Assembly: GCA_043821445.1 (NCBI GenBank)
Contig: JBDRCT010000005.1
Span: 2,593-66,592, forward strand
Origin: Candidatus Omnitrophota bacterium
Lineage (GTDB): Bacteria; Omnitrophota; Omnitrophia; Omnitrophales; Aquincolibacteriaceae
DNA length: 64,000 nt
Reading direction: 5' to 3'
In this document: piece after piece, positions 1-64,000 of the stretch
Position numbering within the stretch: the stretch's first letter is position 1
Layout: every line of letters starts with the position of its first letter
The notes under the pieces: model-generated
Databases searched by the model: none
The model's input: only the letters and a program-made list of their open reading frames with translations
What the model was told of the DNA's origin: nothing
Position numbers and translations under genes: made by a program

Positions 1-1277
1 TTGTAGCGGGCACCGTAAAGGTCCATCAGAGACTGCATCACTTCCCGTTCGAGACCGGAGCGCGCAGCCGCGGCCTCGGCGGTCTCCGTGATCGCCCCGC
101 TGCCGTAGACCGTAAATTCTTCTTTTTCATAGATCTTGTGGATACGGTTCATGCAATCCTCGGCCACTTTTCTGTAGGTCGTGTACTTGCCCCCTACCAC
201 GAAAAGAACACCGGACTTCGAATCATGGAAAAGATGCTTTCGCGAGACCTTGCGCGCGGAACCACCCTTACGGATAAGCGGCCTCAAGCCCGCGAACGTT
301 GCGAGGATCTTCGTGGGGGTGAAATCAAGTGCGGGAAAAACGCGCTTGGATTCGCGTATGAGGTAATCCATATCCTCCTTCCCGACTGTCACGGCGTCAG
401 GACTCGAGATGTAATCCGTGTCTGTCGTGCCGATCAGGGAATTCTCCATCCAGGGGATCACGAAAAAAATACGCCGGTCGCTTTGAGACCCGATCAGGAC
501 GGCGTGTTTTGAGATCTCGCCTTTGTACACGATATGGATCCCTTTGGTCGTACGGACTTTTTTCCGGGCGCCCGGAATATCGAGACGCAGGAGCTCATTC
601 GTCCAGGGCCCAGCCGCACAAATGACCCGCTTCGCGCGCACCTCGAATTCTTGGATCCCTAACATGTCATGTGCCCTGACGCCCGCGACCCGGCCATTCT
701 CTTTCATGAAGGAAACTGCCTTTACATAATTCGCGACGTGCGCGCCGTAGTGGACAGCCATCAGAACGTTCTCAAGACAGAGCCGCGCGTCGTCCATCTG
801 CGCGTCATAATAAAGCACTCCTCCTTTCAAACCTCTTTGTTCAATGCCGGGTTCAAGGCGGATCACTTCTTCGCGCGTGAGATTTTTTCGGGACTTCACC
901 CGATAACGCCCGGCCAGGAGGTCATAGAGAAAAACGCCAAACTGCATCATCCAAAGCGGGCGTTTGTCGCCTTCATAGACCGGGATCACGAACGGCAAGG
1001 GCTTTACCAGATGCGGCGCGGTCGTAAGCTGGATATGGCGTTCTTTCAGGGACTCGTAGACAAGGTCCACTTCGAGATTTTCAAGATAGCGGATGCCGCC
1101 ATGAATGAGTTTGGTCGATTTGCTCGAGGTGCCGCTCGCGAAATCACCTTTTTCGAGCAGGGCTACCTTCATGCCGCGCCTGGCCGCAAGGTGCGCGATC
1201 GCGGCTCCATTGATCCCTCCGCCGATCACGAGAATGTCGTAGGTCGTTCTTCTGAAGCGCTCGATGTCCCGGATCAT
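1..1277 (-). CDS. glpD: FAD-dependent glycerol-3-phosphate dehydrogenase, truncated at the window start so the C-terminal part is missing
   Basis: Minus-strand translation from the ATG at 1277 reads MIRDIERFRRTTYDILVIGGGINGAAIAHLAARRGMKVALLEKGDFASGTSSKSTKLIHGGIRYLE, a Rossmann FAD-binding GxGxxG motif typical of GlpD/GlpA. The frame stays open to position 1. The start overlaps the glpK stop as ATGA. Confidence 0.8.
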   Translation of the reverse strand, partial: MIRDIERFRRTTYDILVIGGGINGAAIAHLAARRGMKVALLEKGDFASGTSSKSTKLIHGGIRYLENLEVDLVYESLKERHIQLTTAPHLVKPLPFVIPVYEGDKRPLWMMQFGVFLYDLLAGRYRVKSRKNLTREEVIRLEPGIEQRGLKGGVLYYDAQMDDARLCLENVLMAVHYGAHVANYVKAVSFMKENGRVAGVRAHDMLGIQEFEVRAKRVICAAGPWTNELLRLDIPGARKKVRTTKGIHIVYKGEISKHAVLIGSQSDRRIFFVIPWMENSLIGTTDTDYISSPDAVTVGKEDMDYLIRESKRVFPALDFTPTKILATFAGLRPLIRKGGSARKVSRKHLFHDSKSGVLFVVGGKYTTYRKVAEDCMNRIHKIYEKEEFTVYGSGAITETAEAAAARSGLEREVMQSLMDLYGARY

Positions 1278-2773
1278 GGGAGCATGGCTTTTTGAACGGC
1301 TTTGAGCCATCCCTGGTAAAGCCGCGCGCGGTCACGACCCTTCATATGCGGGGTAAAGATCCGGTCGATCCGGTGTTGTCTTTTGAGGTCATGGCTTTTT
1401 TCCCAAAGTCCTATGGTGACACCTGCCAGATGAGCCACGCCCCGGGCCGTGAGCTCGATCACTTTGGGCCGGAGGATCTTTGCATTCAGGATATCGGCCT
1501 GGAATTGCATCAGAAGATCGTTCTTGCAAGCGCCCCCGTCGACTTTTAATTCATGGATCGGACGGCCGAACGCCTTTTGCATGATATCGAAAACATCCTT
1601 GCTCTGATAAGCGATCGATTCGAGACACGCCCGGATCAAATGGGGCGTCGTGGTCCCGCGAGTGATCCCCGCAATGAGGCCGCGCGCCTCGCTTTTCCAA
1701 TAAGGCGCTCCAAGCCCGACGAACGCCGGCACCACATAAACCCCGTCCGTATCCCGGAGACCCCGGATCGCCTTTTCAGTTTCCGCCGAGCTCTTGATGA
1801 CCTTAAGACCGTCCCGAAGCCACTGAATGACCGCGCCCCCGATGAACACGGCGCCTTCGAGCGCGTAAACGGGGCGACCTTTAAAATCACTTGCGAGCGT
1901 GGTGAGAAGCCCCGCTTTCGAATAGACAAGTTCTTTGCCGGTGTTCAGCACGATGAAACAACCCGTGCCATAGGTATTTTTGACGGTACCGGCTTCATAA
2001 CAGCCTTGACCGTAAAGCGCGGCCTGCTGGTCCCCCATGACTCCCGCGATCGGGATACCGGCCGGAAGCCCGGCAACATTCTGTGTAGTTCCGAAGATCG
2101 ATCCGGAAAACTGAAGCCTCGGCAAAACCTTGCTGGGAACGCCGAAGATCCTGAGAAGTTCCGGGTCCCATTTTTTTGTTTTAATGTTGAGAAGCAGCGT
2201 GCGGGAGGCATTCGTAAGATCGGTCACGTGGGAACGTCCGCCCGTGAGTTTCCAGACGAGCCAACTGTCGATCGTCCCAAACGCGATCTTCCCCCGGGCA
2301 GCCCTCCGGCGGAGGCCCGAAACATGGTCGAGAAGCCACCGGATCTTGGTGCCGGAAAAATAAGGGTCGAGCACAAGTCCCGTCTTTTGATGGATCTTGG
2401 GCTCGTGTTTCTTGAGCGCGCGGCAGATATCCGAGGTACGGCGGCATTGCCAAACGATGGCGCGATGGACCGGCCTCGAGGTCTCACGGTCCCACATCAC
2501 GGTGGTCTCGCGCTGGTTTGTAATGCCGATGGCAAGGATCTCTCCGGGGGCGATCTTGCTTTTGCGAAGGGTCTCGCCGATCACGGACTCGCAGGAGCGC
2601 CAGATCTCCTGGGCGTCGTGTTCCACCCATCCCGGCTTCGGGAAATATTGTTTGAATTCATGGTAGGCGTTTGCGACGGTCCTGCCCGCCACGTCAAAAA
2701 GAATGGCCCGCGAACCCGTTGTCCCCTGATCGATCGCAAGGATGAATTTTTCCATGTTCATTTTCTCTGTCAT
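1274..2773 (-). CDS. glpK: glycerol kinase
   Basis: The 499-aa ORF carries FGGY-family signatures: AIDQGTTGSRAILFD, ITNQRETTVMWDRETSRPV and GTIDSWLVWKLTGG. Confidence 0.95.
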   Translation of the reverse strand: MTEKMNMEKFILAIDQGTTGSRAILFDVAGRTVANAYHEFKQYFPKPGWVEHDAQEIWRSCESVIGETLRKSKIAPGEILAIGITNQRETTVMWDRETSRPVHRAIVWQCRRTSDICRALKKHEPKIHQKTGLVLDPYFSGTKIRWLLDHVSGLRRRAARGKIAFGTIDSWLVWKLTGGRSHVTDLTNASRTLLLNIKTKKWDPELLRIFGVPSKVLPRLQFSGSIFGTTQNVAGLPAGIPIAGVMGDQQAALYGQGCYEAGTVKNTYGTGCFIVLNTGKELVYSKAGLLTTLASDFKGRPVYALEGAVFIGGAVIQWLRDGLKVIKSSAETEKAIRGLRDTDGVYVVPAFVGLGAPYWKSEARGLIAGITRGTTTPHLIRACLESIAYQSKDVFDIMQKAFGRPIHELKVDGGACKNDLLMQFQADILNAKILRPKVIELTARGVAHLAGVTIGLWEKSHDLKRQHRIDRIFTPHMKGRDRARLYQGWLKAVQKAMLP

Positions 2774-2936
2774 CGCGAGGCCGCCGCAGGCGAGCCATGG
2801 CGATCTCGTTTTTAAAAAAGATTGCTTCGTACTTGCTTTCTACTGTTGTATGTTAAAAGACGGCAAGTACAGCACTGGCTTCCAATGTAAAATTTAATGA
2901 AAGCCAGGCGCCGTCTACGCGGCTCGCAATGACTGG

Positions 2937-3725
2937 TCATGTTAGATCATCCAGCACTTTGGTCGTCACAATGAAACTCGCGTTCTTGAGGCGAAGGATG
3001 TTCTTGCCTTTCAAAACCCACTGCAGGGTCTTCAGAAATTCCGTACGGTCGGCGATATGGATCAGGGAACCCCGATAGGCCACGCTGATCTGACCGCGTT
3101 CTTCGGAGACCACGAGCGCGATCGCGTCGATTTTTTCCGTGATCCCGATCGCCGCACGGTGGCGCGTGCCGAAGCTCGGCGAAAGATCGGAAAGCGACGC
3201 AAGAGGCAGGATCCCCTTGACGGTCTGCATGCGGCCTTTGTGCACCACCAGCGCGCCGTCATGAACGGGCGACGAGGTTAAAAAAAGCGGTACAAGGATC
3301 TCGGATCTGATCTCCGCATCAAAGGGCATCCCGCCCTTCATGTGCGGACGCAGAGGCTGTTTGCACTGGAGAATGATTAGGGCACCCACTTTGCGCGATG
3401 CCATCCGTTCCATGGCCGACCAGATCTCAAGAAGATAATGCGGAAGTTGGGGTGTTTTCCGGAAAAGATTACCCACCCGCTCGGCAAGCCACAGCGCACC
3501 CGAGATCACTATGTCCGTACAAAGCAGTCCGCCCGCTATCATGAGAAACGCGATCCCGGTCCGGTGTACCACTGAAGCGTCCAGGGAGGGCACGGCAAAA
3601 AAAAGCGCCGCCCAAAGGCAGAAGATCCCCGCTAGATACTTGAGGAGTGACCTCAGCCCGGCGAGTTTGAATGGATAGAAAAAATATCCGAGCGCGACGA
3701 CAACGGCAATGACCGTAATAAGCAT
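2937..3725 (-). CDS. cdaA: diadenylate cyclase CdaA (c-di-AMP synthase), membrane-anchored
   Basis: Three N-terminal transmembrane helices are followed by a DAC domain (DGALVVHKGRMQTVKGILPLA ... GTRHRAAIGITEKIDAIALVVSEERGQISV). I chose the internal ATG at 3725 because of the GGGGAGAG Shine-Dalgarno just upstream; the ORF-track start at 3821 would add 32 aa of low plausibility. Confidence 0.85.
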   Translation of the reverse strand: MLITVIAVVVALGYFFYPFKLAGLRSLLKYLAGIFCLWAALFFAVPSLDASVVHRTGIAFLMIAGGLLCTDIVISGALWLAERVGNLFRKTPQLPHYLLEIWSAMERMASRKVGALIILQCKQPLRPHMKGGMPFDAEIRSEILVPLFLTSSPVHDGALVVHKGRMQTVKGILPLASLSDLSPSFGTRHRAAIGITEKIDAIALVVSEERGQISVAYRGSLIHIADRTEFLKTLQWVLKGKNILRLKNASFIVTTKVLDDLT

Positions 3726-3867
3726 ACTCTCCCCTTTGAAAGCTGATGAAGCCTTGCGTATAGTTACGGCTGTTGGGGATATTAATGAAGCGCGGCACAA
3801 CGCGCAAAGCGCAACGCACAACGCTGACAGGTTTGTTGTGCGTTGAGCGTAAAACGTTGCACAATGT

Positions 3868-4812
3868 TTAGGCGGTTTTACGGACGATGAGTTTGGGAAG
3901 GTACCGTTTTGAAACAGGCCCGGAGGACGGACGTTCGATCTGCCGGATCAGGATATCCACGGCATCTTTTCCCATTTGGACGAGCGGCTGACGAACGGTC
4001 GTAAGCGGAGGCGAGGAACTCTTCGCGCATTCGTTGTCGTCGAACCCGACGACCGCCATGTCCTGGGGCACGCGTTTACCGGTTTCTTTGAGAGCTTTTA
4101 ATGCTCCGAACGCAAGGTCATCGTTCCCACACACGATCGCACCGGGCAAATTCTTTTCCCGCAGCCACCTTTTCATCATGCGATAGCCTTCCGCCTCGTT
4201 GTTGGCCGCTCCCGAACGGAGCCAGGTGGGGTCGCGCAGGATATGCTGGGTCTTAAGCGCCCGGATGAACCCGCGCACCTTGAGCTGGGTATCGACAAAA
4301 GACACTTTGACCTTCCTTTGCCCCGCCCTGAACGGAACTTCCCACGGCCCGTGCAGCATCCCGATCTTCCGGCGACTCTTTTTCACAAGGTGGGCTACCG
4401 CCTGTGCCATGCCCGCATTCGTGTCGATAGAGACGCTATTCACTCGAAGACCGGGAACCGGATCATTCACAACAAGCACCCGTGTGTGGCGGGAAGTTTC
4501 GATCAATTGTGCGATCTTGGGATGGATCCATCGCCAAGTCAAGATCATAAGCCCGTCCAGTCGATGTTCCTTGAGGATCTGATCCAGACTCCCGTAGGGC
4601 CTGGCGGGCATCATGACGATCTTAAGGCGGCCCTTCACCGTCTTGATCCGGGACAAGATCCCGGAAAGAAGCCCAAGGTGATAGCTTGAGTGGAAGATTT
4701 CTTTGGCGGGAGTGGTCAGAACGCCAAAGGTTCTGCGGTATTTTTGAAAGGAAGATCCCGCGGTATGTCGCGCCCGGGACCCCGAAGCTTTATCGGTTGC
4801 CCGGATTTTCAA
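3868..4812 (-). CDS. LacI-family (periplasmic-binding-fold) ligand-binding domain protein with no recognisable N-terminal HTH
   Basis: The 314-aa ORF aligns with the sugar-binding core of LacI/PurR regulators (VVNDPVPG..., GAIVCGNDDLAFGALKALKETGKRVPQDMAVVGFDDNECAK, TTVRQPLVQMGKDAV). Only about 20 aa precede the core, and there is neither an HTH_LacI segment nor a signal peptide. Confidence 0.6.
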   Translation of the reverse strand: MKIRATDKASGSRARHTAGSSFQKYRRTFGVLTTPAKEIFHSSYHLGLLSGILSRIKTVKGRLKIVMMPARPYGSLDQILKEHRLDGLMILTWRWIHPKIAQLIETSRHTRVLVVNDPVPGLRVNSVSIDTNAGMAQAVAHLVKKSRRKIGMLHGPWEVPFRAGQRKVKVSFVDTQLKVRGFIRALKTQHILRDPTWLRSGAANNEAEGYRMMKRWLREKNLPGAIVCGNDDLAFGALKALKETGKRVPQDMAVVGFDDNECAKSSSPPLTTVRQPLVQMGKDAVDILIRQIERPSSGPVSKRYLPKLIVRKTA

Positions 4813-5126
4813 GCACCGGCCTCGGCAACCTCGACGGAAAGGGCTTTCCAGGCGTCAGTCGGCTCGTCGTACTGGGCTTCGATCGTGACAATATCGTTCT
4901 CGCGGATATCTTTGAGGGACATGACACCCGAAAAAACGGTAACTCCGTCGACCAAGATCTCTTTCTTCTCTTCGATATCCGTGATCGGATCGATCTCGCT
5001 GATCGTGATCGTCTGGGCTTTAGCGTCGATCTTCTGGACCTCTCCGTCGAACCACTCCGCACAAAGGGTCACGGAAAACGAAAACGCCAGAATAAAAAAA
5101 AGGGCAAGGATCTTGAAAGTTTTCAT
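4809..5126 (-). CDS. small secreted acidic protein (signal peptide)
   Basis: The 105-aa ORF begins with an MKTFKILALFFILAFSFSVTLCA signal peptide. Its stop overlaps the start of the downstream LacI-like gene as ATGA. No family recognised. Confidence 0.45.
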   Translation of the reverse strand: MKTFKILALFFILAFSFSVTLCAEWFDGEVQKIDAKAQTITISEIDPITDIEEKKEILVDGVTVFSGVMSLKDIRENDIVTIEAQYDEPTDAWKALSVEVAEAGA

Positions 5127-5275
5127 GTTCTCTTTCCTGTACTGCGTTATATATTGATCTTATGGGTTCGCAGTGCTGGTACCGTTAACCCGTAAATAAA
5201 AAATGAAAAACGGTACCTGAGAGCATTACGTTCGATGAATGGCAAAACCACGAAGATAGGATACTCAAAAAGAGG

Positions 5276-7003
5276 CTAACCGACAATCAATAAATGGCAC
5301 TCTTTGCGAAGGTTATGGGCCAGCGTTCGCAACACGTCGCCGCGCAAAAGACTGATCAGAGCGCTGCGCTTCGTGGCGCCGATCGCGACGGTTTTGACGT
5401 CGAGTTCCTGGGCCGCGCGCGCGATCAATCGGCCGGGGTTTTCCCCTACCTGCCAGATCGGGACCGCCGTAATGCCGAGTTCTTCCATCTTCTCCTGAGC
5501 TTTTCCGAGCACCTCCACGGATTCCCGCGACGGTTCCATTTCGGTCGGAAGCTCGGGCGATGGGGGTGTCTCCTCCACATAGCCCAGATAAACCGAATTC
5601 TCACCCATCGCCTTCACATGGAGGGCGGCCTCTTCAAGCAGTACCGGGTTAAAAGACTTCATGGCCACAAATGCAGAACTTTTATAAAGCGATGTGAGTT
5701 CTTTGGCTTCGGCCACCGTGAGCAAGTTGACGGTTGAAGCTAGCTCCGGCATCGTCACCGGCGCGATCATCTTGGCCGCATAACGGAGAGCAAGACCCAC
5801 TCCCAAAATGGTCAAGACGAAGAAAAGCGCGTTTTGTTTTTGGATCGCGATCGTTAGCTCGATAAAAATCGTGATCAACGCACCCGTGAACAAAAGAATA
5901 CGTTCCCAAAGTTTTAACCGGATCGAAAAATTTGTAGCGCTGGTCGCAAGATTCATGGCGATGGCCCCGACCACGCCGATCGCATAGAGTGCCGCCAAGT
6001 GAACGATATCTTTCTCCGCTAGGAGCACAATGATCGGCGCCAAGGTCGCTACAATCAGCGCAAGCCACGGCATGCCGAACCGGTTGAGTTTTGCAAAAAC
6101 CGGAGGCAATTCACGATCTTTCGCCATCGCGAACTGAATACTCACAAGACCAGTGATCGCCGTGTTCCCGGCGGAAAGAAGCAGAAAACCGAAAGCGATC
6201 GATATTACATTCCCATACCAGGGGCCAATGTAATAGTTGCCTAAAGCGCGGAGCATATCTTCAATGTGGTTTTGCAAGCCGGGAACAGCGTTCATCGCGA
6301 CCCCTAGGAGGAACGTTAGCACCGCCACTTCGATCAGAACGGGCATAATCGCGCGGCGGGCGGTCCTTTTTACGGGCTCCACCATGATTCCCGTCATGTT
6401 CGCAATCACTTCCACGCCTGAAAGCGCAAGCACGATCCCGACAAAAACCGACCAATTCTTCATAAGGCCGCTGGCGGGCAAAACCAGTTGCACATGAGGG
6501 AGATGAGGAATCGTAAAAAGAAAGAGAATGACAGCGGTCAAAGAAGCGAAGACCGCGATCACGGCCGCGACATTACCACCCTTCCCGGGGCCAACCCAAT
6601 TCATGGCACCAATCACGAGGATCGCCCCGACAGCCCAAAGCTCCGGATACGGTACGTTAAAATAATAGAAGGCTGCTAGCACACTTATGGAGACGGTCAC
6701 GGTGTAATTCGCGATAAGAAGAAAAGCCCCGATCACGGCCAGCGTTTGGGATCGTTGCTTCACCGAGGAATAAACTCCTCCGCCGTCTGGATAAATGCGG
6801 CAGACGACCATGTAACAGATCCCGATCAGGATCATGAAGAGGGACATGAGCCCGAGGAAAAACCACGAGGCGTGGCCGGCAAGGGCGAAGGCGATCCCGA
6901 GAACGTAGGCCTTCGAAGTGCCCCAATCGCCATAGAGCATGGCGCCGGCGTGATACCACTTGAGTTCGCGGGGTCTTTCGACCCGTTTGATCATAACTGC
7001 CAT
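5276..7003 (-). CDS. APC-family amino-acid/polyamine permease fused to a C-terminal universal stress protein (UspA) domain
   Basis: About 12 transmembrane helices with APC-like motifs (GAMLYGDWGTSKAYVLG) are followed by a soluble Usp-type alpha/beta domain (VAIGATKRSALISLLRGDVLRTLAHNLRKECHLLIVG). Confidence 0.7.
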   Translation of the reverse strand: MAVMIKRVERPRELKWYHAGAMLYGDWGTSKAYVLGIAFALAGHASWFFLGLMSLFMILIGICYMVVCRIYPDGGGVYSSVKQRSQTLAVIGAFLLIANYTVTVSISVLAAFYYFNVPYPELWAVGAILVIGAMNWVGPGKGGNVAAVIAVFASLTAVILFLFTIPHLPHVQLVLPASGLMKNWSVFVGIVLALSGVEVIANMTGIMVEPVKRTARRAIMPVLIEVAVLTFLLGVAMNAVPGLQNHIEDMLRALGNYYIGPWYGNVISIAFGFLLLSAGNTAITGLVSIQFAMAKDRELPPVFAKLNRFGMPWLALIVATLAPIIVLLAEKDIVHLAALYAIGVVGAIAMNLATSATNFSIRLKLWERILLFTGALITIFIELTIAIQKQNALFFVLTILGVGLALRYAAKMIAPVTMPELASTVNLLTVAEAKELTSLYKSSAFVAMKSFNPVLLEEAALHVKAMGENSVYLGYVEETPPSPELPTEMEPSRESVEVLGKAQEKMEELGITAVPIWQVGENPGRLIARAAQELDVKTVAIGATKRSALISLLRGDVLRTLAHNLRKECHLLIVG

Positions 7004-7116
7004 AAGAAGTCCTAATATAGCAGAAGCGGGCAGACAATCAATAGAGGACTGCCTCCTTCTCTATGCCGCTTTCCCATGAGCGCCTGATTTTCTATTAAAG
7101 AATGAATCGAGAAATC

Positions 7117-7247
7117 AGTCCCAATACTTATCAATTTTTGCAAAGCGGAAATTGGGGCAGTCCAAGTCATCATCATTGAAAATAAAACAAAGACTTGGGC
7201 AGTGCAGTCCTGATGGACCCTCCTGGAAATGAATGGCATCATCAGGG
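7117..7247 (+). repeat. double-hairpin structured repeat, copy A (plus a third hairpin), in the divergent intergenic region upstream of hppA
   Basis: Hairpin 1 is CCCAAT..CAATTT-loop-AAATTGGGG (7120-7157). Hairpin 2 is GTCCAAGTC, a 23-nt A-rich loop, then GACTTGGGC (7160-7200). A third hairpin, CCTGATGG...CATCAGG (7209-7246), is followed by a T-rich tract. Each hairpin is preceded by AGTCC. Confidence 0.7.
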
Positions 7248-7441
7248 TGTTTAAATTTGGGTGGAATTTTTCTGGCGTTCCGCTATCATAAGTGCCCATT
7301 CGGCATCATTCAGCATATAAAGCCTTTAAGAACCTTATTTAATATCAACAACAAAAGATGATTATTAGCTTGGGCAATGCGTTTTTGGGTCATTCCACCG
7401 AAGATCTGCAAGACTTGAGTTATTAATTCAGCCGGAGACAT

Positions 7442-9922
7442 ATGAAAAAACTTTTCACTCGACTCTCGTTTCTAGGCATGCTTTGCCTGCGGCAAGGCGC
7501 CGCATGGGCCAGTGAAGCGGATTTGAAGATCCCGGATCTTCATGAGGGGCACTTCAATCTGCTCGGCGGTCTTTCGGGCTTTCAGATCCTCCTCTATGGC
7601 GCGATAGTGATCCTCGGGACGGTCGGCCTGTCTCTCTACCAATTCATGAAGATCAAGGCGCTTCCGGCCCACAGATCGATGCTTGACATCGCGGAAACGA
7701 TCTTCCAAACCTGCAAGACCTATCTCAAGCAACAGGTCAAGTTCCTGGCGATCCTGTTCGCGATCATTGCGTGTGCGATGAGTTATTACTTCATGGGACT
7801 CCAGCATGAATCTGTGACGACTTTGGGCATGGTCCTCTTCTTCTCTATTGTCGGCATGGCAGGCTCGACGCTCGTGGCTTATTACGGGATCCGCGTCAAT
7901 ACCTACGCCAATGCCCGGACGGCTTTTGCCTCTCTGCGCGGCGTGCCGTGGGACGTTGTCAATATCCCCTTACGTGCGGGTATGTCCGTGGGTCTTTTCT
8001 TGATCTCCATTGAGCTGGTGATGATGGTGATCATCCTTCTTTTTATGCCGCGGCAGATCGTCGGCTACTGCTTCCTCGGTTTTGCCATCGGAGAATCGTT
8101 GGCAGCGAGCGCTCTTCGTATCGCGGGAGGCATTTTCACCAAGATCGCCGACATCGGTTCAGACCTCATGAAGATCGTTTTTAAGGTGAAAGAGGATGAC
8201 CCCCGCAACCCGGGCGTTATCGCCGATTGCGCGGGTGATAATGCCGGCGATTCGGTGGGTCCCACTGCCGACGGCTTTGAAACCTATGGCGTCACGGGTG
8301 TCGCGCTCATTTTCTTCATTACACTTGCCGTGAAAGATCCGACCCTCCAGGCTAAACTCATCGTCTGGATCTTCGCCATGCGTTTCCTGATGGACTTCAT
8401 GTCAGGCGTTTCGTACTTCATCAACAAGGCCATCTCGGAGCGCAAGTACAAGAATTTGAAAGAGTTCAATTTCGAGGAGCCGCTATCGCGTTTGATCATG
8501 ATCGCCACAGCACTTTGCATTACTACCTCTTACGGAATGTCGTACTTGCTTGTGGGCGACCTTCCGGACCCGACGCTGTGGTGGAAGCTTGCTTCGATCA
8601 TCGCCTGCGGAACTCTCGCGGCCTTCCTCATTCCTGAATTTACCAAGGCCTTCACTTCCTCCCACTCCAAGCATGTCAAAGAGATCGTAACAGCATCGCG
8701 CGAAGGCGGTGCATCACTAACGATCCTCTCGGGCCTTGTGGCAGGTAATTTTTCAGCATTCTGGAAAGGCATTCTGATAGCGGGCCTGATGTTTGCGGCC
8801 TTTATGATCTCAGGGATGGGGCTTCAGAACATTATGCCCCACGCCTCGATCTTTGCCTTCGGTCTCGTCGCCTATGGCTTTCTATGCATGGGCCCGGTGA
8901 ACATTGCGGTGGATTCCTACGGCCCGGTGACGGATAACGCGCAATCGATCTTCGAATTGGCCCAGACTGAGTCGATCCCCGGGATCGAAAAGGAGATCGA
9001 AAAGGATTTCGGTTTCAAACCTGACTTCAAAGTGGGTAAACACTACCTCGAAGCCAATGACTCGGCAGGCAACACCTTCAAGGCCACCGCAAAACCTGTG
9101 TTGATCGGGACCGCTGTCGCGGGTGCCACCACCATGATCTTCTCGATCATCCTGCTCTTGCAGGAGCATCTTCACTCTACGGCGGTTGCCGCCGCGGCGG
9201 GCGGGTTCGTGCCCGCGAACATCGGAGAGATCCTGCTGAACCAAAAACTTGCTCTCACAGCCGCGCCGATCTTACTCGGACTTATCTGCGGCGGAGCCGT
9301 GATCTACTGGTTCTGCGGCGCTTCGATCCAGGCCGTGACCACGGGAGCCTATTCGGCGGTGGAGTACATCAAGAAAAACATGGATCTCGACATGAAGGAA
9401 GCAAAGCGCGAGGATTCCATCAAGATCGTGCAGATCTGCACCGAGTACGCCCAAAAAGGAATGTGGAATATTTTCCTCGGGCTGCTCACGCTCACGCTCG
9501 CCTTTGCGCTGTTCGACCCCTATTTCTTTATCGCTTACCTCCTGGCCATCGCGGTCTTTGGACTTTTTCAAGCGATGTTCATGGCGAACGCCGGCGGTGC
9601 CTGGGACAATGCCAAGAAACTCGTCGAGGTCGACCTAGGAGAGAAGAACACGCCGCTTCATGCTGCCACCGTCATTGGCGACACGGTGGGAGATCCCTTC
9701 AAGGACACCACGTCGGTGTCCCTCAACCCGATCATCAAGTTCTCAACGCTCTTCGGTATGCTCGCCGTCGAGATCGCGATCAAGATGAACCCGGCAACGA
9801 CCCGCATCAGCGGAGCGGTCTTTTTCATTACAGGACTGTGCTTTGTGTGGAGGTCCTTTTACCGGATGCGGATCCCGAAGCTGGCGACCCCGCCGGCAGA
9901 GACAAAAGCCCTGATTGTTTAG
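7442..9922 (+). CDS. hppA: membrane-bound proton-translocating inorganic pyrophosphatase (V-PPase), predicted K+-independent
   Basis: The 826-aa protein carries the GVIADCAGDNAGDSVGPTADGFETYGVTG and GDTVGDPFKDTTSVSLNPIIKF signatures. GNTFKATAK has Lys at the A/K position that correlates with K+ independence. There is an extra N-terminal hydrophobic segment. Confidence 0.9.
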   Translation: MKKLFTRLSFLGMLCLRQGAAWASEADLKIPDLHEGHFNLLGGLSGFQILLYGAIVILGTVGLSLYQFMKIKALPAHRSMLDIAETIFQTCKTYLKQQVKFLAILFAIIACAMSYYFMGLQHESVTTLGMVLFFSIVGMAGSTLVAYYGIRVNTYANARTAFASLRGVPWDVVNIPLRAGMSVGLFLISIELVMMVIILLFMPRQIVGYCFLGFAIGESLAASALRIAGGIFTKIADIGSDLMKIVFKVKEDDPRNPGVIADCAGDNAGDSVGPTADGFETYGVTGVALIFFITLAVKDPTLQAKLIVWIFAMRFLMDFMSGVSYFINKAISERKYKNLKEFNFEEPLSRLIMIATALCITTSYGMSYLLVGDLPDPTLWWKLASIIACGTLAAFLIPEFTKAFTSSHSKHVKEIVTASREGGASLTILSGLVAGNFSAFWKGILIAGLMFAAFMISGMGLQNIMPHASIFAFGLVAYGFLCMGPVNIAVDSYGPVTDNAQSIFELAQTESIPGIEKEIEKDFGFKPDFKVGKHYLEANDSAGNTFKATAKPVLIGTAVAGATTMIFSIILLLQEHLHSTAVAAAAGGFVPANIGEILLNQKLALTAAPILLGLICGGAVIYWFCGASIQAVTTGAYSAVEYIKKNMDLDMKEAKREDSIKIVQICTEYAQKGMWNIFLGLLTLTLAFALFDPYFFIAYLLAIAVFGLFQAMFMANAGGAWDNAKKLVEVDLGEKNTPLHAATVIGDTVGDPFKDTTSVSLNPIIKFSTLFGMLAVEIAIKMNPATTRISGAVFFITGLCFVWRSFYRMRIPKLATPPAETKALIV

Positions 9923-9940
9923 AAGAAACCAATGAAAAAA

Positions 9941-9974
9941 CGCCCCGCCTCAATAACGGCGGGGCGTTTTTTTT
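9941..9974. terminator. bidirectional intrinsic terminator between hppA and terC
   Basis: A run of six A (AAAAAA) is followed by a CGCCCCGCC / GGCGGGGCG hairpin with an 8-nt loop and then an 8-nt T-run. The stem is perfect at 9 bp. Confidence 0.8.
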
Positions 9975-10032
9975 AGGAAATCTCACGCCCCTACGGAACG
10001 ACAAAGGGTTTCTCCCAAGGAGGGCGGGGAAC

Positions 10033-10965
10033 TTAACCGTTTGTAAACTCCTCTGATTTTAGAGGCCAAACGATAGACGCGATCACCGAAAGCACCAAGA
10101 TAAATAATATTGTTCCGAGCGTCCACGCGGTGGGGATATGATAAAAATGTGAAAGAAGCATTTTGAAACCGATCAGAACCAGAATAAGCGAAAGGCCGTA
10201 ATGTAAATGATGAAAAAGACGCATCAACCCCGCGAGGGCAAAATAAAGCGCCCGGAGCCCCAGTATCGCGAACACGTTTGAGGTATAAACAATAAACGGA
10301 TCCCGTGAGATCGAAAGAATCGCCGGGATCGAGTCCACGGCAAACACCACGTCCGTGGTTTCAATCACGATCAGAACCGCGATGAGGGGTGTTGCAAAAA
10401 GAAAGCCGTTCTTTCTTATAAAAAACCGCCCTTCTTCATCGTACAGTTCGGTAATCCGCATGATTTTTCTGAAACCCTTCAGGAAAATATTTTTTTCCGG
10501 ATCAACTTTTTGATCCTTTTGCGACACAAGCTTAACGCCGGTCCAGATAAGGATCACGCCGAAGACATAGATTATCCAATGAAAATGGCGGATCGCCTCG
10601 AGCCCGAGAGCGATAAAGATCCCGCGGGTCACAAGGGCCCCAAGAATTCCCCAGAAGAGGATCTTGTGCTGAAAGCGACCGGGTAAATGAAAATATTTGA
10701 AGACCAGAAGGAAAACAAAAAGATTGTCGACACTCAACGACTTTTCGAGGATATACCCCGCCAGAAACTGCATGGCAGGCTCTTTTCCCTTGAGCCAATA
10801 AATGCCGAGATTGAACAACGAGGCCACAGCGATCCATACCGCGCTCCAGATCAAAGCCTCCCGCATCTTGACCTCATGCGCCTTACGATGGAAAACCCCA
10901 AGGTCCAGGACAAGCAGAATCAAAACAATCCCGCCAAAAATCGACCAGGCCAATACTTCGGACAT
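10033..10965 (-). CDS. terC: TerC/Alx-family integral membrane protein
   Basis: The 310-aa protein has about 9 transmembrane helices and TerC motifs (LSVDNLFVFLLVF, ILGLRALYFALAGLMRLFHHLHYGLSLILV). Confidence 0.85.
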   Translation of the reverse strand: MSEVLAWSIFGGIVLILLVLDLGVFHRKAHEVKMREALIWSAVWIAVASLFNLGIYWLKGKEPAMQFLAGYILEKSLSVDNLFVFLLVFKYFHLPGRFQHKILFWGILGALVTRGIFIALGLEAIRHFHWIIYVFGVILIWTGVKLVSQKDQKVDPEKNIFLKGFRKIMRITELYDEEGRFFIRKNGFLFATPLIAVLIVIETTDVVFAVDSIPAILSISRDPFIVYTSNVFAILGLRALYFALAGLMRLFHHLHYGLSLILVLIGFKMLLSHFYHIPTAWTLGTILFILVLSVIASIVWPLKSEEFTNG

Positions 10966-11122
10966 GTTGTTTCTCTTTAAAACCGGTTAGATGAACTGTT
11001 CTTTAAACAAAAAAAAGGATCGGGGGCATTCTCTCCATATACCAAGAAGGCCGACCCACGAAGGGTCGGCCTTCTTGCGTATTCTATCTGAAATAAAAAC
11101 AATCTGCAACGCCGACGGGATT

Positions 11123-11215
11123 AGTCCCAATCCCCTTCAATTTCAACAAAGTTGAAATTGGGGCAATCCTTGTCATCCATTAAGGAACTAAAATTCAAGA
11201 CAAGGATAGTGCTCG
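11123..11215 (+). repeat. double-hairpin structured repeat, copy B
   Basis: Hairpin 1 is CCCAAT..CCAATTTCAAC-aaa-GTTGAAATTGGGG, with a perfect 11-bp inner stem. Hairpin 2 is ATCCTTGTC, a 23-nt A-rich loop, then GACAAGGAT, with AA/TT to TT/AA compensatory changes relative to copy A. Confidence 0.7.
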
Positions 11216-11342
11216 GTTCGGACCGCAGATTAGCCCGCCCGCTCCGTCAAGAAGCCGGGTTCACCTTTTCTTTTCTCCCGTTCCCCGAAACACCGGGTAT
11301 TAGGCGATCATGCCCCTGCCCCGGAAGGGCAGGCAGCAAGTC

Positions 11343-11567
11343 TTACATCGCTGCTTCTTCCTCAGCTTCGGCCTTGGCATCCTTCGCGGTCTCCGGAGCG
11401 TAGAGCTCATCCACTTCAACGGCATCGCCGACAATATCACCGGTCGCCGCATCTTCCGCCACAGCAACCGTTTCATCAATGACAACGGGTTCCTGTTCAG
11501 CGGCAAACGCAAAAGCCGGGCAAAGCATCGTCATCACCAAAAAACTTACCACTAGTTTGCTTTTCAT
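11343..11567 (-). CDS. small secreted acidic protein (signal peptide, Ala/Glu/Asp-rich)
   Basis: The 74-aa ORF begins with an MKSKLVVSFLVMTMLCPAFAFAA signal peptide. A CCCTGCC/GGGCAGG hairpin sits immediately after its stop. Confidence 0.4.
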   Translation of the reverse strand: MKSKLVVSFLVMTMLCPAFAFAAEQEPVVIDETVAVAEDAATGDIVGDAVEVDELYAPETAKDAKAEAEEEAAM

Positions 11568-12079
11568 ATCCTTCTATTCTCCTTTTTATGTTGCTTTTTT
11601 CGCGACGCAGCCCGGAAATTCTCTGGGTTTTGTGAGGCGGTACTGCCCTTGTCTTCTTTTCATTTCCTGAACGGTCGACAAGGACTGCCCTGATGACCCG
11701 TTTATTTTAAATAAATGAGAATCAGGACTGCACCATCGCTCGAACGATTTCCTTTAACTCTGAATGGGTATAAAAAAACGCCTTTGAGTCCCAAGCAATA
11801 CCCCGCGCTTGCAGGTCATCACTCAAAACTAAAGACGTCTTTGATCCATTTTCCACGTCATCCGAAGGGCTCGAATCCTTCCGATGCCACCCCTCTGAAC
11901 TTCGGGGCTCTTTCGGGCTGCACCTCACTATTGTTATCGACTTCTAAGGAGAAGTGTACGATGGAAAACACTTCATGTCAAACAAGTGAAGCTTTTTTTC
12001 AATCGGTCCCACAGAGAGATTCTGCTGAGACAAAAAGACGCAGTAACACATAACCTATTTATTCTAAACGGGTTATAGA

Positions 12080-13720
12080 CTAAATATTCCTTCGTTTGTC
12101 TGAAACCCAGAATTCCATTCTCCTGTTGAGCATGAGCCGTGTCTGGGCGTCCAAAGCAGGCATGGCGCTCAGAAAAACAAGGATAAAAGGGACCAGGAAC
12201 CACTCCAGGCCATGGATCAAAGTCCAAAAAAACGAGAACTTTTTCTTCTTCTCGGGAAGGAGGCGGAGGCTCATGACAATAGTCCCCAAAAGAGCGATCG
12301 TGGAGAGCCCAAAGATGGCTTGGGTAAACCGGCCCGCATTGTAGTAAAGGACGGTGTTCGAGAATTCATTGCCGGCAGAGATCGCAGGAAGCCATCCCAC
12401 AAAAGTCAGCAGGAACGGCAGGGCCGCCCAAGTCACTTGCCCCTCAAAAAGCTTGAAACCATGCTGCAGTTTGTCGTAAAAAGATATTTTTTTATTCGCC
12501 AGGAACCCGCGCATCACAAGCGGAAAATTCTCCACACCCCACGCCCATCGTCTTTTTTGCTTGTAGAGACTCCCCAGGGTCCCCCACCAGGAACCCGCAT
12601 CCACGATATCCATGGACAGAGTCATCGGCATCGGAACGACTTGATATTGCCCGTCGAAGTAAAGGTAGGATTTCCAAAAGATCCCGGAATCTTCCGAGAT
12701 CATGTCCGCGGACCAATACCCCACTTCCACGAGTGCTTTAAAACTCATGCTATGGCTCGAGAAAGTCACGAGTTTTTTCGGATCTGTGGTCTCGATCAGT
12801 TGGAAAAAAGAAGAACCCGTCTCGACAACACGCGCGAACCCTGGAACTTCCCAGATATTGTTGTGGAAAACAGGAACGGGTTGGAAACTCGCCCGGTGCC
12901 GGTCGGGGCAATTCATGAAACAATAGGTCAGACAGGCAAAGTAATCAGGACCCACCACCGTATCCGCATCAAAACAGGAAACGATCACATTCTCGAACGG
13001 GATCTTGTTCTTCTCAAAATATTTCGCCGCGGCCTTCGCCGCATGACTTGTGTTAGCGCCTTTCACGCGCGCTTCGCCGGGAAGGCCGTCCGGATGTTCC
13101 ACCACGAGGAACTCCATGAACCGGTCGCGGTGCTCCTCCGCGATCTTCGCCATCCCTTCTCTCACGGATTGCTGCGCCCTCGCTTCCACCGCAAGCGCAA
13201 TGATCGTCTTCCGGGCAAAAGCTTTATTCTGCGCTACGCTCAGGACGTTCGCCTCCACCACCGACGGAGATTCTTTGACTACGGGGATCACGACCAAATG
13301 GAAGATCTCCGACGATCGCGGCGGGATATTCCCCGATTCTTTCAAACGTTCCATATCTTTCCGATGCACCCAACGAGAGATCCGTTGATGCCAGTTTTTC
13401 CCGGAACACACCTTCCGGATTTCTGCGGGGTAAGCATCGAGTCGATCCATCCCACGAATACGCCCGAGCCAATCCGTATCCTTCTCGATCGAAAGCCTGG
13501 CATAAGAAAGAAAAAGAAAGATCGTCAGATAAAAAAGCCTCAGGACCCAGGCCAACATAAAAGCGATCACCGTGATCGCGGCGATCAAGGGCGCCCAGAT
13601 CGAAAGCGCTACCAGCCCCAGGATCAAGGTCCAGCTGGCCAGACCCGGAAGCGTTTCGAAGAAACGCTGGAGCAAGATTTCTTTTTTGTTCAAACCCTGT
13701 CGCGAATAACGGAATTTCAT
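12080..13720 (-). CDS. membrane-embedded processive family-2 glycosyltransferase (cellulose/chitin/hyaluronan-synthase-like)
   Basis: The 546-aa protein has two N-terminal and about four C-terminal transmembrane helices. It carries a DxD motif (SCFDADTVV) and the QxxRW motif (QKRRWAWG) typical of processive beta-glycan synthases. It overlaps the upstream PEGA gene by 4 nt. Confidence 0.7.
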   Translation of the reverse strand: MKFRYSRQGLNKKEILLQRFFETLPGLASWTLILGLVALSIWAPLIAAITVIAFMLAWVLRLFYLTIFLFLSYARLSIEKDTDWLGRIRGMDRLDAYPAEIRKVCSGKNWHQRISRWVHRKDMERLKESGNIPPRSSEIFHLVVIPVVKESPSVVEANVLSVAQNKAFARKTIIALAVEARAQQSVREGMAKIAEEHRDRFMEFLVVEHPDGLPGEARVKGANTSHAAKAAAKYFEKNKIPFENVIVSCFDADTVVGPDYFACLTYCFMNCPDRHRASFQPVPVFHNNIWEVPGFARVVETGSSFFQLIETTDPKKLVTFSSHSMSFKALVEVGYWSADMISEDSGIFWKSYLYFDGQYQVVPMPMTLSMDIVDAGSWWGTLGSLYKQKRRWAWGVENFPLVMRGFLANKKISFYDKLQHGFKLFEGQVTWAALPFLLTFVGWLPAISAGNEFSNTVLYYNAGRFTQAIFGLSTIALLGTIVMSLRLLPEKKKKFSFFWTLIHGLEWFLVPFILVFLSAMPALDAQTRLMLNRRMEFWVSDKRRNI

Positions 13721-15174
13721 TTCGCGGCTCCCTGGGATTCCTTTTCCAGCTCGTTGATCACACCGGAAAAAGTGATGCCTTCCGGAAGAATATCCGCCAC
13801 CACCAGCTCTCCCCGGGAGGATTCCAGATAATAAAGTTTCCCGGTCCTCTCAGAGTAAAAGATCCCGCTTCCCTCCCGCACCGTAACGATCCTCTCCGGA
13901 GGGATCCCGTACTCTCCCACACGGGAAAGAAACACTTTGTTCTGATCACAGAAGAGAATAGAGTCCGCATCATGAACAAAATAAGCCTGACGGATATCAT
14001 GACCGTTCTCAATGGCCCATTCGATCTCGGGCCCGCGCTCGAAAAACTCTTTTCTCCGCTCAGGTCTCTCAAAATCCAGCACGCCGACCCGCTCCTTCTG
14101 CCACAGCACGATCTTCCGACCATCCGTACCGGCCTGATACCCTCGCATTCCTTCCTCCACGAAATGATAAGGCAGCGCGTTCGAGAAAAGCTCTCCCAGC
14201 TCCCCGTAAAAAACGACCGCATTATTCGAAATAAAATCGATCCTGTATTTTCCAGCGCTTTTAAAAAGATTTTCGAGAAAAATGCCTTTCTCCACCAACA
14301 CCTCTTCCCCTTTCTTGGCGTTGAAACCCAAGCGAACGATCGAGGACCCGCGAAGAGCGTAAACTTTATTCTTGAAAAGCCCGAAACCCCGGATCTTTGA
14401 AAGAAAATCAGGGAGCACTATCATTTTCACGAGGTCCAATCGCGAAAGGTCCTGACCCTGCCATACAAAGAGATAGTCGGGATGGTCGCCCTCCCATAAG
14501 ATTTCGTAAGGTTCTCCTTTCACAAAAAGACCCGAGAGGTCCTTGACTTCCGGTCCTTCCTTATCGAGCTGACACCCCAGGAATTTCATACCCTCGGAAG
14601 TCTCCACTTGAAGGATGACGAAAGAGCTCTCCTTGACCCTGAAAATCTTGATGAGTTTCGCGACCGCGAAAGAAGATGTCCCCGGAAGAACGGAGCGGAG
14701 AATTTCATTTTTCCAATCAAATACCTTCAAATCTCCGGCATGCCCCGCGCCTTTGAGAAGCAGGTAACGCGTCCCAGGGACGGGCAACAGGTCTTCAAAA
14801 GGCTCGGCGACCAGGGTCCGGGCCTTGATGCTCTGCGGGACCAACAGGACTTTTTCAAGATTGACGGCCTTCCCCGGATCCACTTTGACCTTTCGCTCCC
14901 AGGGTCTGTAACCACGTAGAAAGATTTTCACATCGTAGGGACCGGGAAGAAGATTCCGGATCGTGGCGGGCGTCCTTTCGATATAACGTTTATTCCCGAT
15001 TGAGAGAAAAGCATTCGGAGGAAGTGTCTCGATGTGGATCAATCCTGTCTTGGCAAACCCCTCTTCGACTTTGGGCGTGAAAATATAGCCAAGCGCATAG
15101 AGGATAATCATCGGGCACAGAACAAGATAGAGCGCAAAAAAAAGATAAAAAAGGATCTTTCTAAAAATGATCAT
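13717..15174 (-). CDS. membrane-anchored PEGA-domain protein
   Basis: The 485-aa protein has one N-terminal transmembrane helix, then a PEGA-like beta-sandwich (LPPNAFLSIGNKRYIERTPATIRNLLPGPYDVKIFLRGYRPWERKVKV), then a large uncharacterised domain. It is translationally coupled to the GT2 synthase. Confidence 0.55.
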   Translation of the reverse strand: MIIFRKILFYLFFALYLVLCPMIILYALGYIFTPKVEEGFAKTGLIHIETLPPNAFLSIGNKRYIERTPATIRNLLPGPYDVKIFLRGYRPWERKVKVDPGKAVNLEKVLLVPQSIKARTLVAEPFEDLLPVPGTRYLLLKGAGHAGDLKVFDWKNEILRSVLPGTSSFAVAKLIKIFRVKESSFVILQVETSEGMKFLGCQLDKEGPEVKDLSGLFVKGEPYEILWEGDHPDYLFVWQGQDLSRLDLVKMIVLPDFLSKIRGFGLFKNKVYALRGSSIVRLGFNAKKGEEVLVEKGIFLENLFKSAGKYRIDFISNNAVVFYGELGELFSNALPYHFVEEGMRGYQAGTDGRKIVLWQKERVGVLDFERPERRKEFFERGPEIEWAIENGHDIRQAYFVHDADSILFCDQNKVFLSRVGEYGIPPERIVTVREGSGIFYSERTGKLYYLESSRGELVVADILPEGITFSGVINELEKESQGAAK

Positions 15175-15275
15175 GGCGCTTTATTATGCCATAATCTGCC
15201 CCCACCCTCCAAGCTTCCCAAATTCATTCTCTGAGAGAGGTAAAGGCGCTCGGAACCTTTGCCGATGTTTACGTT

Positions 15276-15908
15276 ATGATGAACTCTCTCGATTTTGCGA
15301 TCCTTTCGTTCACCTCCCTTTTTGTCATTGTGGATCCGGTAGGGATCATTCCCTCCTTTTTGGCCATGACCCAGAAAAACACGACTCCGGAACGGATCCG
15401 CATGGCCCAGTGGGCTTCTCTCATCACGTTCGGCATTCTGATCCTGAGCTTCTTCTTCGGCCAGCGGCTTCTCACGGTGTTTGGGATCACGCTCCCGGCT
15501 TTTGAGATCGCCGGAGGCATTGTCCTTCTCCTCGTAGCCCTCGATATGCTGCGGGCACGGCGCACGGCCATGAAGGAAACTCAGGAAGAAAAGGCCGAAG
15601 GCATCGACAAACATGATGTTGCCATCACCCCTTTGGGGATCCCGATGCTCGCCGGCCCGGGCGCCATCACCGCGGTCATTCTGCTGTCGAACAAAGCCGG
15701 AACATTCGGGAATCACGTGATCCTGGCAGGCACGATCTTCCTCGTCTCAGCGCTCACACTCCTGGTTCTCTCGACCGTTGCCGTCCGCTCCCAAATATTC
15801 AGCACGATCGCCCTCAAGATCATGGCGCGTCTCATGGGCCTGATCCTCGCCGCGATCGCAGTTCAGTTCATTTTGAACGGTATCCTGGCGGCCCGCCTTT
15901 TCAGCTGA
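15276..15908 (+). CDS. marC: MarC-family (UPF0056) integral membrane protein
   Basis: The 210-aa protein has six transmembrane helices and the typical MarC N-terminus (FAILSFTSLFVIVDPVGIIPSFLAM). Confidence 0.85.
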   Translation: MMNSLDFAILSFTSLFVIVDPVGIIPSFLAMTQKNTTPERIRMAQWASLITFGILILSFFFGQRLLTVFGITLPAFEIAGGIVLLLVALDMLRARRTAMKETQEEKAEGIDKHDVAITPLGIPMLAGPGAITAVILLSNKAGTFGNHVILAGTIFLVSALTLLVLSTVAVRSQIFSTIALKIMARLMGLILAAIAVQFILNGILAARLFS

Positions 15909-15971
15909 TTTAAGAAAATTTCGTTTGCCCCTTGCTTTTTTCTTTCTGTCCCTATATACTTCAATATGTTA

Positions 15972-15992
15972 ATAGTTAATAGTGTTAACTAT
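15972..15992. promoter_or_regulatory. putative MarR operator, a perfect 8-bp inverted repeat
   Basis: ATAGTTAA-tagtg-TTAACTAT lies about 25 nt upstream of the marR start. It is preceded by a direct TTAATAG TTAATAG repeat. Confidence 0.5.
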
Positions 15993-16014
15993 CTCACCGC
16001 CTCAGGAGACACGG

Positions 16015-16467
16015 ACCATGAACGAACGGGAAACGTTTGTAGCGAACTTCAGAGAACTTCACCCGAAGTTCTCCCGTATGTATGCCCAGATGCTGGACCG
16101 GGTCGATCTGACGTTGCCGCAATACACTCTTCTTTATCAACTTATGCTGCTCGGCTCCGTTTCCATGACCGAGATCAGCGGCCGCCTTGAGATCACAAAG
16201 CCTGCCGTCACGAACCTTGTGGACCGGCTCGAAGAGAAAAAATGTCTGAAACGCGTCCCCCACGTTGAAGACCGGCGTGTCATCTTGCTGGAGATCCTTC
16301 CGAAAGGGAAAAAGATCATCACGGAGATCCAGGGACAAAGTCTCGGTCTTCTTCTGAAAGCCTACGATCAATTCAGTGAAAAAGAGCACCAAGTCATTAG
16401 CCGCTTCTACCTAACAGTATCAAAAGTTATGGACGATTTTCTATTGAGGTCTAAAAATGAAAACTAA
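16015..16467 (+). CDS. marR: MarR-family transcriptional regulator
   Basis: Winged-helix motifs are present (LTLPQYTLLYQLMLLGSVSMTEISGRLEITKPAVTNLVDRLEEKKCLKR). I chose the ATG at 16015 because of the GGAG Shine-Dalgarno; the ORF-track start is 15982. The gene overlaps the downstream OMP gene by 11 nt. Confidence 0.8.
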   Translation, partial: TMNERETFVANFRELHPKFSRMYAQMLDRVDLTLPQYTLLYQLMLLGSVSMTEISGRLEITKPAVTNLVDRLEEKKCLKRVPHVEDRRVILLEILPKGKKIITEIQGQSLGLLLKAYDQFSEKEHQVISRFYLTVSKVMDDFLLRSKNEN

Positions 16468-17749
16468 AAAATTCCTGATCTTTTGCCTCACGCTGGTGAT
16501 CTCGACCTTGCCCGTCGCTCGGGCGGAAGAAAAAACTTCCCCGGCCCTGGGCCCCACGCTTTCTCTGGAAGAATGTTACCGCCTCGCACTGATCCAAAGC
16601 GAAACCGTGGCGATCCAGAAAGAGGCCATTTCCCGCGCCACGGCTCAGATATTCAATGCGGCGAGCCAGGGACTTGGCAATGTGGACTTCATCGTCAATC
16701 GCACAATTCAAGACGACCAAAAAAGCAACTTGACCGGAGACTTCATAGGAGATCCGAACGTACACGAAAGTAAGTTCACGATTAGTCAGCCGCTTTTCCA
16801 GGGTTTCAAAGCGATCGGGGCTTTAACGGGTGCCGGAAGTTATCGGCGGGAGCAAACGGAAGCATGGATCCGTGCTAAAGAACTTCTTTATACGGACGTG
16901 GCCCGCGCTTTTTATAATGTTCTTCGATATGAAAAGGAGATCGAGATCAACCAGGGCATCGAAGAACTTCTCCAAAAGCGGATCCAAGAATTGGAGGAAC
17001 GCGAAAAGATAGGTCGCTCGCGCTTAAGCGAAGTGATCACGGCTCAGACAAATCTTAAAATACTGGAGGCGGATCTGGCTGCCGCCCGGGGAGCCCTCGC
17101 AACGGTCCGTTATCTCCTGGAATTCCTGACAGGGACCGATCTTGAGGGACGGAAGCTCCAGGAAGAAGCTACGGAGGAAGTTTCTTCACAAACACTTACC
17201 GAGCATCTCAAAATGGCCGGGGTACGATCCGATGTCAAGGCCGCGGAACAAGCGGTCAAGACGGCTTGGCGCGGCATCCTCGTCGCCCAAAGCGGGTTCT
17301 GGCCCACGATCACGCTGGACCACAATCAATACATGCGTCGCGAAGGGACTTTGTCGAACCTGGATTGGGACACACTTTTCAAGTTCGACGTGCCTCTCTT
17401 TTCGGGCGGCGAAACGGTCGGACAAGTCAAAGATTCCATCGGCATCCTAAAACAGAAAAAACTTCATTTTTCCCTCGCCAAACGTCAAGCGGAGCTCGAG
17501 ATCAAGCAGAGCTATCAGATCTGGGTTTCTGCCAAGGAAACGAATGATCTTTTGAAGGAAGCGGTTCGGGATGCCGAGAACAATTACGCGATCCAATCCG
17601 AGGAATACACCCGCAGTCTCGTAAACAACCTGGACGTCCTCGCAGCCCTAGAATCCCTTCATAACACACGGCAACGCCAGAATTTGACTTATTACGTCAT
17701 GAAGCAGGACGAGGCGGCTTTCCGGGTCGCGATTGGACAAGTGTCATGA
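16457..17749 (+). CDS. TolC-like outer-membrane efflux protein (OEP family)
   Basis: The 430-aa protein has a signal peptide and the two-repeat alpha/beta-barrel architecture typical of outer-membrane factors (TLSLEECYRLALIQSETVAIQKEAISRA...). Confidence 0.75.
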   Translation: MKTKKFLIFCLTLVISTLPVARAEEKTSPALGPTLSLEECYRLALIQSETVAIQKEAISRATAQIFNAASQGLGNVDFIVNRTIQDDQKSNLTGDFIGDPNVHESKFTISQPLFQGFKAIGALTGAGSYRREQTEAWIRAKELLYTDVARAFYNVLRYEKEIEINQGIEELLQKRIQELEEREKIGRSRLSEVITAQTNLKILEADLAAARGALATVRYLLEFLTGTDLEGRKLQEEATEEVSSQTLTEHLKMAGVRSDVKAAEQAVKTAWRGILVAQSGFWPTITLDHNQYMRREGTLSNLDWDTLFKFDVPLFSGGETVGQVKDSIGILKQKKLHFSLAKRQAELEIKQSYQIWVSAKETNDLLKEAVRDAENNYAIQSEEYTRSLVNNLDVLAALESLHNTRQRQNLTYYVMKQDEAAFRVAIGQVS

Positions 17750-17855
17750 ACCCCGTAACCTCCTTTGACCCAATGGAGCTATCACAATATTTTATAAATG
17801 TACGGCCCGATATTGTTCCCCACCTTAAACCCATAGATTTTGTGGGAGGTACGGG

Positions 17856-20800
17856 GTGAATCTTTCCGAGATCTCCATAAAAAATCCTGTGTTCGCCTGG
17901 ATGCTGATGCTCGCCCTGATGGTCTTCGGCGTTTTGGGCTGCCACGGCATGGGCGTCGGACAGATGCCGGACGTGGACTTCCCCGTGCTTAATGTGAGTG
18001 TGACCTGGGAAGGCGCCGCACCTGAGGTGATGGAAAGCGACGTCGTCGATATCATTGAAGATTCGGTCATGGGGATCCAGGGACTCCGCGACATCTCTTC
18101 CTCTTCTGCGGAGGGAAAAGCCAGCATCAAACTCGAGTTCGACCTTGATCGTGATATTGACGTCGCACTTCAAGAGGTCCAAAGCAAGATCTCGGAGTCC
18201 CGCCGCAGGCTCCCGGCCGACGTCGACCCCCCGATCATCCAGAAATTCAATCCTGAGGACCAACCGATCATGTGGCTATCGATCACCTCGGACCTGCCTC
18301 TGAAGGACCTCATGGATTATGTCGACCGGAGCATCAAGGACCGTTTTAAGACCGTCCCCGGCGTCGGCGAGATCTTCCTCGGCGGGTTCCTCGAACGGAA
18401 CCTCCGCGTGTGGATCGACACCAAGAAACTTCTCGCATACCAGCTCACGGTCGAGGACGTAATCTCCGCGATCCAGACCGAGCACATCGAGATCCCCGCC
18501 GGAAAATTAGAAACCCCGGAAAAGGAATCCTCGGTCCGTGCGATGGGAGAGGCCCGGTCCGTTGAAGAATTCGAAAAGATCGTCATCAATAACCGTGATG
18601 GAAAACCCATTTACCGTCCGATCAAATTAAGCGAGGTCGCCAGGATCGAGGACGGCCTTGCGGACCTCCGGAGGATGTCGCGCACCGGAGGACAGCCGTC
18701 CGTCGGCCTCGGGATCCGGAAGCAACGGGGCGCCAACACCGTCGCCGTGGCCGAAGGCGTCCGAAAACGGCTCACGGAAATTCAGCGTGAACTTTCGAAG
18801 GATTTTTCGATCGGGATCAATTTCGACTCGAGCAAATTCATCTCGGACAGCGTCCATGAGCTTTTCCTGACACTCATCCTCTCCGCCGTTCTCACGTCCC
18901 TGGTGTGCTGGCTTTTTCTGGGCTCATGGAGCTCGAACATGAATATCCTGCTCGCCATTCCGACCTCGATCCTCGGAACCTTTATCGTGATGAAATTCGC
19001 GGGCTTCACCATGAACATATTCACCTTGCTGGGGCTCTCGCTCGCGATCGGTATTATCGTGGACGACGCCATCATGGTGCTTGAAAATATCGTCCGTCAC
19101 CGCGAGATGGGCGAAGGCAAGGTCGACGCCGCGCTGAACGGTTCGAGGGAGATCACTTTTGCGGCGCTTGCGGCGACACTGGCGATCGTGGCGATCTTTA
19201 TTCCTGTCGTCTTCATGAAAGGCATCATCGGAAAATTCTTCCTTCAGTTCGGGGTTACGATCACCGCCGCGGTTTTTCTTTCTCTTCTTGAAGCTCTGAC
19301 GCTCGCACCGATGCGGTGTTCTCAATTACTTGAGATCGGGGAACGTAAGACCCGGTTCGGCAGGGCTTTTGAACATGGCTTGGTCAAACTCAAAGAGCTT
19401 TATGGCAAAGGCCTTGTCCTGACCCTCAAACACAGGTGGAAAGTTCTTTTTCTTTCGTTCGTTTTTTGTATCGCCTCGTATATGATCACGGCCCCCCTGC
19501 TCAGAAAAGAATTCGTCCCGGCGCAGGACCAGAGCATGTTCCTGGTCGCCTTGGAAACGCCCATTGGCTCTTCGGTTTATTTCACGAGTGAACGGTTCAA
19601 GGTCGTCGAGGAATTCGCCATGAAGAACCCCTGCGTCAAACGCTATTTTTGTGTCATTGGCATACGCATGGGAGGCATCGAAGGAGAGGTCAATGCGGGC
19701 ATGCTCTTCGTGACCCTCAAGCAACCGAAAGACCGGCCTTATGATCCGAAACTGAAGCGGCGCCCGACCCAGCAAGATATCATGAACGAGTTCCGGACCG
19801 GCATCAACAAGATCCCGGACGTGAAGGCGATCATGCAGGACCTTTCCACGCGCGGATTCTCGGCCACACGCGGATACCCCATCGAATTCTCGATCCGGGG
19901 CCCCAATTGGGACAAATTGATCGAATACGCTCAGGTGATCCAGGACAAGATGCAAAAGAGCCCCTATTTTCAGGATATCGACAGCGATTACCGCTCCGGC
20001 CTCACGGAAGTACGGATCACTCCGGACCGTGACAAGGCCTTCGACCATGCCGCGAGTATCGAAACGATCGCCCGCACGGTGAACGCTATGATAGGTGGCG
20101 AGCGCGTGGCGAAATATACGCAGGACGGAAGGCGCTACGATGTCCGGGTCAAAGCGAACGACCAGGACCGCAGAAGCATCGAGAACATCAAGGACCTTTG
20201 GATATGGAATAACCGCGGCGAAATGGTCCAACTCGACGATGTCGTCAGGATCACGGAGCGCCCCAGTCTCTTAAGCATCACCCGGCAGGGCCGCGAACGC
20301 GCGATCAGTATTTACGCGAGCGAGGCGACCGGCAAGTCTCTCGCGACCGTCATTCAGGAAGCCAAAAAGATCGCCGAAGAGACGCTTCCGTACCCCTACC
20401 GTGTCGTCTTTAGCGGAACGAGCCAGACCTTCAAGGAATCCATGATGAGCCTCATCTTCGCGCTTGTCATGGGCATCGTCGTCGCCTACATGATCCTGGC
20501 TTCTCAATTCAATCACATCATTCACCCGATCACGGTCCTTCTGGCGCTCCCCTTCAGTCTCGTGGGCGCCTTCTGGGCGCTTTTGATCACAAACCAGTCC
20601 CTCAGCATCTTCAGCTTCATCGGTCTTTTGTTGCTGATGGGGATCGTGAAAAAAAACTCCATTCTGCTCGTGGATTTCACCAATCAGATGCGAACCCGGG
20701 GTATGAACACTTACGATGCGCTCCTCACCGCCTGCCCGATCCGGTTACGCCCGATCATCATGACTTCCGTCGCCACCATCGCGGCCGCAGTCCCTCCGGC

Positions 20801-21008
20801 CCTCGCGCTCGGCCCCGGTGCAGAGACCCGTATCCCGATGGGCGTCGCGATCATCGGCGGCGTGTTCGTTTCAACGATCCTGACACTCTTCGTCGTGCCC
20901 TCATTTTATTTAGTTTGCGACAAACTCGAGCAAAAAGGCTCCTTCACCTTGATCCTCGCCGCTCTCAAGGACAAACTCTCCCACCATTGTCCCAGGAAAT
21001 CCTCCTGA
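17856..21008 (+). CDS. RND efflux transporter permease (AcrB/HAE1-like)
   Basis: The 1050-aa protein has 12 transmembrane helices and two large periplasmic loops. Typical AcrB motifs are present (NPVFAWMLMLALMVFGVLG, AIGIIVDDAIMVLENIVRH). Confidence 0.9.
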   Translation: MNLSEISIKNPVFAWMLMLALMVFGVLGCHGMGVGQMPDVDFPVLNVSVTWEGAAPEVMESDVVDIIEDSVMGIQGLRDISSSSAEGKASIKLEFDLDRDIDVALQEVQSKISESRRRLPADVDPPIIQKFNPEDQPIMWLSITSDLPLKDLMDYVDRSIKDRFKTVPGVGEIFLGGFLERNLRVWIDTKKLLAYQLTVEDVISAIQTEHIEIPAGKLETPEKESSVRAMGEARSVEEFEKIVINNRDGKPIYRPIKLSEVARIEDGLADLRRMSRTGGQPSVGLGIRKQRGANTVAVAEGVRKRLTEIQRELSKDFSIGINFDSSKFISDSVHELFLTLILSAVLTSLVCWLFLGSWSSNMNILLAIPTSILGTFIVMKFAGFTMNIFTLLGLSLAIGIIVDDAIMVLENIVRHREMGEGKVDAALNGSREITFAALAATLAIVAIFIPVVFMKGIIGKFFLQFGVTITAAVFLSLLEALTLAPMRCSQLLEIGERKTRFGRAFEHGLVKLKELYGKGLVLTLKHRWKVLFLSFVFCIASYMITAPLLRKEFVPAQDQSMFLVALETPIGSSVYFTSERFKVVEEFAMKNPCVKRYFCVIGIRMGGIEGEVNAGMLFVTLKQPKDRPYDPKLKRRPTQQDIMNEFRTGINKIPDVKAIMQDLSTRGFSATRGYPIEFSIRGPNWDKLIEYAQVIQDKMQKSPYFQDIDSDYRSGLTEVRITPDRDKAFDHAASIETIARTVNAMIGGERVAKYTQDGRRYDVRVKANDQDRRSIENIKDLWIWNNRGEMVQLDDVVRITERPSLLSITRQGRERAISIYASEATGKSLATVIQEAKKIAEETLPYPYRVVFSGTSQTFKESMMSLIFALVMGIVVAYMILASQFNHIIHPITVLLALPFSLVGAFWALLITNQSLSIFSFIGLLLLMGIVKKNSILLVDFTNQMRTRGMNTYDALLTACPIRLRPIIMTSVATIAAAVPPALALGPGAETRIPMGVAIIGGVFVSTILTLFVVPSFYLVCDKLEQKGSFTLILAALKDKLSHHCPRKSS

Positions 21009-21061
21009 CGCCCTCCCATTTTCCGCTTTCCTTCAAGACGCTCCTTCTTTAACATACGAAC

Positions 21062-21673
21062 ATGAATTGGGAACTCGTGATGCAACCCCTTTTAGCCGGG
21101 CTCTCGGTGGGGGCGTTCTGTCTCACCTATTGCTTTCCGTTCATGGGCGTTTTCTTCGGCGCGGAAGAACGCAGCCCCAAGAGAAACCTCTTTGTCCTCC
21201 TTGAATTCCTGGCGGGACGCCTGATGGGCTATCTATGTTTCGGCCTGCTTGTGGGCTACCTCGGAGAGAAATTCGATCCCCGGTGGCTGCGCCGCGCCAC
21301 GGATATCTCCTTTATCGTGTTATCGCTTGTACTTCTTTTTTATCTCCTCGGCCTTGTGCGTGAAAAGAGCCTCTGCCCGACCCCGAAATGGCTAAAGGCC
21401 CGGAGCCCTTTAGTGATGGGCTTCTTCATGGGGATCAATCTTTGCCCGCCGTTCCTGCTGTCCGTCGCCTATGTTTTTCAGCAACAAAGCCCCCTTTATG
21501 GCATGTTCTACTTCGCGCTTTTCTTCCTGGCGAGCTCCGTCTATTTCCTGCCTCTTTTATCCGTGGGGTTTGCTTCCAAAATTCAAGAGCTCAGGATCAT
21601 GGCCCGCATCAGCGGCTTTCTCGTAGCCACCCTATTTTTCATTTACGGGATCTATTCAATCGTTCATAATTAG
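21062..21673 (+). CDS. polytopic membrane protein with paired Cys motifs (DsbD/CcdA-like or TauE-like), function unknown
   Basis: The 203-aa protein has about six transmembrane helices. It contains the Cys-bearing motifs CLTYCFP and NLCPPF inside its hydrophobic segments. Confidence 0.4.
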   Translation: MNWELVMQPLLAGLSVGAFCLTYCFPFMGVFFGAEERSPKRNLFVLLEFLAGRLMGYLCFGLLVGYLGEKFDPRWLRRATDISFIVLSLVLLFYLLGLVREKSLCPTPKWLKARSPLVMGFFMGINLCPPFLLSVAYVFQQQSPLYGMFYFALFFLASSVYFLPLLSVGFASKIQELRIMARISGFLVATLFFIYGIYSIVHN

Positions 21674-21728
21674 CACCGGAAAGGAATTCAAGCCATGAAC
21701 CCCGTCGCACTCGCCAACGATCTTAAAG

Positions 21729-23339
21729 ATGGAGACCGCCCCGATGGAGAAAAAATCCAAGGCGTCCGGAAATAACTTCCCTCCACGAACATTCACTGCG
21801 TGTTTAACGGGGCTTGCCATCCTTTCTCTCGCATTCACCTTTACTTTTCCCGGAACTAAAGAAAAAAGCGAAGATGAGCATGTCCGCAAAGCGGCTGTGG
21901 CCGGCGCATTTTATCCCGGGGGTAAAGCGGCCCTCGAAAAATACGTGGACACGCTTTTGCGCGAGGCCCATCCTCCCGAGATCAAGGAACCGATCCGCGC
22001 GATCATGGTGCCGCATGCCGGATACGTTTATTCCGCCCCTGTCGCAGCCTATGCCTATAAGGAACTCGAAGGCCGGGACATCCGGACCGTGGTGCTTCTC
22101 TGTAACAGTCACCGGCATTTTCTGGACGGGATCGCGATCTACGGGAAAGGAAGTTTTGAAACGCCGCTCGGCCGGGTACCGATCGATGAGGAAAAAACCG
22201 AAAAACTCCTTGCCTCATCTCCGAAGATCATGGACCGGCCGGACATCCACGAAGGGGACCACGTCCTTGAAGTGCAACTCCCCTTCCTCCAGCGCGTTTT
22301 GAAAGATTTTAAGATCGTTCCCCTGCTTTTCGGAAGCGATGATCCCGAACTTTCCAAAATCCTCACAGACGCCTTAAAGACGGTCATGGATGATACAACG
22401 CTCCTCGTTGCGAGCACAGACATGTCTCACTACCCGCCTTACGAGAACGCCACGACTGCGGACCGTGAAACCCTGCAAGCCATCCAAACCGGACGGGCGG
22501 ACGCATTGGACGCCATCCTCAAACAACACGCCTCGGAAGGGGTCCCGAACGCGGACACTTTTCTGTGCGGCGCAAGCGGTGTGCGAACGGTCCTGCTTCT
22601 CACCCAAGCGCTCGGCCCCACAACCCCCGTTTATTTAAAATATGCGAATTCCGGAGATACCTCGGGTGATAAAAACCGCGTGGTCGGCTACGGCGCGGTC
22701 GCTTTTGTCGCAAAGCAAAGCACGATGCCCGCAGCGCCGCTACCCGCGACCGAAGAAAAGAAAAACGTAACGGATGAACAAGGGATGACCGCGGAAGAAA
22801 AGAAAGAACTTCTCCAGATCGCGCGCACCACCGTAGAAGGTTTTGTCCAAACCTGGAAAGTTCCCGACTTCTCCCCCGCTTCGGCGACTCTCAGGCAACC
22901 GCTTGGCGCTTTTGTAACGTTGAGAATGAATGGCAAACTTCGTGGCTGCATCGGCCGGTTCAACCCTTCGGGGCCCCTCTATCTTATGGTCCAGCAAATG
23001 GCCATTTCCGCGGCCTCGCAGGACCCACGGTTCAAGCCGGTAAGCACGAATGAACTCGGGCAATTGGAATATGAGATCTCGGTCCTAAGCCCGCTCAGAA
23101 AAATCGAAGCGGCAGACGAGATCGAACTTGGAAAGCACGGCGTTCAAGTCTCGAAAGGATCTCATCACGGCGTGTTCCTGCCGCAAGTCGCGACCGAGAC
23201 GGGATGGAGCAAGGAAGATTTCCTGGGCGAACTTTGCTCCCAGAAAGCCGGATTGCCCAGGGACTGCTGGAAAGATCCGGATGTGCGCTTAGAGGTCTTT
23301 TCGGCCGAGGTCTTTTCGGAAGAGAAAGAGCAGCGTTAA
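21729..23339 (+). CDS. Memo1-like (AmmeMemoRadiSam protein B) fused to an AMMECR1 domain (protein A), with an N-terminal signal/TM segment
   Basis: The N-terminal half is Memo-like (VAGAFYPG, MVPHAGYVYSAPVAAYAYKEL, DMSHYPPYE). The C-terminal half is AMMECR1 (LGAFVTLRMNGKLRGCIGRF, HGVFLPQVATETGWSKEDFL). A hydrophobic stretch, TACLTGLAILSLAFTFTF, lies near the N-terminus. Confidence 0.8.
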   Translation: METAPMEKKSKASGNNFPPRTFTACLTGLAILSLAFTFTFPGTKEKSEDEHVRKAAVAGAFYPGGKAALEKYVDTLLREAHPPEIKEPIRAIMVPHAGYVYSAPVAAYAYKELEGRDIRTVVLLCNSHRHFLDGIAIYGKGSFETPLGRVPIDEEKTEKLLASSPKIMDRPDIHEGDHVLEVQLPFLQRVLKDFKIVPLLFGSDDPELSKILTDALKTVMDDTTLLVASTDMSHYPPYENATTADRETLQAIQTGRADALDAILKQHASEGVPNADTFLCGASGVRTVLLLTQALGPTTPVYLKYANSGDTSGDKNRVVGYGAVAFVAKQSTMPAAPLPATEEKKNVTDEQGMTAEEKKELLQIARTTVEGFVQTWKVPDFSPASATLRQPLGAFVTLRMNGKLRGCIGRFNPSGPLYLMVQQMAISAASQDPRFKPVSTNELGQLEYEISVLSPLRKIEAADEIELGKHGVQVSKGSHHGVFLPQVATETGWSKEDFLGELCSQKAGLPRDCWKDPDVRLEVFSAEVFSEEKEQR

Positions 23340-25553
23340 AAGAACGTTCGCGGATCCTAAAAATATCAGCGTTTGCGGGACCCCCCAAATCGGAATGAAA
23401 AATCCCGCGGTCATAAGGGCGCCCAATGCCGAACCCCAAAGATCCGCCGCATAAATGCTTCCAAGACGGTCTCCCTTACCCCGGGTGAGATAAAGGCGGT
23501 TCGCAAACGGAAAGATGGCCCCGGTCGCAAGACCGCCCCAAAGCGCCACCCCTAAAAAGGCGTACTGATAGGTTTCCCCAAGAAAAACCCCCTTCGAAAA
23601 GATCCGTACGCACACTTTGATCAGCAAAAAGAAAAATGCTGCGTTCATCACGTGGAGCATCGCAAGAGCGAACCTCTCCGGGATCTTCTTCAAACTCATG
23701 GCCGCCCAGGTTCCCGCCCCCAACCCCGCCATGAACGCTGTGATCACCCAGGCCAGCTGGTAATAAAGGTCCCCAAAGGCCGCCTGAAAAAGATAGATCA
23801 CTATGATCTCACACGCCATCAGAGAAAAACCGGCGGTCCCCATACTGACAAGCGCGAGTTTACGCACCCGCTTCATGGACTCCCGTGTGAATGCACTAAG
23901 AATCAAGATCATGAATAAGCCCGCCGTCAAAACGACCGGAAAAGGAAGGGTGGCCAGAAAAAAGAACATCCCGGTGATCGTGGGATTGAACTGGCTGAGC
24001 CACCGGAGAAATTCAAAATAACAAGTGCGCGGCCTCAGATCGGTGTTCTTGGTCTTCCATATCGCATTACGGAAAACCGCTGCGACACGCTCCACGCGAT
24101 CATTCGTGAAACGATAGCGGATCTGGTTTGCCGTCACGAAGTCGGGCTTGATCTTCCGCCCGGAAAGGCGGTCGATCATCTCCTCGGGACTCAAAAAAGA
24201 CGCGCTCTCTCGTGAGGCTAAAAAGAAAAGCGTATCTTCCGGAAGCACTTTCACGGACGGGAAAACTTGGCTGAGCGTCGCGTAAACCGAACTGCCGAGC
24301 CGTTCCAGTTCCGGGGTCATGGTATTCGCCGAAAACGTGATATGGGTCGAGAACACCCCTCCGGACGAAAGATGGGAACGGACGGAACGGAAGAATTGCT
24401 CCGTGTAGTTGCGATTGATGAGCACCGATGCCGGGTCCGGGAAATTCGCGATGATCACATCGAATTTCCCATCTTCGGACCTGAGAAAATCCCTTGGGTC
24501 CGTGGCCCAAAGCCGCACCCGGGGATCGTGAAGGGTCGCCCGGAGATCCTCCGGAAGAAATCCGCGGGTGATCTTCAAAAGCTCAGGATCAAGCTCAACC
24601 GCACAGACCTTTTGGGGGTCATGTTTTAAGATCTGCTGCAAAGGTCCATTGAATCCTGTTCCAAGGAGCAGGACCTTTTGGGGTGCCGGGTGCGCAAGCA
24701 TCGGGAAATGGACAAGATATTCACTCGCAAGGTCTTCCCGGTCCGCCCCCAAAAGCAGGCCGCTTTGATAGAAATTATATTGTGGCCCCAACTGAGTGAC
24801 CGACACATTCCCATGAATGGTATTCTCGGTCCGGATGAGCGTTTCGTTCGGGAACCTTAACTGGGACGTCTGCTGTTGCAAAGAAGCGCTGCTTATAAAA
24901 AGCCATGCCGGAAAAAGGACCGCTGTGAGAACCAAGATCCGCCAAACTTTTTCCTTTTGTTTAAGGAAAACATGAAAAATCCCGCAGGCAACCGCGAGAT
25001 TCAAAACGGCAAGGATCGCCGCCACCCGGAACTCGTTGACAAAAATCAATGCAAAACTGAAAAGAACTCCGCCCGCGATGAATCCAAGGCATTCCCCAAA
25101 ATACGCCCATCCCGCCGCTCCTGCTGATTCCCCTTCCGGCATTTGAGATGCCCGGCTTCTTGCCGCGACAGCAAATTGGATCCCCATCATTCCACAAAGA
25201 GGCATAAGGACCGCAAGCGGGAAAAGAAGAGCCGGTATAAATTCCGGAAGTGCCCCAGCCGGAGTCCCGAGGATCAGTTTACCGGAACGTATGAGAACGA
25301 TCGCAAGGGGAAAAAGAAAAGCCGTGAAAATATGACAGATCGTTAATGAACGAAAGACCCTTTCTGTATCATGAAAGAGTCTCGAGCCCAACACGCTCCC
25401 TAAAGCAGTTCCGAGGAGCCAGCAAAAGAGGATCCAGCCGATGAAAAACTCATTGGCGTAAAAACTCATCGCCAGTTCCCGGATCAGTACCACCTGGGAA
25501 ATAAGCGATGAGAACCCAAGGACACCCAAGGAAAGAATGAGGATCTTTTTCAT
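23289..25553 (-). CDS. fused MFS-like membrane domain / spermidine-synthase-like (PABS) protein
   Basis: The 754-aa protein has multiple transmembrane helices at both ends around a polyamine-aminopropyltransferase-like core (VLLLGTGFNGPLQQIL...VELDPELL...DVIIANFPDPA). Its 3' end overlaps the convergent Memo-AMMECR1 gene by 51 nt. Confidence 0.7.
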   Translation of the reverse strand: MKKILILSLGVLGFSSLISQVVLIRELAMSFYANEFFIGWILFCWLLGTALGSVLGSRLFHDTERVFRSLTICHIFTAFLFPLAIVLIRSGKLILGTPAGALPEFIPALLFPLAVLMPLCGMMGIQFAVAARSRASQMPEGESAGAAGWAYFGECLGFIAGGVLFSFALIFVNEFRVAAILAVLNLAVACGIFHVFLKQKEKVWRILVLTAVLFPAWLFISSASLQQQTSQLRFPNETLIRTENTIHGNVSVTQLGPQYNFYQSGLLLGADREDLASEYLVHFPMLAHPAPQKVLLLGTGFNGPLQQILKHDPQKVCAVELDPELLKITRGFLPEDLRATLHDPRVRLWATDPRDFLRSEDGKFDVIIANFPDPASVLINRNYTEQFFRSVRSHLSSGGVFSTHITFSANTMTPELERLGSSVYATLSQVFPSVKVLPEDTLFFLASRESASFLSPEEMIDRLSGRKIKPDFVTANQIRYRFTNDRVERVAAVFRNAIWKTKNTDLRPRTCYFEFLRWLSQFNPTITGMFFFLATLPFPVVLTAGLFMILILSAFTRESMKRVRKLALVSMGTAGFSLMACEIIVIYLFQAAFGDLYYQLAWVITAFMAGLGAGTWAAMSLKKIPERFALAMLHVMNAAFFFLLIKVCVRIFSKGVFLGETYQYAFLGVALWGGLATGAIFPFANRLYLTRGKGDRLGSIYAADLWGSALGALMTAGFFIPIWGVPQTLIFLGSANVLLTLLFLFRKDLGRKDL

Positions 25554-25634
25554 ATTCCTCTATGATCTGAGCCATCCCCGGAAAAGAGCGCCTGACCTCC
25601 GAAGATAGAACGGATTTTGAACTGAGGATCTGCC

Positions 25635-26522
25635 TTAGGCAACTTTCCCCGATACAATATGGACATCTCTTTGCGGAAACGGGATCGTGATCTTAGCAGC
25701 GATGAGCGCCTTATAGATCGTAAGGTTGATCGCGCAGAGGGTCTGGAAATATTTCGTCATCGGGATCCAGTAGCGGCAACCGATATTGATCGAAGAATCC
25801 CCGAACTCCTGAAGACCTACTTGTGGTTTGGGAGTCTCGGCAACATCTTGGAAACCTGCGATCGTCTTTTGGATCACCCTGATGGCCTTCTCGGGATCAT
25901 CCGAATAGCTGACGCCGACCATGTTTTCCACGATCTTGTACCTGAAGGAATTGTGGATGATCTCCCCCACAATATGTTTATTGGGGATCGTGATCTTCAC
26001 GCCATCTTCATCGGTGAGGATCGTCGAAGCCAGCTTCACTTCCTGAACGACCCCGCTTTGACCTTTCACAACAATGGTATCTCCCACCACGAACGGGTGG
26101 CCCAGAATGATTGAAAGTCCGGCCCCATAATTGGAAAGCGGCCCCTGTAGAGCCATGCTTGCGCCAAAAGCGCCGGCACCGATCATTGCGATCAAAGGCG
26201 TTATCGTGATCCCGAATTTGCCGAGCGCGATCAGGATCGCAAAGGCCAGCACCGACATTTTGGCGCAGCCGGCAATGAATTTTGACAACGTGATATCGAG
26301 TTTTTTCTTTTCGCAAAGTTTGAGAACAACTCCTTGCACCCATTTCCCGACCCAGGCACCGACCACAAGGACAATAATGGCCCCAAGGACTTGGAAGCTG
26401 TAGTTAGTAAGAAATTCGATCGCGGTGTTGATGAACTTCTGTAACGCCGTCACTTCCTTTTCCATAAATTTCCCCTCAAGCAAGTTTTGAGCTGCGGTTT
26501 GAACGGTGGACGATACCGGCAT
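25635..26522 (-). CDS. mscS: small-conductance mechanosensitive channel (MscS family)
   Basis: Transmembrane helices are followed by the MscS beta-domain (PFVVGDTIVVKGQSGVVQEVKLASTILTDEDGVKITIPNKHIVGEIIHN). Confidence 0.85.
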   Translation of the reverse strand: MPVSSTVQTAAQNLLEGKFMEKEVTALQKFINTAIEFLTNYSFQVLGAIIVLVVGAWVGKWVQGVVLKLCEKKKLDITLSKFIAGCAKMSVLAFAILIALGKFGITITPLIAMIGAGAFGASMALQGPLSNYGAGLSIILGHPFVVGDTIVVKGQSGVVQEVKLASTILTDEDGVKITIPNKHIVGEIIHNSFRYKIVENMVGVSYSDDPEKAIRVIQKTIAGFQDVAETPKPQVGLQEFGDSSINIGCRYWIPMTKYFQTLCAINLTIYKALIAAKITIPFPQRDVHIVSGKVA

Positions 26523-26874
26523 GTTTTACCTCCGCCATTTTATCACCTGATCATCTCGAGGAAAACGGGTGAATTAAAAACTAAGAGACCGACCGGAAGG
26601 ATTGTATCACATCCCAGCCGAGAGACTCAAAGAGAGCCGCTCCCCTTTTCGGACGGCTTGAGATCTTCATACGCCAGTCATGCTTATGAGAAAAAACGGA
26701 AAGGAAAATGCTATGGAGAAAACTGGAAGTTACAAACGGGCCGTGTGAGAAGTGTTGTCTTTCAAGTTCTTGAGCAGGACCGTATCCGGTGTGACCATCC
26801 CCTGTTTCAGCAACAGCTCCAATAACTTAACGTCTGAGATCATCGTTTTTTCCGGTCCGGGGCCCGCTATGGGC

Positions 26875-27246
26875 TCAGACCCCCGTCAGCTTCTGGATCG
26901 TTTCGGTGAACAATTGCGGGTTGAAAGGCTTGACCATGTACGCGTCGGCTCCGGCCTGCTCCGCAAGCTTTTTGTCCGCTTCACTCCCCTTGGCCGAAAA
27001 AATGATCACCGGGGTATTTTCAAAAGCTTTGTCGAACTTGAGTATCCGGCAGACTTTATAACCGTCGAGTTTCGGAAGCATAAGATCCAGCAGGATCGCA
27101 TCCGGAGATTCTTTGCGTGCAAGGTTCAAACCCTCTTGACCGTCTTGGGCGATCAAAACTTCAAAACCCATGGCCGTCAGACGCGTATTGACGATCACTT
27201 GAACATTGGGTTCATCATCCACCAAAAGGATCCTTTTTTTCATCAA
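26875..27246 (-). CDS. stand-alone response-regulator receiver (CheY-like)
   Basis: The 123-aa protein carries the receiver acidic pocket (LLVDDEP), the phospho-acceptor (LLDLMLP) and the receiver Lys (YMVKP). There is no output domain. Confidence 0.85.
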   Translation of the reverse strand: MMKKRILLVDDEPNVQVIVNTRLTAMGFEVLIAQDGQEGLNLARKESPDAILLDLMLPKLDGYKVCRILKFDKAFENTPVIIFSAKGSEADKKLAEQAGADAYMVKPFNPQLFTETIQKLTGV

Positions 27247-27321
27247 ATGCCCTTCACCTGGCTTTCATTCTATTAAAATAAAAGTTCATTGACCCGATTT
27301 TTTCCGATATCCCTATCCTCG

Positions 27322-27390
27322 ACTAGTTTTTTAATTGCAAACTAGTGTTGTCCAAGTCATCGTTCAAAAAAATAAAATTAAGACTTGGGC
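27322..27390 (+). repeat. double-hairpin structured repeat, copy C
   Basis: Hairpin 1 is ACTAGTTT-tttaattgc-AAACTAGT. Hairpin 2 is GTCCAAGTC, a 23-nt A-rich loop, then GACTTGGGC, identical in its stems to copy A. It spans the stop codon of the 27378..27743 gene and lies 75-140 nt upstream of the receiver gene. Confidence 0.65.
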
Positions 27391-27743
27391 TGTTTATTGA
27401 AGGACTTGTTGAAATCCTGCCATTGCTGCGCGAGTTCCTTCTGAATCTGCTGGGTCTTTTCCTGGAGTTGTTTGGCAAGCGCATCCCATTGCTGCTGAAG
27501 TGTTTTAACGGTTTCCTGGACCTCGGCTTCCACCTTCTTGGAAGACTCAGCGACCTTTATGGCCCCCGTCGAAAGACCCTCACCGGCCGTGTCCTTCAAC
27601 TCCCGGGCCACCTCACCTGCCTGCCTGCCAAGGCTTTGGGGCGCGGCCTGGGTCCCAAGAGAAGCCTGCTCGTCCGCCGCATAAACCATCCCGGCTACAG
27701 CAAAGATCATGGCAACTGTGAATGCTACAAGTTTATATTTCAT
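27378..27743 (-). CDS. secreted coiled-coil protein (signal peptide, Gln/Lys-rich)
   Basis: The 121-aa protein begins with an MKYKLVAFTVAMIFAVAGMVYA signal peptide. A GGAGG Shine-Dalgarno precedes the start. No family recognised. Confidence 0.5.
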   Translation of the reverse strand: MKYKLVAFTVAMIFAVAGMVYAADEQASLGTQAAPQSLGRQAGEVARELKDTAGEGLSTGAIKVAESSKKVEAEVQETVKTLQQQWDALAKQLQEKTQQIQKELAQQWQDFNKSFNKQPKS

Positions 27744-27770
27744 AATTCCTCCGAGCTTAAGGGACGCTCA

Positions 27771-27905
27771 TCGTACGGCGTAAGGAGTGCGGCCCTGACT
27801 CTTATAAAGATACAAGGAAGTCAGGACCGCACTAATTTCCTTATTAGTTTTTAATGAAAAATCAGTGCAGAGAAGAAACACCGTACGCCGTACACCTTGC
27901 ACCTT
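27771..27905. repeat. nested palindromic repeat, copy 1 (outer GTACGGCGTA/TACGCCGTAC arms enclosing a 15-bp-arm inner palindrome)
   Basis: The outer arms are CGTACGGCGTAA (27772-27783) and GTACGCCGTAC (27883-27893). Inside them, AGTGCGGCCCTGACT (27786-27800) pairs with AGTCAGGACCGCACT (27819-27833) at 14 of 15 positions. A CCTTGCACCTTAC tail follows. Confidence 0.6.
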
Positions 27906-27913
27906 ACCCCGTA

Positions 27914-29371
27914 CTAACTTCTTAGTGCTCCCTCACTATAAGCTTTGTGACACTCCTTCTTTTTCGAAGCGGGACACTCTCCCATCCAGCAATAAAGACA
28001 CAACTTCTCTTTCGGAAGCCCGACGGCTTCGACCATATCGTCTACCGTCTGATAGCGGAGCGTCGTAACGTTCAGGTCCTTACGGATCCATTCGATCATT
28101 TTCTGGTGTTTTGGAGAATTGGAGTCCACATATTCGGAAACGTCTTCGATGTCCTGTCCTTCCAGTTCCCGGATCGCCTTGCGCGCCGCCAGTTCGTGAA
28201 TGCTCCGCGTAGAAAGGCAGAACTTGCACGGGTACATCAGGGGCGGACAGGCGGGACGAACGTGGACTTCCTTCGCACCGGCTTCCCAAAGTTTGCTGAT
28301 GGTGAAATTTTTGAGCTGGGTCCCGCGTACAATGGAATCATCGCATACGACGACGCGGTTGTCCCGGATGATCTCCCGGATGGGAATGAGCTTCATTTTT
28401 GCGATAAGATCCCGCTTTTCCTGGGTGGGCGGCATATAACTGCGCCCATACCCCGGCGTGTATTTCACAAGCGGTCGGCGAAAAGGTTTGCCGCTTTCTA
28501 TGGCGTATCCGATCGCATGACTCGTCCCGGAATCTGGAACCCCGGAGACCATATCGATTTCAATATCTTTATCGCGCCGCGCAAGGGCCGCACCGCACCG
28601 TTCACGGGTGGCTTCGGTATTGATGCCCTCATAATCGGAGGCGGGAAATCCTGTGTAGATCCAAAGAAATGTACAGATCTGCATTTCTTCCAAGCCCTCT
28701 TTCTTGGATTGGATACCGTCTTCGGTCAAGAGCACGATCTCCCCCGGCATCATATATTTCATCACCTTGAAATCATCGTTGGGAAATGATGACGTCTCGG
28801 AGGCCACTGCGTAAGCGCCCGGCCGCCTTGCGATCACAAGCGGTGTATACCCTAAGCGATCCCGCGCAGCATAAATCCCGTCGCGATTCAAAACAAGAAG
28901 CGAGCAGGACCCCTCGATCTTCTCGAACATCCCCTCGATCCCGCTGACAAGATCATCCCCGAGCGTGATGAGCCGGGCGATCAGTTCGGTCGTATTCACA
29001 GGCCCTTTGGCGCTCATCTCGGCAAAGGAGTGCCCTCGTTGCAGAAGTTCTTGGACAAGGCTCTGTGCGTTCTCAATGAGCCCCATGGTCACGATGCAGA
29101 ACGGGCCGAACTTTGAATTGAGATAAATAGGCTGCTCATGGGAATCGCTGACCGCCCCGATCCCCTTATGGCCCTTGAGCTGCGGCAAGTCATCGAAGAA
29201 TTTGGACTTGAACTGACTTTGGCTGATCCCGTGGATCTGGCGCGCGAATTTCTCGCCCTCCATGACCGCAAGCCCGCCAAACTCCGTCCCGAGATGAGAA
29301 TGATAATCCGTACCGTAAAAAAGAGAATCGGTGCAATGCGTTTTAGAAACGATCCCGTAAATCCCGCTCAT
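27914..29371 (-). CDS. amidophosphoribosyltransferase-like protein (PurF family) with Ser at the N-terminal nucleophile position
   Basis: The protein is collinear with PurF, with both the Ntn-glutaminase and PRTase domains (VVVCDDSIVRGTQ). It begins Met-Ser-Gly-Ile (codons atg agc ggg att), where PurF has Met-Cys-Gly-Ile. A Cys-rich C-terminus (CLYCWMGEC) is present. Confidence 0.7.
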   Translation of the reverse strand: MSGIYGIVSKTHCTDSLFYGTDYHSHLGTEFGGLAVMEGEKFARQIHGISQSQFKSKFFDDLPQLKGHKGIGAVSDSHEQPIYLNSKFGPFCIVTMGLIENAQSLVQELLQRGHSFAEMSAKGPVNTTELIARLITLGDDLVSGIEGMFEKIEGSCSLLVLNRDGIYAARDRLGYTPLVIARRPGAYAVASETSSFPNDDFKVMKYMMPGEIVLLTEDGIQSKKEGLEEMQICTFLWIYTGFPASDYEGINTEATRERCGAALARRDKDIEIDMVSGVPDSGTSHAIGYAIESGKPFRRPLVKYTPGYGRSYMPPTQEKRDLIAKMKLIPIREIIRDNRVVVCDDSIVRGTQLKNFTISKLWEAGAKEVHVRPACPPLMYPCKFCLSTRSIHELAARKAIRELEGQDIEDVSEYVDSNSPKHQKMIEWIRKDLNVTTLRYQTVDDMVEAVGLPKEKLCLYCWMGECPASKKKECHKAYSEGALRS

Positions 29372-29445
29372 AGATTTTCCGTCCTCTCTTAGTTGGTGGC
29401 GAACGCGACGCAGACTTCGCGTAACACCCTTCGTTCTACTTTGCG

Positions 29446-30237
29446 TTAGTTTTTATAGTATTTTTCCGCCTCCGGAATTTCTTTGTTAATGTCCGCGATC
29501 CGGCGCGCGTTCGCGGGATGGGTGGAGAGCAGTTCCGGGGGTTTCGCTCCCCCCAAAGAACTCATCCTTTCCCAGAAGGCGACGGCGGTCTTGGGGTCAT
29601 AGCCCGCCCGGGCCATGAGGACCAGTCCGATATGGTCCGCTTCAGATTCATGACTCCGGCTGTACGGCAAAAGAACCCCGACCTGGGAACCGGCTCCGTA
29701 GGCCTGCATCAGGATGTTTTGAGCCAATGCGGGTTTTGATTTCATGATCTGCGCGAGCCCCATGCCGCCCGCCTGGACTAGAAGTTCCTGACTCATGCGC
29801 TCGCCGCCATGATTTGCGATCGCATGCGCCACTTCATGGCTCATCACCGTCGCCAGACCGTTCTCATCTTTTACGACCGGAAGGATTCCGGTGTAAACCA
29901 CGATCTTTCCGCCCGGCATGCAAAACGCGTTCACGGTCTTGTCATCTTGGATCAGATTGAATTCCCATTTGTAGTTCGCGAGGTCTTTTTCCATCCCGTT
30001 CTCACGCATGAAAGTCCCGGCCGAGGCCGCGATCTTCTGACCGACCTCCGTGACCTTCTGATTCCATGGCGCGTCGGTCGAGAGGGTGGACTTACTCAAA
30101 ACTTCCTTGTAGCTTTGATCGCTCAGAGTCAGAAGTTCTCCTTGGGGGATAAAGGAAAGTTGTTTGCGGCCCGTGATCGGAACCGTCGAACAGCCGATGA
30201 GAAAAAGCAGTATCGCGAGGTGGAATATTTTTTTCAT
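29446..30237 (-). CDS. M48-family zinc metallopeptidase lipoprotein (BepA/LoiP-like)
   Basis: The protein has an LIGC lipobox and an HEVAHAIANH zinc motif. It is 263 aa. Confidence 0.8.
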   Translation of the reverse strand: MKKIFHLAILLFLIGCSTVPITGRKQLSFIPQGELLTLSDQSYKEVLSKSTLSTDAPWNQKVTEVGQKIAASAGTFMRENGMEKDLANYKWEFNLIQDDKTVNAFCMPGGKIVVYTGILPVVKDENGLATVMSHEVAHAIANHGGERMSQELLVQAGGMGLAQIMKSKPALAQNILMQAYGAGSQVGVLLPYSRSHESEADHIGLVLMARAGYDPKTAVAFWERMSSLGGAKPPELLSTHPANARRIADINKEIPEAEKYYKN

Positions 30238-30339
30238 GAGGCCTATCTCCGTTCGGGTAAAGAAGATGCGATTCTGGATATTCCTTACCGTGATGTGATA
30301 TTATACAATAAAGATCGTTCCGTGGAGGACAAAATTCAA

Positions 30340-31698
30340 ATGACTTTCACCCAAAAACAGCATCCCGTTTTGAGTTCTTTTCTGGTTTTGTCCCTTGTTT
30401 TTTCCGGCTGTGTCCGGTACCGGCCTCACCCCACAGAACGCACATCCTTCATGGAAAGAGCGCAAACTCAAACGCGTGACAACCTGACGGTCACCCTGAC
30501 GGTCCTGAGCAACAAAGAGGCAAAAAAATTCTTCGGCACCTCCCTTTCCAAAAGAGGCATACAGCCCCTTTGGCTCGAGATCGACAACCGCAGTGACAAC
30601 ACCTACTTTTTTATCCCCAGGAATATGGACCCCAATTATTATTCTGCGGAAGAGGCCGCCTATATGGCCCACTACAAGCAGACCCGGCAGTTCTTCGAAG
30701 CGGGTCTCCTCGCGGTCATTTTCTTCCCGGCCCTCGTCTTGGTCCCGGTCAATTTTTTCAGGATCCGCTACGCAAATAAAAAAATGGACAAGATCTTCGA
30801 AGAAGTGTCCATGCATAGTTATGTCATCCATCCTGGCAAAAAACACGAGGGGTTTCTTTACACCTCCGTTGACCAGGGCATCAAGCACGTCAAGGTTGAT
30901 CTTATAGGGGACCCACAGCGTGAAGTCTTTGACTTTGTGGTGACGGTCCCGGGCATGAAACCTGACTACACCACGAAGGATTTCGCGAACCGTTATTCAA
31001 AAGAAACGATCCTGAAATACACGGATGAGGATTTTCCCAAAGAGCTTGAACAGCTTCCCTGCTGTGCCACCAACAAGAAAGGCACTCAAAACGGCGACCC
31101 GCTGAACCTCGTGGTGATCGGAGAGCTTGAAAACCTGATCACGATCTTCACTTCTTCGGGTTGGGATGAGACCTCCGTGCTCACGATGAGTTCCGGATTT
31201 TCGATGGCTAAGGCGTTCCTCACGGGAGAAAACGACCGCTACTCCCCGGTCAGTCCGCTTTACTATCGCGATCATCCGCAGGACATCGCGTTCCAGAAAA
31301 CGCGAGACAATATCAACCAACGCCTGCATTTCCGCCTCTGGTACACTTCGATGCGTTACAACGGAAAGCCCGTTTGGATAGGGGCCATCAGCCGCGATAT
31401 CGGGGTCAAATTCACCTTCAAAAACTGGTACATGACCACGCACAAGATCGATCCGAACCTGGACGACTCGCGTGATTATCTCTTGGCAGACATGCTTGAA
31501 GTGGAAAAGGTCTCAAGATATGGTTTCATCGAAAACACCGCGCTTGAACAACCGACCCATAAAAATAAGAATCTCACCAACGACCCTTACTTCACGGACA
31601 ACAAACGGCTCGTGATGGAACTTTCGACCGAAGATACCCCGCTCCAGGCTTTCCCGTGGGGACGTCTGAGTGAAGATGTAACATTGAAAAAGACGTAA
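30340..31698 (+). CDS. lipoprotein of unknown function (possibly an LssY-like C-terminal domain)
   Basis: A GGAGG Shine-Dalgarno lies 12 nt before the ATG at 30340. The N-terminus MTFTQKQHPVLSSFLVLSLVFSGC carries a lipobox. The ORF-track start at 29809 runs through the upstream antisense region and is unlikely. Confidence 0.5.
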   Translation: MTFTQKQHPVLSSFLVLSLVFSGCVRYRPHPTERTSFMERAQTQTRDNLTVTLTVLSNKEAKKFFGTSLSKRGIQPLWLEIDNRSDNTYFFIPRNMDPNYYSAEEAAYMAHYKQTRQFFEAGLLAVIFFPALVLVPVNFFRIRYANKKMDKIFEEVSMHSYVIHPGKKHEGFLYTSVDQGIKHVKVDLIGDPQREVFDFVVTVPGMKPDYTTKDFANRYSKETILKYTDEDFPKELEQLPCCATNKKGTQNGDPLNLVVIGELENLITIFTSSGWDETSVLTMSSGFSMAKAFLTGENDRYSPVSPLYYRDHPQDIAFQKTRDNINQRLHFRLWYTSMRYNGKPVWIGAISRDIGVKFTFKNWYMTTHKIDPNLDDSRDYLLADMLEVEKVSRYGFIENTALEQPTHKNKNLTNDPYFTDNKRLVMELSTEDTPLQAFPWGRLSEDVTLKKT

Positions 31699-31706
31699 AA
31701 AGAGAC

Positions 31707-31748
31707 ACAAAAAAACCCCGCTGGCCGAAGCCAACGGGGTTCTTTGTA
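31707..31748. terminator. bidirectional intrinsic terminator between the lipoprotein gene and csp
   Basis: A run of As is followed by a CCCCGCTGGC / GCCAACGGGG hairpin with a cgaa loop, then TTCTTTGT. Confidence 0.7.
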
Positions 31749-31764
31749 GTTCCAGTTGTGGTTC

Positions 31765-31965
31765 TTAGATCTTCACAACGTTAGAGGCTTGTTCGCCCTT
31801 GGGACCGCGGGTCACTTCAAATTCGACCGCTTGGCCTTCTTCCAAAGACTTGTATCCCTCACCCTGAATCGCGGTGTGATGCACGAAGACATCAGCGCCA
31901 CCCTCACGGGAGATGAATCCATAGCCCTTTGAGTTGTTAAACCACTTTACTTTACCTTGTACCAT
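31765..31965 (-). CDS. cspA: cold-shock protein (CspA family)
   Basis: The 66-aa protein reads [18 protein letters not shown] ... VFVHHTAIQ, with the RNP1 and RNP2 motifs. An AAGGAG Shine-Dalgarno precedes the ATG at 31965. Confidence 0.9.
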
Positions 31966-32100
31966 GGTTGATATTGCTCCTTTCACTTGAATTATAGTAA
32001 CGCATGACAAGTTCAACCTTCACTACGGTAAAAACATCAACCTGGTGCAGTTGGAACTAGCCCGCTTTGTTGTCCCCTTCCGGGGAGTTCGAAACAGGGT

Positions 32101-32140
32101 AAAAACAAAAAACCGCAAGGTAAACATACAACCTTGCGGT
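32101..32140 (-). terminator. intrinsic terminator-like hairpin on the minus strand inside the csp 5' leader
   Basis: On the minus strand a perfect 9-bp ACCGCAAGG / CCTTGCGGT stem is followed by TTTTTTGTTTTT. It lies about 140 nt upstream of the csp start. Confidence 0.6.
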
Positions 32141-32249
32141 ACACATCATGTTCTACCTCCTGCTTACTACGAAAGAATTGTGCCCTATGTCGAACGGTTT
32201 GTCAAAGTTTATTTTAGCGCCGGCGGAGGTTCTCCGTTGTAAAGAAAAT

Positions 32250-32336
32250 GGTCCCAATACCTATCAATTTTCACGCAGTGGAAATTGGGGCCATCCTTGT
32301 CTGTCATTTAAGAAAAAAATCCAAGACAAGGATAGA
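32250..32336 (+). repeat. double-hairpin structured repeat, copy D, in the divergent csp / kinase-like intergenic region
   Basis: Hairpin 1 is CCCAAT..CAATTTTCAC-gcag-GTGGAAATTGGGG, with one T:G wobble on the plus strand. Hairpin 2 is ATCCTTGTC, a 23-nt A-rich loop, then GACAAGGAT. Confidence 0.7.
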
Positions 32337-32447
32337 TGGAGATATAATGCCTTTCGCTCTCTCATACGTTCGCATCTTAACCACCCTCATAGGGGGGCGA
32401 GCTAGAGTGCTTGCCTGTCCCTTGAGAGTACAAAAGAACAGGCTCCT

Positions 32448-33446
32448 ATGACGACACGCCGGGAAAGGTTACGCCGAAGATTCTCCGAATTCCGGTCGAA
32501 GTTCGCCGGACACATGCAAAAGGTCCGTCCTCGTGTCGCATTCAAGATCCTCGCCGGCACCGTGATCCTGTTCCCCTGGATGGCCGGTTCTCTTATGATC
32601 AGCGTTTTCAAGATCGGCTACTGGCGCAAGATCGCGAACTGCCAGACTTTTCTCAGCCGGCACGCACTCGCCTTTGACGGCATCGACCCGAAAACTCTCA
32701 CTGTGGAGTCCGTCTCAGGAGGGGTCAGCAATTTCAATCAGACGTGGCGGTGTCGAAAGAACACGGGAGAAGAGATCCGTTATTTCGTTAAGATCTTCCT
32801 CGATGCCGGAAGTTTTTGGGCCAAGCATCTCAGTTTTGTCAGCCCGTTTCCCGCCGTTTACGGCGGCAAGACCCACGAACGCTTTACCGTGGACGTGGTC
32901 AGCCGCGTCCAGCTCGACAAGATCGGCGTCCCGGTCCCGCGCCTCATCGCCTACGATGCGGTTGAAAAAGTCATGGTCACTGAACACATCGAAGGAGAGA
33001 CGGTCGATTCGGTCCTGGAGCGCATCGGTGAACGTCGGACGCTGGGTCCTGGGGATGAGGCCGTGCTCCGGCAATGTGCGATCGGCCTGGCGAAGATCCA
33101 CCGGGCGGGTTTTTCATTGATCGATACTCAGCCCGTCAACTGCATCTGGGTCGCGGTGGAGCAAAAGGTCTACTTCACGGACCTGGAGTTTTGCGGCAGT
33201 CAGGATAAAAGGGTGTGGGACATCGGATTCTTCTTGTGTTTCATCGCCGTGCGGCTTTCCGGCGCGGTGCGGCAAGAGGTACGCAATATTTTTCTGGAAA
33301 GTTACCAGAAAGAACGCCAGGTCGATCTTGCCCAGGTCACGGAAACCGGCCTCCAACTGCAGGAATATATGCCGGTCTTTCAAGCCGTCCTTGATATCCG
33401 CCGTTTCACCCCCGAAGAGCTCTTCGAAGGTCTCATTTCCACTTAA
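32448..33446 (+). CDS. membrane-anchored protein-kinase-like fold protein (Kdo/WaaP lipopolysaccharide-kinase family-like)
   Basis: An N-terminal transmembrane helix is followed by a kinase-like catalytic loop (IHRAGFSLIDTQPVNCIW) and a DFG-like segment (YFTDLEF). The family assignment was made by eye. Confidence 0.45.
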   Translation: MTTRRERLRRRFSEFRSKFAGHMQKVRPRVAFKILAGTVILFPWMAGSLMISVFKIGYWRKIANCQTFLSRHALAFDGIDPKTLTVESVSGGVSNFNQTWRCRKNTGEEIRYFVKIFLDAGSFWAKHLSFVSPFPAVYGGKTHERFTVDVVSRVQLDKIGVPVPRLIAYDAVEKVMVTEHIEGETVDSVLERIGERRTLGPGDEAVLRQCAIGLAKIHRAGFSLIDTQPVNCIWVAVEQKVYFTDLEFCGSQDKRVWDIGFFLCFIAVRLSGAVRQEVRNIFLESYQKERQVDLAQVTETGLQLQEYMPVFQAVLDIRRFTPEELFEGLIST

Positions 33447-33449
33447 TCT

Positions 33450-33515
33450 CGTACGGCGTACGGAGTACGGCGAAAAAAGCTTGTACGCCGCACACAAAAC
33501 GCCTTACACCTTACG
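33450..33515. repeat. nested palindromic repeat, copy 2 (short form with no inner insert)
   Basis: GTACGGCGTAC (33451-33461) pairs with GTACGCCGCAC (33483-33493) at 10 of 11 positions. A CGCCTTACACCTTACGAAC tail follows, homologous to the tail of copy 1. It lies between two convergent genes. Confidence 0.6.
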
Positions 33516-33521
33516 AACTCG

Positions 33522-33986
33522 TTAAAAATCCGCTCCCAGCCAGCTCACCCATTCTTGTTTCTTAGGGAATGCAAAAGCAAACCCTACGAGAGAAACGGCC
33601 GCGAACGGGATGAAATCGTAAGGCTGATGCCCGAGAAAGACCAGGACCATGCCGAGCAGTAACGGAAGCTCAGCCCCTGCGCTCATCAGAACCGTTCTCA
33701 TAAAAAGTTTTTGCGGTGAACGTTCCGTGTTCGGAACTTGAGCCGAAAAGGCGCTGAACATCCGGTGACTCAACTGCCCCATCGCGAAGATCCCGAGAAC
33801 CGACGCGGCCAAAGCTCCGTATTTCACAAGCGGATAGGTTTGGGCGTTCAGGGTCGCGGGGCCTACCTTTCCCATGTGCACCAAATAATACCCCATCGCT
33901 CCGTACGCCACGACGGAAGCCGCCAACCCGACCGTCATCCTTTGCGCCTGTGTATAAAATTTTTTCGCTATTTCTATCCGGTCCAT
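33522..33986 (-). CDS. hypothetical integral membrane protein (about 4 TM)
   Basis: The 154-aa ORF is hydrophobic throughout. No family recognised. Confidence 0.4.
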   Translation of the reverse strand: MDRIEIAKKFYTQAQRMTVGLAASVVAYGAMGYYLVHMGKVGPATLNAQTYPLVKYGALAASVLGIFAMGQLSHRMFSAFSAQVPNTERSPQKLFMRTVLMSAGAELPLLLGMVLVFLGHQPYDFIPFAAVSLVGFAFAFPKKQEWVSWLGADF

Positions 33987-34031
33987 GATCGTTCTCCTTT
34001 TTAAAAAGTGACGCGAGGAACGGCCATTTTT

Positions 34032-34496
34032 CTACCGCTTCAAACTTCCGCTCTCGTCATACACCTTGGGCATTCCCTCAACCTTTCCGCCCCTAAAAAC
34101 CCCCTCGCTTTCCAATTGCCCGTTTTCATAATAAGACCTATAGGGCCCTTCCGGTTTTCCATTCTGGAAAACGACCTCGAACTTCAACTGGCCGTTCTCA
34201 TAATAATCCCGCGACAATCCCTCATGTTCACCGTTCTTGAAAACCGCTTCGCCTTTGAGTTTCCCGTTCGCATAGTACCACCGGGACAGCCCTTCACGCT
34301 TTCCGTCCCGGTAAATTTCCTCGTCTTTCAATTGCCCGTTCGCATAATATTCTCGGTACGGCCCGTCCGGAACTTCGCAGCCCCAAAAACTGAATAGAAA
34401 CATCGAGATCAAAGCCGTTCCGACCCATCCGTTAAAGAAAGTTCCCGTTTTAATATTCACCCCCGCAACCCCCTCTTGTTCTCTTTCGTCTGTCAT
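34032..34496 (-). CDS. MORN-repeat (YwqK-like) protein with an N-terminal TM/signal segment
   Basis: Repeated YYxNGQLK..G motifs are present (YYANGQLKDEEIYRDGKREG, YYANGKLKGEAVFKNGEHEG, YYENGQLKFEVVFQNGKPEG, YYENGQLESEGVFRGGKVEG). The ATG at 34496 overlaps the upstream gene's stop as ATGA. Confidence 0.65.
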   Translation of the reverse strand: MTDEREQEGVAGVNIKTGTFFNGWVGTALISMFLFSFWGCEVPDGPYREYYANGQLKDEEIYRDGKREGLSRWYYANGKLKGEAVFKNGEHEGLSRDYYENGQLKFEVVFQNGKPEGPYRSYYENGQLESEGVFRGGKVEGMPKVYDESGSLKR

Positions 34497-34930
34497 CGGA
34501 ATTGTTCTTTGACTTTGGCGCGCGTGAAAAAAATAATAAAAAGGGCCGGAACGAGATTGAAAACGACCGAATAAAACACGATCGCGGGCGCGTGTTCCGC
34601 GACGCTTCCGCCCCCGCTCCAACGGGCGATCTCCACCGGCGCAATGCAGAACCCCCCGAGGATGGAAAGCCCCTGAACATAAATGAATATTTTACGGGCT
34701 ATTTCTCGCAAGAAAAATAAAAATATTCCTAATAAGACGAGGAGCACGGCCAAGATGATACTGAGAGGCTCCCCCATGATTATAAGCGTCGTGTTCATAA
34801 AAAAACAGGAAAGCGCCAAGAGGATGGGCGCTTTGACCCCCCAGTGAAAGCCCGCGATATAATCCAGAGTGATGAGATTGATCGCGATGAAATAGAGGGA
34901 TAGCACCGCTATGCCTCTAGACCTTTTCAT
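34493..34930 (-). CDS. small integral membrane protein (4 TM)
   Basis: I chose the internal start MKRSRGIAVLSLYF at 34930; the ORF-track 5' extension overlaps the upstream gene. It is translationally coupled to the MORN gene. Confidence 0.45.
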   Translation of the reverse strand: MKRSRGIAVLSLYFIAINLITLDYIAGFHWGVKAPILLALSCFFMNTTLIIMGEPLSIILAVLLVLLGIFLFFLREIARKIFIYVQGLSILGGFCIAPVEIARWSGGGSVAEHAPAIVFYSVVFNLVPALFIIFFTRAKVKEQFR

Positions 34931-36077
34931 TCCTGGGGTCCTTTTCCCGAGAAAGCAGCGGCTTTTCAAGCGCCGGGTTTTCGAGAAGACTGCCATAGTG
35001 GAAAACAGCACAGAGCCCGATCCCCGACTCTGCACAGGACCGGAATTCTTTTTCAAAAACTTCCGGAGCATGCACGAGCTTGTAAACACCGACGCCCATA
35101 TACAATCGTGTGCGGTCCGAAACCTTGTCCTTGGCCACTCCGGTCCACTGTTCATATTCGGCCGGATCCGGTGAATAGTTCATGACCGTCACGAAATCCA
35201 CAAGACCGCTATTGACCCAGGACGGCCAATCCTGGAACGCTTCATGAAGCGCGCGGACGTAGGACATGCACCCTGTCGCGGAGACATGAATGTCGGAACG
35301 GATGGCCCGCGCTTTTTGAACGAGAAGCTTCAAAAGTTCCGTCACTTGAGCGCGTTTCCAGTCATTCCATGCCCGGCTCCCCTCTTTGATCTTCTTGAGG
35401 CCGGTCGAGTTCCTGAAACGCTCCATGTTGACCGGGGTATAGCCATACCGAGGATGGCTGTCCGGATAGCGGATGTAATCAAATTGAACGCCGTCCAAAA
35501 GAGGATAGGTCCGGACGATCTCTTCCACCATGGCGACGAGTTCTTTCCGGACCCGCGTATCTCCCGGCTCAAGAAAATACTGGCTGTCAATTTTGTAGTC
35601 GGCGAGCGTTCTTTTTTCCTCAGGATTTCTCGTCAGGATATCGGAGCCGTACTTTTTGAGGAGTGGAGCATCCTCATTCGCGCTGAGACTCAACATGTTG
35701 AGCCAGGCGTGCACCTCGATCCCCGCGTCATGCGCCTCTTGGATCAGAAACGCGAAGGGGTCCTCCCCAAGCGTTTTCAAAGCGGCTTCATACGGCGCAG
35801 GATCTCCGACCTTGGAAGGGAACCACGCCTGATTTGCGCGATAGATCTGCACAAAAAGGATCTTGATACGGGCTTTTTTCGCGAAATCGACAAGCTTCAT
35901 GATGGCTTCACGGTTTGAGAGCGTCGGCGGGTTCTGGATCAATGAGACAAAGAGACCCCGAGAGGGGCTTGACGCGCGAGGCGTCAAGTTGTCACATCTT
36001 ACGGGGGCCTGCCAAATAAAAAATGAACACAGAACGAAGATCGAGATCCTTTTTCTCATCGGAAGGAGTTCGCTCAT
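34917..36077 (-). CDS. glycoside-hydrolase-like family 10 (GHL10 / DUF4015, YngK-like) secreted protein
   Basis: The protein has a signal peptide and a TIM-barrel-like signature (IEVHAWLNM, VQFDYIRYP). It abuts the HD-GYP gene's stop. Confidence 0.6.
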   Translation of the reverse strand: MSELLPMRKRISIFVLCSFFIWQAPVRCDNLTPRASSPSRGLFVSLIQNPPTLSNREAIMKLVDFAKKARIKILFVQIYRANQAWFPSKVGDPAPYEAALKTLGEDPFAFLIQEAHDAGIEVHAWLNMLSLSANEDAPLLKKYGSDILTRNPEEKRTLADYKIDSQYFLEPGDTRVRKELVAMVEEIVRTYPLLDGVQFDYIRYPDSHPRYGYTPVNMERFRNSTGLKKIKEGSRAWNDWKRAQVTELLKLLVQKARAIRSDIHVSATGCMSYVRALHEAFQDWPSWVNSGLVDFVTVMNYSPDPAEYEQWTGVAKDKVSDRTRLYMGVGVYKLVHAPEVFEKEFRSCAESGIGLCAVFHYGSLLENPALEKPLLSREKDPRNEKV

Positions 36078-37475
36078 CTATCCCGTGCGGTTGATCACTT
36101 TGAAGAACGCTTTGACAACCTCGGGACGGAACTGAACACCATTCGCGCGTTCAATTTCATTGGCCGCTTCGTGGGGCGTCAGGGGTTTGCGGTAGGACCG
36201 GACCGAGGTCATGGCGTCATAGGCGTCAGCAATGGAAACGATCTGGGACGACTGGTCGATCTCTTCGCCCTTGAGGCCATCGGGATAACCCTTCCCATCC
36301 ACACGCTCATGATGCGAACGTATCACACGCAGCAGTTCCTCGTCCAGAACCGACTCAAGGATCTTTTCCCCGGTCACAGGATGCTCCCTAAGGGTCTCCA
36401 ACTCTTCGGGGGTCAGTTTTTCTTTTTTATTCAGAAGGGTCTCCCGGATCACAAGTTTTCCGATGTCATGAAGCTCGGCCACGCACCAGATAAGTTCTGC
36501 TTTTTCGGGACTCACCCCAAGCTCCAAGGCAATGCTACGCGCCAAGTTGGCCACGCGTTCCGAATGTCCCTGGGTATAGGGATCCTTGGCCTCAAGAGCC
36601 CGTACAAGCGCTTGTGTCACTTTGAAAAAATAATTTTGCAGGCGCTTCCTGGAATTAGAAAGGCTTCCGGCCATCTTGTTAAAAGAATCCGCCAATTCCC
36701 CGATCTCATCCCGGGACCGCACTTCAACCCGGTAGTCCAGATGGTCTTCAGCCAGCTGACGCGTCCCCTCCGCAAGTCTTCGCACCGACCTTGAAACGCT
36801 TCCGGCGATCAAAATTCCGAGCGCGCAACAGAACAAAACTCCCGCAAGCAACACCCATGCCGTACGTCGTTTGATCTCTTCCTGCATTTTATTGATATCG
36901 TCCGCCAGAATATCCACGCCAAGGATCGCGACGACCTTTCCGTCTTTTCCGAAGATCGGTGCGTAACCGGAGAGCGTGACACCCCATGGATCGGTCTGAA
37001 GCTGACGGTCGGCGGAGGGAGCGTTGAAACCCTCCAACATTTCCGGAAAACGGCTCGCATCATAAAGATCCCCGGGACGAGCAGCGCTTCTTTCCCTGCG
37101 GCCATTCCGTTCGGGAACTTCAGGATCCACCAAAAATCGCAATATCCCGGGAGTCTTCGTCTTCGCAAGAACATAGGTATATTGAAGCTGCCTGTTCATT
37201 TTCAGAACTTGATTAAGTTTCGCGACCACTTCACGATAGGCGGGACTCCGGACGCCGTCCCATGTTAAAGGGATCTTTTGAAGTGCTTCCGCATCAACGG
37301 CCAAGGAGGCTGTTTGGGCAATGACGATCAGGGAATTCCGGAGTTGTTCAAAATGAGAGGCGAGATTAAAGCGATAGACAAGAAAATTATTCAGCACCGT
37401 CACGGAGACCATCGCGAAGATCAACACCAGGGTCACGCGGGTCCTGAAGCTAAAGAAAAAAGCCCTGCCTTTCAT
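36078..37475 (-). CDS. HD-GYP c-di-GMP phosphodiesterase with a periplasmic sensor and a HAMP domain
   Basis: Two transmembrane helices flank a periplasmic domain, followed by HAMP (SVRRLAEGTRQLAEDHLDYRVEVRSRDEIGELADSFNKM). The HD-GYP motifs are HDIGKLVI ... HHERVDGKGYPDGL. Confidence 0.85.
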   Translation of the reverse strand: MKGRAFFFSFRTRVTLVLIFAMVSVTVLNNFLVYRFNLASHFEQLRNSLIVIAQTASLAVDAEALQKIPLTWDGVRSPAYREVVAKLNQVLKMNRQLQYTYVLAKTKTPGILRFLVDPEVPERNGRRERSAARPGDLYDASRFPEMLEGFNAPSADRQLQTDPWGVTLSGYAPIFGKDGKVVAILGVDILADDINKMQEEIKRRTAWVLLAGVLFCCALGILIAGSVSRSVRRLAEGTRQLAEDHLDYRVEVRSRDEIGELADSFNKMAGSLSNSRKRLQNYFFKVTQALVRALEAKDPYTQGHSERVANLARSIALELGVSPEKAELIWCVAELHDIGKLVIRETLLNKKEKLTPEELETLREHPVTGEKILESVLDEELLRVIRSHHERVDGKGYPDGLKGEEIDQSSQIVSIADAYDAMTSVRSYRKPLTPHEAANEIERANGVQFRPEVVKAFFKVINRTG

Positions 37476-37590
37476 CGAAGCCTCGCTTTTAAAGAACCCG
37501 GCTTTCCCCGAGGATAGTCCCGGGCATTCCGCAGCACTTTTTTATTGATAATCGAACACGCGACCCTTGTTTTGCGATCGGGGAACGGCA

Positions 37591-38286
37591 TCATTCCCTG
37601 TCTTCACCTTTCTTGCCGATCACGTGAGCAATGTGAAGACCCATCAGCCGTGCAATGAACACCGCGAGAAAGACCTGTCCCATCACAGCTTCCATGAAGG
37701 CCAGGGTCTCGGCCACCCGGCTCGTCGGTACGATATCCCCATAACCGACGGTCGTCAGTGTCACGTAGCTGAAATAGAAAAGATTGATCGCCGTGCTATC
37801 CTGAAAAATGAACGCCCCGGGATCGAAAAAGTAAAGAATGCGATACATGACCCCCCACATGATCCCAAGAAGCAGATAAATACAGATCCCTCCTTTGATG
37901 CTGTCGTGTGTCACTTTTTTTTCGTTGAAAAGGGCCCGGAAAAGATGGCTCAGAAAGATCGCAAGAAAAACGATGTAGACGACATCCGCAAAAATGACCG
38001 CTCCGTCTGACCAACCGGGTCCGAGGTTCTTGGCAATGAGATCGAACGCGCACACTGAAAAGAAAAAGACCGATGCTGCCCAGAACCTTGCCGGACGCTC
38101 GATCATGATACGGAGGATAAAGATATTCAAAGCGGCGAAGATCAGCACAAAAAACACGGAAGCAATGCCTCCCCCTTGGTGCAGTCTCAGGAGCGGGGAG
38201 GCAAGCAAAAGCATGATGATTAAAATAAGAAGGTAATTGAACCGGTCGCGGAAGAACTGCTCGAATTTCTTTTCCAAGTTCAGCAT
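37591..38286 (-). CDS. two-pore-helix-type potassium channel (TVGYGD selectivity filter)
   Basis: The sequence contains YVTLTTVGYGDIVP and about four transmembrane helices. Confidence 0.75.
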   Translation of the reverse strand: MLNLEKKFEQFFRDRFNYLLILIIMLLLASPLLRLHQGGGIASVFFVLIFAALNIFILRIMIERPARFWAASVFFFSVCAFDLIAKNLGPGWSDGAVIFADVVYIVFLAIFLSHLFRALFNEKKVTHDSIKGGICIYLLLGIMWGVMYRILYFFDPGAFIFQDSTAINLFYFSYVTLTTVGYGDIVPTSRVAETLAFMEAVMGQVFLAVFIARLMGLHIAHVIGKKGEDRE

Positions 38287-38330
38287 GGCATCCCCGCGTC
38301 ATTCATATAAAAACACATGGTCTCTCCGTT

Positions 38331-41300
38331 TTATTCTTCTTTCCGAGAAGAACCCGCGCGAGTGAGCTCGAATTTATCGAGCACCTTTTCCTGGAAAGCT
38401 TGCATGTAGAGAAAAAGCCCGGGCGTCACAAAGAGCGTTACGACCTGAGAAAAGACCAGCCCGCCGACCACGACCAATCCGAGAGGGACCCTGGAAGAAC
38501 CGTCCGCGCCATATCCGAGCGCGATCGGTAAAGCGCCCATGATTGCCGCAAGTCCCGTCATGAGGATCGGCCGGAAGCGCACAACGCTCGCGTCGTGGAT
38601 CGCGTCAAAGTTATTCTTCCCTTCAGCAAGGCCCTGGTTGGCAAAGTCCACCATCATGATACCGTTCTTGGCCACAATACCGAGCAGCATAAAGATCCCG
38701 ACATAAGCGTAAAGGGACATCTCGGAGTGGAAGATCCAAAGCGTGGCAAGGCCGCCGAGCGTCCCGACCGGGAGTGTCGTCAGGATCGTGACCGGATGCG
38801 CGTAACTTTCATAGAGAATGCCTAAGATCACATATTTGATCAGGATCGCGATAAGGATCAGAAGGCTGAGACTTGCAATGGCGTCCGAAAATTCTTCCGC
38901 TTCACCTTGCAATTTCCCGGTGACTCCGGCCGGGAGGATCTTCTCAGTGGTCTGTTCAATAAATTTTGTCGCGTCTCCGAGAGGGACCCCTTCCTTAAGG
39001 TTGAAGGAGATCGTCCCGGAATTCAATTGCGAGTCGTGCGGCACATTTTGCGGGGTCACCACCTCGGTCCATTCGAGAACAGAACTCATGGGCACCATCT
39101 TTCCCGTGGCGCTTGCCCGGACATAGACCCGGGAAAGGTCTTCCGGAACTTTCTGATACTCCTTTTCGAGTTCCACGATCACCTGGTATTGATCAATCTG
39201 GGTTTTATAAAGCGTCACTTTGCCTTGGGCATAAGCCAGCGACAAGGCGTATTCGATATCCTGCGCCGTGATCCCTAGGGTCGACGCCCGGTCCCGAAGG
39301 ATTGTGGCCTTCAAGGTCGGCAAGGTTAGTTTGACGCTGTTTTGAATGTCCACAAATCCGGGATGTGCCTGGAGCTCTTTTTCAAGTTGCATCGCGCTCC
39401 CATAAACTTGCTCCTGATCCGCGCCGCGGATCGTATAGGAATATTTGCTCCCTGAAGCGGTGCTTTCGCCGCCGGTACTGATCTGAAGAGCGGGCGTGGC
39501 TTTAAGGAACGCGAACCCTCCGGCGATCTTTGACAACTTGCCGCGGATCTCCGCCAAAGCCTTGGCCATTGGAAGGCGCTTCCCAGAAGGCTTGAGCACG
39601 ATATGGATGAACCCGGTGCTCTGGTCGGAGCCGGTCTGAAGTCCGGAAGCGGTCAGCGTCCGTTCAATGTTGGGGTCCGCCTCAAGCACCTGATTCACCT
39701 GGGCTTGATACTCACGGGCCTGCTGGGTCGAAGTCCCGAGAGGCATCAAGGTGCCCCCCATGATCGCGCCGCTATCCCCGTCCGGAAGGAATGTCTGGGG
39801 CAGCACATTGAAAAAGTAAACGGTCCCGCCCAGACAGGCCACCCACAGGATGATCGTAATGAACGGACGCAACAGGATCTTTTTGAGGAGGACGCTGTAT
39901 CCTCCGATCACTTTGTCCATGAACGGATTCATGATCCTCTGGACCCAGTTCTCTTTTTCTTTTCCCTCCACCTTGGCCTTCAACATGCGCGCGCACATCA
40001 TCGGGGTGAGCGTCAGCGACACCACGCCCGAACAAAGGATCGTCACGACCACCGTGATCGCGAATTCTCTGAAGATCCTTCCGACGACACCCCCCATGAA
40101 TACGAGCGGAATAAAAATCACGGCCAGCGAGAGCGTCATGGAAAGGATCGTAAAGCTGATCTCCTGAGCGCTCTTGATCGCGGCCGGGAACGGTTTCATG
40201 CCCTGCTCGATCAGACGCACCGTGTTTTCGAGCACCACGATCCCGTCATCTACGACGAACCCGACCGCAAGAATGATCCCCATGAGCGACAGGTTGTCCA
40301 AACTGAAATGTAGGGCCTTCATGACAAGGAACGAGGCGATGATGGAAACCGGCAACGTCATCGCGGGGATCACCGTGTCCGATAAACGCCCGAGGAAAAG
40401 AAAAATGACAAGGATGACCAGTACGAGCGCGATCAGAATCGTGTTCTTCACATCGTTGATGGATTCGATGATCGATTCGGATTTGTCGTAGTAGACGGAC
40501 AAGTGGACCGAGCCCGGGATCTCGCGCTTCAGTTCTTCGACCGTTTGCTTGATCCGCTCGGCGAGACTCACCGTGTTCGATCCCACTTGACGGAAAACAG
40601 GAAGCACGACCACGCCGGTATGCAGCTTCTCGCCCGGCTGCGTTGTCGCCATCACATTCACGACATCACTTTCGGTGCTGTTCACGCAAGTCGCGATGTC
40701 CCGTAACCGGATGGGAGCGCCGTTCCGGTAGGCCACAATTAGCAGCTCATACTCCTTGGCGTCGATCATCTGCCCCTGAGGCTGGATCGAAAAAGTCCGG
40801 GCATTTCCGTTCAAGCTCCCTCCCGGGATCGTCACGGTCCCTGTTTGAACGGCCTTGGCAATATCATTCAACCCGATCCCATAGGCGGCCAGCTTGGCGG
40901 GATCCACCTGGACGCGGATCGCGGATTGTGATCCGTAGACCTGGACTTGTGAAACCCCTTCGATCATGGAGATCCGCTGGCCGATCGTCCGGTTCGCGTA
41001 ATCATAAAGCTGGCCGGGGGTCAGGCTATCGGAAGTCACCATCAGGTACATGATCGGCGTGTCGGAGGGATTTGTTTTTGTATAAGTGGGCGGCGCCGGA
41101 AGATCCGTCGGCAGATTCGCCTGCGCTCGCGAAATGGCGGCCTGTACGTCCGGCGCCGCGAGGTCAATGCTCCGATCCAGATCGAACGTAAGCATGATCT
41201 GCGTTTGACTGTCCGTATTGGTGGAAATGATCGATTTGAGTCCCGGGATCTGCATAAACTGGCTTTCAAGGGGCGCCGCCACCGTCGAAGCCATGGTGTC

Positions 41301-41468
41301 CGGACTCGCGCCCGGATAACCCACTGTCACCGTGATCACGGGAGAATCCACTACGGGAAGATCGCTGATGGGGAGACTAAAAAATGCGGCAATACCAAAA
41401 AGCAGGACGAGCACCATGAGCAGCGTCGTCATGATCGGTTTTTTTATGAAGCCTTCCGTAAAACTCAT
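38331..41468 (-). CDS. RND efflux transporter permease (AcrB/HAE1-like)
   Basis: The 1045-aa protein has 12 transmembrane helices and two periplasmic loops, with AcrB motifs (GFVVDDGIVVLENTVR). Confidence 0.9.
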   Translation of the reverse strand: MSFTEGFIKKPIMTTLLMVLVLLFGIAAFFSLPISDLPVVDSPVITVTVGYPGASPDTMASTVAAPLESQFMQIPGLKSIISTNTDSQTQIMLTFDLDRSIDLAAPDVQAAISRAQANLPTDLPAPPTYTKTNPSDTPIMYLMVTSDSLTPGQLYDYANRTIGQRISMIEGVSQVQVYGSQSAIRVQVDPAKLAAYGIGLNDIAKAVQTGTVTIPGGSLNGNARTFSIQPQGQMIDAKEYELLIVAYRNGAPIRLRDIATCVNSTESDVVNVMATTQPGEKLHTGVVVLPVFRQVGSNTVSLAERIKQTVEELKREIPGSVHLSVYYDKSESIIESINDVKNTILIALVLVILVIFLFLGRLSDTVIPAMTLPVSIIASFLVMKALHFSLDNLSLMGIILAVGFVVDDGIVVLENTVRLIEQGMKPFPAAIKSAQEISFTILSMTLSLAVIFIPLVFMGGVVGRIFREFAITVVVTILCSGVVSLTLTPMMCARMLKAKVEGKEKENWVQRIMNPFMDKVIGGYSVLLKKILLRPFITIILWVACLGGTVYFFNVLPQTFLPDGDSGAIMGGTLMPLGTSTQQAREYQAQVNQVLEADPNIERTLTASGLQTGSDQSTGFIHIVLKPSGKRLPMAKALAEIRGKLSKIAGGFAFLKATPALQISTGGESTASGSKYSYTIRGADQEQVYGSAMQLEKELQAHPGFVDIQNSVKLTLPTLKATILRDRASTLGITAQDIEYALSLAYAQGKVTLYKTQIDQYQVIVELEKEYQKVPEDLSRVYVRASATGKMVPMSSVLEWTEVVTPQNVPHDSQLNSGTISFNLKEGVPLGDATKFIEQTTEKILPAGVTGKLQGEAEEFSDAIASLSLLILIAILIKYVILGILYESYAHPVTILTTLPVGTLGGLATLWIFHSEMSLYAYVGIFMLLGIVAKNGIMMVDFANQGLAEGKNNFDAIHDASVVRFRPILMTGLAAIMGALPIALGYGADGSSRVPLGLVVVGGLVFSQVVTLFVTPGLFLYMQAFQEKVLDKFELTRAGSSRKEE

Positions 41469-41540
41469 TTTTTACCTCGGTCAACGCGCAACGTGAATGC
41501 TCAAAACGAGTTCGTTGTGCGTTGCGCGTAGTACGTTGCG

Positions 41541-42677
41541 CTAACTTAATTTTCGTTCGGGCGTCGTGTTCGTCATTTCGCGAACTGCCACGCCGGGGCT
41601 CAATCCCATTTGCCCGCTCGTGACTACCTTTTCGCCCGCCTTGACGCCATCCTCGACCACAATGTCATTTCCCTGCCGGCTGCCGGTCTTGAGGATCCTG
41701 AGATCCGCTTTCTCTTCCGGGGTGACGACAAAGGCAAAAGTTCCTTTTTGTCCTAATTGCGCGGCCGCGTACGGGATCAACACGGCATCCTTCTGGATCC
41801 CGAGGATCAGTTTCACGTAAACAAATTGACCCGCCCATAACGCATTTTCTTTGTTGGGAACGATGGCCCTGAGAGAAATGGTCCCCGTCGTGTTGTCGAT
41901 CGCGTTCTCGATCAGTTTCAATTCTCCGACATAGGACTTCCCGTCGTCGGGGACCCGGACCTCCGCTTCCAAAACACCTGAGGCCATCGCACTGCGGATC
42001 TCACTTAACTGGCGGTCGGTCACTGTGAAATCCACGTAGAGCGTATCGATCGCCTTGACATTGGCAAGCGTAGGACCGTTATTGGCCAGCACGATATTCC
42101 CCGGGTCCACAAGCACTTTCCCCGTCACTCCATCGACGGGAGATTTAATGGAACAGTAACCTAAATTGATCTCGGCCAGGGCCATTTCGGCCTTATCGAG
42201 AGTGATCTTGGCCTCCGCCGCTTCCACATCTGTTTCGTACTTTTCAAAATCCTGCTGGGACACGAGTTCTTTACTGGCAAGCCCCCGGTTCCTCTCCAGG
42301 GTATCTTTTTTCATTTTCATATCCACTTCGTCTGCCTGAACGGTCGCCTGGGCTTTATCGAGCGCGGCTTTATATTCTGAGGGATCGATGGTAAAGAGAA
42401 GATCCCCTGCCGCGACCCTCTGTCCCTGTGTGAAATTCGCCTGCAGGATCTTGCCCGTGACTTGGGACTTGATGTCTACGTTGACAAGCGCCGCCAAATT
42501 CCCGAAAGCCTCGATATAGGAAGGGACATCCTTTTGGAAAGCCACGGCAGTTTGGACCGGCCGGGGCGGCATGGGGGGAATTTCTTTTTTCCCTGAGCAT
42601 CCATTCCCAAGGAACAAAAAAAACGCTGCGAAAAACCAACTCGCCGGGACAGGGAACTTGGAAGGAAATAATCGCAT
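41541..42677 (-). CDS. RND periplasmic adaptor (membrane fusion protein)
   Basis: Lipoyl, beta-barrel and alpha-hairpin regions are present. I chose the ATG at 42677 because of the AGGAG Shine-Dalgarno and an N-terminal hydrophobic anchor; the ORF-track start is 42743. Confidence 0.8.
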   Translation of the reverse strand: MRLFPSKFPVPASWFFAAFFLFLGNGCSGKKEIPPMPPRPVQTAVAFQKDVPSYIEAFGNLAALVNVDIKSQVTGKILQANFTQGQRVAAGDLLFTIDPSEYKAALDKAQATVQADEVDMKMKKDTLERNRGLASKELVSQQDFEKYETDVEAAEAKITLDKAEMALAEINLGYCSIKSPVDGVTGKVLVDPGNIVLANNGPTLANVKAIDTLYVDFTVTDRQLSEIRSAMASGVLEAEVRVPDDGKSYVGELKLIENAIDNTTGTISLRAIVPNKENALWAGQFVYVKLILGIQKDAVLIPYAAAQLGQKGTFAFVVTPEEKADLRILKTGSRQGNDIVVEDGVKAGEKVVTSGQMGLSPGVAVREMTNTTPERKLS

Positions 42678-42705
42678 TTTTTTAATTCTCCTATCTTCTA
42701 GTAAT

Positions 42706-44193
42706 TTAGAGCTCGACCGTACCCCTCTCGGCCCGGGCGGCATCCGTTCTCTCGTTGATCGTGCCAGTCGCGTAGGCTACCTGGGCAAAGCTGGTATAAA
42801 GTTCCTTCCGTGAATTGATCACCTGGCTCCGGGCGTCCGAAAGGTCCGACTCGGCGTTTAAAACATCCAGGATGCTTTTCAGGCCCGATTTATAACCGTC
42901 CATGGAAAGATCATACGACCCCTGCGAGGCATCTAGATAAGCCTTGCTGGCCTCGAGTTTCTGGGTGGCCGTAACGAAGTTGTAATAGGCGTCCCAAACG
43001 TCCGCCGTGACGCTCAACTCCTTCTGCCGCAAATTTTCGAATTCGGCGTCCGCATCGGCTTTGGCGGCTTTGATCTTGGAAACCGTGTCAAATCCTTCAA
43101 AAAGAGGCCAATTGACGCTCACCCCGGCCGCATAGCCGTAATTGTGCTGAGTGTCATAATTCAGACCATGCCGGCCAAAATATTTGTACCAATCGTTCGA
43201 TCCCGATCCTTGAGCGTTCAAGGTCGGCCACAGATCCGACCGGGCGGCTTGGATCGCGGCGATCTTCGCTGCAAGGCTGGCGCGTTCCGCGGCAAGATCG
43301 GGACGTTTCGCCAGACCTTCTTCAATCAATTGGCCCACTTCCCGTGTCCCCACCTTGAATTCCACGTCTTTTTGCGGAAGCATGATATTGAGCGGCGTCC
43401 CTGCGGGAAAACCAAGGACCTTCGCAAGATCTCCTTCGGCCGTCTTGAGGTTCCCTTTGGCGGATTCTAATCCATATAAAGTCTTCTGATAACTCGCGGT
43501 AGCCTGAAGCACATCCACCTTTGCCTGGATCCCGGCCGAAAATCTCTCATTGGTCGCATCAAGCGCCGCCTTGGCGTCCTTGACATCCATATGGGCGGCT
43601 TCAAGCAACGCAGTCGTGCTGAAAAAATTAAAGTAAGCGGATGCCACATCGAGCAGAAGGTTCTGGAAAGTCTGATTGAATTGGAAGTTGGTCGCGAGCA
43701 ATGTCTGAAAGGCCTGTTCCACTTTAGCGCTCCGGCCTCCAAAATCAACCAGCAGGTAGGTCAATTTCATATTAGCGCCGATATCGCCTTGATTCAGACT
43801 TTGAAGGGGACGGTTGGAAACGGTATGCTGGGTATCAAAATCCTGCTCCATGTTCACCGTCGGGTACCAGGCGCTCTGTGCTTGCCCGACCCGGGCTTTG
43901 GCCGAAAGGGCTTGGTGCCATGCCTGCTTGGTCGAGGGATTGTTCTGCAAGGCGAGACTGACCAGTTCGATAAGCTTCATGGGTTTTTCGGCGCTTGGCA
44001 TTCTTCCCTCCACGGCCACGAGAACCGTTTCCGGCTTCTTGGACTGGGCATACCACTGAGGAGGCGTCCACATGGCCGAAGATTTTGCGGGAACTTCCAG
44101 GGTCCGGCAACCTGCAAAAAAAATCAGAAGCGAAGGGAGGAGCGTAAAGAGCAGAAAAGAAGCGTAGGGTCTGTTCGTTTTAAGCATCGACAA
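42706..44193 (-). CDS. TolC-like outer-membrane efflux lipoprotein
   Basis: The 495-aa protein has an FFAGC lipobox and the two-repeat OEP architecture. Confidence 0.8.
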   Translation of the reverse strand: MSMLKTNRPYASFLLFTLLPSLLIFFAGCRTLEVPAKSSAMWTPPQWYAQSKKPETVLVAVEGRMPSAEKPMKLIELVSLALQNNPSTKQAWHQALSAKARVGQAQSAWYPTVNMEQDFDTQHTVSNRPLQSLNQGDIGANMKLTYLLVDFGGRSAKVEQAFQTLLATNFQFNQTFQNLLLDVASAYFNFFSTTALLEAAHMDVKDAKAALDATNERFSAGIQAKVDVLQATASYQKTLYGLESAKGNLKTAEGDLAKVLGFPAGTPLNIMLPQKDVEFKVGTREVGQLIEEGLAKRPDLAAERASLAAKIAAIQAARSDLWPTLNAQGSGSNDWYKYFGRHGLNYDTQHNYGYAAGVSVNWPLFEGFDTVSKIKAAKADADAEFENLRQKELSVTADVWDAYYNFVTATQKLEASKAYLDASQGSYDLSMDGYKSGLKSILDVLNAESDLSDARSQVINSRKELYTSFAQVAYATGTINERTDAARAERGTVEL

Positions 44194-44309
44194 TTTAAAA
44201 ATCCCAGCCTCAGGTTACCAAATAGAAAATATCTTATGAACATACTATTCATAAGCCTTTTAATTACAAGGGGAAAAGCACGTATTTCCCATGATGGACC
44301 CTTGGAGGC

Positions 44310-45872
44310 CTACTTGACCCGGACCACCATAAGCGTCAGGTCGTCAAAGGGCGGGGCTTGGCCGATGAATTCCTTGATCCCGTCCTGGATCTTCATAAAA
44401 AGATCATGGGCTCCGAGAGAACTGTTCTGTGCGATCAACTGCTTGAGTCTTTCGATACCAAACATTTCGCCGTGGGCTGCCCGGGCCTCAATCACTCCGT
44501 CCGTATACATCACGAGAAGGTCTTGAGAAGCAAGCTGGATCGTCTCTTCCGGATAGGTTTGTTCCGGAAGAATGCCCACGGGGACCCCGTTCGTTGTGAT
44601 CTCGGTAAAGGCTCTCTCTTTGGATTTGAACCATAAGGGCGGATAATGACCTGCGTTAGCACAAGTCATCTGCTTCTTTTTTGTGTCATACAGCAGGTAG
44701 AGGACCGTGATGAACATCCCCTTCCCCGAGGAGGCATCTGCCGCAATATAATTGTTCGACCGGCTCAAGGTCTCTCCCGGATGCGTCACTTCCGAGGAGA
44801 TCACTCTGAACACACTGCGGGAACGGGTCATATAAAGAGTTCCGGGAAGCCCCTTCCCGGAAGCGTCGGCGATGATAAAACCTATCTGGTCGCGCGAAGG
44901 AACGGAAAGAAAATCATAATAATCCCCTCCCACTTCTTTGGCGGGGACGCTCTTGGCCTCGATCTCCAGTCCCTCGACGTCGGGAGGATGTTCGGGAAAG
45001 ATCGATTGCTGGATCTCGGTCGCGATCTCTAATTCGCGTCTCACGCGTTCGTTCTCACGCACCGTCTCCGCTAACTCAAGCATGATACGCTTAAGGGATA
45101 TCGTCATTTCGTTGAAGATCCCGGACATGCGATTGAATTCGGTCTCGGAGAAATGTTCCAGTTTATGTTCGAGATCGCCGCCCCCCACCGTTTCCATTCC
45201 TTTGACCACCCGCCGTATCGGCCTTGTGAGCCAGATCGAGCTCAAGAGACCGCCTGCGAGCGAAAAACCAAGGCAGGCTGCCATCGAGATGAGGAAGAGG
45301 TTGGAAAATTCCTGCCGGATCTGAAAAACCGTCTGCTGGGCGATATCGATCCCGATGATCCCGGCAGTTTCTCCTGAGCGCGTCTTCACGGGGGCAAAAG
45401 CCGAGACCCAGGTGCCCCACCGGTCGGTCTTGGCTTGCAGATCCGCGTAGGGTTTTTGAAATCCTATCCGGATCTCCGGGACATCACGAATATCATAGCG
45501 CTCCCCGCAACCCACGGGTGTGCGTTCGCGATCAGCGTTCGTTACAAAACGGACATAATCCGGATCCGGATCCGCCACCATGATGTAAGCATCAAAAATA
45601 TCATGATCGACCGCGCGAACGCTCCGGAGTTTCTTGATCAAGGCCAGGGTTTCAGGGAAATTTTCGCAACCCGTCTTAGGAGAGATCGCCTGGATATCTT
45701 CGCCCGTGATCAGGCTGGCGCTGACTTCGGTAAGGTTCTCGAGGTATTTTTTAAAGGCGTCGTCGCGAAGCTTCGTCGCTTTGAAGTAGAAAAAAGTAAA
45801 GATGCCCACGAGCACAAACGCGCTCGAAAGAAAAAAAACGATCGAAAGACGGGCCGCAAAGCTTCTGAACAT
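44310..45872 (-). CDS. membrane-anchored PP2C-type Ser/Thr phosphatase (SpoIIE/RsbU-like) with a HAMP domain
   Basis: An N-terminal transmembrane helix and a sensor domain are followed by HAMP and a PPM domain (FIIADASGKGLPGTLYM ... MFITVLYLLYD ... GHYPPLWF ... MYTDGVIEA). Confidence 0.8.
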   Translation of the reverse strand: MFRSFAARLSIVFFLSSAFVLVGIFTFFYFKATKLRDDAFKKYLENLTEVSASLITGEDIQAISPKTGCENFPETLALIKKLRSVRAVDHDIFDAYIMVADPDPDYVRFVTNADRERTPVGCGERYDIRDVPEIRIGFQKPYADLQAKTDRWGTWVSAFAPVKTRSGETAGIIGIDIAQQTVFQIRQEFSNLFLISMAACLGFSLAGGLLSSIWLTRPIRRVVKGMETVGGGDLEHKLEHFSETEFNRMSGIFNEMTISLKRIMLELAETVRENERVRRELEIATEIQQSIFPEHPPDVEGLEIEAKSVPAKEVGGDYYDFLSVPSRDQIGFIIADASGKGLPGTLYMTRSRSVFRVISSEVTHPGETLSRSNNYIAADASSGKGMFITVLYLLYDTKKKQMTCANAGHYPPLWFKSKERAFTEITTNGVPVGILPEQTYPEETIQLASQDLLVMYTDGVIEARAAHGEMFGIERLKQLIAQNSSLGAHDLFMKIQDGIKEFIGQAPPFDDLTLMVVRVK

Positions 45873-45992
45873 GCCCGCATTCTAGCTTCCTTCAAACGGA
45901 AAAGCCACTTGGAATAGTGGGTCTGGATAAGAAATTCTCTTTCATAAAGCAAAACAGGGTCGTTTTTTCCGGAGAGATCGCTTTTTAAAACG

Positions 45993-48900
45993 TCAGGGGT
46001 TGGGATCCCGCGGGGAAATAAGTTCTTCTATTTTTTTTTCGAGGGTAAGCAAGGTTGCTTCCAAGTGCCGGGCACGGGCTTGGACTTTCATGTGGGCCCT
46101 TTTTTCTTCCTCGAGTTTTTCTTCGAGAGTCTTTTGGGCGATCCCTTTTTCGTTCAAAAGCTTTTCTTTCTCTTGGATCGTCTTCGTCAAGGCCTCCAGA
46201 ATGCGGATCTTTTCATCCTTTTCTCTCATTATCTGTTCTTTTTCGTCTTCAAGTCCATCGCATTGTCTCCGGACGTCTCGAGTTTGAACCTCGGCCTGAG
46301 CCAGAGCCTCGTCAAGATCTTTGATCTTGGCTAAAGCATTTTCGATCTCTTCCTTTTTTTTCTCGATTTTTCCGGCGAGAGATTCCTTTTCTTGTTCTGA
46401 AGCCACGAGCTCTGAGAGCCGGTCTTCCAGGTTTTTCCCCAAAGACAGCTTTTCTTCTTCGAGGCGCGCAAGATCCCGCTCAAGATTGTGCCGCTCATGC
46501 TCTAATCGCTTTTTGTCGTCCTCCAAAGACACTACCGCCTTGGCTCTCTCTTCTCCGGCCTTCACCAAAGCTTCCTTATCCCGCCACAAGCGATCCTTCT
46601 CGGACCTCAAAACTTCGGAATCATGATTCGCTCCCTCCAGATCCTTCTCCAATCCCTGGATCTTCCCTCTCAACTCCTCCAAGGTCTTCTCCGCTTCACG
46701 AAGTTTGTATCCCAACTGAACCGCTTCCTCCCCCTTCGCGGAAAGTTCTATCCTCAGGGATTCTCTCCCGCTCTCAAGCCGGCTCTTCTCTTCCTCCAGC
46801 GCAAGACGCTGCTTCTCGCGGGCTTCCAGTTCCATACGATGCTTCTCGGTCAGTTCGGCAGCGTTCGTTTCTCTCGCCTTAACCTCGGCTTCCTTCTCAG
46901 CGCATTTTGCCTCCCACCCCCGGATCTCCTCCCGCAACCGCGCTTCCTCCGCCGCCTTCGTTTCAAGTTCGCCGGACAACTGTTTCTTTTCATTTTCTAA
47001 AGACTGGGTCAGACCACGGCCCTCTTCCGAGGCCTTCTCAAATTCGAGGATCCGGGCCTTCAAGATCTCCGACTCCTCTTCCTTCGCACCCAAAGCTTTC
47101 TCAAGACTGTGTTTCTCATTCTCGAAATGCTTCTTATCGTCCCCCAAAGCAACAACAACGGCGCGGCTCTTCTCCAATATTTCCCTGGACTCGCGAAGCC
47201 GGGTCTTCAAGACCTCCGACTCTTCCTCCTTCGTGCCAAGATCCTTCTCAAGCTGATGTCTTTTATCCTCTAACTGCTTTTTGTCGTCCTCCAAAGCGGT
47301 AATAATGGCGCGGCCCTCCTCCGAGGCCTTCTCAAATTCGAGGATCCGGGTCTTCAAAGTCTCCGACTCTTCTTCCTTTGTATCGAGGTCTTTTTCAAAA
47401 CGAGCCTTCGCTTCCTCTGCCTCCGTTAACGCCTTGGCTTTTTCGGAAAGCTCTGTCTCGAGAGATTTTTTCTCACCCTCAAGCCGGCTCTTCTCTCCCT
47501 CCAACGCAAGACGCTGCTTCTCGTGGGCTTCCACCGCCATCCGGTGTTTCTCGGTCAGTTCGGCAGCGCTCACTTCGCTCTCAGCGCGTTTTGCCTCCAA
47601 CCCACGGATCTCCTCCCGCAACCGCGCTTCCTCCGCCACCTTCGTCTCAAGTTCTTTGGATAACTGCTCCTTTTCATCCTTCAAAGACTGGATCAGGCCG
47701 TGGCTCTTTTCCGAGGTCTCCTCAAATTCTCGGATCCGGGCCTTCAAAGTTTCGGACTCTTCTTTCTTCACGCCAAGATCCTTCTCAAGACGGGCCTTCG
47801 CTTCCTCTGCCTCGGCCAGCGCCCGGGCTTTCTCTTCCCCTGCCCTTAACAAAGCCTCCTTCTCCCGCTCCAAGCATTCCTTTTCAGAGCTCAAAACCCC
47901 GGAACCGCGGTGCGCTCCCTCCAGATCCTTCTCAAGACGGGCCTTCACTTCCTCTGCCTCGGCCAATGCCCGGGCTTTCTCTTCCCCGGCTCTTAACAAA
48001 GCCTCCTTCTCCCGCTCCAAGCGTTCCTTCTCAGAGCTCAAGACCCCGGAATCGCGATGCGCTCCCTCCAGATCCTTCTCAAGACGAACCTTCACTTCCT
48101 CTCTCTTTGCCAACGCCTTGGCCTTTTCGGAAAGTTCTATCCTCAGGGATTTTTTCTCGCCCTCAAGTTGGCTCTTCTCCTCCTCCAGCGCAAGGCGATG
48201 TTTCTCATGGGCTTCCACTGCCATCCGGTGTTTCTCGGTCAGTTCGACAGTGCTTGCTTCCCTTTCAGCGCGTTTTGTCTCCAACCCCCGGATCTCTTCC
48301 CACAACCGCGCTTCCTCCGCCACCTTCGTTTCAAGTTCCCTGGATAATTGCTCCTTTTCATCCTCCAAGGACCGGATCCGGTCGTGACTCTCCTCTGAGG
48401 CCTCCTCAAATTCGCGGAGCCGGGCCTTCAAGTTTTCAGATTCTTCCTCTTTCGTACCAAGATCTTTCTCGAGACGGGCACGGATTTCCTCCAAAGATGT
48501 TAACGCATGGGCTTTTTCTTCGAAGCTTTGTATTTGTGCACGCGCGATCCTGACTTCCGTCTCAAGTTCGGCCGCCCTTTTCCCTGCTTTTTCCCCGTCA
48601 CCGCGAATGCGTTTGATCACGTCGATCAGCAGGGCATTCTCTTTTTCCAAAGCTTTTTTCTTATTTTCCTCATAAGCAGGTTTTGTTTTATAAGCTTCTA
48701 CGTGGGCCCTTTTTTCCGCCGCCAGATCCTCTTCGAGTCCCTCGCATTTCTTTCTCAGCTCCTCGATACGGGCCTCCAAGCGTTTTTTTTCAAACCCTGC
48801 CTTATCCACCCCGGATGTCAGGTACTCATCTTTATTTTCATGGAGAAATTGCGAGGGCGAGCCGAGCGAGTACACTTTGGAAGGAGGGGGTGCTTGGGAA

Positions 48901-49115
48901 GCACCGGAGTCTTTGGGCAATTCTTTCTTTTTTTCCAGAAGATCTATGAGATCCATAAGTTCCACCAGGCTGATTTTCGGAGGGGCTCCCGAGGCCTCCC
49001 CCTTGAGTGCGTCGCATCGCTTGGCATAATAGCTGGTCAAAGTATCTGCGACCGCATTTGAAAGACGTCCGCTCTTCACCAGTTTTTGGATCTGTTCCTC
49101 AAAAGAACTTGTCAT
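45993..49115 (-). CDS. giant cytoplasmic coiled-coil protein with internal near-identical repeats
   Basis: The 1040-aa protein is almost entirely Glu/Lys/Arg/Leu/Ala heptad coiled coil. A super-repeat of about 200 aa occurs three times. There is no signal peptide. Confidence 0.7.
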   Translation of the reverse strand: MTSSFEEQIQKLVKSGRLSNAVADTLTSYYAKRCDALKGEASGAPPKISLVELMDLIDLLEKKKELPKDSGASQAPPPSKVYSLGSPSQFLHENKDEYLTSGVDKAGFEKKRLEARIEELRKKCEGLEEDLAAEKRAHVEAYKTKPAYEENKKKALEKENALLIDVIKRIRGDGEKAGKRAAELETEVRIARAQIQSFEEKAHALTSLEEIRARLEKDLGTKEEESENLKARLREFEEASEESHDRIRSLEDEKEQLSRELETKVAEEARLWEEIRGLETKRAEREASTVELTEKHRMAVEAHEKHRLALEEEKSQLEGEKKSLRIELSEKAKALAKREEVKVRLEKDLEGAHRDSGVLSSEKERLEREKEALLRAGEEKARALAEAEEVKARLEKDLEGAHRGSGVLSSEKECLEREKEALLRAGEEKARALAEAEEAKARLEKDLGVKKEESETLKARIREFEETSEKSHGLIQSLKDEKEQLSKELETKVAEEARLREEIRGLEAKRAESEVSAAELTEKHRMAVEAHEKQRLALEGEKSRLEGEKKSLETELSEKAKALTEAEEAKARFEKDLDTKEEESETLKTRILEFEKASEEGRAIITALEDDKKQLEDKRHQLEKDLGTKEEESEVLKTRLRESREILEKSRAVVVALGDDKKHFENEKHSLEKALGAKEEESEILKARILEFEKASEEGRGLTQSLENEKKQLSGELETKAAEEARLREEIRGWEAKCAEKEAEVKARETNAAELTEKHRMELEAREKQRLALEEEKSRLESGRESLRIELSAKGEEAVQLGYKLREAEKTLEELRGKIQGLEKDLEGANHDSEVLRSEKDRLWRDKEALVKAGEERAKAVVSLEDDKKRLEHERHNLERDLARLEEEKLSLGKNLEDRLSELVASEQEKESLAGKIEKKKEEIENALAKIKDLDEALAQAEVQTRDVRRQCDGLEDEKEQIMREKDEKIRILEALTKTIQEKEKLLNEKGIAQKTLEEKLEEEKRAHMKVQARARHLEATLLTLEKKIEELISPRDPNP
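47778..48071. repeat. tandem direct repeat (2 x 147 nt, about 93% identical) inside the coiled-coil CDS
   Basis: ATCCTTCTCAAGACGGGCCTTC recurs at 47778, 47925 and 48072. It encodes the 49-aa unit LEKDLEGAHRDSGVLSSEKERLEREKEALLRAGEEKARALAEAEEVKAR. Confidence 0.85.
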
Positions 49116-49309
49116 TTTAAACTTCCCCGGCGCACAACATCCGGACCTTGGTGGAAGCGCCGGGAAGACTCACTCCCCCTGCCATCCCTGACGCGGGAGA
49201 ACCGATTCTGAAGAAGCGGGACTGAATATCCATGGCCGCTGGGAGCTCGGCCGTTCTTTGAATCACCGGAACCTTTTTGCGGCCACTTCGTATTTTCCTC
49301 CGGGAGATG

Positions 49310-50488
49310 CTAGGGTGTTTTCCGGAAAGATTCCAAGTAATGCTTAACCACAAGGCACTTCTCTTCATGCTCGCGGATGATCGCTTCGATGAGCATGTCG
49401 CGGGCTTCCTCCGTCAAATTTTCGGGGCCGACAGGTTCCTCGCCTATCATTTTAGACACATCATTGGTCCTTGAGAAGATCGCCCTTGCCCATTCCCGCT
49501 CGTCACACTTACCAAGCAGATACAGAGCCGTCATCACAAACTGGCCCCCGTTGAGACTGCCCAGGTTCACAAGCGCTGCTTTTTGGGGGCCCGTAAAACC
49601 GGAAACGATCTCCTGAAACAGGTCGATAATTTTCCTCCAGTCTTCGCCCGTATACCGGTCCCAGGCATTAAGAGAGAACCCATGCTGCTGTAAAAATAGT
49701 TTTGCCTTATTTTGTTGCATTTCTTGATAGAGTGAGGAAATGGGGTACCCGGCCGCAGGCTCAAAAATAGGGTCCGCGCGCAACCAACCCGGGAGATTTT
49801 GAGAAAGGTCACCCCCTTTATCCATAAGATCCATCTCCGAAGAGGCCAAAAGATACGCGCTGAAAGTGTGGGGCTGAATGATCACCCCATTCTCAATAAG
49901 CAAGTCTCCCTGCTCTTTGAAATCGGCTACGATCCTCTCAAACAATGCTTTGCTTTCCGACTCGATCACATGGCCGTGAACACTCTTGATGAGCTCCTCA
50001 CCGACCTGCAGACAATATTTGCTTTCCCGGCTGATCAACTTCGCATCTTTGAGCGATACCGCTTTCAAAAGCCCCGCCCTGATCATTTCTTGCAGAACTT
50101 TCTGGCGATGGTCCAGCGCGGTCCGCATGCCGGGGTCCATTTGGAGCGCCGCGTCAAAACACTTGAGCGCATCCTTGAACTTTCCGTTCGTCAACAACAC
50201 GGAGCCCTGATCGACCAGTGCGCGCTTACGTAAGAAATTGCAGTACAATGCTTCTTCGTAACATTCGAAAGCCTTGCTCGGTTTTCCAAGCCTGTCGTGA
50301 CAACGGCCCAGATTCACCCAGGCCTCTTCATTATCGCCGTGGATCGCTAACGCCCTTTCATAACATGACTTAGCCTTCCCCCAAGCCTTGTATTTTATAA
50401 ACTCAAGAGCTTCTTTCATGAATTTTTCGCATGCGCACCCTGATTCCTCATGCATAGACATCCTCCCTTCTAAAAGTTCAGATCTCAT
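49310..50488 (-). CDS. TPR-repeat protein with an uncharacterised C-terminal domain
   Basis: The N-terminus carries TPR motifs (AWVNLGRCHDRLGKPSKAFECYEEAL). The C-terminal 200 aa match no family I recognise. Confidence 0.55.
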   Translation of the reverse strand: MRSELLEGRMSMHEESGCACEKFMKEALEFIKYKAWGKAKSCYERALAIHGDNEEAWVNLGRCHDRLGKPSKAFECYEEALYCNFLRKRALVDQGSVLLTNGKFKDALKCFDAALQMDPGMRTALDHRQKVLQEMIRAGLLKAVSLKDAKLISRESKYCLQVGEELIKSVHGHVIESESKALFERIVADFKEQGDLLIENGVIIQPHTFSAYLLASSEMDLMDKGGDLSQNLPGWLRADPIFEPAAGYPISSLYQEMQQNKAKLFLQQHGFSLNAWDRYTGEDWRKIIDLFQEIVSGFTGPQKAALVNLGSLNGGQFVMTALYLLGKCDEREWARAIFSRTNDVSKMIGEEPVGPENLTEEARDMLIEAIIREHEEKCLVVKHYLESFRKTP

Positions 50489-50630
50489 GGCAACAAAACG
50501 CTGGACGGCTTAACGACCCTCCCGGACTTCGCAGCCACGGCTATTGTACTGGATAATGGAACACATGAAAAGACATCCAGTCATAAAAATTTCCGCGTTT
50601 CTAGGGGGAAAAAGCGCCCTCATCCGGACC

Positions 50631-51683
50631 TTACCCCTTGGACCGCACTCCCCCCGGATCGAGTTTGATCCCCTTCTGCCACGCCCAGCTGCTCGAAAGG
50701 GCGTCCTTGAGCGGCAGCTTTGCGTGCCAGCGCAGTTCTTTTTCCGCTTTGCCGACCGCGGCGTAGATCTTTGTAATGTCGCCGGGACGGCGCGGCGCAA
50801 TCTTGTGAGGCACTTTCACGCCTGTCACCTTCTCGAATGTGCGGAGGATCTCAAGAACGCTGTGCCCGCGGCCTGTGCCGATATTAAAAACATCGTAGAA
50901 CGTCCGGGTGCGCTTTTGCTCCAGATACATCAGCGCCCGGACATGGGCCCCGGCGAGGTCCATCACATGAATGTAATCCCGGATGCATGTTCCGTCGGGT
51001 GTGGGATAATTATTTCCGTATACTCGAAGAATCCTGCGAAGACCCGCCGCCGTTTGGGTGATGAACGGCACGAGATTCTTCGGGACCCCGAGCGGAAGTT
51101 CGCCGATAAGCCCCGAGGGATGCGCACCGATAGGGTTGAAATAGCGCAACGAGACCGCCTTCAGGGGCACGCCGCTCTGGATAAACGTTTCGAGCATCCG
51201 CTCTGCGATCTTTTTTGTTTCTCCGTAAGGCGATGCCGCTTTTTTGACCGGAGCGTTCTCACGGACGGGAAGCTTGTCGGGATTACCATAGATCGTGCAG
51301 GAAGAGGAAAAAACAAAATTCGGCACCCGGTATTGCTCCGCAGCTTTCAGCATCGTCAGCATGCCGCCGAGGTTATTGCGATAATACCGGAGAGGCTGGG
51401 ACACCGACTCCTCCACGGCCTTAAGCGCCGCGAAGTGGATGATGCCGTGAAAATGCCCTTCCTTTCTGAAAACCCGGGCTACGTCCCCGGGGACCGCGCA
51501 GTCGCCGGTATGTAAAGGCACGTTCCGTCCCGCAATCTTCCGGATCCTTGCAATGATGAACCTTTCGGAATTCGAGAAATTATCCAGGATCACGGGCTCA
51601 TAGCCCGCGCGCACTAACTCGACCACAGTATGCGACCCGATATAACCCGCTCCGCCGGTCACCAGTATCTTCTTCGCTCTCAT
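50631..51683 (-). CDS. galE: UDP-glucose 4-epimerase
   Basis: The protein has ILVTGGAGYIGSH and the catalytic SPYGETK (YxxxK), and is collinear with GalE. I chose the start at 51683 because of the AGGAG Shine-Dalgarno. Confidence 0.85.
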   Translation of the reverse strand: MRAKKILVTGGAGYIGSHTVVELVRAGYEPVILDNFSNSERFIIARIRKIAGRNVPLHTGDCAVPGDVARVFRKEGHFHGIIHFAALKAVEESVSQPLRYYRNNLGGMLTMLKAAEQYRVPNFVFSSSCTIYGNPDKLPVRENAPVKKAASPYGETKKIAERMLETFIQSGVPLKAVSLRYFNPIGAHPSGLIGELPLGVPKNLVPFITQTAAGLRRILRVYGNNYPTPDGTCIRDYIHVMDLAGAHVRALMYLEQKRTRTFYDVFNIGTGRGHSVLEILRTFEKVTGVKVPHKIAPRRPGDITKIYAAVGKAEKELRWHAKLPLKDALSSSWAWQKGIKLDPGGVRSKG

Positions 51684-51731
51684 GGAATCTCCTGCCCCCA
51701 ATTATATCAAGCGATCAGGTGGGTCTTTGAA

Positions 51732-52697
51732 CTAAGATGATTGAATTTTTTCATAAAGTTGTGCGGCTAAATCTTTGTTGAGATTATTTAATATTGCGTA
51801 CTGTTTTAACGCAGAGTCTTTCTTATGAAGAGATAAATGTGCCATTCCAAGATTGTAATAGGCCATAGCATTCCGAGCATCCAGGGAGAGGGCCTTGTCA
51901 AAAAGCTCGATCGCTTTTTGGGCATCATCTTTCTGGAGGTAGACATTACCCAAACCGGCGTAAGCATTAGAATCCTTGTCGTTCAAGGAGACGGCCTTGT
52001 CAAAAGACTCGATCGCTTTTTGGGCATCACCTTTCCGGAGGTAGGCATTCCCCAAACTGGCGTAAACATTGGAATCCTTGGCGTTCAAGGAGACGGCCTT
52101 GTTAAAAGACTCGATGGCTTTGTCGGCATTGCCTTGGCTGGAATAGATATTACCCAAACCGACATAACTATAGAGATCCTGTGGATTCAGGGAGAGGGCC
52201 TTGTTATAAGACTCGATCGCTTGATCGGCATTGCCTTGGCTGAAATAGATATTGCCCAAACCGACGTAAGCACTGGAATCTTCGGCAGCCAAGGAGATGG
52301 CTTTGTTATAACACTCGATCGCTTTATCGAGATTGCCTTTTCGGAAATAGAGATTACCTAAACCGCCGTAAGCATAGAGATTTTCCGGATCCAGGGAAAT
52401 GGCCTTGTCAAAAGACTCGATCGCTTTGTCGAGATCGCCTCTCCTGGAATAGAGATTACCCAGATCGACGTAAGCAAAGAGACTCTCCGGGTCCAGGGAA
52501 ATGGCCTCATGGAAGGATTCGATCGCTTTATCGCTGTCGCCCTTTGCCGCCTCTTCCCTCCCCGCGATAATACACTGGTCTGCCGTGACAACATTTTCTG
52601 CATCGGCTGCATAACTGCTTGGATGACTACAAATAAAAAATACTATGGGGGCCAAAAATACTAGGTTTATGGGTCTAAAAAACGAGTGTTTTTTCAT
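51732..52697 (-). CDS. secreted TPR-repeat protein (paralog 1)
   Basis: The protein has an MKKHSFFRPINLVFLAPIVFFICSHPSSYAA signal peptide and about 7 TPR units (AYVDLGNLYSRRGDLDKAIESFDKAISLDP...). Its C-terminus is conserved with the paralogs at 62154 and 62732. Confidence 0.75.
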   Translation of the reverse strand: MKKHSFFRPINLVFLAPIVFFICSHPSSYAADAENVVTADQCIIAGREEAAKGDSDKAIESFHEAISLDPESLFAYVDLGNLYSRRGDLDKAIESFDKAISLDPENLYAYGGLGNLYFRKGNLDKAIECYNKAISLAAEDSSAYVGLGNIYFSQGNADQAIESYNKALSLNPQDLYSYVGLGNIYSSQGNADKAIESFNKAVSLNAKDSNVYASLGNAYLRKGDAQKAIESFDKAVSLNDKDSNAYAGLGNVYLQKDDAQKAIELFDKALSLDARNAMAYYNLGMAHLSLHKKDSALKQYAILNNLNKDLAAQLYEKIQSS

Positions 52698-52782
52698 GGT
52701 TGATCCCTCGCCTAAGTGGTCTGTTGCCGAAGCGAAATTGCCTGTTTGTTCTCGCTCTCTTCCGTAAACGATTGGACGGGAC

Positions 52783-52811
52783 AGTATTAAGCGCTTTCTT
52801 TGCTGCCACAA
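52783..52811 (-). promoter_or_regulatory. sigma70-like promoter (-35 TTGTGG, 17-nt spacer, -10 TAATAC) conserved with the paralog at 63391..63419
   Basis: On the minus strand the sequence reads TTGTGG-N17-TAATAC. The identical architecture sits upstream of TPR paralog 3, and about 120 nt of the 5'-UTR downstream is conserved. Confidence 0.5.
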
Positions 52812-52951
52812 GCACTTTTCCCCGTCTCATTCCGGCTTGCCCCGCTGAGTCAAGGTCCAAAGAGTGCAGAATCGGAGCTCCTGGCTTCACTACGGACGCC
52901 CTTTCGTCCACGAACTTAAAAGCTCGAGGGCTTTCTGGCCGGAGTTATCCA

Positions 52952-54817
52952 TTAATCGCCATAACCGCTACTGTTTAGTAATGATTCGGAGAGCCTCTCT
53001 TGATAGCCCGAATAGGCGCATGCTTTATAATACTTTGAATTCAATCCTTCAATGAGGTTCAGCCCGGTACCCTCCAGGTTTTCTTCGGCGATGTTCTCTC
53101 CCATGCCTTGATAGAAATATCCCTTGTACCGTTCATCTACATAATTTCCTATAAGTTTATCCGCGCCCGGGAAGTCATAACCCTGTCCAAAACCCTCCCA
53201 AAAATATCTCAGCATCTCTTCGTCTTTCTCATGAATGCTCTGGAGTGCAAACAAATAGGGTTCCATCCCGATATCAAATCCATCGATGCCCGCCTTGTGG
53301 TACAGGCGAAGAGCCATCTGGTGGGCTATCCCTCGCCCCAGACCTTTGAAACAGTGGAACCTGTCTTCCCGGCTAAAAGAAAATTCCTTGAGAAATTCCT
53401 CGACCCTGGCGACCATGGTTTTATCTGCATTATAATCATGAACCATACCCCATCCAAATCCTTGTAAAAAAAATTTCCTTTTGGAAAAATCAATGTTTTT
53501 TATCTGCTCTACAATTTGAGCGTAATGAAAATTCGAAGCGCCTATCTTCTCTCCCAACATCCGGTAAGAATAACCTTTATAAATGAACCCTTGGCCGATT
53601 TTCCCAAATGAAATGGACGTAATATTTTCATAAAGACCCGCCAACAAAATGGCGCCCCACACCGTTATGAATAATCCCTTGATGAGCCACTGCCTTGTTT
53701 GCATAAGCCTCTGGGATCCTAACGCAACGATCGCAAAAATAAATGGATAAAGAGGCACGATATACCCTGCGTTCTGCCACCCGGGCCATACCGTATATGA
53801 ACTTAAGATATAACACGGGAAAAAAACAAGCGGGAAAAGCAGAATGATGCTTTCTCGAGACAAAGGTTTTTCTTTTCCGATCTTTAAAGGAATTGCCAGT
53901 TTAAGGAGCGCATAGCGATTCATCCACAGCAGATACAAGAAACACACGGAGAAGAAGGCGTAATATAAATACTCCGGATATGACGGTAAGCGTTCGAAAT
54001 TAAACAGGCGAAGCAGATCTTTGGTGAGAAAATTTTTTGCCTTTAAAATAATATGAGAGAAAGACATCCCTTGAAAATTAACAGCTTGATAAAAAAATGT
54101 CACAAATCTGGTCCGGCCGCTACCGAGATCCACTGCGGACTCAAAATAAATTCTTGGGCTAAACCCTATGAAAGCAAATATCAGGAACAGGTAAAATTTG
54201 AGACTGAATATAAATTTCCTGTCAAAGGCGAACCAGAATATGAACAGAGTCAGCAGGGTTACACCGCAAAGATAAGAATAAAAAAACCCGAAGCCGGAAA
54301 TTAAGCCCAGCAGTATGAAATAAATATTTTTCTTTTTATGATCAAAAAAAATAAGGTAAGCCATAAACAGGATCGCTGCCGTAAAAAGACTTGACTCCGG
54401 ATGCGAGCCGATAGAAAGAACGGAACATTTTGTATATACGGTAGGGGAAAAGATAAATAACAGACTTGCGAGTATGGCTACCGATCGATTAAAGAACCTC
54501 TTTAATAACAGGTACCATAATACAAGCACTCCCAGCGAAAACAGGATGGGTACTATTTTTGCCGAGGCCCCAGAGGGACCCCATAGCAGGAAAAAAGGGA
54601 CCATGAGGATGCCATTCACTACAGAACCAAAATTATGATCATCCGGAAATAAGTTTTGAAACGGTAGAGAAGGCCCCTGGATCAACTCCATAGCAATGGT
54701 GCCGGGAAAAAATTCATTGGCATCATAAATGGCATCTCGTTGCGAAGAGACCAAAAAAAGCCTCAACGCAACAAAGAGGACTGCAAGGGCTGCTAATACG
54801 ATCTTATCTTTTTTCAT
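52952..54817 (-). CDS. GT-C fold polyprenyl-phosphate-sugar-dependent glycosyltransferase (ArnT/PMT, GT39/GT83-like) with a C-terminal soluble domain
   Basis: The 621-aa protein has about 11 transmembrane helices, with an N-terminal profile typical of ArnT-like enzymes. Its C-terminal 200 aa are hydrophilic. Confidence 0.6.
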   Translation of the reverse strand: MKKDKIVLAALAVLFVALRLFLVSSQRDAIYDANEFFPGTIAMELIQGPSLPFQNLFPDDHNFGSVVNGILMVPFFLLWGPSGASAKIVPILFSLGVLVLWYLLLKRFFNRSVAILASLLFIFSPTVYTKCSVLSIGSHPESSLFTAAILFMAYLIFFDHKKKNIYFILLGLISGFGFFYSYLCGVTLLTLFIFWFAFDRKFIFSLKFYLFLIFAFIGFSPRIYFESAVDLGSGRTRFVTFFYQAVNFQGMSFSHIILKAKNFLTKDLLRLFNFERLPSYPEYLYYAFFSVCFLYLLWMNRYALLKLAIPLKIGKEKPLSRESIILLFPLVFFPCYILSSYTVWPGWQNAGYIVPLYPFIFAIVALGSQRLMQTRQWLIKGLFITVWGAILLAGLYENITSISFGKIGQGFIYKGYSYRMLGEKIGASNFHYAQIVEQIKNIDFSKRKFFLQGFGWGMVHDYNADKTMVARVEEFLKEFSFSREDRFHCFKGLGRGIAHQMALRLYHKAGIDGFDIGMEPYLFALQSIHEKDEEMLRYFWEGFGQGYDFPGADKLIGNYVDERYKGYFYQGMGENIAEENLEGTGLNLIEGLNSKYYKACAYSGYQERLSESLLNSSGYGD

Positions 54818-54853
54818 CTTCGCACCAGAAATGTGGCCCTATCCCGTAAGAGA

Positions 54854-56533
54854 TTAAACATTTTCTTCAAACTTTTTCTTTTCATAGATCGAAATTTCAC
54901 CCCAGGGTGTCTCCAAAGTTTTTAGCTTCTCAAATCGAGAGATATTGGCATCAAAAATATCGAGGATCTTATCGATAAAGCTGCCTTTCGGCTTCACTTT
55001 ACGCCGGATGACATAATCCGCGCCTAGTACCATGTGCTGAAGCTCTTGGTCCGAAAATAATATTTTCCAGTTAGCCTCATCCGGATATAAGCCTATAACA
55101 GCGATGGGAAGATTACCCGTGAGGATCTTGTCCTCCATGGCATTATGAATAACTGTTCCTTGGAAATTGACATCTAAAACTTTTATAAAATCGTTTGTCC
55201 ACTGACGAGAGCACTCCCCTATCAGTTGGCTGATCTCATTATTGATAAATTTCCAACCCCATTCTTCATCCGAATTCCCGCGCTTTTCAAATGTCGACAT
55301 GAGTTCATCCAGGGCCCAATCGCCGTTCCCGGCTTGCAATAACCCTTTAGAAGTCACGTCCCCCAAAAGCTGGGCCACATCTATCCCCCCCATGGGCTTA
55401 GGGTTATACGAGATTAAAAAGTATTGAGATGTGAGAAAAAATAAAAAAACCATTAATAGATATTTGCCTATTTTAAGCCTGGACAGCCATTCCATGCCGA
55501 CAGAAGATATAAGAGCCACGGGGGCCAATAAAGAAACTGCAAGCCGAGAAAGACCTTGCAATGCCAACATGGAAACAAGAATGAGCGTGAACACGAACCA
55601 CATGAGAAGAAAATAGATCTTGGGTCTTTTGTTCTTTTCAAAAAAAGAAATGCCCAGCGCCAGAATAAATAGAGACACAAAAAACCAACCCAGATATTCC
55701 ATCATTAACATCCGCAGAAAATGGGGCGAATTAAAAACGACCGATGAAAGAGCCGGCCATGATGACCATAATTTCTGCCCCCTAAGGTATCCAGAAATCT
55801 TGTCCATGGAATACCACGGAAAGAGAAGGAGGCACGAAAGAACGACCGAGGAAAAGGTATTGATCGCCATCTTTGTTGCTGAGATATGCGCCGGGACCTC
55901 TGCTCGCCTAAAAAAAAGGGCGATGTTCTTGATCGCGTAAAAAAGGACGGGGATTATAATATAAACGACAAACCGGGGCCTTATGAGCTCGCCCAGAGCG
56001 AATGCGAAACCGAAACATAAAGAATATTTAAAATTTTTAAATCCCCCGGACTTGATCAGCAGGTACACACACGCCGTCGAGATCGCCAAGACGGGGACTT
56101 CCAACATATACACTCTCGAAAAACCGACCACCCCGGGATAGAACGAAATAAGGAACGCCGCTAAAAGTCCTGTCCTGCGGTTAAATAAAAGTTTGCCGAG
56201 CCCGAACATGCTGAGGATGAGAATAAGAAAGAACGATTGGTTCGCTAAAATAGCAACGTCCTGGCTCACTCCAAAAAAAGAAAGAAAAGGGATCGCCACA
56301 AGAGCGAGGAGTTCTCCGCCAAGCCCCACACCCAGGATAGGAGTGAGCAGAGAAAGATCTCCGCCTTTGACAATAGCCATCCATGTTTCCTCATACTTAA
56401 AACTCAATTGGTAATAAACGGAGGCATCGCCTACGAAAGGCATCGTATCCCGGAAAATGATCACCATGTTGTTGATGACATGAAATGCAAAAAGTGACAA
56501 CAGGGCTATCCACACGAGAGGGTCTTTTTTCAT
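54854..56533 (-). CDS. GT-C fold polyprenyl-phosphate-sugar-dependent glycosyltransferase (ArnT/PMT-like), paralog
   Basis: The 559-aa protein has about 11 transmembrane helices and a C-terminal periplasmic domain. It is translationally coupled (ATGA) to the upstream GT2 gene. Confidence 0.6.
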   Translation of the reverse strand: MKKDPLVWIALLSLFAFHVINNMVIIFRDTMPFVGDASVYYQLSFKYEETWMAIVKGGDLSLLTPILGVGLGGELLALVAIPFLSFFGVSQDVAILANQSFFLILILSMFGLGKLLFNRRTGLLAAFLISFYPGVVGFSRVYMLEVPVLAISTACVYLLIKSGGFKNFKYSLCFGFAFALGELIRPRFVVYIIIPVLFYAIKNIALFFRRAEVPAHISATKMAINTFSSVVLSCLLLFPWYSMDKISGYLRGQKLWSSWPALSSVVFNSPHFLRMLMMEYLGWFFVSLFILALGISFFEKNKRPKIYFLLMWFVFTLILVSMLALQGLSRLAVSLLAPVALISSVGMEWLSRLKIGKYLLMVFLFFLTSQYFLISYNPKPMGGIDVAQLLGDVTSKGLLQAGNGDWALDELMSTFEKRGNSDEEWGWKFINNEISQLIGECSRQWTNDFIKVLDVNFQGTVIHNAMEDKILTGNLPIAVIGLYPDEANWKILFSDQELQHMVLGADYVIRRKVKPKGSFIDKILDIFDANISRFEKLKTLETPWGEISIYEKKKFEENV

Positions 56534-57216
56534 CTTCGCATCAGGAATCTTGCCATATCCCGGAAGAGATTGAACATTTTCTTCAAGTTCAGGAATTGGG
56601 AACGGCCATACCGCCTTGGGAAATGGCTGACCAAGACCTCTTTTAGCTTAACTCCGTTTCTCACGAGCCTGATCACCATTTCTGCCGGAGCAAAACCGCT
56701 GTCGGAGCGGATCCTGATCCGGTCCATCGCTTCTTTTCTGATGAGCCTGAAATCGCAGTTGATGTAAGTGAGGGTTTTACCGAATAAGCCATCCAAACAG
56801 AGCTGATACATCTTGCTCACGAGGACCCTGTAAAAGGCATCCTGACGTTTTAAGATGTAGCCATTGATAAGGTCGTACTCTTCCGCGTAAGGCAACAACC
56901 GAGTCATTTCCTTGATGTCATATTGCCCGTCTCCATCGGTATAGAACACCCATTTCTTGGTCGCGTGCGCAAATCCGCTTTTTAGCACCCCCCCATAATC
57001 TCTGTTTTCTGCGTGCCGGACCCACCGGACCCTTTTGTGGCTCTCCGCAAGTTTCCGGGCTATCTCCCCCGTCTCATCCCAACTGCAGTCATCGATGATG
57101 ATGATCTCGTAATCCAAGCCCAACGGATCCAGGACCGAGATCGCGTCCAGGACCAATGGCTTGATCGTTCTGCCATCGTTATAGGCCGGTAAAAAAACAG
57201 AGATCTCTTTGATCAT
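56530..57216 (-). CDS. family-2 glycosyltransferase, polyprenyl-phosphate sugar transferase (ArnC/GtrB/DPM1-like)
   Basis: The 228-aa protein has VFLPAYND ... IIIIDDCSWDET ... YTDGDGQ motifs. Confidence 0.8.
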   Translation of the reverse strand: MIKEISVFLPAYNDGRTIKPLVLDAISVLDPLGLDYEIIIIDDCSWDETGEIARKLAESHKRVRWVRHAENRDYGGVLKSGFAHATKKWVFYTDGDGQYDIKEMTRLLPYAEEYDLINGYILKRQDAFYRVLVSKMYQLCLDGLFGKTLTYINCDFRLIRKEAMDRIRIRSDSGFAPAEMVIRLVRNGVKLKEVLVSHFPRRYGRSQFLNLKKMFNLFRDMARFLMRR

Positions 57217-57263
57217 AAGACCGATCGCTTGGCGATCTCGCTCCCCCTAAAAGAGACATCCTA

Positions 57264-58700
57264 TCAGGACAGACCGGACAGGAACCTGAGCCCGTCCCAA
57301 TAGCGTTTAACATCCTCGCTTGTTCTTATTTTCTTCAAATGCTTCAAAAAATATCCGGGCCGGAGATAAAATTTTCTATAGGCCTTCCGGATCATGGCTT
57401 CCACTTCTCCCGCGTTCTTATAACCGGCGGGCACATAGGTGACCGAGGGAAGGTACCGGGTCTCGCACATTTTTTCTGAATAGGCCGGCACGATCACTTT
57501 ACCTTCCCTCAGACATTGCTCGTAGAGAGGAGTCCCCCTGAAGGGATGTGTCGGGATAAAAGCAGCGTAGGTACAATCTAACTCGATCGCGAACCGGATG
57601 GTCTCTTCCGCCTTTTCCGGAGTCTCGCCGGGTAAAGCCAGCATAAACGCCCCGATGACCTCCAATCCCAGGCCATTCGCCAAAGCGGCGGCTCGCCTGC
57701 TCTGTTCCAGCGTAATTCCTTTTTTGATGTTGTTGAGCAGATCCTGGTTGCCCGACTCAAAACCGAAACTAACGCTGACGCAACCTGTTTCCTTGGCCCG
57801 TTTTAAGATCGGCTCATCAATGTGATTGACCCTTGCGCGGAAGGACCAGCTAAGGTTGAGTTTTTCACGGTCCAAGGCGTCGCAAAAATTTGTCAGCCAT
57901 CCCTGATGGGCCGCGAGATCATCATCGTAGAATATGAATTCCTTCATCCCGAATTCCCGGACCAGGCCCTTGATCTCCTCCAGGGTTTTGGCAACACTTT
58001 GTATCCTGGGCTCCCTTTTCAAGATCCCCGACCGGTAGCAAAAGGTGCATTGGGCATAAGCACATCCGCGGGAAACAATGATGTTGGTCGACGGCAACTT
58101 TTTATTCTCAAAAGGCTCCGGGATATAAGCCTCCATGGGATAAAGATGCCGGGCGGGAAACGGCAGAGCCTCCAAATCGATCGGCCTGTCGTCGGGAGGG
58201 GTTTCCAGGATCTGACCTCTTTCGTTACGGTAATAAATGCCCTTCACTTCCGGCCAAGTCCGCCTGGATTCCAAACAGGACATGATGCCGAGTACGGCAT
58301 GCTCGCCTTCGCCCGCCACTAAGACGTCGATCCCGCTGCACTTTTCCATCGTTTCCCTCGGAAAGCAAGTAGGATGGGCACCGCCGACGATCACGGGGAT
58401 ATCTTTAAATCTTTGCTTGAGCCTCCGGATCAAACCGTAAGCGGAGTCTTCCTGGGGAGTCAGAAAAGAAATACCCAAGACATCCGGCCGGTAGGCATCC
58501 ACTTCGCGCAAAATTTCATCGACGGTCAGCTCCAAGACTTGCGCATCGATGATCTTGGCCTGGTGCCCGGCTTGAAGCAGCACTGCAGCAATGTAGCCGA
58601 CCCCCAAAGGAGGCAGGAAGCCGCGCTTGACATGTTTTCTACTGTTGATTCTTCCGGAATGATCCTGTGGGGCCGAGGGGATAATGAAAAGTATCTTCAA
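57264..58700 (-). CDS. B12-binding-domain radical SAM protein
   Basis: An N-terminal cobalamin-binding Rossmann domain (PVIVGGAHPT) is followed by a radical-SAM core. The cluster Cys reads RGCAYAQCTFC, a CX4CX2C spacing. Confidence 0.8.
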   Translation of the reverse strand: MKILFIIPSAPQDHSGRINSRKHVKRGFLPPLGVGYIAAVLLQAGHQAKIIDAQVLELTVDEILREVDAYRPDVLGISFLTPQEDSAYGLIRRLKQRFKDIPVIVGGAHPTCFPRETMEKCSGIDVLVAGEGEHAVLGIMSCLESRRTWPEVKGIYYRNERGQILETPPDDRPIDLEALPFPARHLYPMEAYIPEPFENKKLPSTNIIVSRGCAYAQCTFCYRSGILKREPRIQSVAKTLEEIKGLVREFGMKEFIFYDDDLAAHQGWLTNFCDALDREKLNLSWSFRARVNHIDEPILKRAKETGCVSVSFGFESGNQDLLNNIKKGITLEQSRRAAALANGLGLEVIGAFMLALPGETPEKAEETIRFAIELDCTYAAFIPTHPFRGTPLYEQCLREGKVIVPAYSEKMCETRYLPSVTYVPAGYKNAGEVEAMIRKAYRKFYLRPGYFLKHLKKIRTSEDVKRYWDGLRFLSGLS

Positions 58701-58814
58701 TATGCATGCTTTCTCTGATTGATAAAATTCCGGCGATCAAAGTAAGATTGTCAAGTATGATAGCCGAACTGAATCAATGCGAGAAGGAAAAAAAGAAAAG
58801 GATGGGATATATTC

Positions 58815-59954
58815 TTATGTCTCTTTGAAAGACCGGACCGCTTCGCACACCGTTTGGATAGCGCTTTCCGGCAATTCCGGGAACATGGGAAGACTCAGTA
58901 TTTCCATGCAAGATCTCTCTGTCGCAGTCAATCCGCCGGGAGCGATATTGGGATTCCCCTCATACGCAGGCTGCTGATGCACGGGAACGGGATAATGCAC
59001 GGCCGTATCCACGCCTAAAGTTTTCAAGTGCGCTCTCAGAAGGTCCCTTTTCTCAGACCTTACGACATACTGATGATAAACAGGGATGGAACCCGACACT
59101 TCCACCGGCAGACGCACAGAAGAAACAGCGAGCTGTTTCGAATATTCCGCGGCGATCTTCCTGCGCTTGTCATTCTCCTCGTCCAAGTAACGTAACTTGA
59201 CGCGCAGAATGGCCGCCTGCAATTCATCCAACCGGGAATTCCCGCCCGGGATATGACTGATGCGCTGTTGCTGCCAGCCATACTGCCGCAAGGATCTGAC
59301 TTCCTCCGACAGTGCTGGATCATGAGTGGTCACCATACCGCCATCCCCCAAAGCACCCAGATTTTTCGTAGGATAAAAACTAAAGGCTGCCATATCGCCC
59401 CAGGAGCCGGTCCTGCGGCCTCCCAGCATTGCACCAAGCGATTGAGCGCAATCCTCAATAACCATGAGACCATACTGACGGGCAATTTCAAGGATCGCCG
59501 GCATATCGGCCGGCTGACCGTAAAGATGGACCGGAATGACCGCTTTGGGCCGTCCCTTCGGAGCATGGGCCAACACCGTCGCCAGGTTACCCGGATCCAT
59601 GGTGTATGTGACCGGATCAATATCCACCAATACAGGAGCGGCACCCGTAAGTTCAATGGCCGCCACAGTGGCGACCGCCGTGTGGGAGACCGTAAAAACA
59701 AGATCCCCGGGGCCCACGCCGATAGCACGCAACGCCAGCTCCAAAGCATCGGTACCGTTGCCCACGCCAACGGCATGGGGAACACCCACATAAGAAGCAA
59801 ACTCTTGTTCAAAAGCTTCGACCTCTGGGCCCAAGATGTACGAACCGCTCTCCAAGACGCGATGGATCGCGGCATCGATCTCGGCTTTGTGGGCCAGATA
59901 ATTGGCCTTGGGATCGGCCTGTGGAATAACCCTCGCCGGCGTCTTCGGGTTCAT
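58815..59954 (-). CDS. DegT/DnrJ/EryC1/StrS-family PLP-dependent sugar aminotransferase (ArnB/PglE-like)
   Basis: The 379-aa protein has GVGNGTDALELAL ... SFYPTKNLGALGDGG. Confidence 0.85.
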   Translation of the reverse strand: MNPKTPARVIPQADPKANYLAHKAEIDAAIHRVLESGSYILGPEVEAFEQEFASYVGVPHAVGVGNGTDALELALRAIGVGPGDLVFTVSHTAVATVAAIELTGAAPVLVDIDPVTYTMDPGNLATVLAHAPKGRPKAVIPVHLYGQPADMPAILEIARQYGLMVIEDCAQSLGAMLGGRRTGSWGDMAAFSFYPTKNLGALGDGGMVTTHDPALSEEVRSLRQYGWQQQRISHIPGGNSRLDELQAAILRVKLRYLDEENDKRRKIAAEYSKQLAVSSVRLPVEVSGSIPVYHQYVVRSEKRDLLRAHLKTLGVDTAVHYPVPVHQQPAYEGNPNIAPGGLTATERSCMEILSLPMFPELPESAIQTVCEAVRSFKET

Positions 59955-60958
59955 TGGTAATGATCTCCATGTTCGCGAAAAAAGGCCAAGGTCCGGACCA
60001 ATCCCTCGCGTAACGGTGTTTTTGGTTCCCAGCCTAACTCGGCACGGATGTACCGATCATCTGCATAATAGTTACCGATATCGATGCGTTTACGATCGTC
60101 CGGAAATTCGCGCGTCTCAAAAGTACCCCCGCCATGGACCGCCACCAGGAGATGCGCCAGATCACGCAAATTAATGACTTCACGGCCGCCCAGATTGAAA
60201 ACCTTGCCGTTCGCTTTTTCGCTGGCAGCCGCCACAAGAAAGGCATCCACTGCATCCTCCGCATAGGTAAAATCACGCTGCTGTTCGCCGCCCCACACTT
60301 CAAACGGTTTTCCTTCGAGGACCTTTTTGATCCACAGGCCCAAAAACGTTTGACGCGCATCCTTGATCCTCATATGAGGCCCGTAGGTGTTGGTCAGACG
60401 CAGGGCGCAGGCCCGGATTCCGTACACATTGTTGTAAAGAATGTGGTACTGTTCGCCTGCCGTTTTATGGATGCCGTTGACGTCGACGGGACGCAACAGA
60501 TGTTTTTCATCCACAGGCAAATGATCGGGTTTCCCATAGATCTGGCGCGTACTTGCAAAAACGATTTTGACACCGGCATTGTACTTCCGGCAGGATTCTA
60601 GCATGGAAAGCTGCGCCCGGCAGTTGATTTCCATATCGCGCCCGGGATCCTCCATAGAATCTATGTGGCTCGTCTGCCCGGCCAGGTTAAAAAGATAATC
60701 CTGGCCCTGGATCAAGGAGTGCATGCTGTGCGCGTCGCACACATCGGAGATATTGATCTTCACCTTGTCCTCAAGCCCCTGGATATTGAACAAGTTGCCG
60801 CCGTATTCGGGAGCCAAGTTATCGACGAGCGTCACCCGGGCCCCCAATCCTACCAAGCGACGGGCCAAGTGAGAGCCGATGAACCCCAGCCCTCCGGTGA
60901 TGAGAACTTTTTGGTCGGTAAAATCCATTTTATCTTTCACCAGCGGGATGAGCGTCAC
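59951..60958 (-). CDS. NAD-dependent epimerase/dehydratase (extended SDR; UDP-sugar 4,6-dehydratase/decarboxylase-like)
   Basis: The protein has VLITGGLGFIGSHL, plus NTYGPHM and other motifs of the UXS/ArnA C-terminal domain type. By-eye alignment finds no Tyr at the expected YxxxK position (VNGIHKTAGE). It overlaps the aminotransferase gene by 4 nt. Confidence 0.75.
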   Translation of the reverse strand: MTLIPLVKDKMDFTDQKVLITGGLGFIGSHLARRLVGLGARVTLVDNLAPEYGGNLFNIQGLEDKVKINISDVCDAHSMHSLIQGQDYLFNLAGQTSHIDSMEDPGRDMEINCRAQLSMLESCRKYNAGVKIVFASTRQIYGKPDHLPVDEKHLLRPVDVNGIHKTAGEQYHILYNNVYGIRACALRLTNTYGPHMRIKDARQTFLGLWIKKVLEGKPFEVWGGEQQRDFTYAEDAVDAFLVAAASEKANGKVFNLGGREVINLRDLAHLLVAVHGGGTFETREFPDDRKRIDIGNYYADDRYIRAELGWEPKTPLREGLVRTLAFFREHGDHYQ

Positions 60959-60996
60959 TCCTCCGCCGGGTTGCCGTCATTTTATTCCGATCCGGA

Positions 60997-61296
60997 TCAT
61001 GAGGGCTGAGCGGTCCGTTTCCTCGGTGGAAAGAACGTCACCCTGATCCACCCCCAGTTCAGGAAGATATGCCCCGCGGCGAGCGTGATCAGTAACAGGC
61101 CGTTATATTCATGGATTCCAAAAAGAAGGTCCTTGTTCAGTACTTTTACTTCCGAGAAGATCATGAGCGCCGTGACGGCCTGGACAAGAATGGAAAGAGA
61201 GAGGGGCAAATTCACAAAACGCAACATTTCGTTTTTGTTCATAACGATCCTTCCGTTGTGTGTTTCATTCGCGGCCCCGCGTATAAGCCGATCCAT
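60997..61296 (-). CDS. small membrane protein (about 2 TM), start uncertain
   Basis: The 99-aa ORF contains hydrophobic segments (LPLSLSILVQAVTALMIF, LLLITLAAGHIFLNWGWI). It lies 38 nt upstream of the SDR gene. Confidence 0.3.
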   Translation of the reverse strand: MDRLIRGAANETHNGRIVMNKNEMLRFVNLPLSLSILVQAVTALMIFSEVKVLNKDLLFGIHEYNGLLLITLAAGHIFLNWGWIRVTFFPPRKRTAQPS

Positions 61297-61387
61297 CCCA
61301 CGCGGGCGATGTAACGTTGCACGTCTTTAAAATGAGCGCTTCTTAAAAAGGATTCTACAGTGACACTTCCAGGTTGTCCACCCGCAG

Positions 61388-61520
61388 GACGCCCGATTAT
61401 CATAAATTTTTCAACCGGAAATCGGTGCTGTCCTTGGCGCCCTGGCTCTCATTAAAAAATTAACAGTTAGCCAGGACAGTCCAGGTCGCCCTTTATGAAA
61501 AGAAAACAAAGACCTGGACG
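61388..61520 (+). repeat. double-hairpin structured repeat, copy E (a composite with an extra inserted hairpin)
   Basis: The hairpin 1 homolog, CCCGAT..AAATTTTTCAACCGGAAATCGGTG, aligns with copy A and has A>G / T>C compensatory changes. An extra CCTGGCT...AGCCAGG hairpin (61441-61475) is inserted. Hairpin 2 is GTCCAGGTC, a 23-nt A-rich loop, then GACCTGGAC (61479-61519). Confidence 0.65.
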
Positions 61521-61554
61521 ACCATTAAGAAAAAGAAATAAACGACAAGGACGC

Positions 61555-61947
61555 CTACTTTTCCTGTTTGATCTTCTGGCTGATTTCTTTGACCGCCGGA
61601 TGATTGACGGCATTCACGAATTTTGGATTCGCCATGAGGGCCTTGACGTCGAAAGATCTTACCGCCTTCATGACCTCAGGGTCATTGACAAGGGCCTGAA
61701 AATCAGGACTGAAGAGCAGGCCGAAAATTTTTTTCAGGACATCCGGATCGCCCATGATCGCGGGCCGGAGCTTTTGCATCTCGCTTTGGACAGCCGCAGG
61801 ATCGGAAGGGGCGGTCCCTTGGGAGGATAAAACGATCTTGCCACCCGGGGTACTTCCCTCCGTTAATTCGATGCTCTTTCCATAGGCGGTGTCGGCAAGT
61901 GCGGCGGAGATTAAAACAAAAAGCACAAGGAAAAGGATTTTTTTCAT
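61555..61947 (-). CDS. periplasmic/secreted hypothetical protein (signal peptide)
   Basis: The protein has an MKKILFLVLFVLISAALADTAYG signal peptide and is 130 aa. Confidence 0.45.
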   Translation of the reverse strand: MKKILFLVLFVLISAALADTAYGKSIELTEGSTPGGKIVLSSQGTAPSDPAAVQSEMQKLRPAIMGDPDVLKKIFGLLFSPDFQALVNDPEVMKAVRSFDVKALMANPKFVNAVNHPAVKEISQKIKQEK

Positions 61948-62153
61948 TTTATCTCCCATTTCATTCAGGCACCGGGATGGCCCGGTACCACTGCCCCACT
62001 ATCATGACACGGCAGGGATGAAATGGCTAACAAAAGTGCTGGCGCTCCTATTTCGTGGCCTCTAAAAATACGAAGGCCGCCGGGGTGATCCCCCGGTGGC
62101 CTTTTGTGTGACTCCATTTCCAGGCTGCCCTTGCAGAAGGCGCCTGCTTTGGG

Positions 62154-62612
62154 TTAAGAGGATTGGATTCTTTTATAAAGCTCCTTGGCTAAATTTTTGT
62201 TTAAACCGCTTAATATTTTGTGTTGTTTTAACGCAGCATCCTTATCGCCTTTCTGGAGATAGAGGTCACCCAAACCGACGTAAGCATTAGGATCCTTGGC
62301 GTTCAAAGAGATGGCCTTGTTGAAAGATTCGATCGCTTTATCGATATTGCCTTTCTGGGCATAGAGGTGACCCAAACCGATAATAGCATTGAGATTCTGC
62401 GCGTCCAGGGAGGCGGCCTTGTTATAAAACTCGATCGCTTTATCGACGTCGCCCTTCTTCACCGCTTCATTACCAGCTATAATACAATCGTTTGAGTCTT
62501 CAATACACCCGTTTGAGCCTGCAGCATAACTGCTTGGATGATTGCAAACAAAAAACGTTGCTTGAACTAAAAACACCAGGCTTACTAATCTAAAAAAGAA
62601 ATCTCTTCTCAT
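62154..62612 (-). CDS. secreted TPR-repeat protein (paralog 2, short)
   Basis: The N-terminal leader FFVCNHPSSYAA and the C-terminus AALKQHKILSGLNKNLAKELYKRIQSS are shared with the paralogs. Confidence 0.7.
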   Translation of the reverse strand: MRRDFFFRLVSLVFLVQATFFVCNHPSSYAAGSNGCIEDSNDCIIAGNEAVKKGDVDKAIEFYNKAASLDAQNLNAIIGLGHLYAQKGNIDKAIESFNKAISLNAKDPNAYVGLGDLYLQKGDKDAALKQHKILSGLNKNLAKELYKRIQSS

Positions 62613-62731
62613 TTTTGATCTCTCTCATGAGTTATTTGTTACCGAAGCGAAACTGCCTAACGGTTGTTCCCTCACTCAGCGGATGGTTCGACAGCAGGTT
62701 GCCCTCCCTGAGGGCGCCTATTTTGGTACGC

Positions 62732-63304
62732 CTACTGTGGCTTTGGGCTAAAGGCTTGAATTCTTTTATCAAGTTGCTCGGCTAATTTTTTGTCTAAATC
62801 ACTTAATATTTTGTGTTGTTTTAACGCAGCGTCCTTATCGCCTTTCTGGATATAGAGATGACCCAAACTGGAGTGAGCCTGGGGATCCTTGGGATCCAGG
62901 GAGATGGCCTTGTTGAAAGAATCGATCGCTTTATCGATATTGCCTTTCTGGAGATAGAGGTTACCCAAACCGATATAAGCATAGAGACTCTTCGAATTCA
63001 GGGAGATGGCCTTGTTAAAAGACTCGAGCGCTTTATCGGCATCGCCTTTCTGAAAATAGGCATTACCCAAACCGACATAAACACTGAGATTCTTCGGATC
63101 CAGGGAGACGGCCTTGTTAAAAGACTCGAGCGCTTTATCGACGTCATTCTTTTGCATCGCTTCCGCGCCGTCCTTAACACACTGTTCTGCTGTTGCAATA
63201 TTTTCTGCGTCTGTGGCATAACTGCTTGGATGACTACAAATAAAAAACACTGCCAGGGCCAAAAATACCAGGCTCGTTGATCTGAAAAAGGATTGTTTTC
63301 TCAT
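62732..63304 (-). CDS. secreted TPR-repeat protein (paralog 3)
   Basis: The signal peptide ends FFICSHPSSYATDAEN. There are four TPR units, and the C-terminus is shared with the paralogs. Confidence 0.7.
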   Translation of the reverse strand: MRKQSFFRSTSLVFLALAVFFICSHPSSYATDAENIATAEQCVKDGAEAMQKNDVDKALESFNKAVSLDPKNLSVYVGLGNAYFQKGDADKALESFNKAISLNSKSLYAYIGLGNLYLQKGNIDKAIDSFNKAISLDPKDPQAHSSLGHLYIQKGDKDAALKQHKILSDLDKKLAEQLDKRIQAFSPKPQ

Positions 63305-63390
63305 TTTTAATCCCTCGCCTAAGTTGTTTGTTGCCAAAGCAAAATAATCAGCTTGTTCTTCCCCTTTTCAAGGGACAGCTTTTTGGGATA

Positions 63391-63419
63391 GTATTAAACT
63401 CTTTCCCTGCTACTGCAAG
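63391..63419 (-). promoter_or_regulatory. sigma70-like promoter (-35 TTGCAG, 17-nt spacer, -10 TAATAC), paralogous to 52783..52811
   Basis: The architecture is identical to that upstream of TPR paralog 1, with a conserved leader. Confidence 0.5.
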
Positions 63420-63481
63420 TACTTTTTCTCCGTCTCATTCCGGCTGCTCCGCCCAGTCGTTGAATGGTACCCGGGGACCGT

Positions 63482-64000
63482 TTAACTTTCCAACGCCTTG
63501 CGGGCAAGGTTGCGCACGGAAAAGAACAGGACAACGGTGGCGATCAACCCCAGGATGAGAAGCGCCCATTCCGCCGGCATCCTGGGCCGCACCCCGGAAT
63601 GGAACAAAGAGAGGTCCCCCGTCAAGGCCCCTAAATAGGTGCAGACCATCACGGAAGGGACTGTCCCGGTCATGGAAGCGGCCCCGTACTGCCAGGCCGG
63701 GATCCGCGTCGTCCCGAAGGTGTAATTGGCGATCGAGAACGGGAAGACCGGGGACAACCGCGCCAGTAGAACGATCTTCCATCCTTTTTGATCCAAGGCC
63801 CCGGAAAACTTCTTTAAGGAAGCGTTCCCGGCAAGCGCCCTCTCGACCCACCGCCGGGCCAGATAACGGCCGATCCAAAAAGCGGCCACAGACCCGAGAC
63901 CGTTCCCCAGCACGCTCAGGGCCGTCCCCCTCCAAAATCCGAAAAGCATGCCCCCGGAAAAAGTAAAAATACTGAACGGCACGAAAAAAAGACAGGCGAG
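63482..64000 (-). CDS. DedA / TVP38-TMEM64 family membrane protein, running off the window end so the N-terminal part is missing
   Basis: The ORF is open to the window end and reads GTTRIPAWQYGAASMTGTVPSVMVCTYLGALTG ... LLARLSPVFPFSIANYTFG. Confidence 0.7.
   Translation of the reverse strand, partial: LACLFFVPFSIFTFSGGMLFGFWRGTALSVLGNGLGSVAAFWIGRYLARRWVERALAGNASLKKFSGALDQKGWKIVLLARLSPVFPFSIANYTFGTTRIPAWQYGAASMTGTVPSVMVCTYLGALTGDLSLFHSGVRPRMPAEWALLILGLIATVVLFFSVRNLARKALES

Follow-up and report, generated by a model that had tools for sequence, protein, structure and literature searches.

Double-hairpin repeats of Candidatus Omnitrophota as a probable family of REP/MITE-like non-autonomous mobile elements

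Introduction

The REP, BIME, and REPIN elements of proteobacteria are mobilized by RAYT (Y1 HUH) transposases, and the PATEs derived from IS200/IS605 are non-autonomous elements that follow a guide/cleavage-site logic. BOX elements of pneumococcus and Correia/NEMIS elements of Neisseria are modular repeats for which effects on the expression of neighboring genes have been reported. Correia elements carry terminal inverted repeats and a TA duplication, and the mobility of BOX is poorly documented. Omnitrophota is an uncultivated phylum without a described interspersed repeat family in the literature that we searched under the names Omnitrophota, Omnitrophica, and Velamenicoccus, which also held no REP, MITE, or structured RNA of relevance.

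We analyzed a 64-kb stretch of Candidatus Omnitrophota DNA (here, the window), in which a preliminary description had reported five double-hairpin elements, copies A to E, and had placed all of them in promoter or leader regions. We consider it likely that these double hairpins, each a unit of hairpins H1 and H2, belong to a family of short (~85 to 135 nt) mobile DNA repeats, non-coding and non-autonomous, that is confined to a Candidatus Omnitrophota clade. Like REP elements, they are short extragenic imperfect palindromes of high copy number that form mosaic clusters, with a conserved tetranucleotide at the 5' hairpin foot, compensatory stem change, and strand-asymmetric G·T mismatches. However, the foot is (N)GTCC or ATCC within the stem rather than the GTAG of REP, the modules have long loops (~23 nt) or a 10-nt bulge, and insertion leaves clear sites bordered by a repeated trinucleotide. 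Unlike REPINs, the units are mostly H1-H2 in a single orientation and not inverted doublets, with few inverted neighbors (loci L064, L005, L077, and L016).

The elements also resemble MITEs in being small and non-coding, with many intergenic copies, insertion polymorphism, short direct repeats at the ends, and genome-specific bursts. In contrast to MITEs, they lack terminal inverted repeats beyond the 4-nt RTCC/GGAY foot, their two ends are different hairpins, and the 1.73 Mb surrounding ~230 copies yielded no parent insertion sequence whose ends match theirs. With BOX and Correia/NEMIS they share a modular build, a variable number of internal modules, and hairpins that would be stable as RNA if co-transcribed, but the sequences are unrelated. 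Explicit empty sites further set them apart from BOX, as does the lack of terminal inverted repeats or a TA duplication from Correia.

Results and Discussion

Each element is an array of hairpin modules with a common 4-bp foot, RTCC...GGRY. H1 is nearly invariant across ~20 species and consists of GTCCCAAT, a 10-nt 5' bulge, CAATTT, and then AAATTGGGGC, with a fixed T·G wobble; it is likely the recognition module. In H2, a 5-bp stem that covaries freely encloses an A-rich, partly conserved loop of ~23 nt, and only the shape of the module is kept.

The five reported copies are indeed present, with the hairpins and paired stem differences attributed to them, each within 250 nt of a gene start, and the flanking genes include the Usp-domain permease, H+-PPase, TerC, and receiver named earlier. 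The preliminary description had suggested a covariance-model search, which we ran as model R1. The three strongest copies all lie on the plus strand: the core of copy A at 7115..7202 (H1 7118-7158, H2 7160-7200; CAG on both sides; 94.4 bits, E 6e-22), copy B at 11121..11209 (H1 11124-11164, H2 11166-11207; TAG on both sides; 92.6 bits), and copy D at 32248..32335 (H1 32251-32291, H2 32293-32333; TGG on the left and TAG on the right; 91.7 bits). Two further plus-strand copies are more altered. Copy C (27306..27392) has a degenerate H1 (CTAGTTT/AAACTAG) and an H2 at 27350-27390 (39.5 bits, E 6e-8), and copy E (61388..61521) combines an H1 variant (CCCGAT...ATCGG) with two H2 modules (~61431-61477 and 61479-61519; 36 bits, E 4.5e-7). 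The copies are mutually 71 to 78% identical, and the view that they are old and diverged, rather than products of a recent burst, is thus borne out.

The count of five and the single orientation did not survive the search, which gave six strong matches in the window. Copy F lies on the minus strand at 11643..11731 (H1 variant GTCCTGAT...ATCAGGGC at 11687-11728, H2 at 11645-11685; CAG on both sides; 42.3 bits, E 1e-8), in sense orientation ~75 nt upstream of a small secreted-protein gene. R1 also found weaker units. A solitary H2-like hairpin on the plus strand at 5170..5219 (GGTACCGTT, loop, AACGGTACC; E 0.0023) is of the type that hosts nested H1-H2 copies in MAG JAHFHJ01. Weak degenerate matches occur on both strands at 27789..27870 (E 0.01 each), where the clearest hairpin is on the minus strand at 27792-27827 (GTCCTGACT...AGTCAGGGC). 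A very weak H2-like hairpin pair at 2827..2914 on the minus strand (E 0.043) lies within a 165-nt spacer; those relatives in which the two flanking genes overlap do not have this spacer.

The array of copy A starts earlier than described, with a degenerate H2-like hairpin on the plus strand at 7083..7120 (CTGATTT...AAATCAG), which forms the left part of an H3-type repeat. The H1-H2 unit is nested, inserted between this hairpin, whose terminal CAG is the insertion trinucleotide, and a third module with the same foot at 7207..7248, also on the plus strand (GTCCTGATG...CATCAGGGT), which is part of the same older H3-type repeat. The third hairpin had been reported together with a T-tract; the hairpin stands, but the T-tract is weak (TGTTTAAATTT) and a terminator scan makes no call. 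Rather than in a leader, copy A sits in the spacer between two promoters, upstream of both a conserved promoter-like permease site (TTGATT-16-TATATT, 7041-7014, minus strand) and a conserved hppA upstream block.

Beyond the window, R1 returned 159 matches in 673 kb of loci from ~20 Candidatus Omnitrophota MAG species, and all matches, including the six in the window, are intergenic. These ~20 species hold 99 of at least 106 GTDB stretches found in a pattern scan; the other seven are not Omnitrophota and are chance-like. At least 120 further metagenome stretches matched, and viral contigs gave no copies. The H1 pattern occurs three times in the window against 0.00 expected (100 shuffles). A generic RTCC...GGRY hairpin scan (118 observed versus 76 expected) was dropped as too noisy. 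Element-rich genomes have roughly 1 copy per 10 kb; the elements fill a large share of intergenic space in some genomes and break assemblies at contig ends. As the preliminary description had noted for known riboswitches and small RNAs, Rfam has no match, either at gathering thresholds or at E <= 5 on the elements; this includes yybP-ykoY, known upstream of terC. An exact-protein look-up of the window TerC returned no record.

The hairpins are under structural constraint, as the preliminary description had argued from the paired stem changes. Across 89 copies, 97.9% of cells are paired compared with 84.8% in shuffles, and 317 cells carry double changes; the observed values were reached in none of 500 shuffles. 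Fold z-scores range from -3.8 to -6.4, whether computed as RNA or as DNA. Orthologous copies persist in three species, and at an orthologous site ATCC/GGAT has changed to ACCC/GGGT, a compensatory replacement of T:A by C:G. The wobbles favor the plus strand as drawn, with 130 G·T against 12 A·C, also in line with the earlier reading. The conservation of H1 in ~20 species and the maintenance of the orthologous stem would also fit a host function.

The pattern of constraint bears on two readings in which the elements are not mobile DNA. A duplex-DNA binding site or promoter element for a transcription factor or nucleoid protein would suit the intergenic location and the invariant H1 sequence, but it is highly improbable because H2 and the upper H1 stem keep complementarity and not sequence, and duplex sites do not evolve so. 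The presence of elements in convergent regions and directly after stop codons, together with their insertion polymorphism, also speaks against it. Independently transcribed small RNAs acting in trans could share the stable folds and the plus-strand wobble bias; we regard them as extremely improbable, given hundreds of diverged copies with freely varying stems and no common seed, no conserved promoter or terminator accompanying the copies, and copies that abut start and stop codons.

The element can be shown to move. Precise empty sites contain a single YNG trinucleotide (TAG, CAG, CTG, or CGG); where an element is present, this trinucleotide stands at both of its ends. Of 199 copies, 133 have identical trinucleotides on their two flanks (mean of 50 and maximum of 66 in shuffles). 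In 193 of the 199, the first base of the trinucleotide is complementary to the internal H1/H2 junction base; the junction reads C-N-R, and the first and third trinucleotide bases are complementary to it (again 193/199), with the central base mostly forming A·A or T·T and complementary only if it is G or C. The logic may be comparable to that of PATEs, in which a short flanking or target sequence is complementary to internal sequence beside the hairpin foot. Like the elements, PATEs have sub-terminal hairpins that differ between the ends, lack terminal inverted repeats, and favor one strand for folding. However, the site here is only 3 nt with the same trinucleotide on both sides, the central base is usually identical rather than complementary, no linked TnpA or TnpB was found, and there is no excess of lagging-strand-template orientation, as inferred from gene orientation.

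Comparison of loci shows insertion polymorphism. The window and the syntenic locus L070 have two elements each, none at a position shared between them, so that every site filled in one is empty in its counterpart. The site of copy B is empty, with a single TAG, in L109 (90.6% identity over 180 nt), L070, and L107, and that of copy F is empty in L070, where it reads gatggtgCAGtaccgcc. Copy A is missing at its position in three close relatives (L107, L108, and L109), and the H3-type repeat occurs without H1-H2 in L060 (2790-2860), L223, L066, and L083. L060 holds filled and empty copies of the same host repeat side by side, and L109 reads ccttCTA[86 nt]CTATG where L108 reads cttcCTATG. Conversely, L074 is filled where the window is empty. 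Further filled/empty pairs are L060 versus L050 (twice) and L094 versus L100 in both directions, and an automated search found many more precise empty sites. In JAHFHJ01, a composite nested in the loop of another hairpin has been amplified. Close relatives differ in copy number: L107 and L108, at 21.7 kb each, have none, and the 64-kb window has 6. Density between genomes ranges from 0 to ~1 per 10 kb, with bursts of up to 98 to 99% identity in some genomes. The covariation had been taken as an argument against a mobile repeat, and this conclusion is overturned by the precise empty sites in syntenic loci and by the nested insertions. The trinucleotides differ by one base in several filled/empty pairs and by two in one, and one-base mismatches are frequent, so the three-base repeat could have arisen by duplication, could reflect a shared recombination core, or could belong to the element as one of its ends.

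The enzyme responsible was sought in 1.73 Mb around ~230 copies, which held no autonomous copy or transposase tied to the element and no multi-copy ORFs. Among the ~230 copies there was no H1...gene...H2 arrangement and no convincing H1 without an adjoining H2, which would have pointed to an autonomous element. ORFs lying between paired elements, whether inverted or direct, were considered as transposases and rejected, all being housekeeping genes. The ORFs adjoining copies D and E, one for a kinase-like protein and one for a secreted protein, were rejected as well. No TnpA was found between H1 and H2, although our tblastn queries (IS608 TnpA and E. coli RAYT) were approximate and make this a weak test; they gave no match in the first 740 kb and one in later loci, in L198. 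The L198 RAYT-like protein, used as a query, retrieved a degenerate paralogue in L082. The RAYT-like ORFs score 55 to 70 bits against NCBIfam REP_Tyr_transpos, below the cut-off of 80, and 28.3 bits against Pfam Y1_Tnp, above the cut-off of 23.

As would suit a REP/RAYT likeness, these RAYT-like genes occur in the same Omnitrophota clade as the elements, single-copy and syntenic. In L198, L232, L237, and L082 the distance from the gene to an element is at most 400 nt; no element is that close in L235 or L239. The genes are directly flanked by their own, different palindromes, which may set them apart from REP/RAYT systems. We rejected these palindromes as a dispersed repeat; they are present only at RAYT loci within the 1.73 Mb. 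As movers of the element, the RAYT-like genes are only a lead.

The element inserts into an intergenic YNG trinucleotide, most often TAG, which then stands on both sides. We infer a single-stranded DNA mechanism. Stem pairing is probably kept because the mobilizing machinery recognizes the folded single strand, most likely of DNA and possibly of a transcript too, and this would account for the compensatory stem changes. New modules often land at the junction trinucleotide of existing ones, so that arrays and nested composites build up. A fuller version is tentative and, in our judgment, unlikely: each GTCC-foot hairpin would be a self-targeting module whose 3-nt site is set by its own foot or junction, via pairing or a shared core, and which homes to earlier junctions and builds arrays. 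Its mover would be a RAYT-like Y1 enzyme, domesticated and passed on vertically, that works on one DNA strand in its folded form, with the antisense H1 bulge repeatedly captured as a ribosome-binding leader. If true, the elements would form a REP-like system whose target choice is explicit and looks programmable and whose transposition is documented, which has been hard to show for classical REPs. REP-like hairpins combined with clear insertion footprints and a site that covaries with an internal base offer, in any case, an unusually readable record of repeat movement and array growth.

The contexts of 99 copies (42 antisense, 26 sense, 19 divergent, and 12 convergent) are close to the baseline intergenic mix, and all intergenic classes are used. 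This does not agree with a general promoter or leader role. A cis-regulatory leader RNA controlling the downstream gene, whether riboswitch-, thermometer-, or attenuator-like, had been among the earlier proposals, and the covarying stems, the position of the five reported copies within 250 nt of gene starts, and the median distance of ~38 nt to the antisense-side start codon in co-directional contexts would be expected of one. We nonetheless find it very unlikely. Orientation is mixed (42 antisense versus 26 sense, p = 0.07), 12 of the 99 copies lie between convergent genes, where no leader exists, and the wobble-favored strand is opposite to the transcribed strand in most contexts. Copy A lies upstream of promoters, presence or absence varies at the same gene among close relatives, Rfam offers no match, and no riboswitch-like tie to one gene class was seen, the neighbors being functionally unrelated housekeeping genes. 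An intrinsic-terminator role was also rejected, as neither orientation shows a T-run after the hairpins.

Only a subset of copies could plausibly act in cis as RNA, namely those that in antisense make up the complete 5' leader, right up to the ATG; the unpaired AAAGG of this subset speaks for a leader RNA. Fifteen of 116 copies, all antisense, directly adjoin a CAT, the start codon ATG read on the other strand, and 12 distinct real genes are involved; ATG-abutting leaders are found, for example, at the L109 permease, L28, prfB, and ptsI. The CCTTT bulge, AAAGG in antisense, is present in 10 of these 15 but in 2 of the 101 others (Fisher p = 2e-9). The Shine-Dalgarno-like bulge would be suited to ribosome binding, and at a dozen or more genes an antisense copy has probably become the entire leader. 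Transcribed copies would also add stable hairpins to UTRs. At 12 housekeeping genes the H1 bulge seems to have been taken up again and again as an AAAGG leader, and this could be put to the test as an example of translation initiation rewired by a mobile element.

The same observations raise the possibility that the elements persist mainly through host use as RNA-level UTR modules (an exonuclease barrier, intercistronic punctuation, a portable ribosome-binding leader, or a clade-specific protein site), with mobility as a mere arrival route. The near invariance of H1, the compensatory change between orthologous copies, the A-rich, partly conserved H2 loop, and the enrichment of AAAGG at ATG-abutting copies are all compatible with such retention. 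We give this possibility some weight but think it the less probable one, since close relatives get by with no element at the same sites, density varies so widely between genomes, both orientations are used, and insertions nested into each other look selfish. The family is probably a previously undescribed REP/MITE-like non-autonomous mobile element and not a dedicated regulatory RNA, with some copies co-opted as ribosome-binding leaders.

The elements supply start-codon leaders and stop codons, and mis-annotation as riboswitches or small RNAs could easily occur. At genes other than those with an abutting ATG, the TAG of the element serves as the stop codon; it is in frame as a stop in 9 of the 116 copies.

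Copies in the window and element anatomy

All five copies of the double-hairpin element (A to E, at 7117, 11123, 27322, 32250, and 61388) are present with the features given in the preliminary description. Each hairpin is preceded by (N)GTCC, hairpin 1 (H1) reads CCCAAT..CAATTT, a loop, and AAATTGGGG, and hairpin 2 (H2) carries an A-rich loop of ~23 nt on a 9-bp stem. The quoted paired differences between stems are correct, a repeat finder groups the copies (families D9 and D10), and the flanking genes encode a Usp-domain permease, an H+-pyrophosphatase, TerC, and a receiver domain. The H1 pattern alone occurs three times in the window, compared with 0.00 expected from shuffles. The family had been taken to have five members in a single orientation; the five are real, but a covariance model built from the element copies (R1) adds a sixth, copy F, on the minus strand (11643-11731; E = 1e-8), as well as weaker hits to hairpins that are single or degenerate (5170-5219, 27789-27870, and 2827-2914).

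Copy A, whose array starts at ~7083 with a degenerate hairpin, does not lie in a leader as first proposed. It is upstream both of a promoter-like site (7041-7014, minus strand) conserved ahead of the permease gene and of the conserved block that precedes hppA, and copy A therefore occupies the spacer between the promoters. Elsewhere in the window, a 165-nt spacer between a DAC-domain gene and an FGGY kinase gene (2773-2937) holds two weak H2-like hairpins; the orthologs of these two genes overlap, without a spacer, in the related loci L079 and L109.

The element is built of hairpin modules, all with the conserved foot RTCC...GGRY, and adjacent modules are one linker base apart. H1 has the form GTCC-CAAT-[A/T]C[C/T]TAT-CAATTT-(4 variable)-loop3-(4 variable)-AAATTG-GGGC. 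Its lower part is invariant, partly by construction, as the alignment holds pattern-selected copies only; T.G forms the second foot pair in 88 of 89, and the 10-nt bulge, with CAAT repeated on its two sides, has two possible registers. In H2, the foot and, in part, the A-rich loop (ACCATT..GAAAAGAAAATAAA) are conserved, and the inner 5 bp vary freely with complementarity kept (e.g., TTGTC, TGACT, AAACT, AAGTC, CAACT, and CGACT). Further module types are GTCCCAATTCCAATCAATCGAAGC..GATTGGGGC, GTCCCCATACCTATCATCCCGCC..GGCGGGATGGGGC, GTCCTGAT..ATCAGGGC, and a TACCGTT type, and arrays of two to four modules are common.

Across 89 copies, 97.9% of stem cells are paired, compared with 84.8% in shuffles and at most 54% with slid partners, and changes on both sides occur at 12 pairs (317 cells). 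The drawn strand has 130 G.T versus 12 A.C, with two columns holding 109 of the 130 G.T and the remaining columns having 21 G.T versus 12 A.C. This strand is also the better folder, with RNA z-scores of −4.8 to −6.4 compared with −2.7 to −4.8 for its complement, and it folds as DNA too.

Filled and empty insertion sites

The element is mobile. A related genome locus, L070 (MHFU01; flanking proteins 70 to 95% identical), is syntenic with 9.9 to 12.5 kb of the window; each carries two elements, the four positions all differ, and every position filled in one genome is empty in the other. At copy F the window reads gatggtgCAG[F]CAGtaccgcc and L070 reads gatggtgCAGtaccgcc, and at copy B the two read gggatTAG[B]TAGtgctcgg and gggatTAGtag.., respectively. 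The third site reads ctgggCGG[..]CTGcgccgcg versus tccgggCTGcgtcgcg, and at the fourth, a terminator hairpin that is intact in the window is split by the L070 copy. Site B is also empty in L107 and in L109, the latter with a perfect single TAG at 90.6% identity over 180 nt, and copy A is missing from L107, L108, and L109. A copy in L109 sits exactly at the start codon of the permease gene (ccttCTA[86 nt]CTATGgca), where L108 has cttcCTATGgca. Further precise filled/empty pairs come from L074 versus the window, L060 versus L050 (two sites), and L094 versus L100 (in both directions), and an automated search found many more.

Insertion into other repeats is also evident. The flanks of copy A are part of another hairpin repeat, of which L060 contains two tandem copies, one empty (gaagtCAGtgttGTCCTGATGG) and one filled (gaagtCAG[H1-H2]CTGtgttGTCCTGATGG). 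In the MAG JAHFHJ01 (L015, L059, L071, L093, and L054), a TACCGTT...AACGGTA hairpin holds H1-H2 within its loop, and amplification of this composite has produced near-identical copies in that one genome. The presence or absence of H1-H2 at a junction trinucleotide is the sole difference in many arrays. The window hairpin at 5170-5219 is such a TACCGTT-type host without an insert.

The flanking trinucleotides are identical in 133 of 199 distinct copies (shuffle mean, 50; maximum, 66). The counts across the copies are 102 for TAG, 35 for CAG, 18 for CGG, 16 for TGG, 12 for CTG, and 7 for CCG. In 193 of 199 copies, the first base of the trinucleotide complements that of H2, and its central base equals the central base of the junction when it is A or T and is complementary to it when it is G or C. 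One base of the trinucleotide differs in several filled/empty pairs, and its repetition may therefore reflect a genuine duplication, a recombination core common to element and target, or an end that the element brings along.

We consider it highly probable that the elements are nonautonomous mobile repeats built from hairpin modules. They would be recognized as a folded single strand, with H1 as the putative recognition module, and would insert at YNG sites dictated by the foot or the junction. Such an element would work like REP/BIME and the miniature elements derived from IS200/IS605, and its modular build resembles that of BOX repeats. However, it has neither the GTAG foot nor the REPIN doublets of REP, nor the terminal inverted repeats of MITEs, nor the linked TnpA of IS200/IS605. 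The element belongs among the interspersed hairpin repeats but misses defining features of each of these families. Three of its features are unusual: the insertion footprints are explicit, the site covaries with an internal base, and copies have repeatedly been captured as leaders for translation initiation.

Family size and taxonomic range

An exact scan for the H1 pattern in one genome per GTDB species matched at least 106 stretches. Among those listed, 99 come from ~20 different Candidatus Omnitrophota MAGs, and the other seven (Nitrosopolaris, Bacillus, Chitinophagaceae, and others) have neither foot nor H2 and look like chance matches. A metagenome collection yielded at least 120 matching stretches, and a search of viral contigs yielded zero. 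R1 finds 159 copies across 673 kb of genome loci, ~50 of them other than the seeding copy, or roughly one per 13 kb, a figure consistent with the six in the 64-kb window. Close relatives differ greatly in density, with zero copies in the syntenic 21.7-kb loci L107 and L108. No Rfam family matched the element at gathering thresholds or at E ≤ 5, and a literature search found no description of the family.

Gene context and persistence

The preliminary description placed all copies in promoter or leader regions. We surveyed context with R1 matches masked and crude ORF calling. Among 99 copies with both neighbors within 500 nt, 42 lie antisense and 26 sense between codirectional genes, 19 between divergent genes, and 12 between convergent genes. 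Relative to the intergenic baseline (codirectional, 64%; divergent, 19%; convergent, 16%), promoter enrichment is absent, and the orientation bias among copies is weak (P = 0.07). Mixed orientation and context, unrelated neighboring genes, and presence or absence among close relatives make it very unlikely that the element is a cis-regulatory RNA, an sRNA, or a duplex-DNA site.

CAT, the ATG of an opposite-strand gene, stands directly 5' of the foot in 15 of 116 copies, at 12 distinct real genes that include L28, prfB with its frameshift, ptsI, a metH-like gene, an ECF sigma factor, and an SDR. The 5' leader adjoining the ATG of these genes consists entirely of antisense H1, with Shine-Dalgarno-like bases in the unpaired bulge. 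A CCTTT bulge (AAAGG in the mRNA) is present in 10 of these 15 copies versus 2 of the 101 others (Fisher P = 2e-9), and we infer that AAAGG would serve as a ribosome-binding site. The L109/L108 pair places the insertion between a promoter-like site and the ATG. The 5' TAG doubles as an in-frame stop codon in 9 of 116 copies. The element directly abuts the ATG of rpmB (ribosomal protein L28) in L085 and that of prfB in L025 and L102, where prfB has the classic 26-codon frame-0 stop (programmed +1 frameshift).

Identity within genomes (72%) barely exceeds that between genomes (69%), and identical H2 stem subfamilies recur across many genomes; bursts are found in a few (JAHFHJ01, 88% mean identity; JAZDFE01, up to 99%). 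Three species keep orthologous copies, one of which has undergone an in-place compensatory change from ATCC/GGAT to ACCC/GGGT, and stems have therefore been kept after insertion. Gene conversion, use by the host, or further mobility could account for this upkeep. It is plausible, as a secondary layer on mobile repeats, that resident copies serve the host as UTR hairpins or ribosome-binding leaders, but such use seems unlikely to be the main reason for persistence.

A RAYT-like candidate for the mobilizing enzyme

No autonomous version was found in 1.73 Mb around ~230 copies: the H1...gene...H2 arrangement is absent, no multicopy ORFs were found, and the ORFs between element pairs are housekeeping genes. 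In the locus L198, a copy is followed after 146 nt by a Y1 (HUH) transposase-like gene, beyond which lies a weak inverted H2-like unit. The product of this gene scores 69.7 bits against NCBIfam REP_Tyr_transpos (cutoff, 80) and 28.3 bits against Pfam Y1_Tnp (cutoff, 23), with visible HUH and Y..NP motifs. Homologs resembling RAYTs, the Y1 transposases linked with REP repeats, are common in Omnitrophota at 52 to 74% identity. They are single-copy genes (L198:3023-3688, L232-L234:3001-3648, L235:3001-3657, L237:1441-2088, and L239:3001-3660), and three lineages share the order giant gene, RAYT-like gene, and DUF1844-LPG_synthase-aroQ-accB-accC. RAYTs are single copy and vertically inherited, a pattern that the RAYT-like gene appears to fit. 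In a degenerate paralog (L082:3530-4186; REP_Tyr_transpos, 54.9 bits) located 45 nt downstream from an element, the catalytic Tyr motif reads F-IHLLP, with Y changed to F, and the HUH motif is down to one His.

L198 and L082 were selected for containing H1, and element-gene proximity there is hence biased; among unbiased RAYT loci, an element lies within 400 nt in L232 and L237 and not in L235 and L239. The immediate flanks of the RAYT-like genes are lineage-specific short-loop palindromes unlike the element (ACACACCCGGTGTGT, CAAATCCGGGATTTG, and AAGACCGGGTTCTAGAACCCGGTCTT), two to four copies of which bracket each gene. Their arms covary between lineages around a CCGGG/CCCGG center, and they are confined to RAYT loci in the 1.73 Mb searched. 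The RAYT-like enzyme is a possible, if doubtful, mobilizer of the element. Downstream of the gene, ~90 nt are strongly conserved (atgcgagacttacgggtctcgactcacctg.agaggttcgtggccaccagatccccactcggtcacgaacctctttttt; L198:3755-3850, L232:3720-3815, and L235:3735-3825); this segment resembles a small RNA gene, having a terminator and, upstream, a promoter-like TATAAT.

Other features near the elements

A noncoding stretch of ~230 nt is conserved between the window (11770-12010, minus strand) and L070 (600-830), with a TTGACA-like hexamer ahead and a terminator-like gggactcaaaggcgttttttt at its end. It had no match in Rfam and could be an unannotated sRNA or the leader of a gene for a small acidic secreted protein (11566-11345). 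GC-rich hairpins sharing a conserved (T/A)CGCTGG loop (e.g., GGGAATCCACGCTGGGGATTCCC and GATCGCCTCGCTGGGGCGATC) form a second family of dispersed repeats, as at L079:4400-4460 and 4530-4575 and beside elements in L005, L049, L022, and L100. These hairpins often adjoin GTCC-foot elements, and contig ends are frequent there. Next to copy D, the csp gene is accompanied by a subthreshold Rfam match to the cspA thermoregulator (31711-32089, minus strand; 46.9 bits; gathering score, 78). Long in-frame tandem repeats lie within large minus-strand ORFs at 46490-48520, 51720-52740, and 62150-63350, one region having periods of 147 and 684 nt and the other a TPR-like period of 102 nt.

Follow-up and report, generated by a model that had tools for sequence, protein, structure and literature searches.

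A candidate c-di-AMP riboswitch upstream of terC in Omnitrophota that probably carries a mobile double hairpin as a tolerated passenger

In the stretch of Candidatus Omnitrophota DNA analysed here (64,000 nucleotides, hereafter the window), the gene terC is probably controlled by a c-di-AMP riboswitch with an intrinsic terminator, into which a mobile double hairpin, copy B of a dispersed repeat family, has been inserted in antisense orientation and is carried as a tolerated passenger. If so, three things are new: an Alx-type TerC under a c-di-AMP riboswitch, a repeat family resembling REP sequences and MITEs, and a natural insertion inside a riboswitch aptamer.

The initial annotation of this DNA had described an Alx-like leader upstream of terC, composed of copy B on the 'wrong' strand and a GC-rich hairpin, with the yybP-ykoY Mn2+ riboswitch and the pH-responsive PRE element as the classical models. 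The structured leader containing copy B holds up; its proposed class does not, and copy B appears to be a passenger rather than the sensor.

Results

A leader assigned to the c-di-AMP riboswitch family precedes terC

The terC open reading frame (Table 1) encodes a TerC family protein (Pfam, 172.7 bits) that matches the NCBIfam family TIGR03718, 'R_switched_Alx', with 403 bits against a cut-off of 246. Copy B lies 158-250 nt upstream of the start codon, and the sequence at 11123-11215, AGTCCCAATCCCCTTCAATTTCAACAAAGTTGAAATTGGGGCAATCCTTGTCATCCATTAAGGAACTAAAATTCAAGACAAGGATAGTGCTCGG, is as originally annotated. In an alignment of the window with L095 (88% identity), L056 and L081, three syntenic loci of Omnitrophota (L numbers designate the loci compared), the non-coding region 11040-11340 is almost invariant, copy B being absent from L081. 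This uninterrupted L081 leader provided the first lead to the c-di-AMP riboswitch family RF00379, aligning on the terC-sense strand over the full model length with 20.5 bits.

For a broader comparison of leaders, 80 TerC loci from metagenomes were used. Every close orthologue (TerC at least 67% identical) shares this leader, which lies about 100 nt ahead of terC, and in every close orthologue tested the RF00379 match spans the whole model (1-134) directly upstream of the gene. Two insertion-free leaders exceed the RF00379 gathering score of 38 bits, L096 with 51.6 bits and L104 with 40.9 bits. Most orthologous leaders are divergent in sequence and score below it: L113 (37.4), L111 (33.1), L107 (32.2), L110 and L114 (31.9 each), L098 (30.7), L106 (28.1) and L081. 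The window leader itself gives only a 13-bit partial match, because copy B splits the aptamer; its membership of RF00379 is therefore assigned through homology to the uninterrupted orthologues. More specifically, our own leader model R2 matches the window at 11184-11316 (minus strand, 104.9 bits) and again at 11095-11175 (minus strand, 29.5 bits), the match being broken exactly at copy B.

The aligned leaders fit RF00379 in P1 (CGCC/GGCG), P3 (ACGGGA/UCCCGU), the GAA and CUAA junction motifs and P4-P6, and the pairing of the P6 loop AAUCUGC with the 3' tail GCAGAUU occupies the position of the family's pseudoknot. Across 23 distinct leaders, the 26 pairs of the fold are 93.2% paired. All five main pairs of P2 show double compensatory changes; P1, P3 and P6 are conserved, their changes being solely from G-C to G-U. 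The end of the aptamer is followed after about 20 nt by a terminator hairpin and lies about 135 nt from the terC start codon, a layout common to about 20 loci. A search of 92 other Omnitrophota loci gave no paralogues of the leader ahead of other genes, and the leader was not found with the more distant TerC genes (L117-L175) either.

On this comparative evidence, we assign the minus-strand terC leader to the c-di-AMP riboswitch family as a divergent member, with c-di-AMP as its presumed ligand. The organism can make this ligand, since a cyclase with a DAC domain is encoded within the window. The claim of the initial annotation that a structured regulatory leader precedes terC is thus borne out by an RF00379-type aptamer, found at full length in the orthologues. 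The usual leaders of TerC genes are Mn2+ riboswitches and the terC motif (PMC5737381); no paper joining c-di-AMP riboswitches with TerC was returned by full-text literature searches.

Table 1. Features of the window, with positions counted from its first nucleotide
Feature	Position	Strand	Details
Diadenylate cyclase gene	2937-3821	-	DAC domain; motif search; Pfam PF02457 DAC, 118.4 bits
Na+/H+-pyrophosphatase gene	7442-9922	+	Pfam H_PPase
terC/alx	10033-10965	-	TerC/Alx family metal-homeostasis membrane protein; presumed riboswitch-controlled gene
Small upstream gene	11343-11567	-	74 aa; signal peptide and acidic tail; from the open reading frame list
Candidate c-di-AMP riboswitch aptamer (ydaO-type, RF00379)	11100-11316	-	Interrupted by copy B; assigned by homology to uninterrupted orthologues and by model R2
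Aptamer P1	11303-11306 with 11110-11113	-	
Aptamer P2	11282-11298	-	
Aptamer P3	11276-11281 with 11115-11120	-	
Aptamer P5	11238-11259	-	
Aptamer P6	11220-11236	-	
Aptamer P4-3'	11215-11219	-	GAACC
Aptamer pseudoknot	11225-11231 with 11101-11107	-	P6 loop with 3' tail
Putative intrinsic-terminator hairpin (expression platform)	11043-11077	-	CAAGAAGGCCGACCC-UUCGU-GGGUCGGCCUUCUUG, then a weak U-tract; 15-bp stem by scan
Copy B with flanking direct repeats	11122-11209	+	Antisense to terC, at the aptamer junction
Copy B, covariance model match	11120-11217	+	90.8 bits, E = 1.5e-19
Copy B, element proper	11125-11206	+	
Copy B, hairpin 1	11125-11163	+	CAATTTCAAC-AAA-GTTGAAATTG, nested in the outer pairing GTCCCAAT/ATTGGGGC
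Copy B, hairpin 2	11166-11207	+	ATCCTTGTC, 24-nt A-rich loop, GACAAGGAT
Copy B, flanking direct repeats	11122-11124, 11207-11209		TAG on the plus strand, CUA in terC sense
Copy A	7114-7210	+	Covariance model 96.7 bits; about 230 nt upstream of the Na+/H+-pyrophosphatase gene
Copy C	32247-32343	+	Covariance model 90.6 bits; about 105 nt upstream of the open reading frame 32448-33446 (+)
Copy D	27305-27400	+	Covariance model 80.8 bits
Copy E	61435-61529	+	Covariance model 85.2 bits
Copy F	11635-11732	-	Covariance model 68.6 bits; sense-oriented, about 68 nt upstream of the small 74-aa gene

The GC-rich hairpin is a putative intrinsic terminator

The hairpin GGCCGACCC/GGGTCGGCC originally annotated at 11050-11078 is present as described and forms part of the 15-bp stem at 11043-11077. 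It belongs to the terC leader, as had been suggested, since it occupies the same place, about 20 nt after the aptamer, in all orthologues, where its sequence varies and its stem is kept. In L081, L104 and L113, the G.U and compensatory changes pair on the terC-sense strand only. L096 has an unrelated stem followed by a clear U-run, and L106 has a different sequence followed by UUUUUU; in the window the U-tract is weak. Taken together, the stem kept despite sequence change, the terC-sense G.U pairs and the U-runs argue that the GC-rich hairpin is an intrinsic terminator.

By analogy with characterised c-di-AMP riboswitches, we hypothesize that the leader is an OFF switch. On the minus strand, the aptamer (11316 to 11100) is followed by a linker of about 20 nt, the terminator (11077-11043), about 77 nt of further leader and the terC start codon. 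Binding of c-di-AMP would lock P1, P3 and the pseudoknot, the terminator would then form, and terC transcription would stop. A candidate antiterminator, GUCGGC of the aptamer 3' strand with GCCGAC of the terminator 5' arm, pairs in the window and was rejected because it is not maintained in L056 and L096; no convincing conserved antiterminator was found among the terC leaders compared.

No sigma-70-like promoter match was found within 10900-11900. The stop codon of the small upstream gene lies about 20 nt ahead of the riboswitch, and the terC leader may be co-transcribed with this gene, which has 80-87% nucleotide identity in L095, L056 and L081 and no family in Pfam or NCBIfam. If the riboswitch is in use, a terC transcription start downstream of 11120, which would have placed copy B outside the mRNA, is very unlikely, because it would split the aptamer in two. 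Copy B lies within the terC leader, in what is the 'wrong' strand for the repeat family, as had been noted, and would thus be carried in the terC-sense transcript.

Copy B belongs to a double-hairpin repeat of Omnitrophota

The window contains six strong and three weak copies of a repeat unit of about 95 nt with two hairpins. After repeat finding and alignment, a covariance model (R1) was built from the five plus-strand copies A-E, in which RNAalifold finds two helices with compensatory changes. Copy B is a genuine member by its model score (Table 1), and chance does not explain the repeat, an exact 37-mer from copy B having no match in 100 shuffles. Both features originally read in it, the perfect 10-bp palindrome of hairpin 1 (CAATTTCAAC/GTTGAAATTG) and the second hairpin (ATCCTTGTC/GACAAGGAT), are confirmed in the sequence.

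To map the distribution of the repeat, a degenerate hairpin-2 pattern was scanned over one genome per species in 185,579 species. The pattern matched 95 stretches, 94 of them from about 17 Candidatus Omnitrophota MAGs; the remaining match is probably due to chance. Model R1 finds more than 200 copies in the 8-kb loci around these 95 stretches, often several per locus and sometimes in tandem or compound arrays. At about one copy per 10 kb in the window, hundreds of copies per genome are probable. No match for the repeat was found in Rfam 15 at gathering score in the window, and nothing relevant at E <= 10 near copy B; full-text literature searches returned no paper on Omnitrophota repeats.

The fold is well supported by covariation: 150 aligned copies have 97.5% of their stem cells paired, with double changes in 16 of the 17 pairs, and the signal is destroyed when the partner column is slid along the alignment. 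Two U.G wobbles, one seen in 118 of 150 copies at the base of hairpin 1 and the other in 42 of 150 in hairpin 2, indicate that the folding strand is the model strand, that is the plus strand for copy B. Because G.T is also tolerated in single-stranded DNA, these wobbles do not separate a role as RNA from a role as DNA.

Each hairpin has the form TCC...GGR, and YNG triplets separate and flank the hairpins. Of 125 copies, 86 have identical triplets at the 5' flank and the 3' end, where 28.8 would be expected; TAG, CGG and CAG are the main classes. The 3' triplet is paired through its first base with a base inside the element (columns 100-164), with no mismatch in 148 copies. The two ends share only TCC...GGA; there is no terminal inverted repeat beyond this, and each end has its own hairpin. 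No conserved open reading frame was found on either strand: the reverse strand, read as a mini-gene ('DKDCPNFxFxEIDKYWD'), is open in most copies and was rejected for lack of a conserved start and for its frequent upstream in-frame stops.

The orientation bias of the copies is weak (66:50 relative to GC skew, 58:42 relative to the coding strand), and replication strand was therefore discarded as its cause. In co-directional intergenic regions, antisense copies outnumber sense copies 40 to 14, counts that come from crude gene calls and include orthologous copies repeatedly. An integron attC or CRISPR-like array was likewise discarded, as the spacing of 4-29 kb and the contexts do not fit.

Comparison of orthologous loci reveals presence-absence differences of single copies. 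Copy F is kept at most orthologous loci (L095, L081, L101, L102, L105, L108, L113 and L114) and is cleanly missing in L056, where the empty site is a single GCAGT. L081 has an extra copy between copy F and the small gene; the corresponding site in the window is a single CAG. A compound insert of about 165 nt, lying between two genes that overlap in the window, is common to L061 and L095. In the three clean comparisons, namely B (CUA), F (CAG) and the extra L081 copy (CTG), the empty site has one triplet and the filled site two. The pairing of the first base of the 3' triplet with an internal base suggests that this duplication may reflect target matching rather than a classical, random target-site duplication. 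We conclude from these comparisons that the repeat behaves as a lineage-specific, non-autonomous mobile element of REP/MITE type, a non-coding double hairpin of about 85 nt that would move by transposition. A composite element with the 74-aa gene between B and F as its inverted termini was rejected, since F is kept in many species without B and B lies inside the riboswitch.

A possible mobilising enzyme is a REP-associated tyrosine transposase (RAYT; NF047646, 81.2 bits; Pfam Y1_Tnp, 46 bits) encoded at L086:6021-6689, in the same MAG as L056. The hairpin on its flanks (GGGGACAGGCTGA..TCAGCCTGTCCCC) is another one, with only the end motifs GGGA|CAG and CTG|TCCC in common with the repeat. With this RAYT as query, no convincing second copy was found in the repeat loci compared, and an approximate IS200 TnpA query gave no tblastn match in the repeat loci.

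Copy B interrupts the aptamer at a single-stranded junction

The basal aptamer is about 135 nt long. In L104 it reads ...GGUCCGAACCGAGAA-CUAAUCCCGUCGGCG, and in the window ...GAACCGAGCA-CUA-(UCCUUGUC...AUUGGGA)-CUA-AUCCCGUCGGCG; at the junction itself, ...CCGAACCGAGAA|CUAAUCCCG in L104 and other leaders lacking B compares with GAGCA-CUA-(element)-CUA-AUCCCG in the window. Read against these leaders, copy B is an insertion of about 85 nt in reverse orientation within the single-stranded P4-3'/P3-3' junction, with CUA duplicated. Because CUA was duplicated, the conserved CUAAUCCCG segment is left intact. The same insertion event is found in the window, L095 and L056/L103, and copy B is missing from L081 and about 12 other orthologous terC leaders. 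Copy B as the regulatory core of the leader, which the initial annotation had entertained, is thus contradicted: it is an inserted dispersed repeat, and most orthologous leaders do without it.

Relative to the window, the 3' part of the aptamer is 100% identical in L095 and 96% in L056, the terminator 95% and 89%, and copy B 97% and 85%. The 5' UTR after the terminator retains 40% and 25% identity, respectively. Aptamer and terminator were thus kept while the adjacent 5' UTR decayed, which suggests that the riboswitch has been under selection after the insertion.

RNAfold predicts that both hairpins of the reverse complement of copy B are kept as independent domains, and a fold with P1 and P3 imposed lies only about 4 kcal/mol above the unconstrained optimum. 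Since the ends of the insert are drawn together by its two neighbouring hairpins, the junction can close around copy B. We propose the following course of events: copy B, absent from the ancestral riboswitch, would have landed in antisense orientation at CUA in the P4-3'/P3-3' junction; in the terC leader RNA its reverse complement would fold as two adjacent hairpins whose bases join the ends of the insert, and the aptamer core would still close. Copy B is most likely a tolerated, presumably neutral passenger domain of the terC leader RNA.

Other inserts occur in the terC leaders, and at least three separate insertion events are found in riboswitch or terminator. L105 retains only a remnant of copy B (AAGAAUUGGGA) and has a hairpin-2-like unit in the P6 loop. 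Exactly at the B site, L108 and L101 have 5 and 8 additional nt, respectively, with duplicated (A)ACUA, possibly footprints of excision or else products of slippage. L081 and L102 have a GC hairpin near the B junction, the P2 loop of L056 holds an insert of 86 nt, and L110 and L101 have an antisense copy of the repeat in or after the terminator.

Alternative readings of copy B

We considered whether copy B inactivated the aptamer, leaving a dead riboswitch that is constitutively terminated or read through, with B merely disruptive. Copy B does break a junction conserved in RF00379 (consensus GuCAGCUAA), so that ligand binding may be lost or altered, and the low RF00379 score of the window leader points the same way. 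Against such decay, the three species that carry the insertion differ by 12-22% in coding sequence while retaining 82-100% identity in the aptamer halves and 89-95% in the terminator, compared to 25-40% in the 5' UTR, and the duplicated CUA preserves the CUAAUCCCG segment. We therefore consider a dead riboswitch unlikely.

Copy B is about as conserved between species as the aptamer and could thus also have acquired a role. It might then be a co-opted module of the terC leader, either a platform for protein or RNase binding or a folding timer that alters the riboswitch response, which comes closest to the earlier suggestion of an action of copy B within this leader. L110 and L101, whose terC leaders have independent antisense copies in or behind the terminator, would agree with this. 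Nevertheless, most orthologous leaders work without the insert, the hairpin near the same place in L081 is unrelated, L105 keeps a remnant only, and across the family the structured strand, as given by the U.G wobbles, is the opposite one; co-option appears rather improbable.

The same wobbles speak for an action of copy B on its plus strand, as an antisense sRNA against the terC leader or as a REP-like site for protein binding or recombination in single- or double-stranded DNA, and the excess of antisense over sense copies in co-directional intergenic regions, crude as the gene calls are, could be taken the same way. However, neither B nor any other copy is accompanied by a sigma-70-like promoter or a terminator, and the strand bias is weak. 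Sense orientation upstream of genes is seen in copies A, C, D and F, and nothing links a DNA-level function to terC; we consider this reading very unlikely.

Finally, an Alx-like Mn2+ (yybP-ykoY) or alkaline-pH (PRE) leader built on copy B and the GC-rich hairpin, as the initial annotation had it, is extremely improbable: although members of the 'R_switched_Alx' family are typically preceded by yybP-ykoY (PMC5737381), Rfam 15 gave no yybP-ykoY, terC motif or other TerC-type leader at gathering score in the whole window or in 20 orthologous loci, and neither these nor other metal riboswitches at E <= 10 on either strand of 10900-11350; the conserved core is instead homologous to RF00379, and copy B is missing from most orthologues.

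A functional c-di-AMP riboswitch carrying a tolerated passenger is the most economical reading of the sequence comparisons and modelled folds.

Discussion

The assignment proposed here would move the regulation of an Alx-type TerC, in this clade of Omnitrophota, from the expected Mn2+ or pH leader to a c-di-AMP riboswitch, implying, for an uncultivated phylum, that TerC-type membrane and metal homeostasis is a target of c-di-AMP signalling. Copy B would further constitute a natural experiment in loading the junction of a riboswitch aptamer with foreign RNA, a double hairpin of about 85 nt kept across species with the core intact. Since interrupted aptamers are missed by standard models, such a case is useful for annotation and also for riboswitch engineering. 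The repeat, previously undescribed and abundant, could be used as a lineage marker and gives a handle on the mechanism of mobilisation.

A bolder interpretation combines these observations. Given the covariation of flanking triplet and internal base, the choice of site might proceed by matching of a three-nucleotide core. The repeat would then be a new kind of non-autonomous element, one that matches the core to its own end, prefers and is tolerated in the DNA of structured leaders and has become a selected riboswitch module in the lineage of the window. If true, this would make the leader a composite regulator tying c-di-AMP signalling to TerC/Alx-type metal or pH homeostasis; we regard this extended claim as unlikely.

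Among known leaders, the yybP-ykoY riboswitch, the PRE of alx and the terC motif resemble the leader described here in being structured 5' leaders that, together with a terminator, precede a TerC/Alx gene. They differ in that no sequence or structure match was found and in that the aptamer fold and the presumed ligand are others. The c-di-AMP riboswitch of ydaO/yuaA leaders (RF00379) is much closer. Full-length covariance model matches, the P1-P6 layout and the pseudoknot between P6 loop and 3' tail are all found in the terC leaders; the position in a 5' leader followed by an intrinsic terminator agrees, and the organism encodes a DAC-domain cyclase. Two differences stand out: the gene controlled here, an Alx-subfamily TerC, falls outside the usual targets, which are K+ and amino-acid transporters, cell-wall genes and osmotic-stress genes (PMC7266159), and the lineage of the window has a mobile element of about 85 nt at the P4-3'/P3-3' junction.

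For the repeat, the nearest comparison is to REP sequences, BIMEs and REPINs, which RAYTs mobilise. Like these, it consists of short, imperfect palindromes, is non-coding and mostly intergenic, and comes as clustered modular hairpins with a one-strand asymmetry (G.T); a RAYT is present in a MAG that carries it (L086). Unlike these, it always joins two different hairpins in one unit, with an A-rich loop of about 24 nt, it has matched three-nucleotide end repeats (TAG, CAG, CGG) that are undescribed for REPs, and it lacks the GTAG tetranucleotide as such; moreover, the RAYT of L086 has another hairpin on its flanks.

A second comparison is to Correia, ERIC and Rickettsia palindromic elements (RPEs), which are MITE-like, non-autonomous elements of about 100 nt that form stable RNA hairpins, have short flanking direct repeats and differ in their copies between related genomes. 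RPEs can moreover occupy functional sequences without destroying them. The Omnitrophota repeat is likewise a small hairpin element flanked by direct repeats and inserted into functional sequence; it differs in that its terminal inverted repeat is only TCC...GGA and in that the base of its 3' triplet pairs internally.

Copies of the repeat beside genes of the window

Copy F, one of the window copies of the ~95-nt two-hairpin (H1/H2) repeat, has orthologues in the same sense position in many species (loci L081, L095, L101, L102, L105, L108, L113 and L114), with an identity of 89-92% in the close species represented by L095 and L081. It is cleanly missing from L056, another relative's locus. We suggest that copy F may have gained a role in the 5' region of the small acidic secreted-protein gene. 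This gene, for which no family match was found in Pfam or NCBIfam, has ~25 additional codons in L095, L056 and L081, and the difference corresponds to a 75-nt gap on the window side of the alignment with these loci.

Features of the window and of L086, a locus from the same MAG as L056
Feature	Location	Strand	Description
Repeat copy H	window 2819-2913	-	weak match, immediately 3' of the diadenylate cyclase gene
Diadenylate cyclase gene	window 2937-3821	-	DAC domain, Pfam PF02457, 118 bits
Repeat copy A	window 7114-7210	+	sense, ~230 nt upstream of the pyrophosphatase gene
Na+-translocating pyrophosphatase gene	window 7442-9922	+	NF001950, 1268 bits
Small acidic secreted-protein gene	window 11343-11567	-	74 aa
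Repeat copy F	window 11635-11732	-	sense, ~68 nt upstream of the small gene
REP-associated tyrosine transposase	L086:6021-6689	-	NF047646, 81.2 bits; Y1_Tnp

No known leader RNA was found in the region of copy A upstream of the pyrophosphatase gene. Because the window encodes a DAC-domain cyclase, c-di-AMP synthesis is within the capacity of the organism.

Repeat modules were also found between genes. The window genes at 13717-15174 and 15171-15716, both on the minus strand, overlap by 4 nt, and the same pair is ~165 nt apart in two related MAGs (L061:4680-4840 and L095:1835-2083; compare window 15170-15180), where the spacer is a compound array of repeat modules with CTG/CTA triplets as joints.

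Other insertions in the terC riboswitch of relatives

In L056 (~4040-4130, window ~11290 by alignment), and likewise in L103, the P2 loop of the probable c-di-AMP riboswitch preceding terC carries a second and unrelated insertion of ~86 nt, which includes the palindrome CAATTGAAATTATTAATTTCAATTG. Antisense repeat copies or variants lie in or right after the terminator hairpin in L110 (1000-1096) and L101 (2148-2240), the L110 insert interrupting the 3' arm.

Window-wide features

The plus strand has a negative GC skew all along the window (1-64000; -0.02 to -0.13), and the minus strand carries the majority of the genes. We conclude that the window belongs to a single replichore in which the G-rich strand is the minus strand. 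Long blocks of tandem repeats, at 46490-48520, 51720-52740 and 62140-63350, are located inside minus-strand ORFs; their periods are 147/684 nt and 102 nt, and the blocks at 51.7 kb and 62-63 kb are mutually related.

A transposase gene flanked by hairpins

The transposase gene of L086 has identical hairpins on either side (~5986-6040 and 6725-6780), each with a 12-bp stem, GGGGACAGGCTGA...TCAGCCTGTCCCC, and a third copy is located at L086:442. The motifs at the ends of the H1/H2 element, GGGA|CAG and CTG|TCCC, recur within this stem.

Follow-up and report, generated by a model that had tools for sequence, protein, structure and literature searches.

The window analysed here is a stretch of 64,000 nucleotides of DNA from an uncultivated diderm Omnitrophota bacterium, for which TolC/RND genes indicate an outer membrane. 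It contains a cluster of seven co-oriented open reading frames (ORFs) on the minus strand (positions 52952-61296), which in transcription order encode a small membrane protein, an SDR, a DegT-family protein, a B12 radical SAM enzyme, a GT2 and two GT-C proteins. The ORFs, their order and their Pfam families agree with those given in a first-pass annotation of this DNA. The features are as follows:

61352..61380, minus strand: sigma-70-like promoter match TGGACA-17-TAGAAT (consensus match, 5' of the first gene)
60997..61296, minus strand: DUF4405-like small membrane protein (Pfam DUF4405, below the cut-off)
59951..60958, minus strand: extended-SDR-fold protein without catalytic Tyr (Pfam Epimerase)
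58815..59954, minus strand: predicted DegT-family sugar aminotransferase, C3 type (Pfam DegT and PDB matches)
57264..58700, minus strand: predicted class-B radical SAM enzyme, TTG start (Pfam B12-binding and Radical_SAM)
56530..57216, minus strand: short GT2/GT-A glycosyltransferase, 228 aa (Pfam Glycos_transf_2)
54854..56533, minus strand: GT-C1, GT39/83-like, PMT_2 (Pfam and AlphaFold2/Foldseek)
52952..54817, minus strand: GT-C2, PMT_2 (Pfam)
50631..52811, minus strand: downstream context, secreted TPR protein and GalE

Two of the six junctions, SDR/DegT (4 bp) and GT2/GT-C1, are ATGA overlaps, and the tight ATGA couplings described earlier apply to these but not to the other four, which have gaps of 36, 38, 47 and 114 bp. 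A perfect TTGACA is present within the 114-bp gap between the DegT and radical SAM genes, and no terminator-like sites were found in the intergenic gaps. The site at 61352..61380 is the top sigma-70-like match in a region where promoter-like sites are no more numerous than expected from shuffled sequence. The proposed flanks, paralogous secreted TPR proteins and galE, were recovered: a secreted TPR protein is encoded at 51732-52811, further paralogues at 62154-63337, and the protein encoded at 50631-51701 is a true GalE (388 bits; cut-off 262). Both the TPR protein and GalE are conserved directly 3' of GT2 in the closest syntenic locus, L005 (55% and 91% identity, respectively). As had been noted, formyltransferase and deformylase domains are absent among the scanned window ORFs of more than 100 aa, which are all except those at 669-1295, 34032-34622 and 63435-63982. 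Neither the cluster nor the rest of the window encodes a flippase (GtrA, EamA/SMR, Wzx, MATE), and genes for the synthesis of hopanoids or other lipids are absent from the window.

The product of the first gene reaches 25.7 bits against Pfam DUF4405, just short of the cut-off of 26.7, has one or two hydrophobic segments and probably starts at M18, near 61245. Although its gene heads the run it does not belong to the conserved part of the module: L005 and L085, which are syntenic, have no homologue 5' of their SDR gene.

The SDR matches Pfam Epimerase with 177 bits, and every NCBIfam match is far below its cut-off, including that to ArnA (44 bits; cut-off 777). Translation probably begins at M11 (60928), as in the homologues, which results in 325 aa. 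In the alignment to PDB 4zrm, NGIHK stands opposite YGIAK, i.e., Asn replaces the catalytic Tyr. The suspected absence of the YxxxK Tyr is thereby confirmed. Asn occupies the position in all 120 of the 120 best homologues (71-88% identity) and in approximately 125 of the top 150 representatives of 50% clusters. Members of this very large SDR family carry Asn as a rule, and their genes are tightly paired with DegT in a two-gene cassette. Where a TDE or TSE motif is expected the SDR carries TRQ. 4,6-Dehydratases have DE and UDP-xylose synthases SE at this motif, and with RQ replacing both, the earlier description as 4,6-dehydratase/decarboxylase-like is unsupported. In our reading of the alignment, the SDR also lacks the Glu and Arg residues as they are arranged in ArnA and UXS. 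Without the Tyr, and in the SDR of locus L008 also without the Lys, these proteins may be no oxidoreductases at all.

The DegT protein (374 bits against Pfam DegT) has its highest PDB matches among enzymes of the C3 type, namely 7b0d (370 bits), DesV (2oga; 355 bits), QdtB (304 bits) and WbpE (298 bits), followed at lower scores by perosamine synthase (195 bits) and ArnB (175 bits). It is approximately 50% identical to the C3 sugar aminotransferases DesV, QdtB and WbpE, shares the lysine motif FYPTKNLGALGDGG identically with DesV and QdtB, and scores 200 bits against the NCBIfam ArnB model (cut-off 631). Judged by these similarities it is of the C3-aminotransferase type, far nearer to DesV/QdtB/WbpE than to ArnB, which leaves the previously assumed UDP-4-amino sugar product without support. 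The SDR-DegT pair recurs in unrelated polysaccharide clusters (L165-L167; 72-74% identity for the SDR, 63-64% for DegT) and natural SDR-DegT fusion proteins were found; the two constitute a widespread, tightly coupled cassette.

The radical SAM enzyme matches Pfam B12-binding (91 bits, N-terminal domain) and Radical_SAM (78 bits) and carries the cluster motif C213-x4-C218-x2-C221. Its NCBIfam scores for HpnJ (201 bits; cut-off 578) and BchE (179 bits; cut-off 481) are far below the cut-offs, and its best PDB sequence match is AprD4 (E = 5e-20). The AlphaFold2 model (pLDDT 90) yields Foldseek TM-scores of about 0.7 to TsrM, OxsB, AprD4, MgmA, CysS and TokK. These data identify it, at the level of sequence and predicted fold, as a full-length class-B (B12-domain) member of an uncharacterised family, in line with the earlier claim of an unusual B12 radical SAM member in such a cluster. 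The nearest named relative is HpnJ, but true HpnJ is only approximately 30% identical and has the motif CX3CX2C in place of CX4CX2C. The role of B12 is putative, as the sequence does not reveal whether cobalamin is bound, and AprD4, a structural neighbour of the window enzyme, does not bind B12 (PMC12931638). Methylation and other radical chemistries look alike at this level, and HpnJ and BchE are non-methylases.

The GT2 matches Pfam Glycos_transf_2 (87 bits) and has a DGD motif. In the PDB it matches ArnC (E = 2.7e-21, ArnC residues 7-226), GtrB (3.6e-8) and DPMS (3.3e-7), in each case spanning only the soluble and juxtamembrane part, and it is judged from this homology to be related to these polyprenyl-phosphate glycosyltransferases. 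No hydrophobic segments were found in the GT2, whereas ArnC has transmembrane helices, and its NCBIfam ArnC score is 82 bits (cut-off 529). GT-C1 matches Pfam PMT_2 (34 bits; cut-off 26.1) and PMT (22.5 bits) and consists of approximately 12 hydrophobic segments followed by a soluble C-terminal domain of approximately 180 aa; D29 and P32, which follow TM1, hardly vary among homologues. Its AlphaFold2 model has a pLDDT of 63 and all significant Foldseek matches are GT-C_A proteins (STT3, AglB, ArnT, AftA, PglB). GT-C2 (PMT_2, 40 bits; cut-off 26.1) has at least nine hydrophobic segments and a soluble C-terminal domain of approximately 225 aa. The PDB sequence search returned no match for either GT-C, and NCBIfam returned nothing beyond a weak archaeal STT3 model, with no ArnT-type match. 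The two had been described as paralogous; a BLASTP E of 0.025 over 83 residues and an hhalign probability of 37% over 108 columns show them to be superfamily relatives only. The two form a variable add-on. GT-C1 orthologues adjoin the radical SAM gene or GT2 in L085, L086, L012, L001, L088 and L006, and a GT-C2 orthologue occurs in only one of the loci, L012 (51-52% identity). GC3 is lower in both GT-C genes, with 0.46 for GT-C2 compared to 0.60-0.66 for the upstream genes. Both GT-C genes and the DUF4405 gene are absent from L005; a GT-C step is therefore not obligatory in the module.

The designation of the cluster as Arn-like is not sustained by these comparisons, in which the ArnA and ArnC cut-offs are far missed, the GT2 has no ArnC helices and an ArnT-type match is missing. 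A true Arn pathway, in which L-Ara4N or a close analogue is attached to lipid A with formylation and deformylation bypassed in a non-canonical way, is regarded as very improbable. It would accord with ArnC as best match of the GT2, with the label 'Ara4N transferase-like' for GT-C1 homologues in the JGI annotation, with the outer membrane and with a GT9 heptosyltransferase in the related cluster L012. It conflicts with the wide misses of the Arn models including ArnB, the NCBIfam results for the GT-Cs, the C3-type DegT, the residues lacking in the SDR and the absence of ArnD, ArnE and ArnF from the window. Furthermore, the radical SAM-GT2 pair also occurs in Nanoarchaeia and, to our knowledge, archaea make no lipid A.

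Radical SAM orthologues were counted at 49% identity or above in 14 loci with usable flanks, the window included. Thirteen of these loci have a short GT2 adjoining the radical SAM gene (window, L005, L085, L086, L012, L001, L088, L006, L008, L090, L014, L092, L103; L087 has none), a Tyr-less SDR is a neighbour in 10 and a GT-C1-type gene in 7. These orthologues, from Omnitrophota and Deltaproteobacteria, thus adjoin a short GT2 without transmembrane helices and a Tyr-less SDR, often together with a GT-C, and the radical SAM-GT2-SDR neighbourhood is conserved. Distant homologues (40-44%; Acidobacteriota, Elusimicrobia, Nanoarchaeia) keep the GT2 and add a class-I methyltransferase; in the Elusimicrobia locus a PMT_2 GT-C overlaps the radical SAM gene, and L170 adds two small EamA proteins resembling ArnE/F. 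The DegT gene is present in the nearest relatives only and missing from most radical SAM-GT2-SDR modules; therefore, an amino group cannot define the radical SAM substrate.

The first-pass annotation had assigned the radical SAM enzyme to the sugar-nucleotide segment, whereas the comparative context links it to GT2 and GT-C. That the enzyme methylates (at C or N) or rearranges the soluble NDP-aminosugar, before lipid loading by the GT2, is accordingly rather unlikely. Its gene precedes GT2 in the window order SDR-DegT-radical SAM-GT2, and GenK, GenD1 and AprD4, the last its best PDB match, are radical SAM enzymes of class B or related to it that modify sugars and use soluble glycosides (PMC12931638). 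However, its constant partner is the GT2, often with a GT-C, and the sugar-nucleotide genes beside it vary (SDR alone, SDR and DegT, or a methyltransferase); orthologous loci are arranged as GT-C, radical SAM, GT2, SDR; and HpnJ works on lipid-linked glucosamine, after a glycosyltransferase (PMC13459092).

It is highly improbable that two separate units are merely adjacent here, with SDR-DegT feeding a Leloir glycosyltransferase elsewhere. The cassette is indeed self-contained, and in other genomes Leloir glycosyltransferases follow it; the 114-bp gap with its TTGACA box lies ahead of the radical SAM gene; and the SDR of the window shares 72-74% identity with cassette-type SDRs but 47-49% with those linked to radical SAM genes in L001 and L006. 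Against this, radical SAM-GT2 constantly has a Tyr-less SDR from this family beside it even where DegT is missing, L005 and L085 retain SDR-DegT-radical SAM-GT2 in this order, as does L007 for SDR-DegT-radical SAM up to the contig end, and the intergenic gaps lack terminator-like sites.

HpnJ and Cds are proposed to be ring-contracting enzymes on lipid-linked hexoses (PMC13459092), and in a lipid head-group pathway resembling that of HpnJ or calditol synthase the GT2 could glycosylate a membrane lipid instead of a carrier. The sugar ring would then be contracted to a carbocycle by the radical SAM enzyme, and the GT-Cs would be recent unrelated insertions. HpnJ is the best named full-length match, the GT-Cs are missing from L005, L008, L090 and L014 and deviate in composition, and the L165 cassette lies in a lipid context beside CDP-alcohol phosphatidyltransferases, a GT4 and an MMPL protein. 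We nevertheless consider this improbable: the HpnJ identity is low and the score one third of the cut-off, the window lacks hopanoid and lipid-synthesis genes, the GT2 is homologous to carrier-loading enzymes, and a GT-C adjoins or overlaps radical SAM or GT2 in seven orthologous loci and in Elusimicrobia, which fits a transferable donor.

The cluster probably encodes a two-module, multi-component ('three-component type') transmembrane glycosylation system, in which a carrier-linked sugar undergoes radical SAM tailoring. From homology and gene context we infer the following substrates, radical chemistry, order of steps and acceptor. In module 1 the Tyr-less SDR would oxidise a common NDP-sugar to a keto-sugar, which the DesV/QdtB/WbpE-like aminotransferase would aminate, most likely at C3. 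Module 2 would comprise the B12 radical SAM enzyme and the short GT2, with or without GT-C. The GT2, soluble and membrane-peripheral, would, given its homology to ArnC, GtrB and DPMS, load the sugar onto polyprenyl phosphate; the combination of a soluble GT-A with a separate membrane protein is known from multi-component systems (PMC8035078). At the cytoplasmic face the HpnJ-related radical SAM enzyme would then tailor most probably the lipid-linked sugar, C-methylation being the likeliest chemistry, otherwise rearrangement, deoxygenation or epimerisation. This position is held by ArnD in the Arn system, and modification of a lipid-linked sugar by a cytoplasmic SDR before export was reported (PMC11127046). 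A flippase encoded outside the cluster would flip the product, and two GT-Cs, unrelated beyond the superfamily level, would transfer it to one or two periplasmic acceptors, i.e., LPS, another glycan or a protein; the Pgf operon likewise combines one GT-A and one epimerase with two GT-Cs (PMC12041528). Of the Arn/Pgl logic proposed initially, the general scheme of polyprenyl loading by a GT2 and transfer by a GT-C is retained, but not the Arn-specific identity, for which the models were missed. The scheme would be a familiar one, but with an uncharacterised B12 radical SAM enzyme and an SDR-like protein without the catalytic Tyr among its parts.

The first-pass annotation had described a run of seven genes at 52952-61296. 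They are co-oriented open reading frames on the minus strand in the order given there, and their families agree with the Pfam profile search. In order of transcription, the genes of the run are:

First gene: small membrane protein, Pfam DUF4405 at 25.7 bits, below the cut-off of 26.7
Second gene: SDR, Pfam Epimerase at 177 bits
Third gene: aminotransferase, Pfam DegT at 374 bits
Fourth gene: radical SAM enzyme, Pfam B12-binding (PF02310) at 91 bits and Radical_SAM (PF04055) at 78 bits
Fifth gene: GT2, Pfam Glycos_transf_2 at 87 bits
Sixth gene: GT-C1, Pfam PMT_2 at 34 bits, above the cut-off of 26.1
Seventh gene: GT-C2, Pfam PMT_2 at 40 bits, above the cut-off of 26.1

The ATGA overlaps described for the run are present at the SDR/DegT and GT2/GT-C1 junctions (4 bp at the latter), while the other junctions have gaps of 36-114 bp. 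The run is flanked, as annotated, by secreted TPR paralogues and a true GalE (388 bits with a cut-off of 262). A formyltransferase and a deformylase, noted as missing, were found nowhere among the scanned ORFs of the window (those of more than 100 aa other than 669-1295, 34032-34622 and 63435-63982), and neither was a flippase (GtrA, Wzx, MATE, SMR/EamA). The strongest match to a promoter is found ahead of the first gene of the run, and its intergenic gaps contain no terminator-like site; the counts in both scans are no higher than the shuffled expectation, and no operon boundary is given on this basis. No Rfam or tRNA match was obtained anywhere in the window, so a B12 riboswitch is not present in it. 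The radical SAM protein is 100% identical to an NCBI protein of a Candidatus Omnitrophota MAG. As the window contains two TolC/RND efflux operons, the source organism is a diderm. Further features of the window are:

12080-15174, minus strand: 546-aa synthase-type GT2 (Glyco_trans_2_3) overlapping by 4 bp with a 485-aa PEGA-domain protein
21729-23339, plus strand: 536-aa Memo-like and AMMECR1 fusion protein, adjoining a DsbD_2 membrane protein
45993-49115, minus strand: 1040-aa highly charged, coiled-coil-looking protein with long internal repeats, just downstream of TPR and galE genes
49310-50488, minus strand: TPR protein
51732-52811, minus strand: TPR protein
58740-58775, minus strand: perfect TTGACA with a weak -10 match in the 114-bp DegT/radical SAM gap
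62154-62612, minus strand: TPR protein
62732-63337, minus strand: TPR protein

The TPR proteins near the cluster form a locally expanded secreted family, and three of the four have near-identical signal peptides ('FFICSHPSSYA') and a common C-terminal tail ('ALKQ..IL..L.K.LA..LY..IQSS'). TPR genes also flank the cluster in L005, the closest syntenic locus, which has no GT-Cs and in which the TTGACA box is not kept (CCCGCA there). The 1040-aa protein contains the recurring blocks 'EKDLGTKEEESE.LKAR.REFEE' and 'ELTEKHRMAVEAHEK.RLALE.EKS.LE', and the GT2/PEGA pair may be a separate exopolysaccharide synthase pair.

The designation of the cluster as Arn-like is justified for its general logic of SDR, DegT, GT2 and GT-C. 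This is the order shared with Arn (PmrHFIJKLM), where the GT2 acts on undecaprenyl phosphate, and the best named match of the window GT2 is ArnC. However, in every Arn membership test that was run the cut-offs were missed, and no protein of the cluster reaches the scores of the curated orthologues. The ArnA model gives 44 bits with the SDR (cut-off 777), which has TRQ and NxxxK and is devoid of the decarboxylase residues, the ArnB model 200 bits with the DegT (cut-off 631), and the ArnC model 82 bits with the GT2 (cut-off 529), which lacks the two C-terminal transmembrane helices of ArnC. A formyltransferase domain as well as Polysacc_deac_1 (ArnD) and EamA (ArnE/F) genes are absent from the window ORFs scanned, the same set as above.

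The aminotransferase had been supposed to form a UDP-4-amino sugar, which its closest relatives do not support. In a PDB sequence search, the DegT scores 370 bits with 7b0d, 355 bits with DesV (2oga), 304 bits with QdtB and 298 bits with WbpE, at identities of approximately 45-50% to these four, compared to 195 bits with perosamine synthase and 175 bits with ArnB. DesV, QdtB and WbpE are classed as C3 aminotransferases (bioRxiv 10.1101/2021.09.04.459008); a source for 7b0d was not found in the literature. The region of the Schiff-base lysine, FYPTKNLGALGDGG, matches DesV and QdtB and carries a C3-type motif according to the lysine-motif criterion of the same study, as compared by eye with these two enzymes only. 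Among characterised enzymes, the DegT is far closer to the C3 than to the C4 type, which by sequence makes a 3-amino sugar more likely as product than a 4-amino sugar, and with this the main chemical parallel with Arn is gone. DesV, QdtB and WbpE obtain their 3-keto substrates from 3,4-ketoisomerases, DesII or Gfo/Idh/MocA dehydrogenases, whereas the only partner of the window DegT is the Tyr-less SDR.

The absence of the YxxxK Tyr from this SDR, suspected earlier from an alignment by eye, was corroborated: NGIHK aligns to YGIAK of a solved GalE-type enzyme with Asn at the Tyr position. Of the catalytic triad, Thr and Lys are kept and Tyr is replaced by Asn, and the NAD-binding GxxGxxG (GGLGFIGS) is present and conserved, as is the Asp that ends beta-2. 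After the Thr, 4,6-dehydratases have Asp-Glu and UDP-xylose synthase and ArnA have Ser-Glu; the SDR has Arg-Gln (TRQ) instead, and the annotation as dehydratase/decarboxylase-like is therefore unsupported. The motifs D-V-N-G-I-N/H-K and F-A-S-T-R-Q-I-Y-G are found in all of the 120 best homologues (71-88% identity), and, with one representative taken for each 50%-identity cluster, Asn is at the Tyr position in about 125 of the best 150. Judged from these sequences, the change from Tyr to Asn is no defect. Only 16 of the 150 contain Tyr, at 36-41% identity, and these nearest Tyr-containing relatives were dismissed as a clue to the substrate as they are uncharacterised too. All NCBIfam matches are far under their cut-offs and the best solved relative reaches 134 bits; none of the curated models and solved structures that were searched covers the family, and no precedent for a Tyr-less nucleotide-sugar SDR was found in the literature. 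A lone SDR before an aminotransferase can plausibly serve only to supply a keto-sugar, and therefore we infer an oxidoreductase with a non-canonical active site.

The SDR-DegT cassette is also present in three unrelated polysaccharide clusters (L165-L167), in which the SDR (72-74% identity to that of the window) is followed by the DegT (63-64%), whose start codon overlaps the SDR stop codon, and after that by Leloir glycosyltransferases, and natural SDR-DegT fusion proteins exist. The third gene after the cassette is conserved in two of these clusters (L166, 10129-11229; L167, 10126-11145; 64% identical, 339-366 aa); its product has a DxD-resembling 'YLDADLFFF' motif, has no Pfam match on record and looks like a GT-A glycosyltransferase. 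Other relatives of the Tyr-less SDR include tandem SDR-SDR fusions of about 650-700 aa (P0257, P0311, P0399), an SDR fused to a methyltransferase (P0364), and a radical SAM-linked SDR (L008, 9002-9997) with both Tyr and Lys replaced (NGINN) and the rest well conserved.

The best solved relatives of the GT2 are ArnC (E = 2.7e-21), followed by GtrB and DPMS (range to 3e-7), all of which are polyprenyl-phosphate glycosyltransferases, and we infer from this similarity that the GT2 acts on polyprenyl phosphate as well. The match to ArnC ends at ArnC residue 226, ahead of the transmembrane helices, and the GT2 has no hydrophobic segments. A precedent for a soluble GT-A working at the membrane is GacI/GacJ (PMC8035078). 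The DUF4405 protein was considered as GacJ-like partner and rejected, as none of the related loci, including the syntenic L005, has a homologue.

For the two GT-Cs, the profile search supports the family assignment, and both have 9-12 hydrophobic segments followed by a soluble C-terminal domain of 180-225 aa. A PDB sequence search with either protein gave no match even at E = 1, and in NCBIfam no model was matched except a weak archaeal STT3, with no match of the ArnT type. For GT-C1, AlphaFold2 gave a poor model from 10 sequences only (pLDDT 63), and the significant matches of this model in Foldseek are all GT-C_A, in the order STT3, AglB, ArnT, AftA and PglB. At the level of this model the GT-C fold is confirmed, and an affinity to OST or ArnT was not adopted, as Foldseek does not separate STT3, ArnT and PMT. 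The two enzymes had been called paralogous, but they are not recent paralogues (BLAST E = 0.025, hhalign probability 37%). Their GC3 is 0.46-0.51 compared to 0.60-0.66 in the five upstream genes. In L005 (radical SAM enzyme 86%, GalE 91% identical), the GT2 is directly followed by a TPR gene and galE, and because the GT-Cs are absent there, the pair is regarded as a variable accessory; in the orthologous locus L085, a GT-C1 orthologue overlaps the GT2 gene.

By sequence and predicted fold, the radical SAM enzyme belongs to class B and is full-length, with an N-terminal B12-binding Rossmann domain and a radical SAM core containing the three-Cys motif. Its AlphaFold2 model (79 sequences; pLDDT 90, pTM 0.89) superposes over the full length on TsrM, OxsB, AprD4, MgmA, CysS and TokK with a TM-score of about 0.7. 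The Cys motif (C213, C218, C221) is invariant in the 79 sequences and has the spacing CX4CX2C, whereas CX3CX2C is the usual one and is also found in true HpnJ. The best named families in NCBIfam are HpnJ (201 bits, cut-off 578) and BchE (179 bits, cut-off 481). A genuine cyanobacterial HpnJ (Calothrix) scores 798 bits and is only about 30% identical to the window enzyme, and the window has no hpn genes; an identity as HpnJ or BchE proper was rejected, with scores far under the cut-offs and the wrong gene context. C-methylation is the commonest class-B reaction, although the nearest named relatives here, HpnJ and BchE, do not methylate. If the sugar were rearranged to a carbocycle, a GT-C could not transfer it afterwards. 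The best solved sequence relative of the core is AprD4, the match being limited to residues 175-400. AprD4 and ArsL have the same architecture and bind no B12 (PMC12931638).

Orthologues of the radical SAM enzyme with at least 49% identity are from Omnitrophota and Deltaproteobacteria MAGs. A short GT2 of 228-247 aa adjoins the orthologue in 13 of the 14 loci with usable flanks, with 40-86% identity to the window GT2 in the close orthologue loci and 25-28% in L092 and L103. In 10 loci the neighbours include a Tyr-less SDR from the family of the window SDR (47-87% identical, NGI[NH]K kept), and in 7 a GT-C1-type gene. The usual order is GT-C, radical SAM, GT2 and SDR, in some loci with a second GT-C, and DegT is present only in the nearest relatives of the window (L005, L085, L007, L086). 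More distant homologues (40-44% identity) keep the GT2 and add a class-I methyltransferase, as in L003 (Acidobacteriota), L168 (Nanoarchaeia), L169 (Elusimicrobia), with a PMT_2 GT-C gene overlapping that of the radical SAM enzyme, and L170, which also has two small EamA proteins resembling ArnE/F. The family spans Omnitrophota, Deltaproteobacteria, Elusimicrobia, Acidobacteriota, Patescibacteria and DPANN archaea. The enzyme had been placed within the sugar-nucleotide segment of the cluster; in the comparative loci its constant partner is the carrier-loading-type GT2 and not the sugar-nucleotide enzymes, and the radical SAM step is therefore placed at or after lipid loading. As the radical SAM-GT2 pair also occurs in archaea, the family is independent of lipid A.

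Window radical SAM homologues of 36-40% identity are also embedded in tandem arrays, each with five to eight B12-domain radical SAM paralogues (L004/L011 from Deltaproteobacteria CP070770, L100, L105, L106) with no glycosyltransferase nearby. In L001/L002 (1-8103) and L006 (80-8107), six or seven radical SAM genes, mostly SPASM-type and one with TPR matches, lie directly upstream of the GT-C/radical SAM/GT2/SDR module.

At the level of the operon, the closest analogue is the Pgf operon of Streptococcus mutans, which as the window has one GT-A (PgfS), one SDR-fold protein (PgfE) and two GT-Cs (PgfM1, PgfM2) (PMC12041528). PgfS is the second-best NCBIfam match of the window GT2 (57 bits). However, the Pgf GT-Cs are of YfhO type and those of the window of PMT_2 type, PgfE is a 4-epimerase with no sign of an atypical SDR (PMC12041528) whereas the window SDR is Tyr-less, and Pgf has neither an aminotransferase nor a radical SAM enzyme. 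The multi-component systems GtrA/B/V, CsbB-GtcA-YfhO, GacI/J/K/L and undP-pentofuranose have a GT-A with an adjoining GT-C in common with the window (PMC8035078, PMC11127046). Among these, GacI is likewise a soluble TM-less GT-A (PMC8035078), and the Citrobacter O2 system converting undP-Ribf to undP-Xylf has an auxiliary cytoplasmic SDR, the closest precedent for such an enzyme acting on a lipid-linked donor (PMC11127046). In contrast to these systems, the window cluster has no flippase gene, but an aminotransferase, two unrelated GT-Cs and a conserved class-B radical SAM member, which is undescribed for them.

A B12-domain radical SAM enzyme acting downstream of a glycosyltransferase on a lipid-linked sugar is known from HpnI/HpnK/HpnJ (bacteriohopanetetrol cyclitol ether) and the calditol synthase Cds; HpnJ works after the glycosyltransferase HpnI on lipid-linked glucosamine (PMC13459092). 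While this is the closest named family, the window has no hopanoid genes and has a carrier-loading-type GT2. Unlike HpnJ and Cds, the window enzyme has GT-C partners, which implies that the sugar stays transferable. AprD4/AprD3 (diol dehydratase and reductase acting on an aminosugar) resembles the window in that the radical SAM enzyme has an oxidoreductase of NAD(P) type as partner, but AprD4 binds no B12 and the window SDR lacks the reductase Tyr. No description of such a cluster was found in the literature. A 2026 review (PMC12931638) does not contain 'sugar', 'glycos' or 'polysaccharide', its enzyme list including aminoglycoside methylases such as GenK, and a 2026 review on lipid modification (PMC13459092) does not contain 'polyprenyl', 'undecaprenyl' or 'dolichol'.

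Taken from sequence, the predicted functions of all parts of this cluster from an uncultivated organism suggest the following route. SDR and DegT would form an NDP-amino sugar, probably a 3-amino sugar, which the GT2 would load on polyprenyl phosphate; the radical SAM enzyme would tailor the sugar on the cytoplasmic face, a flippase encoded elsewhere would export the lipid-linked sugar, and the GT-Cs would transfer it to acceptors in the periplasm. LPS may be one of them, as hinted by a GT9 heptosyltransferase of the related cluster L012. In its workings the cluster resembles a three-component system and, more loosely, Arn; new are the conserved class-B radical SAM member and the cassette of Tyr-less SDR and C3-type aminotransferase. 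We put forward, tentatively and with doubt that both parts hold together, that the radical SAM family acts after the GT2 and before the GT-C step, tailoring a polyprenyl-phosphate-linked sugar at the cytoplasmic side of the membrane by C-methylation or ring rearrangement, and that the Tyr-less SDR and C3-type DegT form a new two-enzyme route from a common NDP-sugar to an NDP-3-amino-3-deoxy sugar, with the SDR as 3-dehydrogenase with a non-canonical active site.

Periplasmic glycosylation via polyprenyl-phosphate sugars and GT-Cs shapes LPS, cell-wall polymers and surface proteins. To our knowledge, few tailoring steps on the lipid-linked donor are known: ArnD deformylates it, and DprE1/E2 or an SDR epimerises it. 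With a conserved B12 radical SAM partner, radical chemistry would enter at this donor stage; if so, the enzyme would found a widespread uncharacterised class-B family, the delivered sugar would be unlike that of any known three-component system, and a role would follow for a radical SAM family found widely among uncultivated phyla. The family of Tyr-less SDRs is very large and highly conserved and has natural fusions to aminotransferases; solving its function would close a gap in our understanding of nucleotide-sugar enzymes and allow better annotation of polysaccharide clusters, which number in the thousands.
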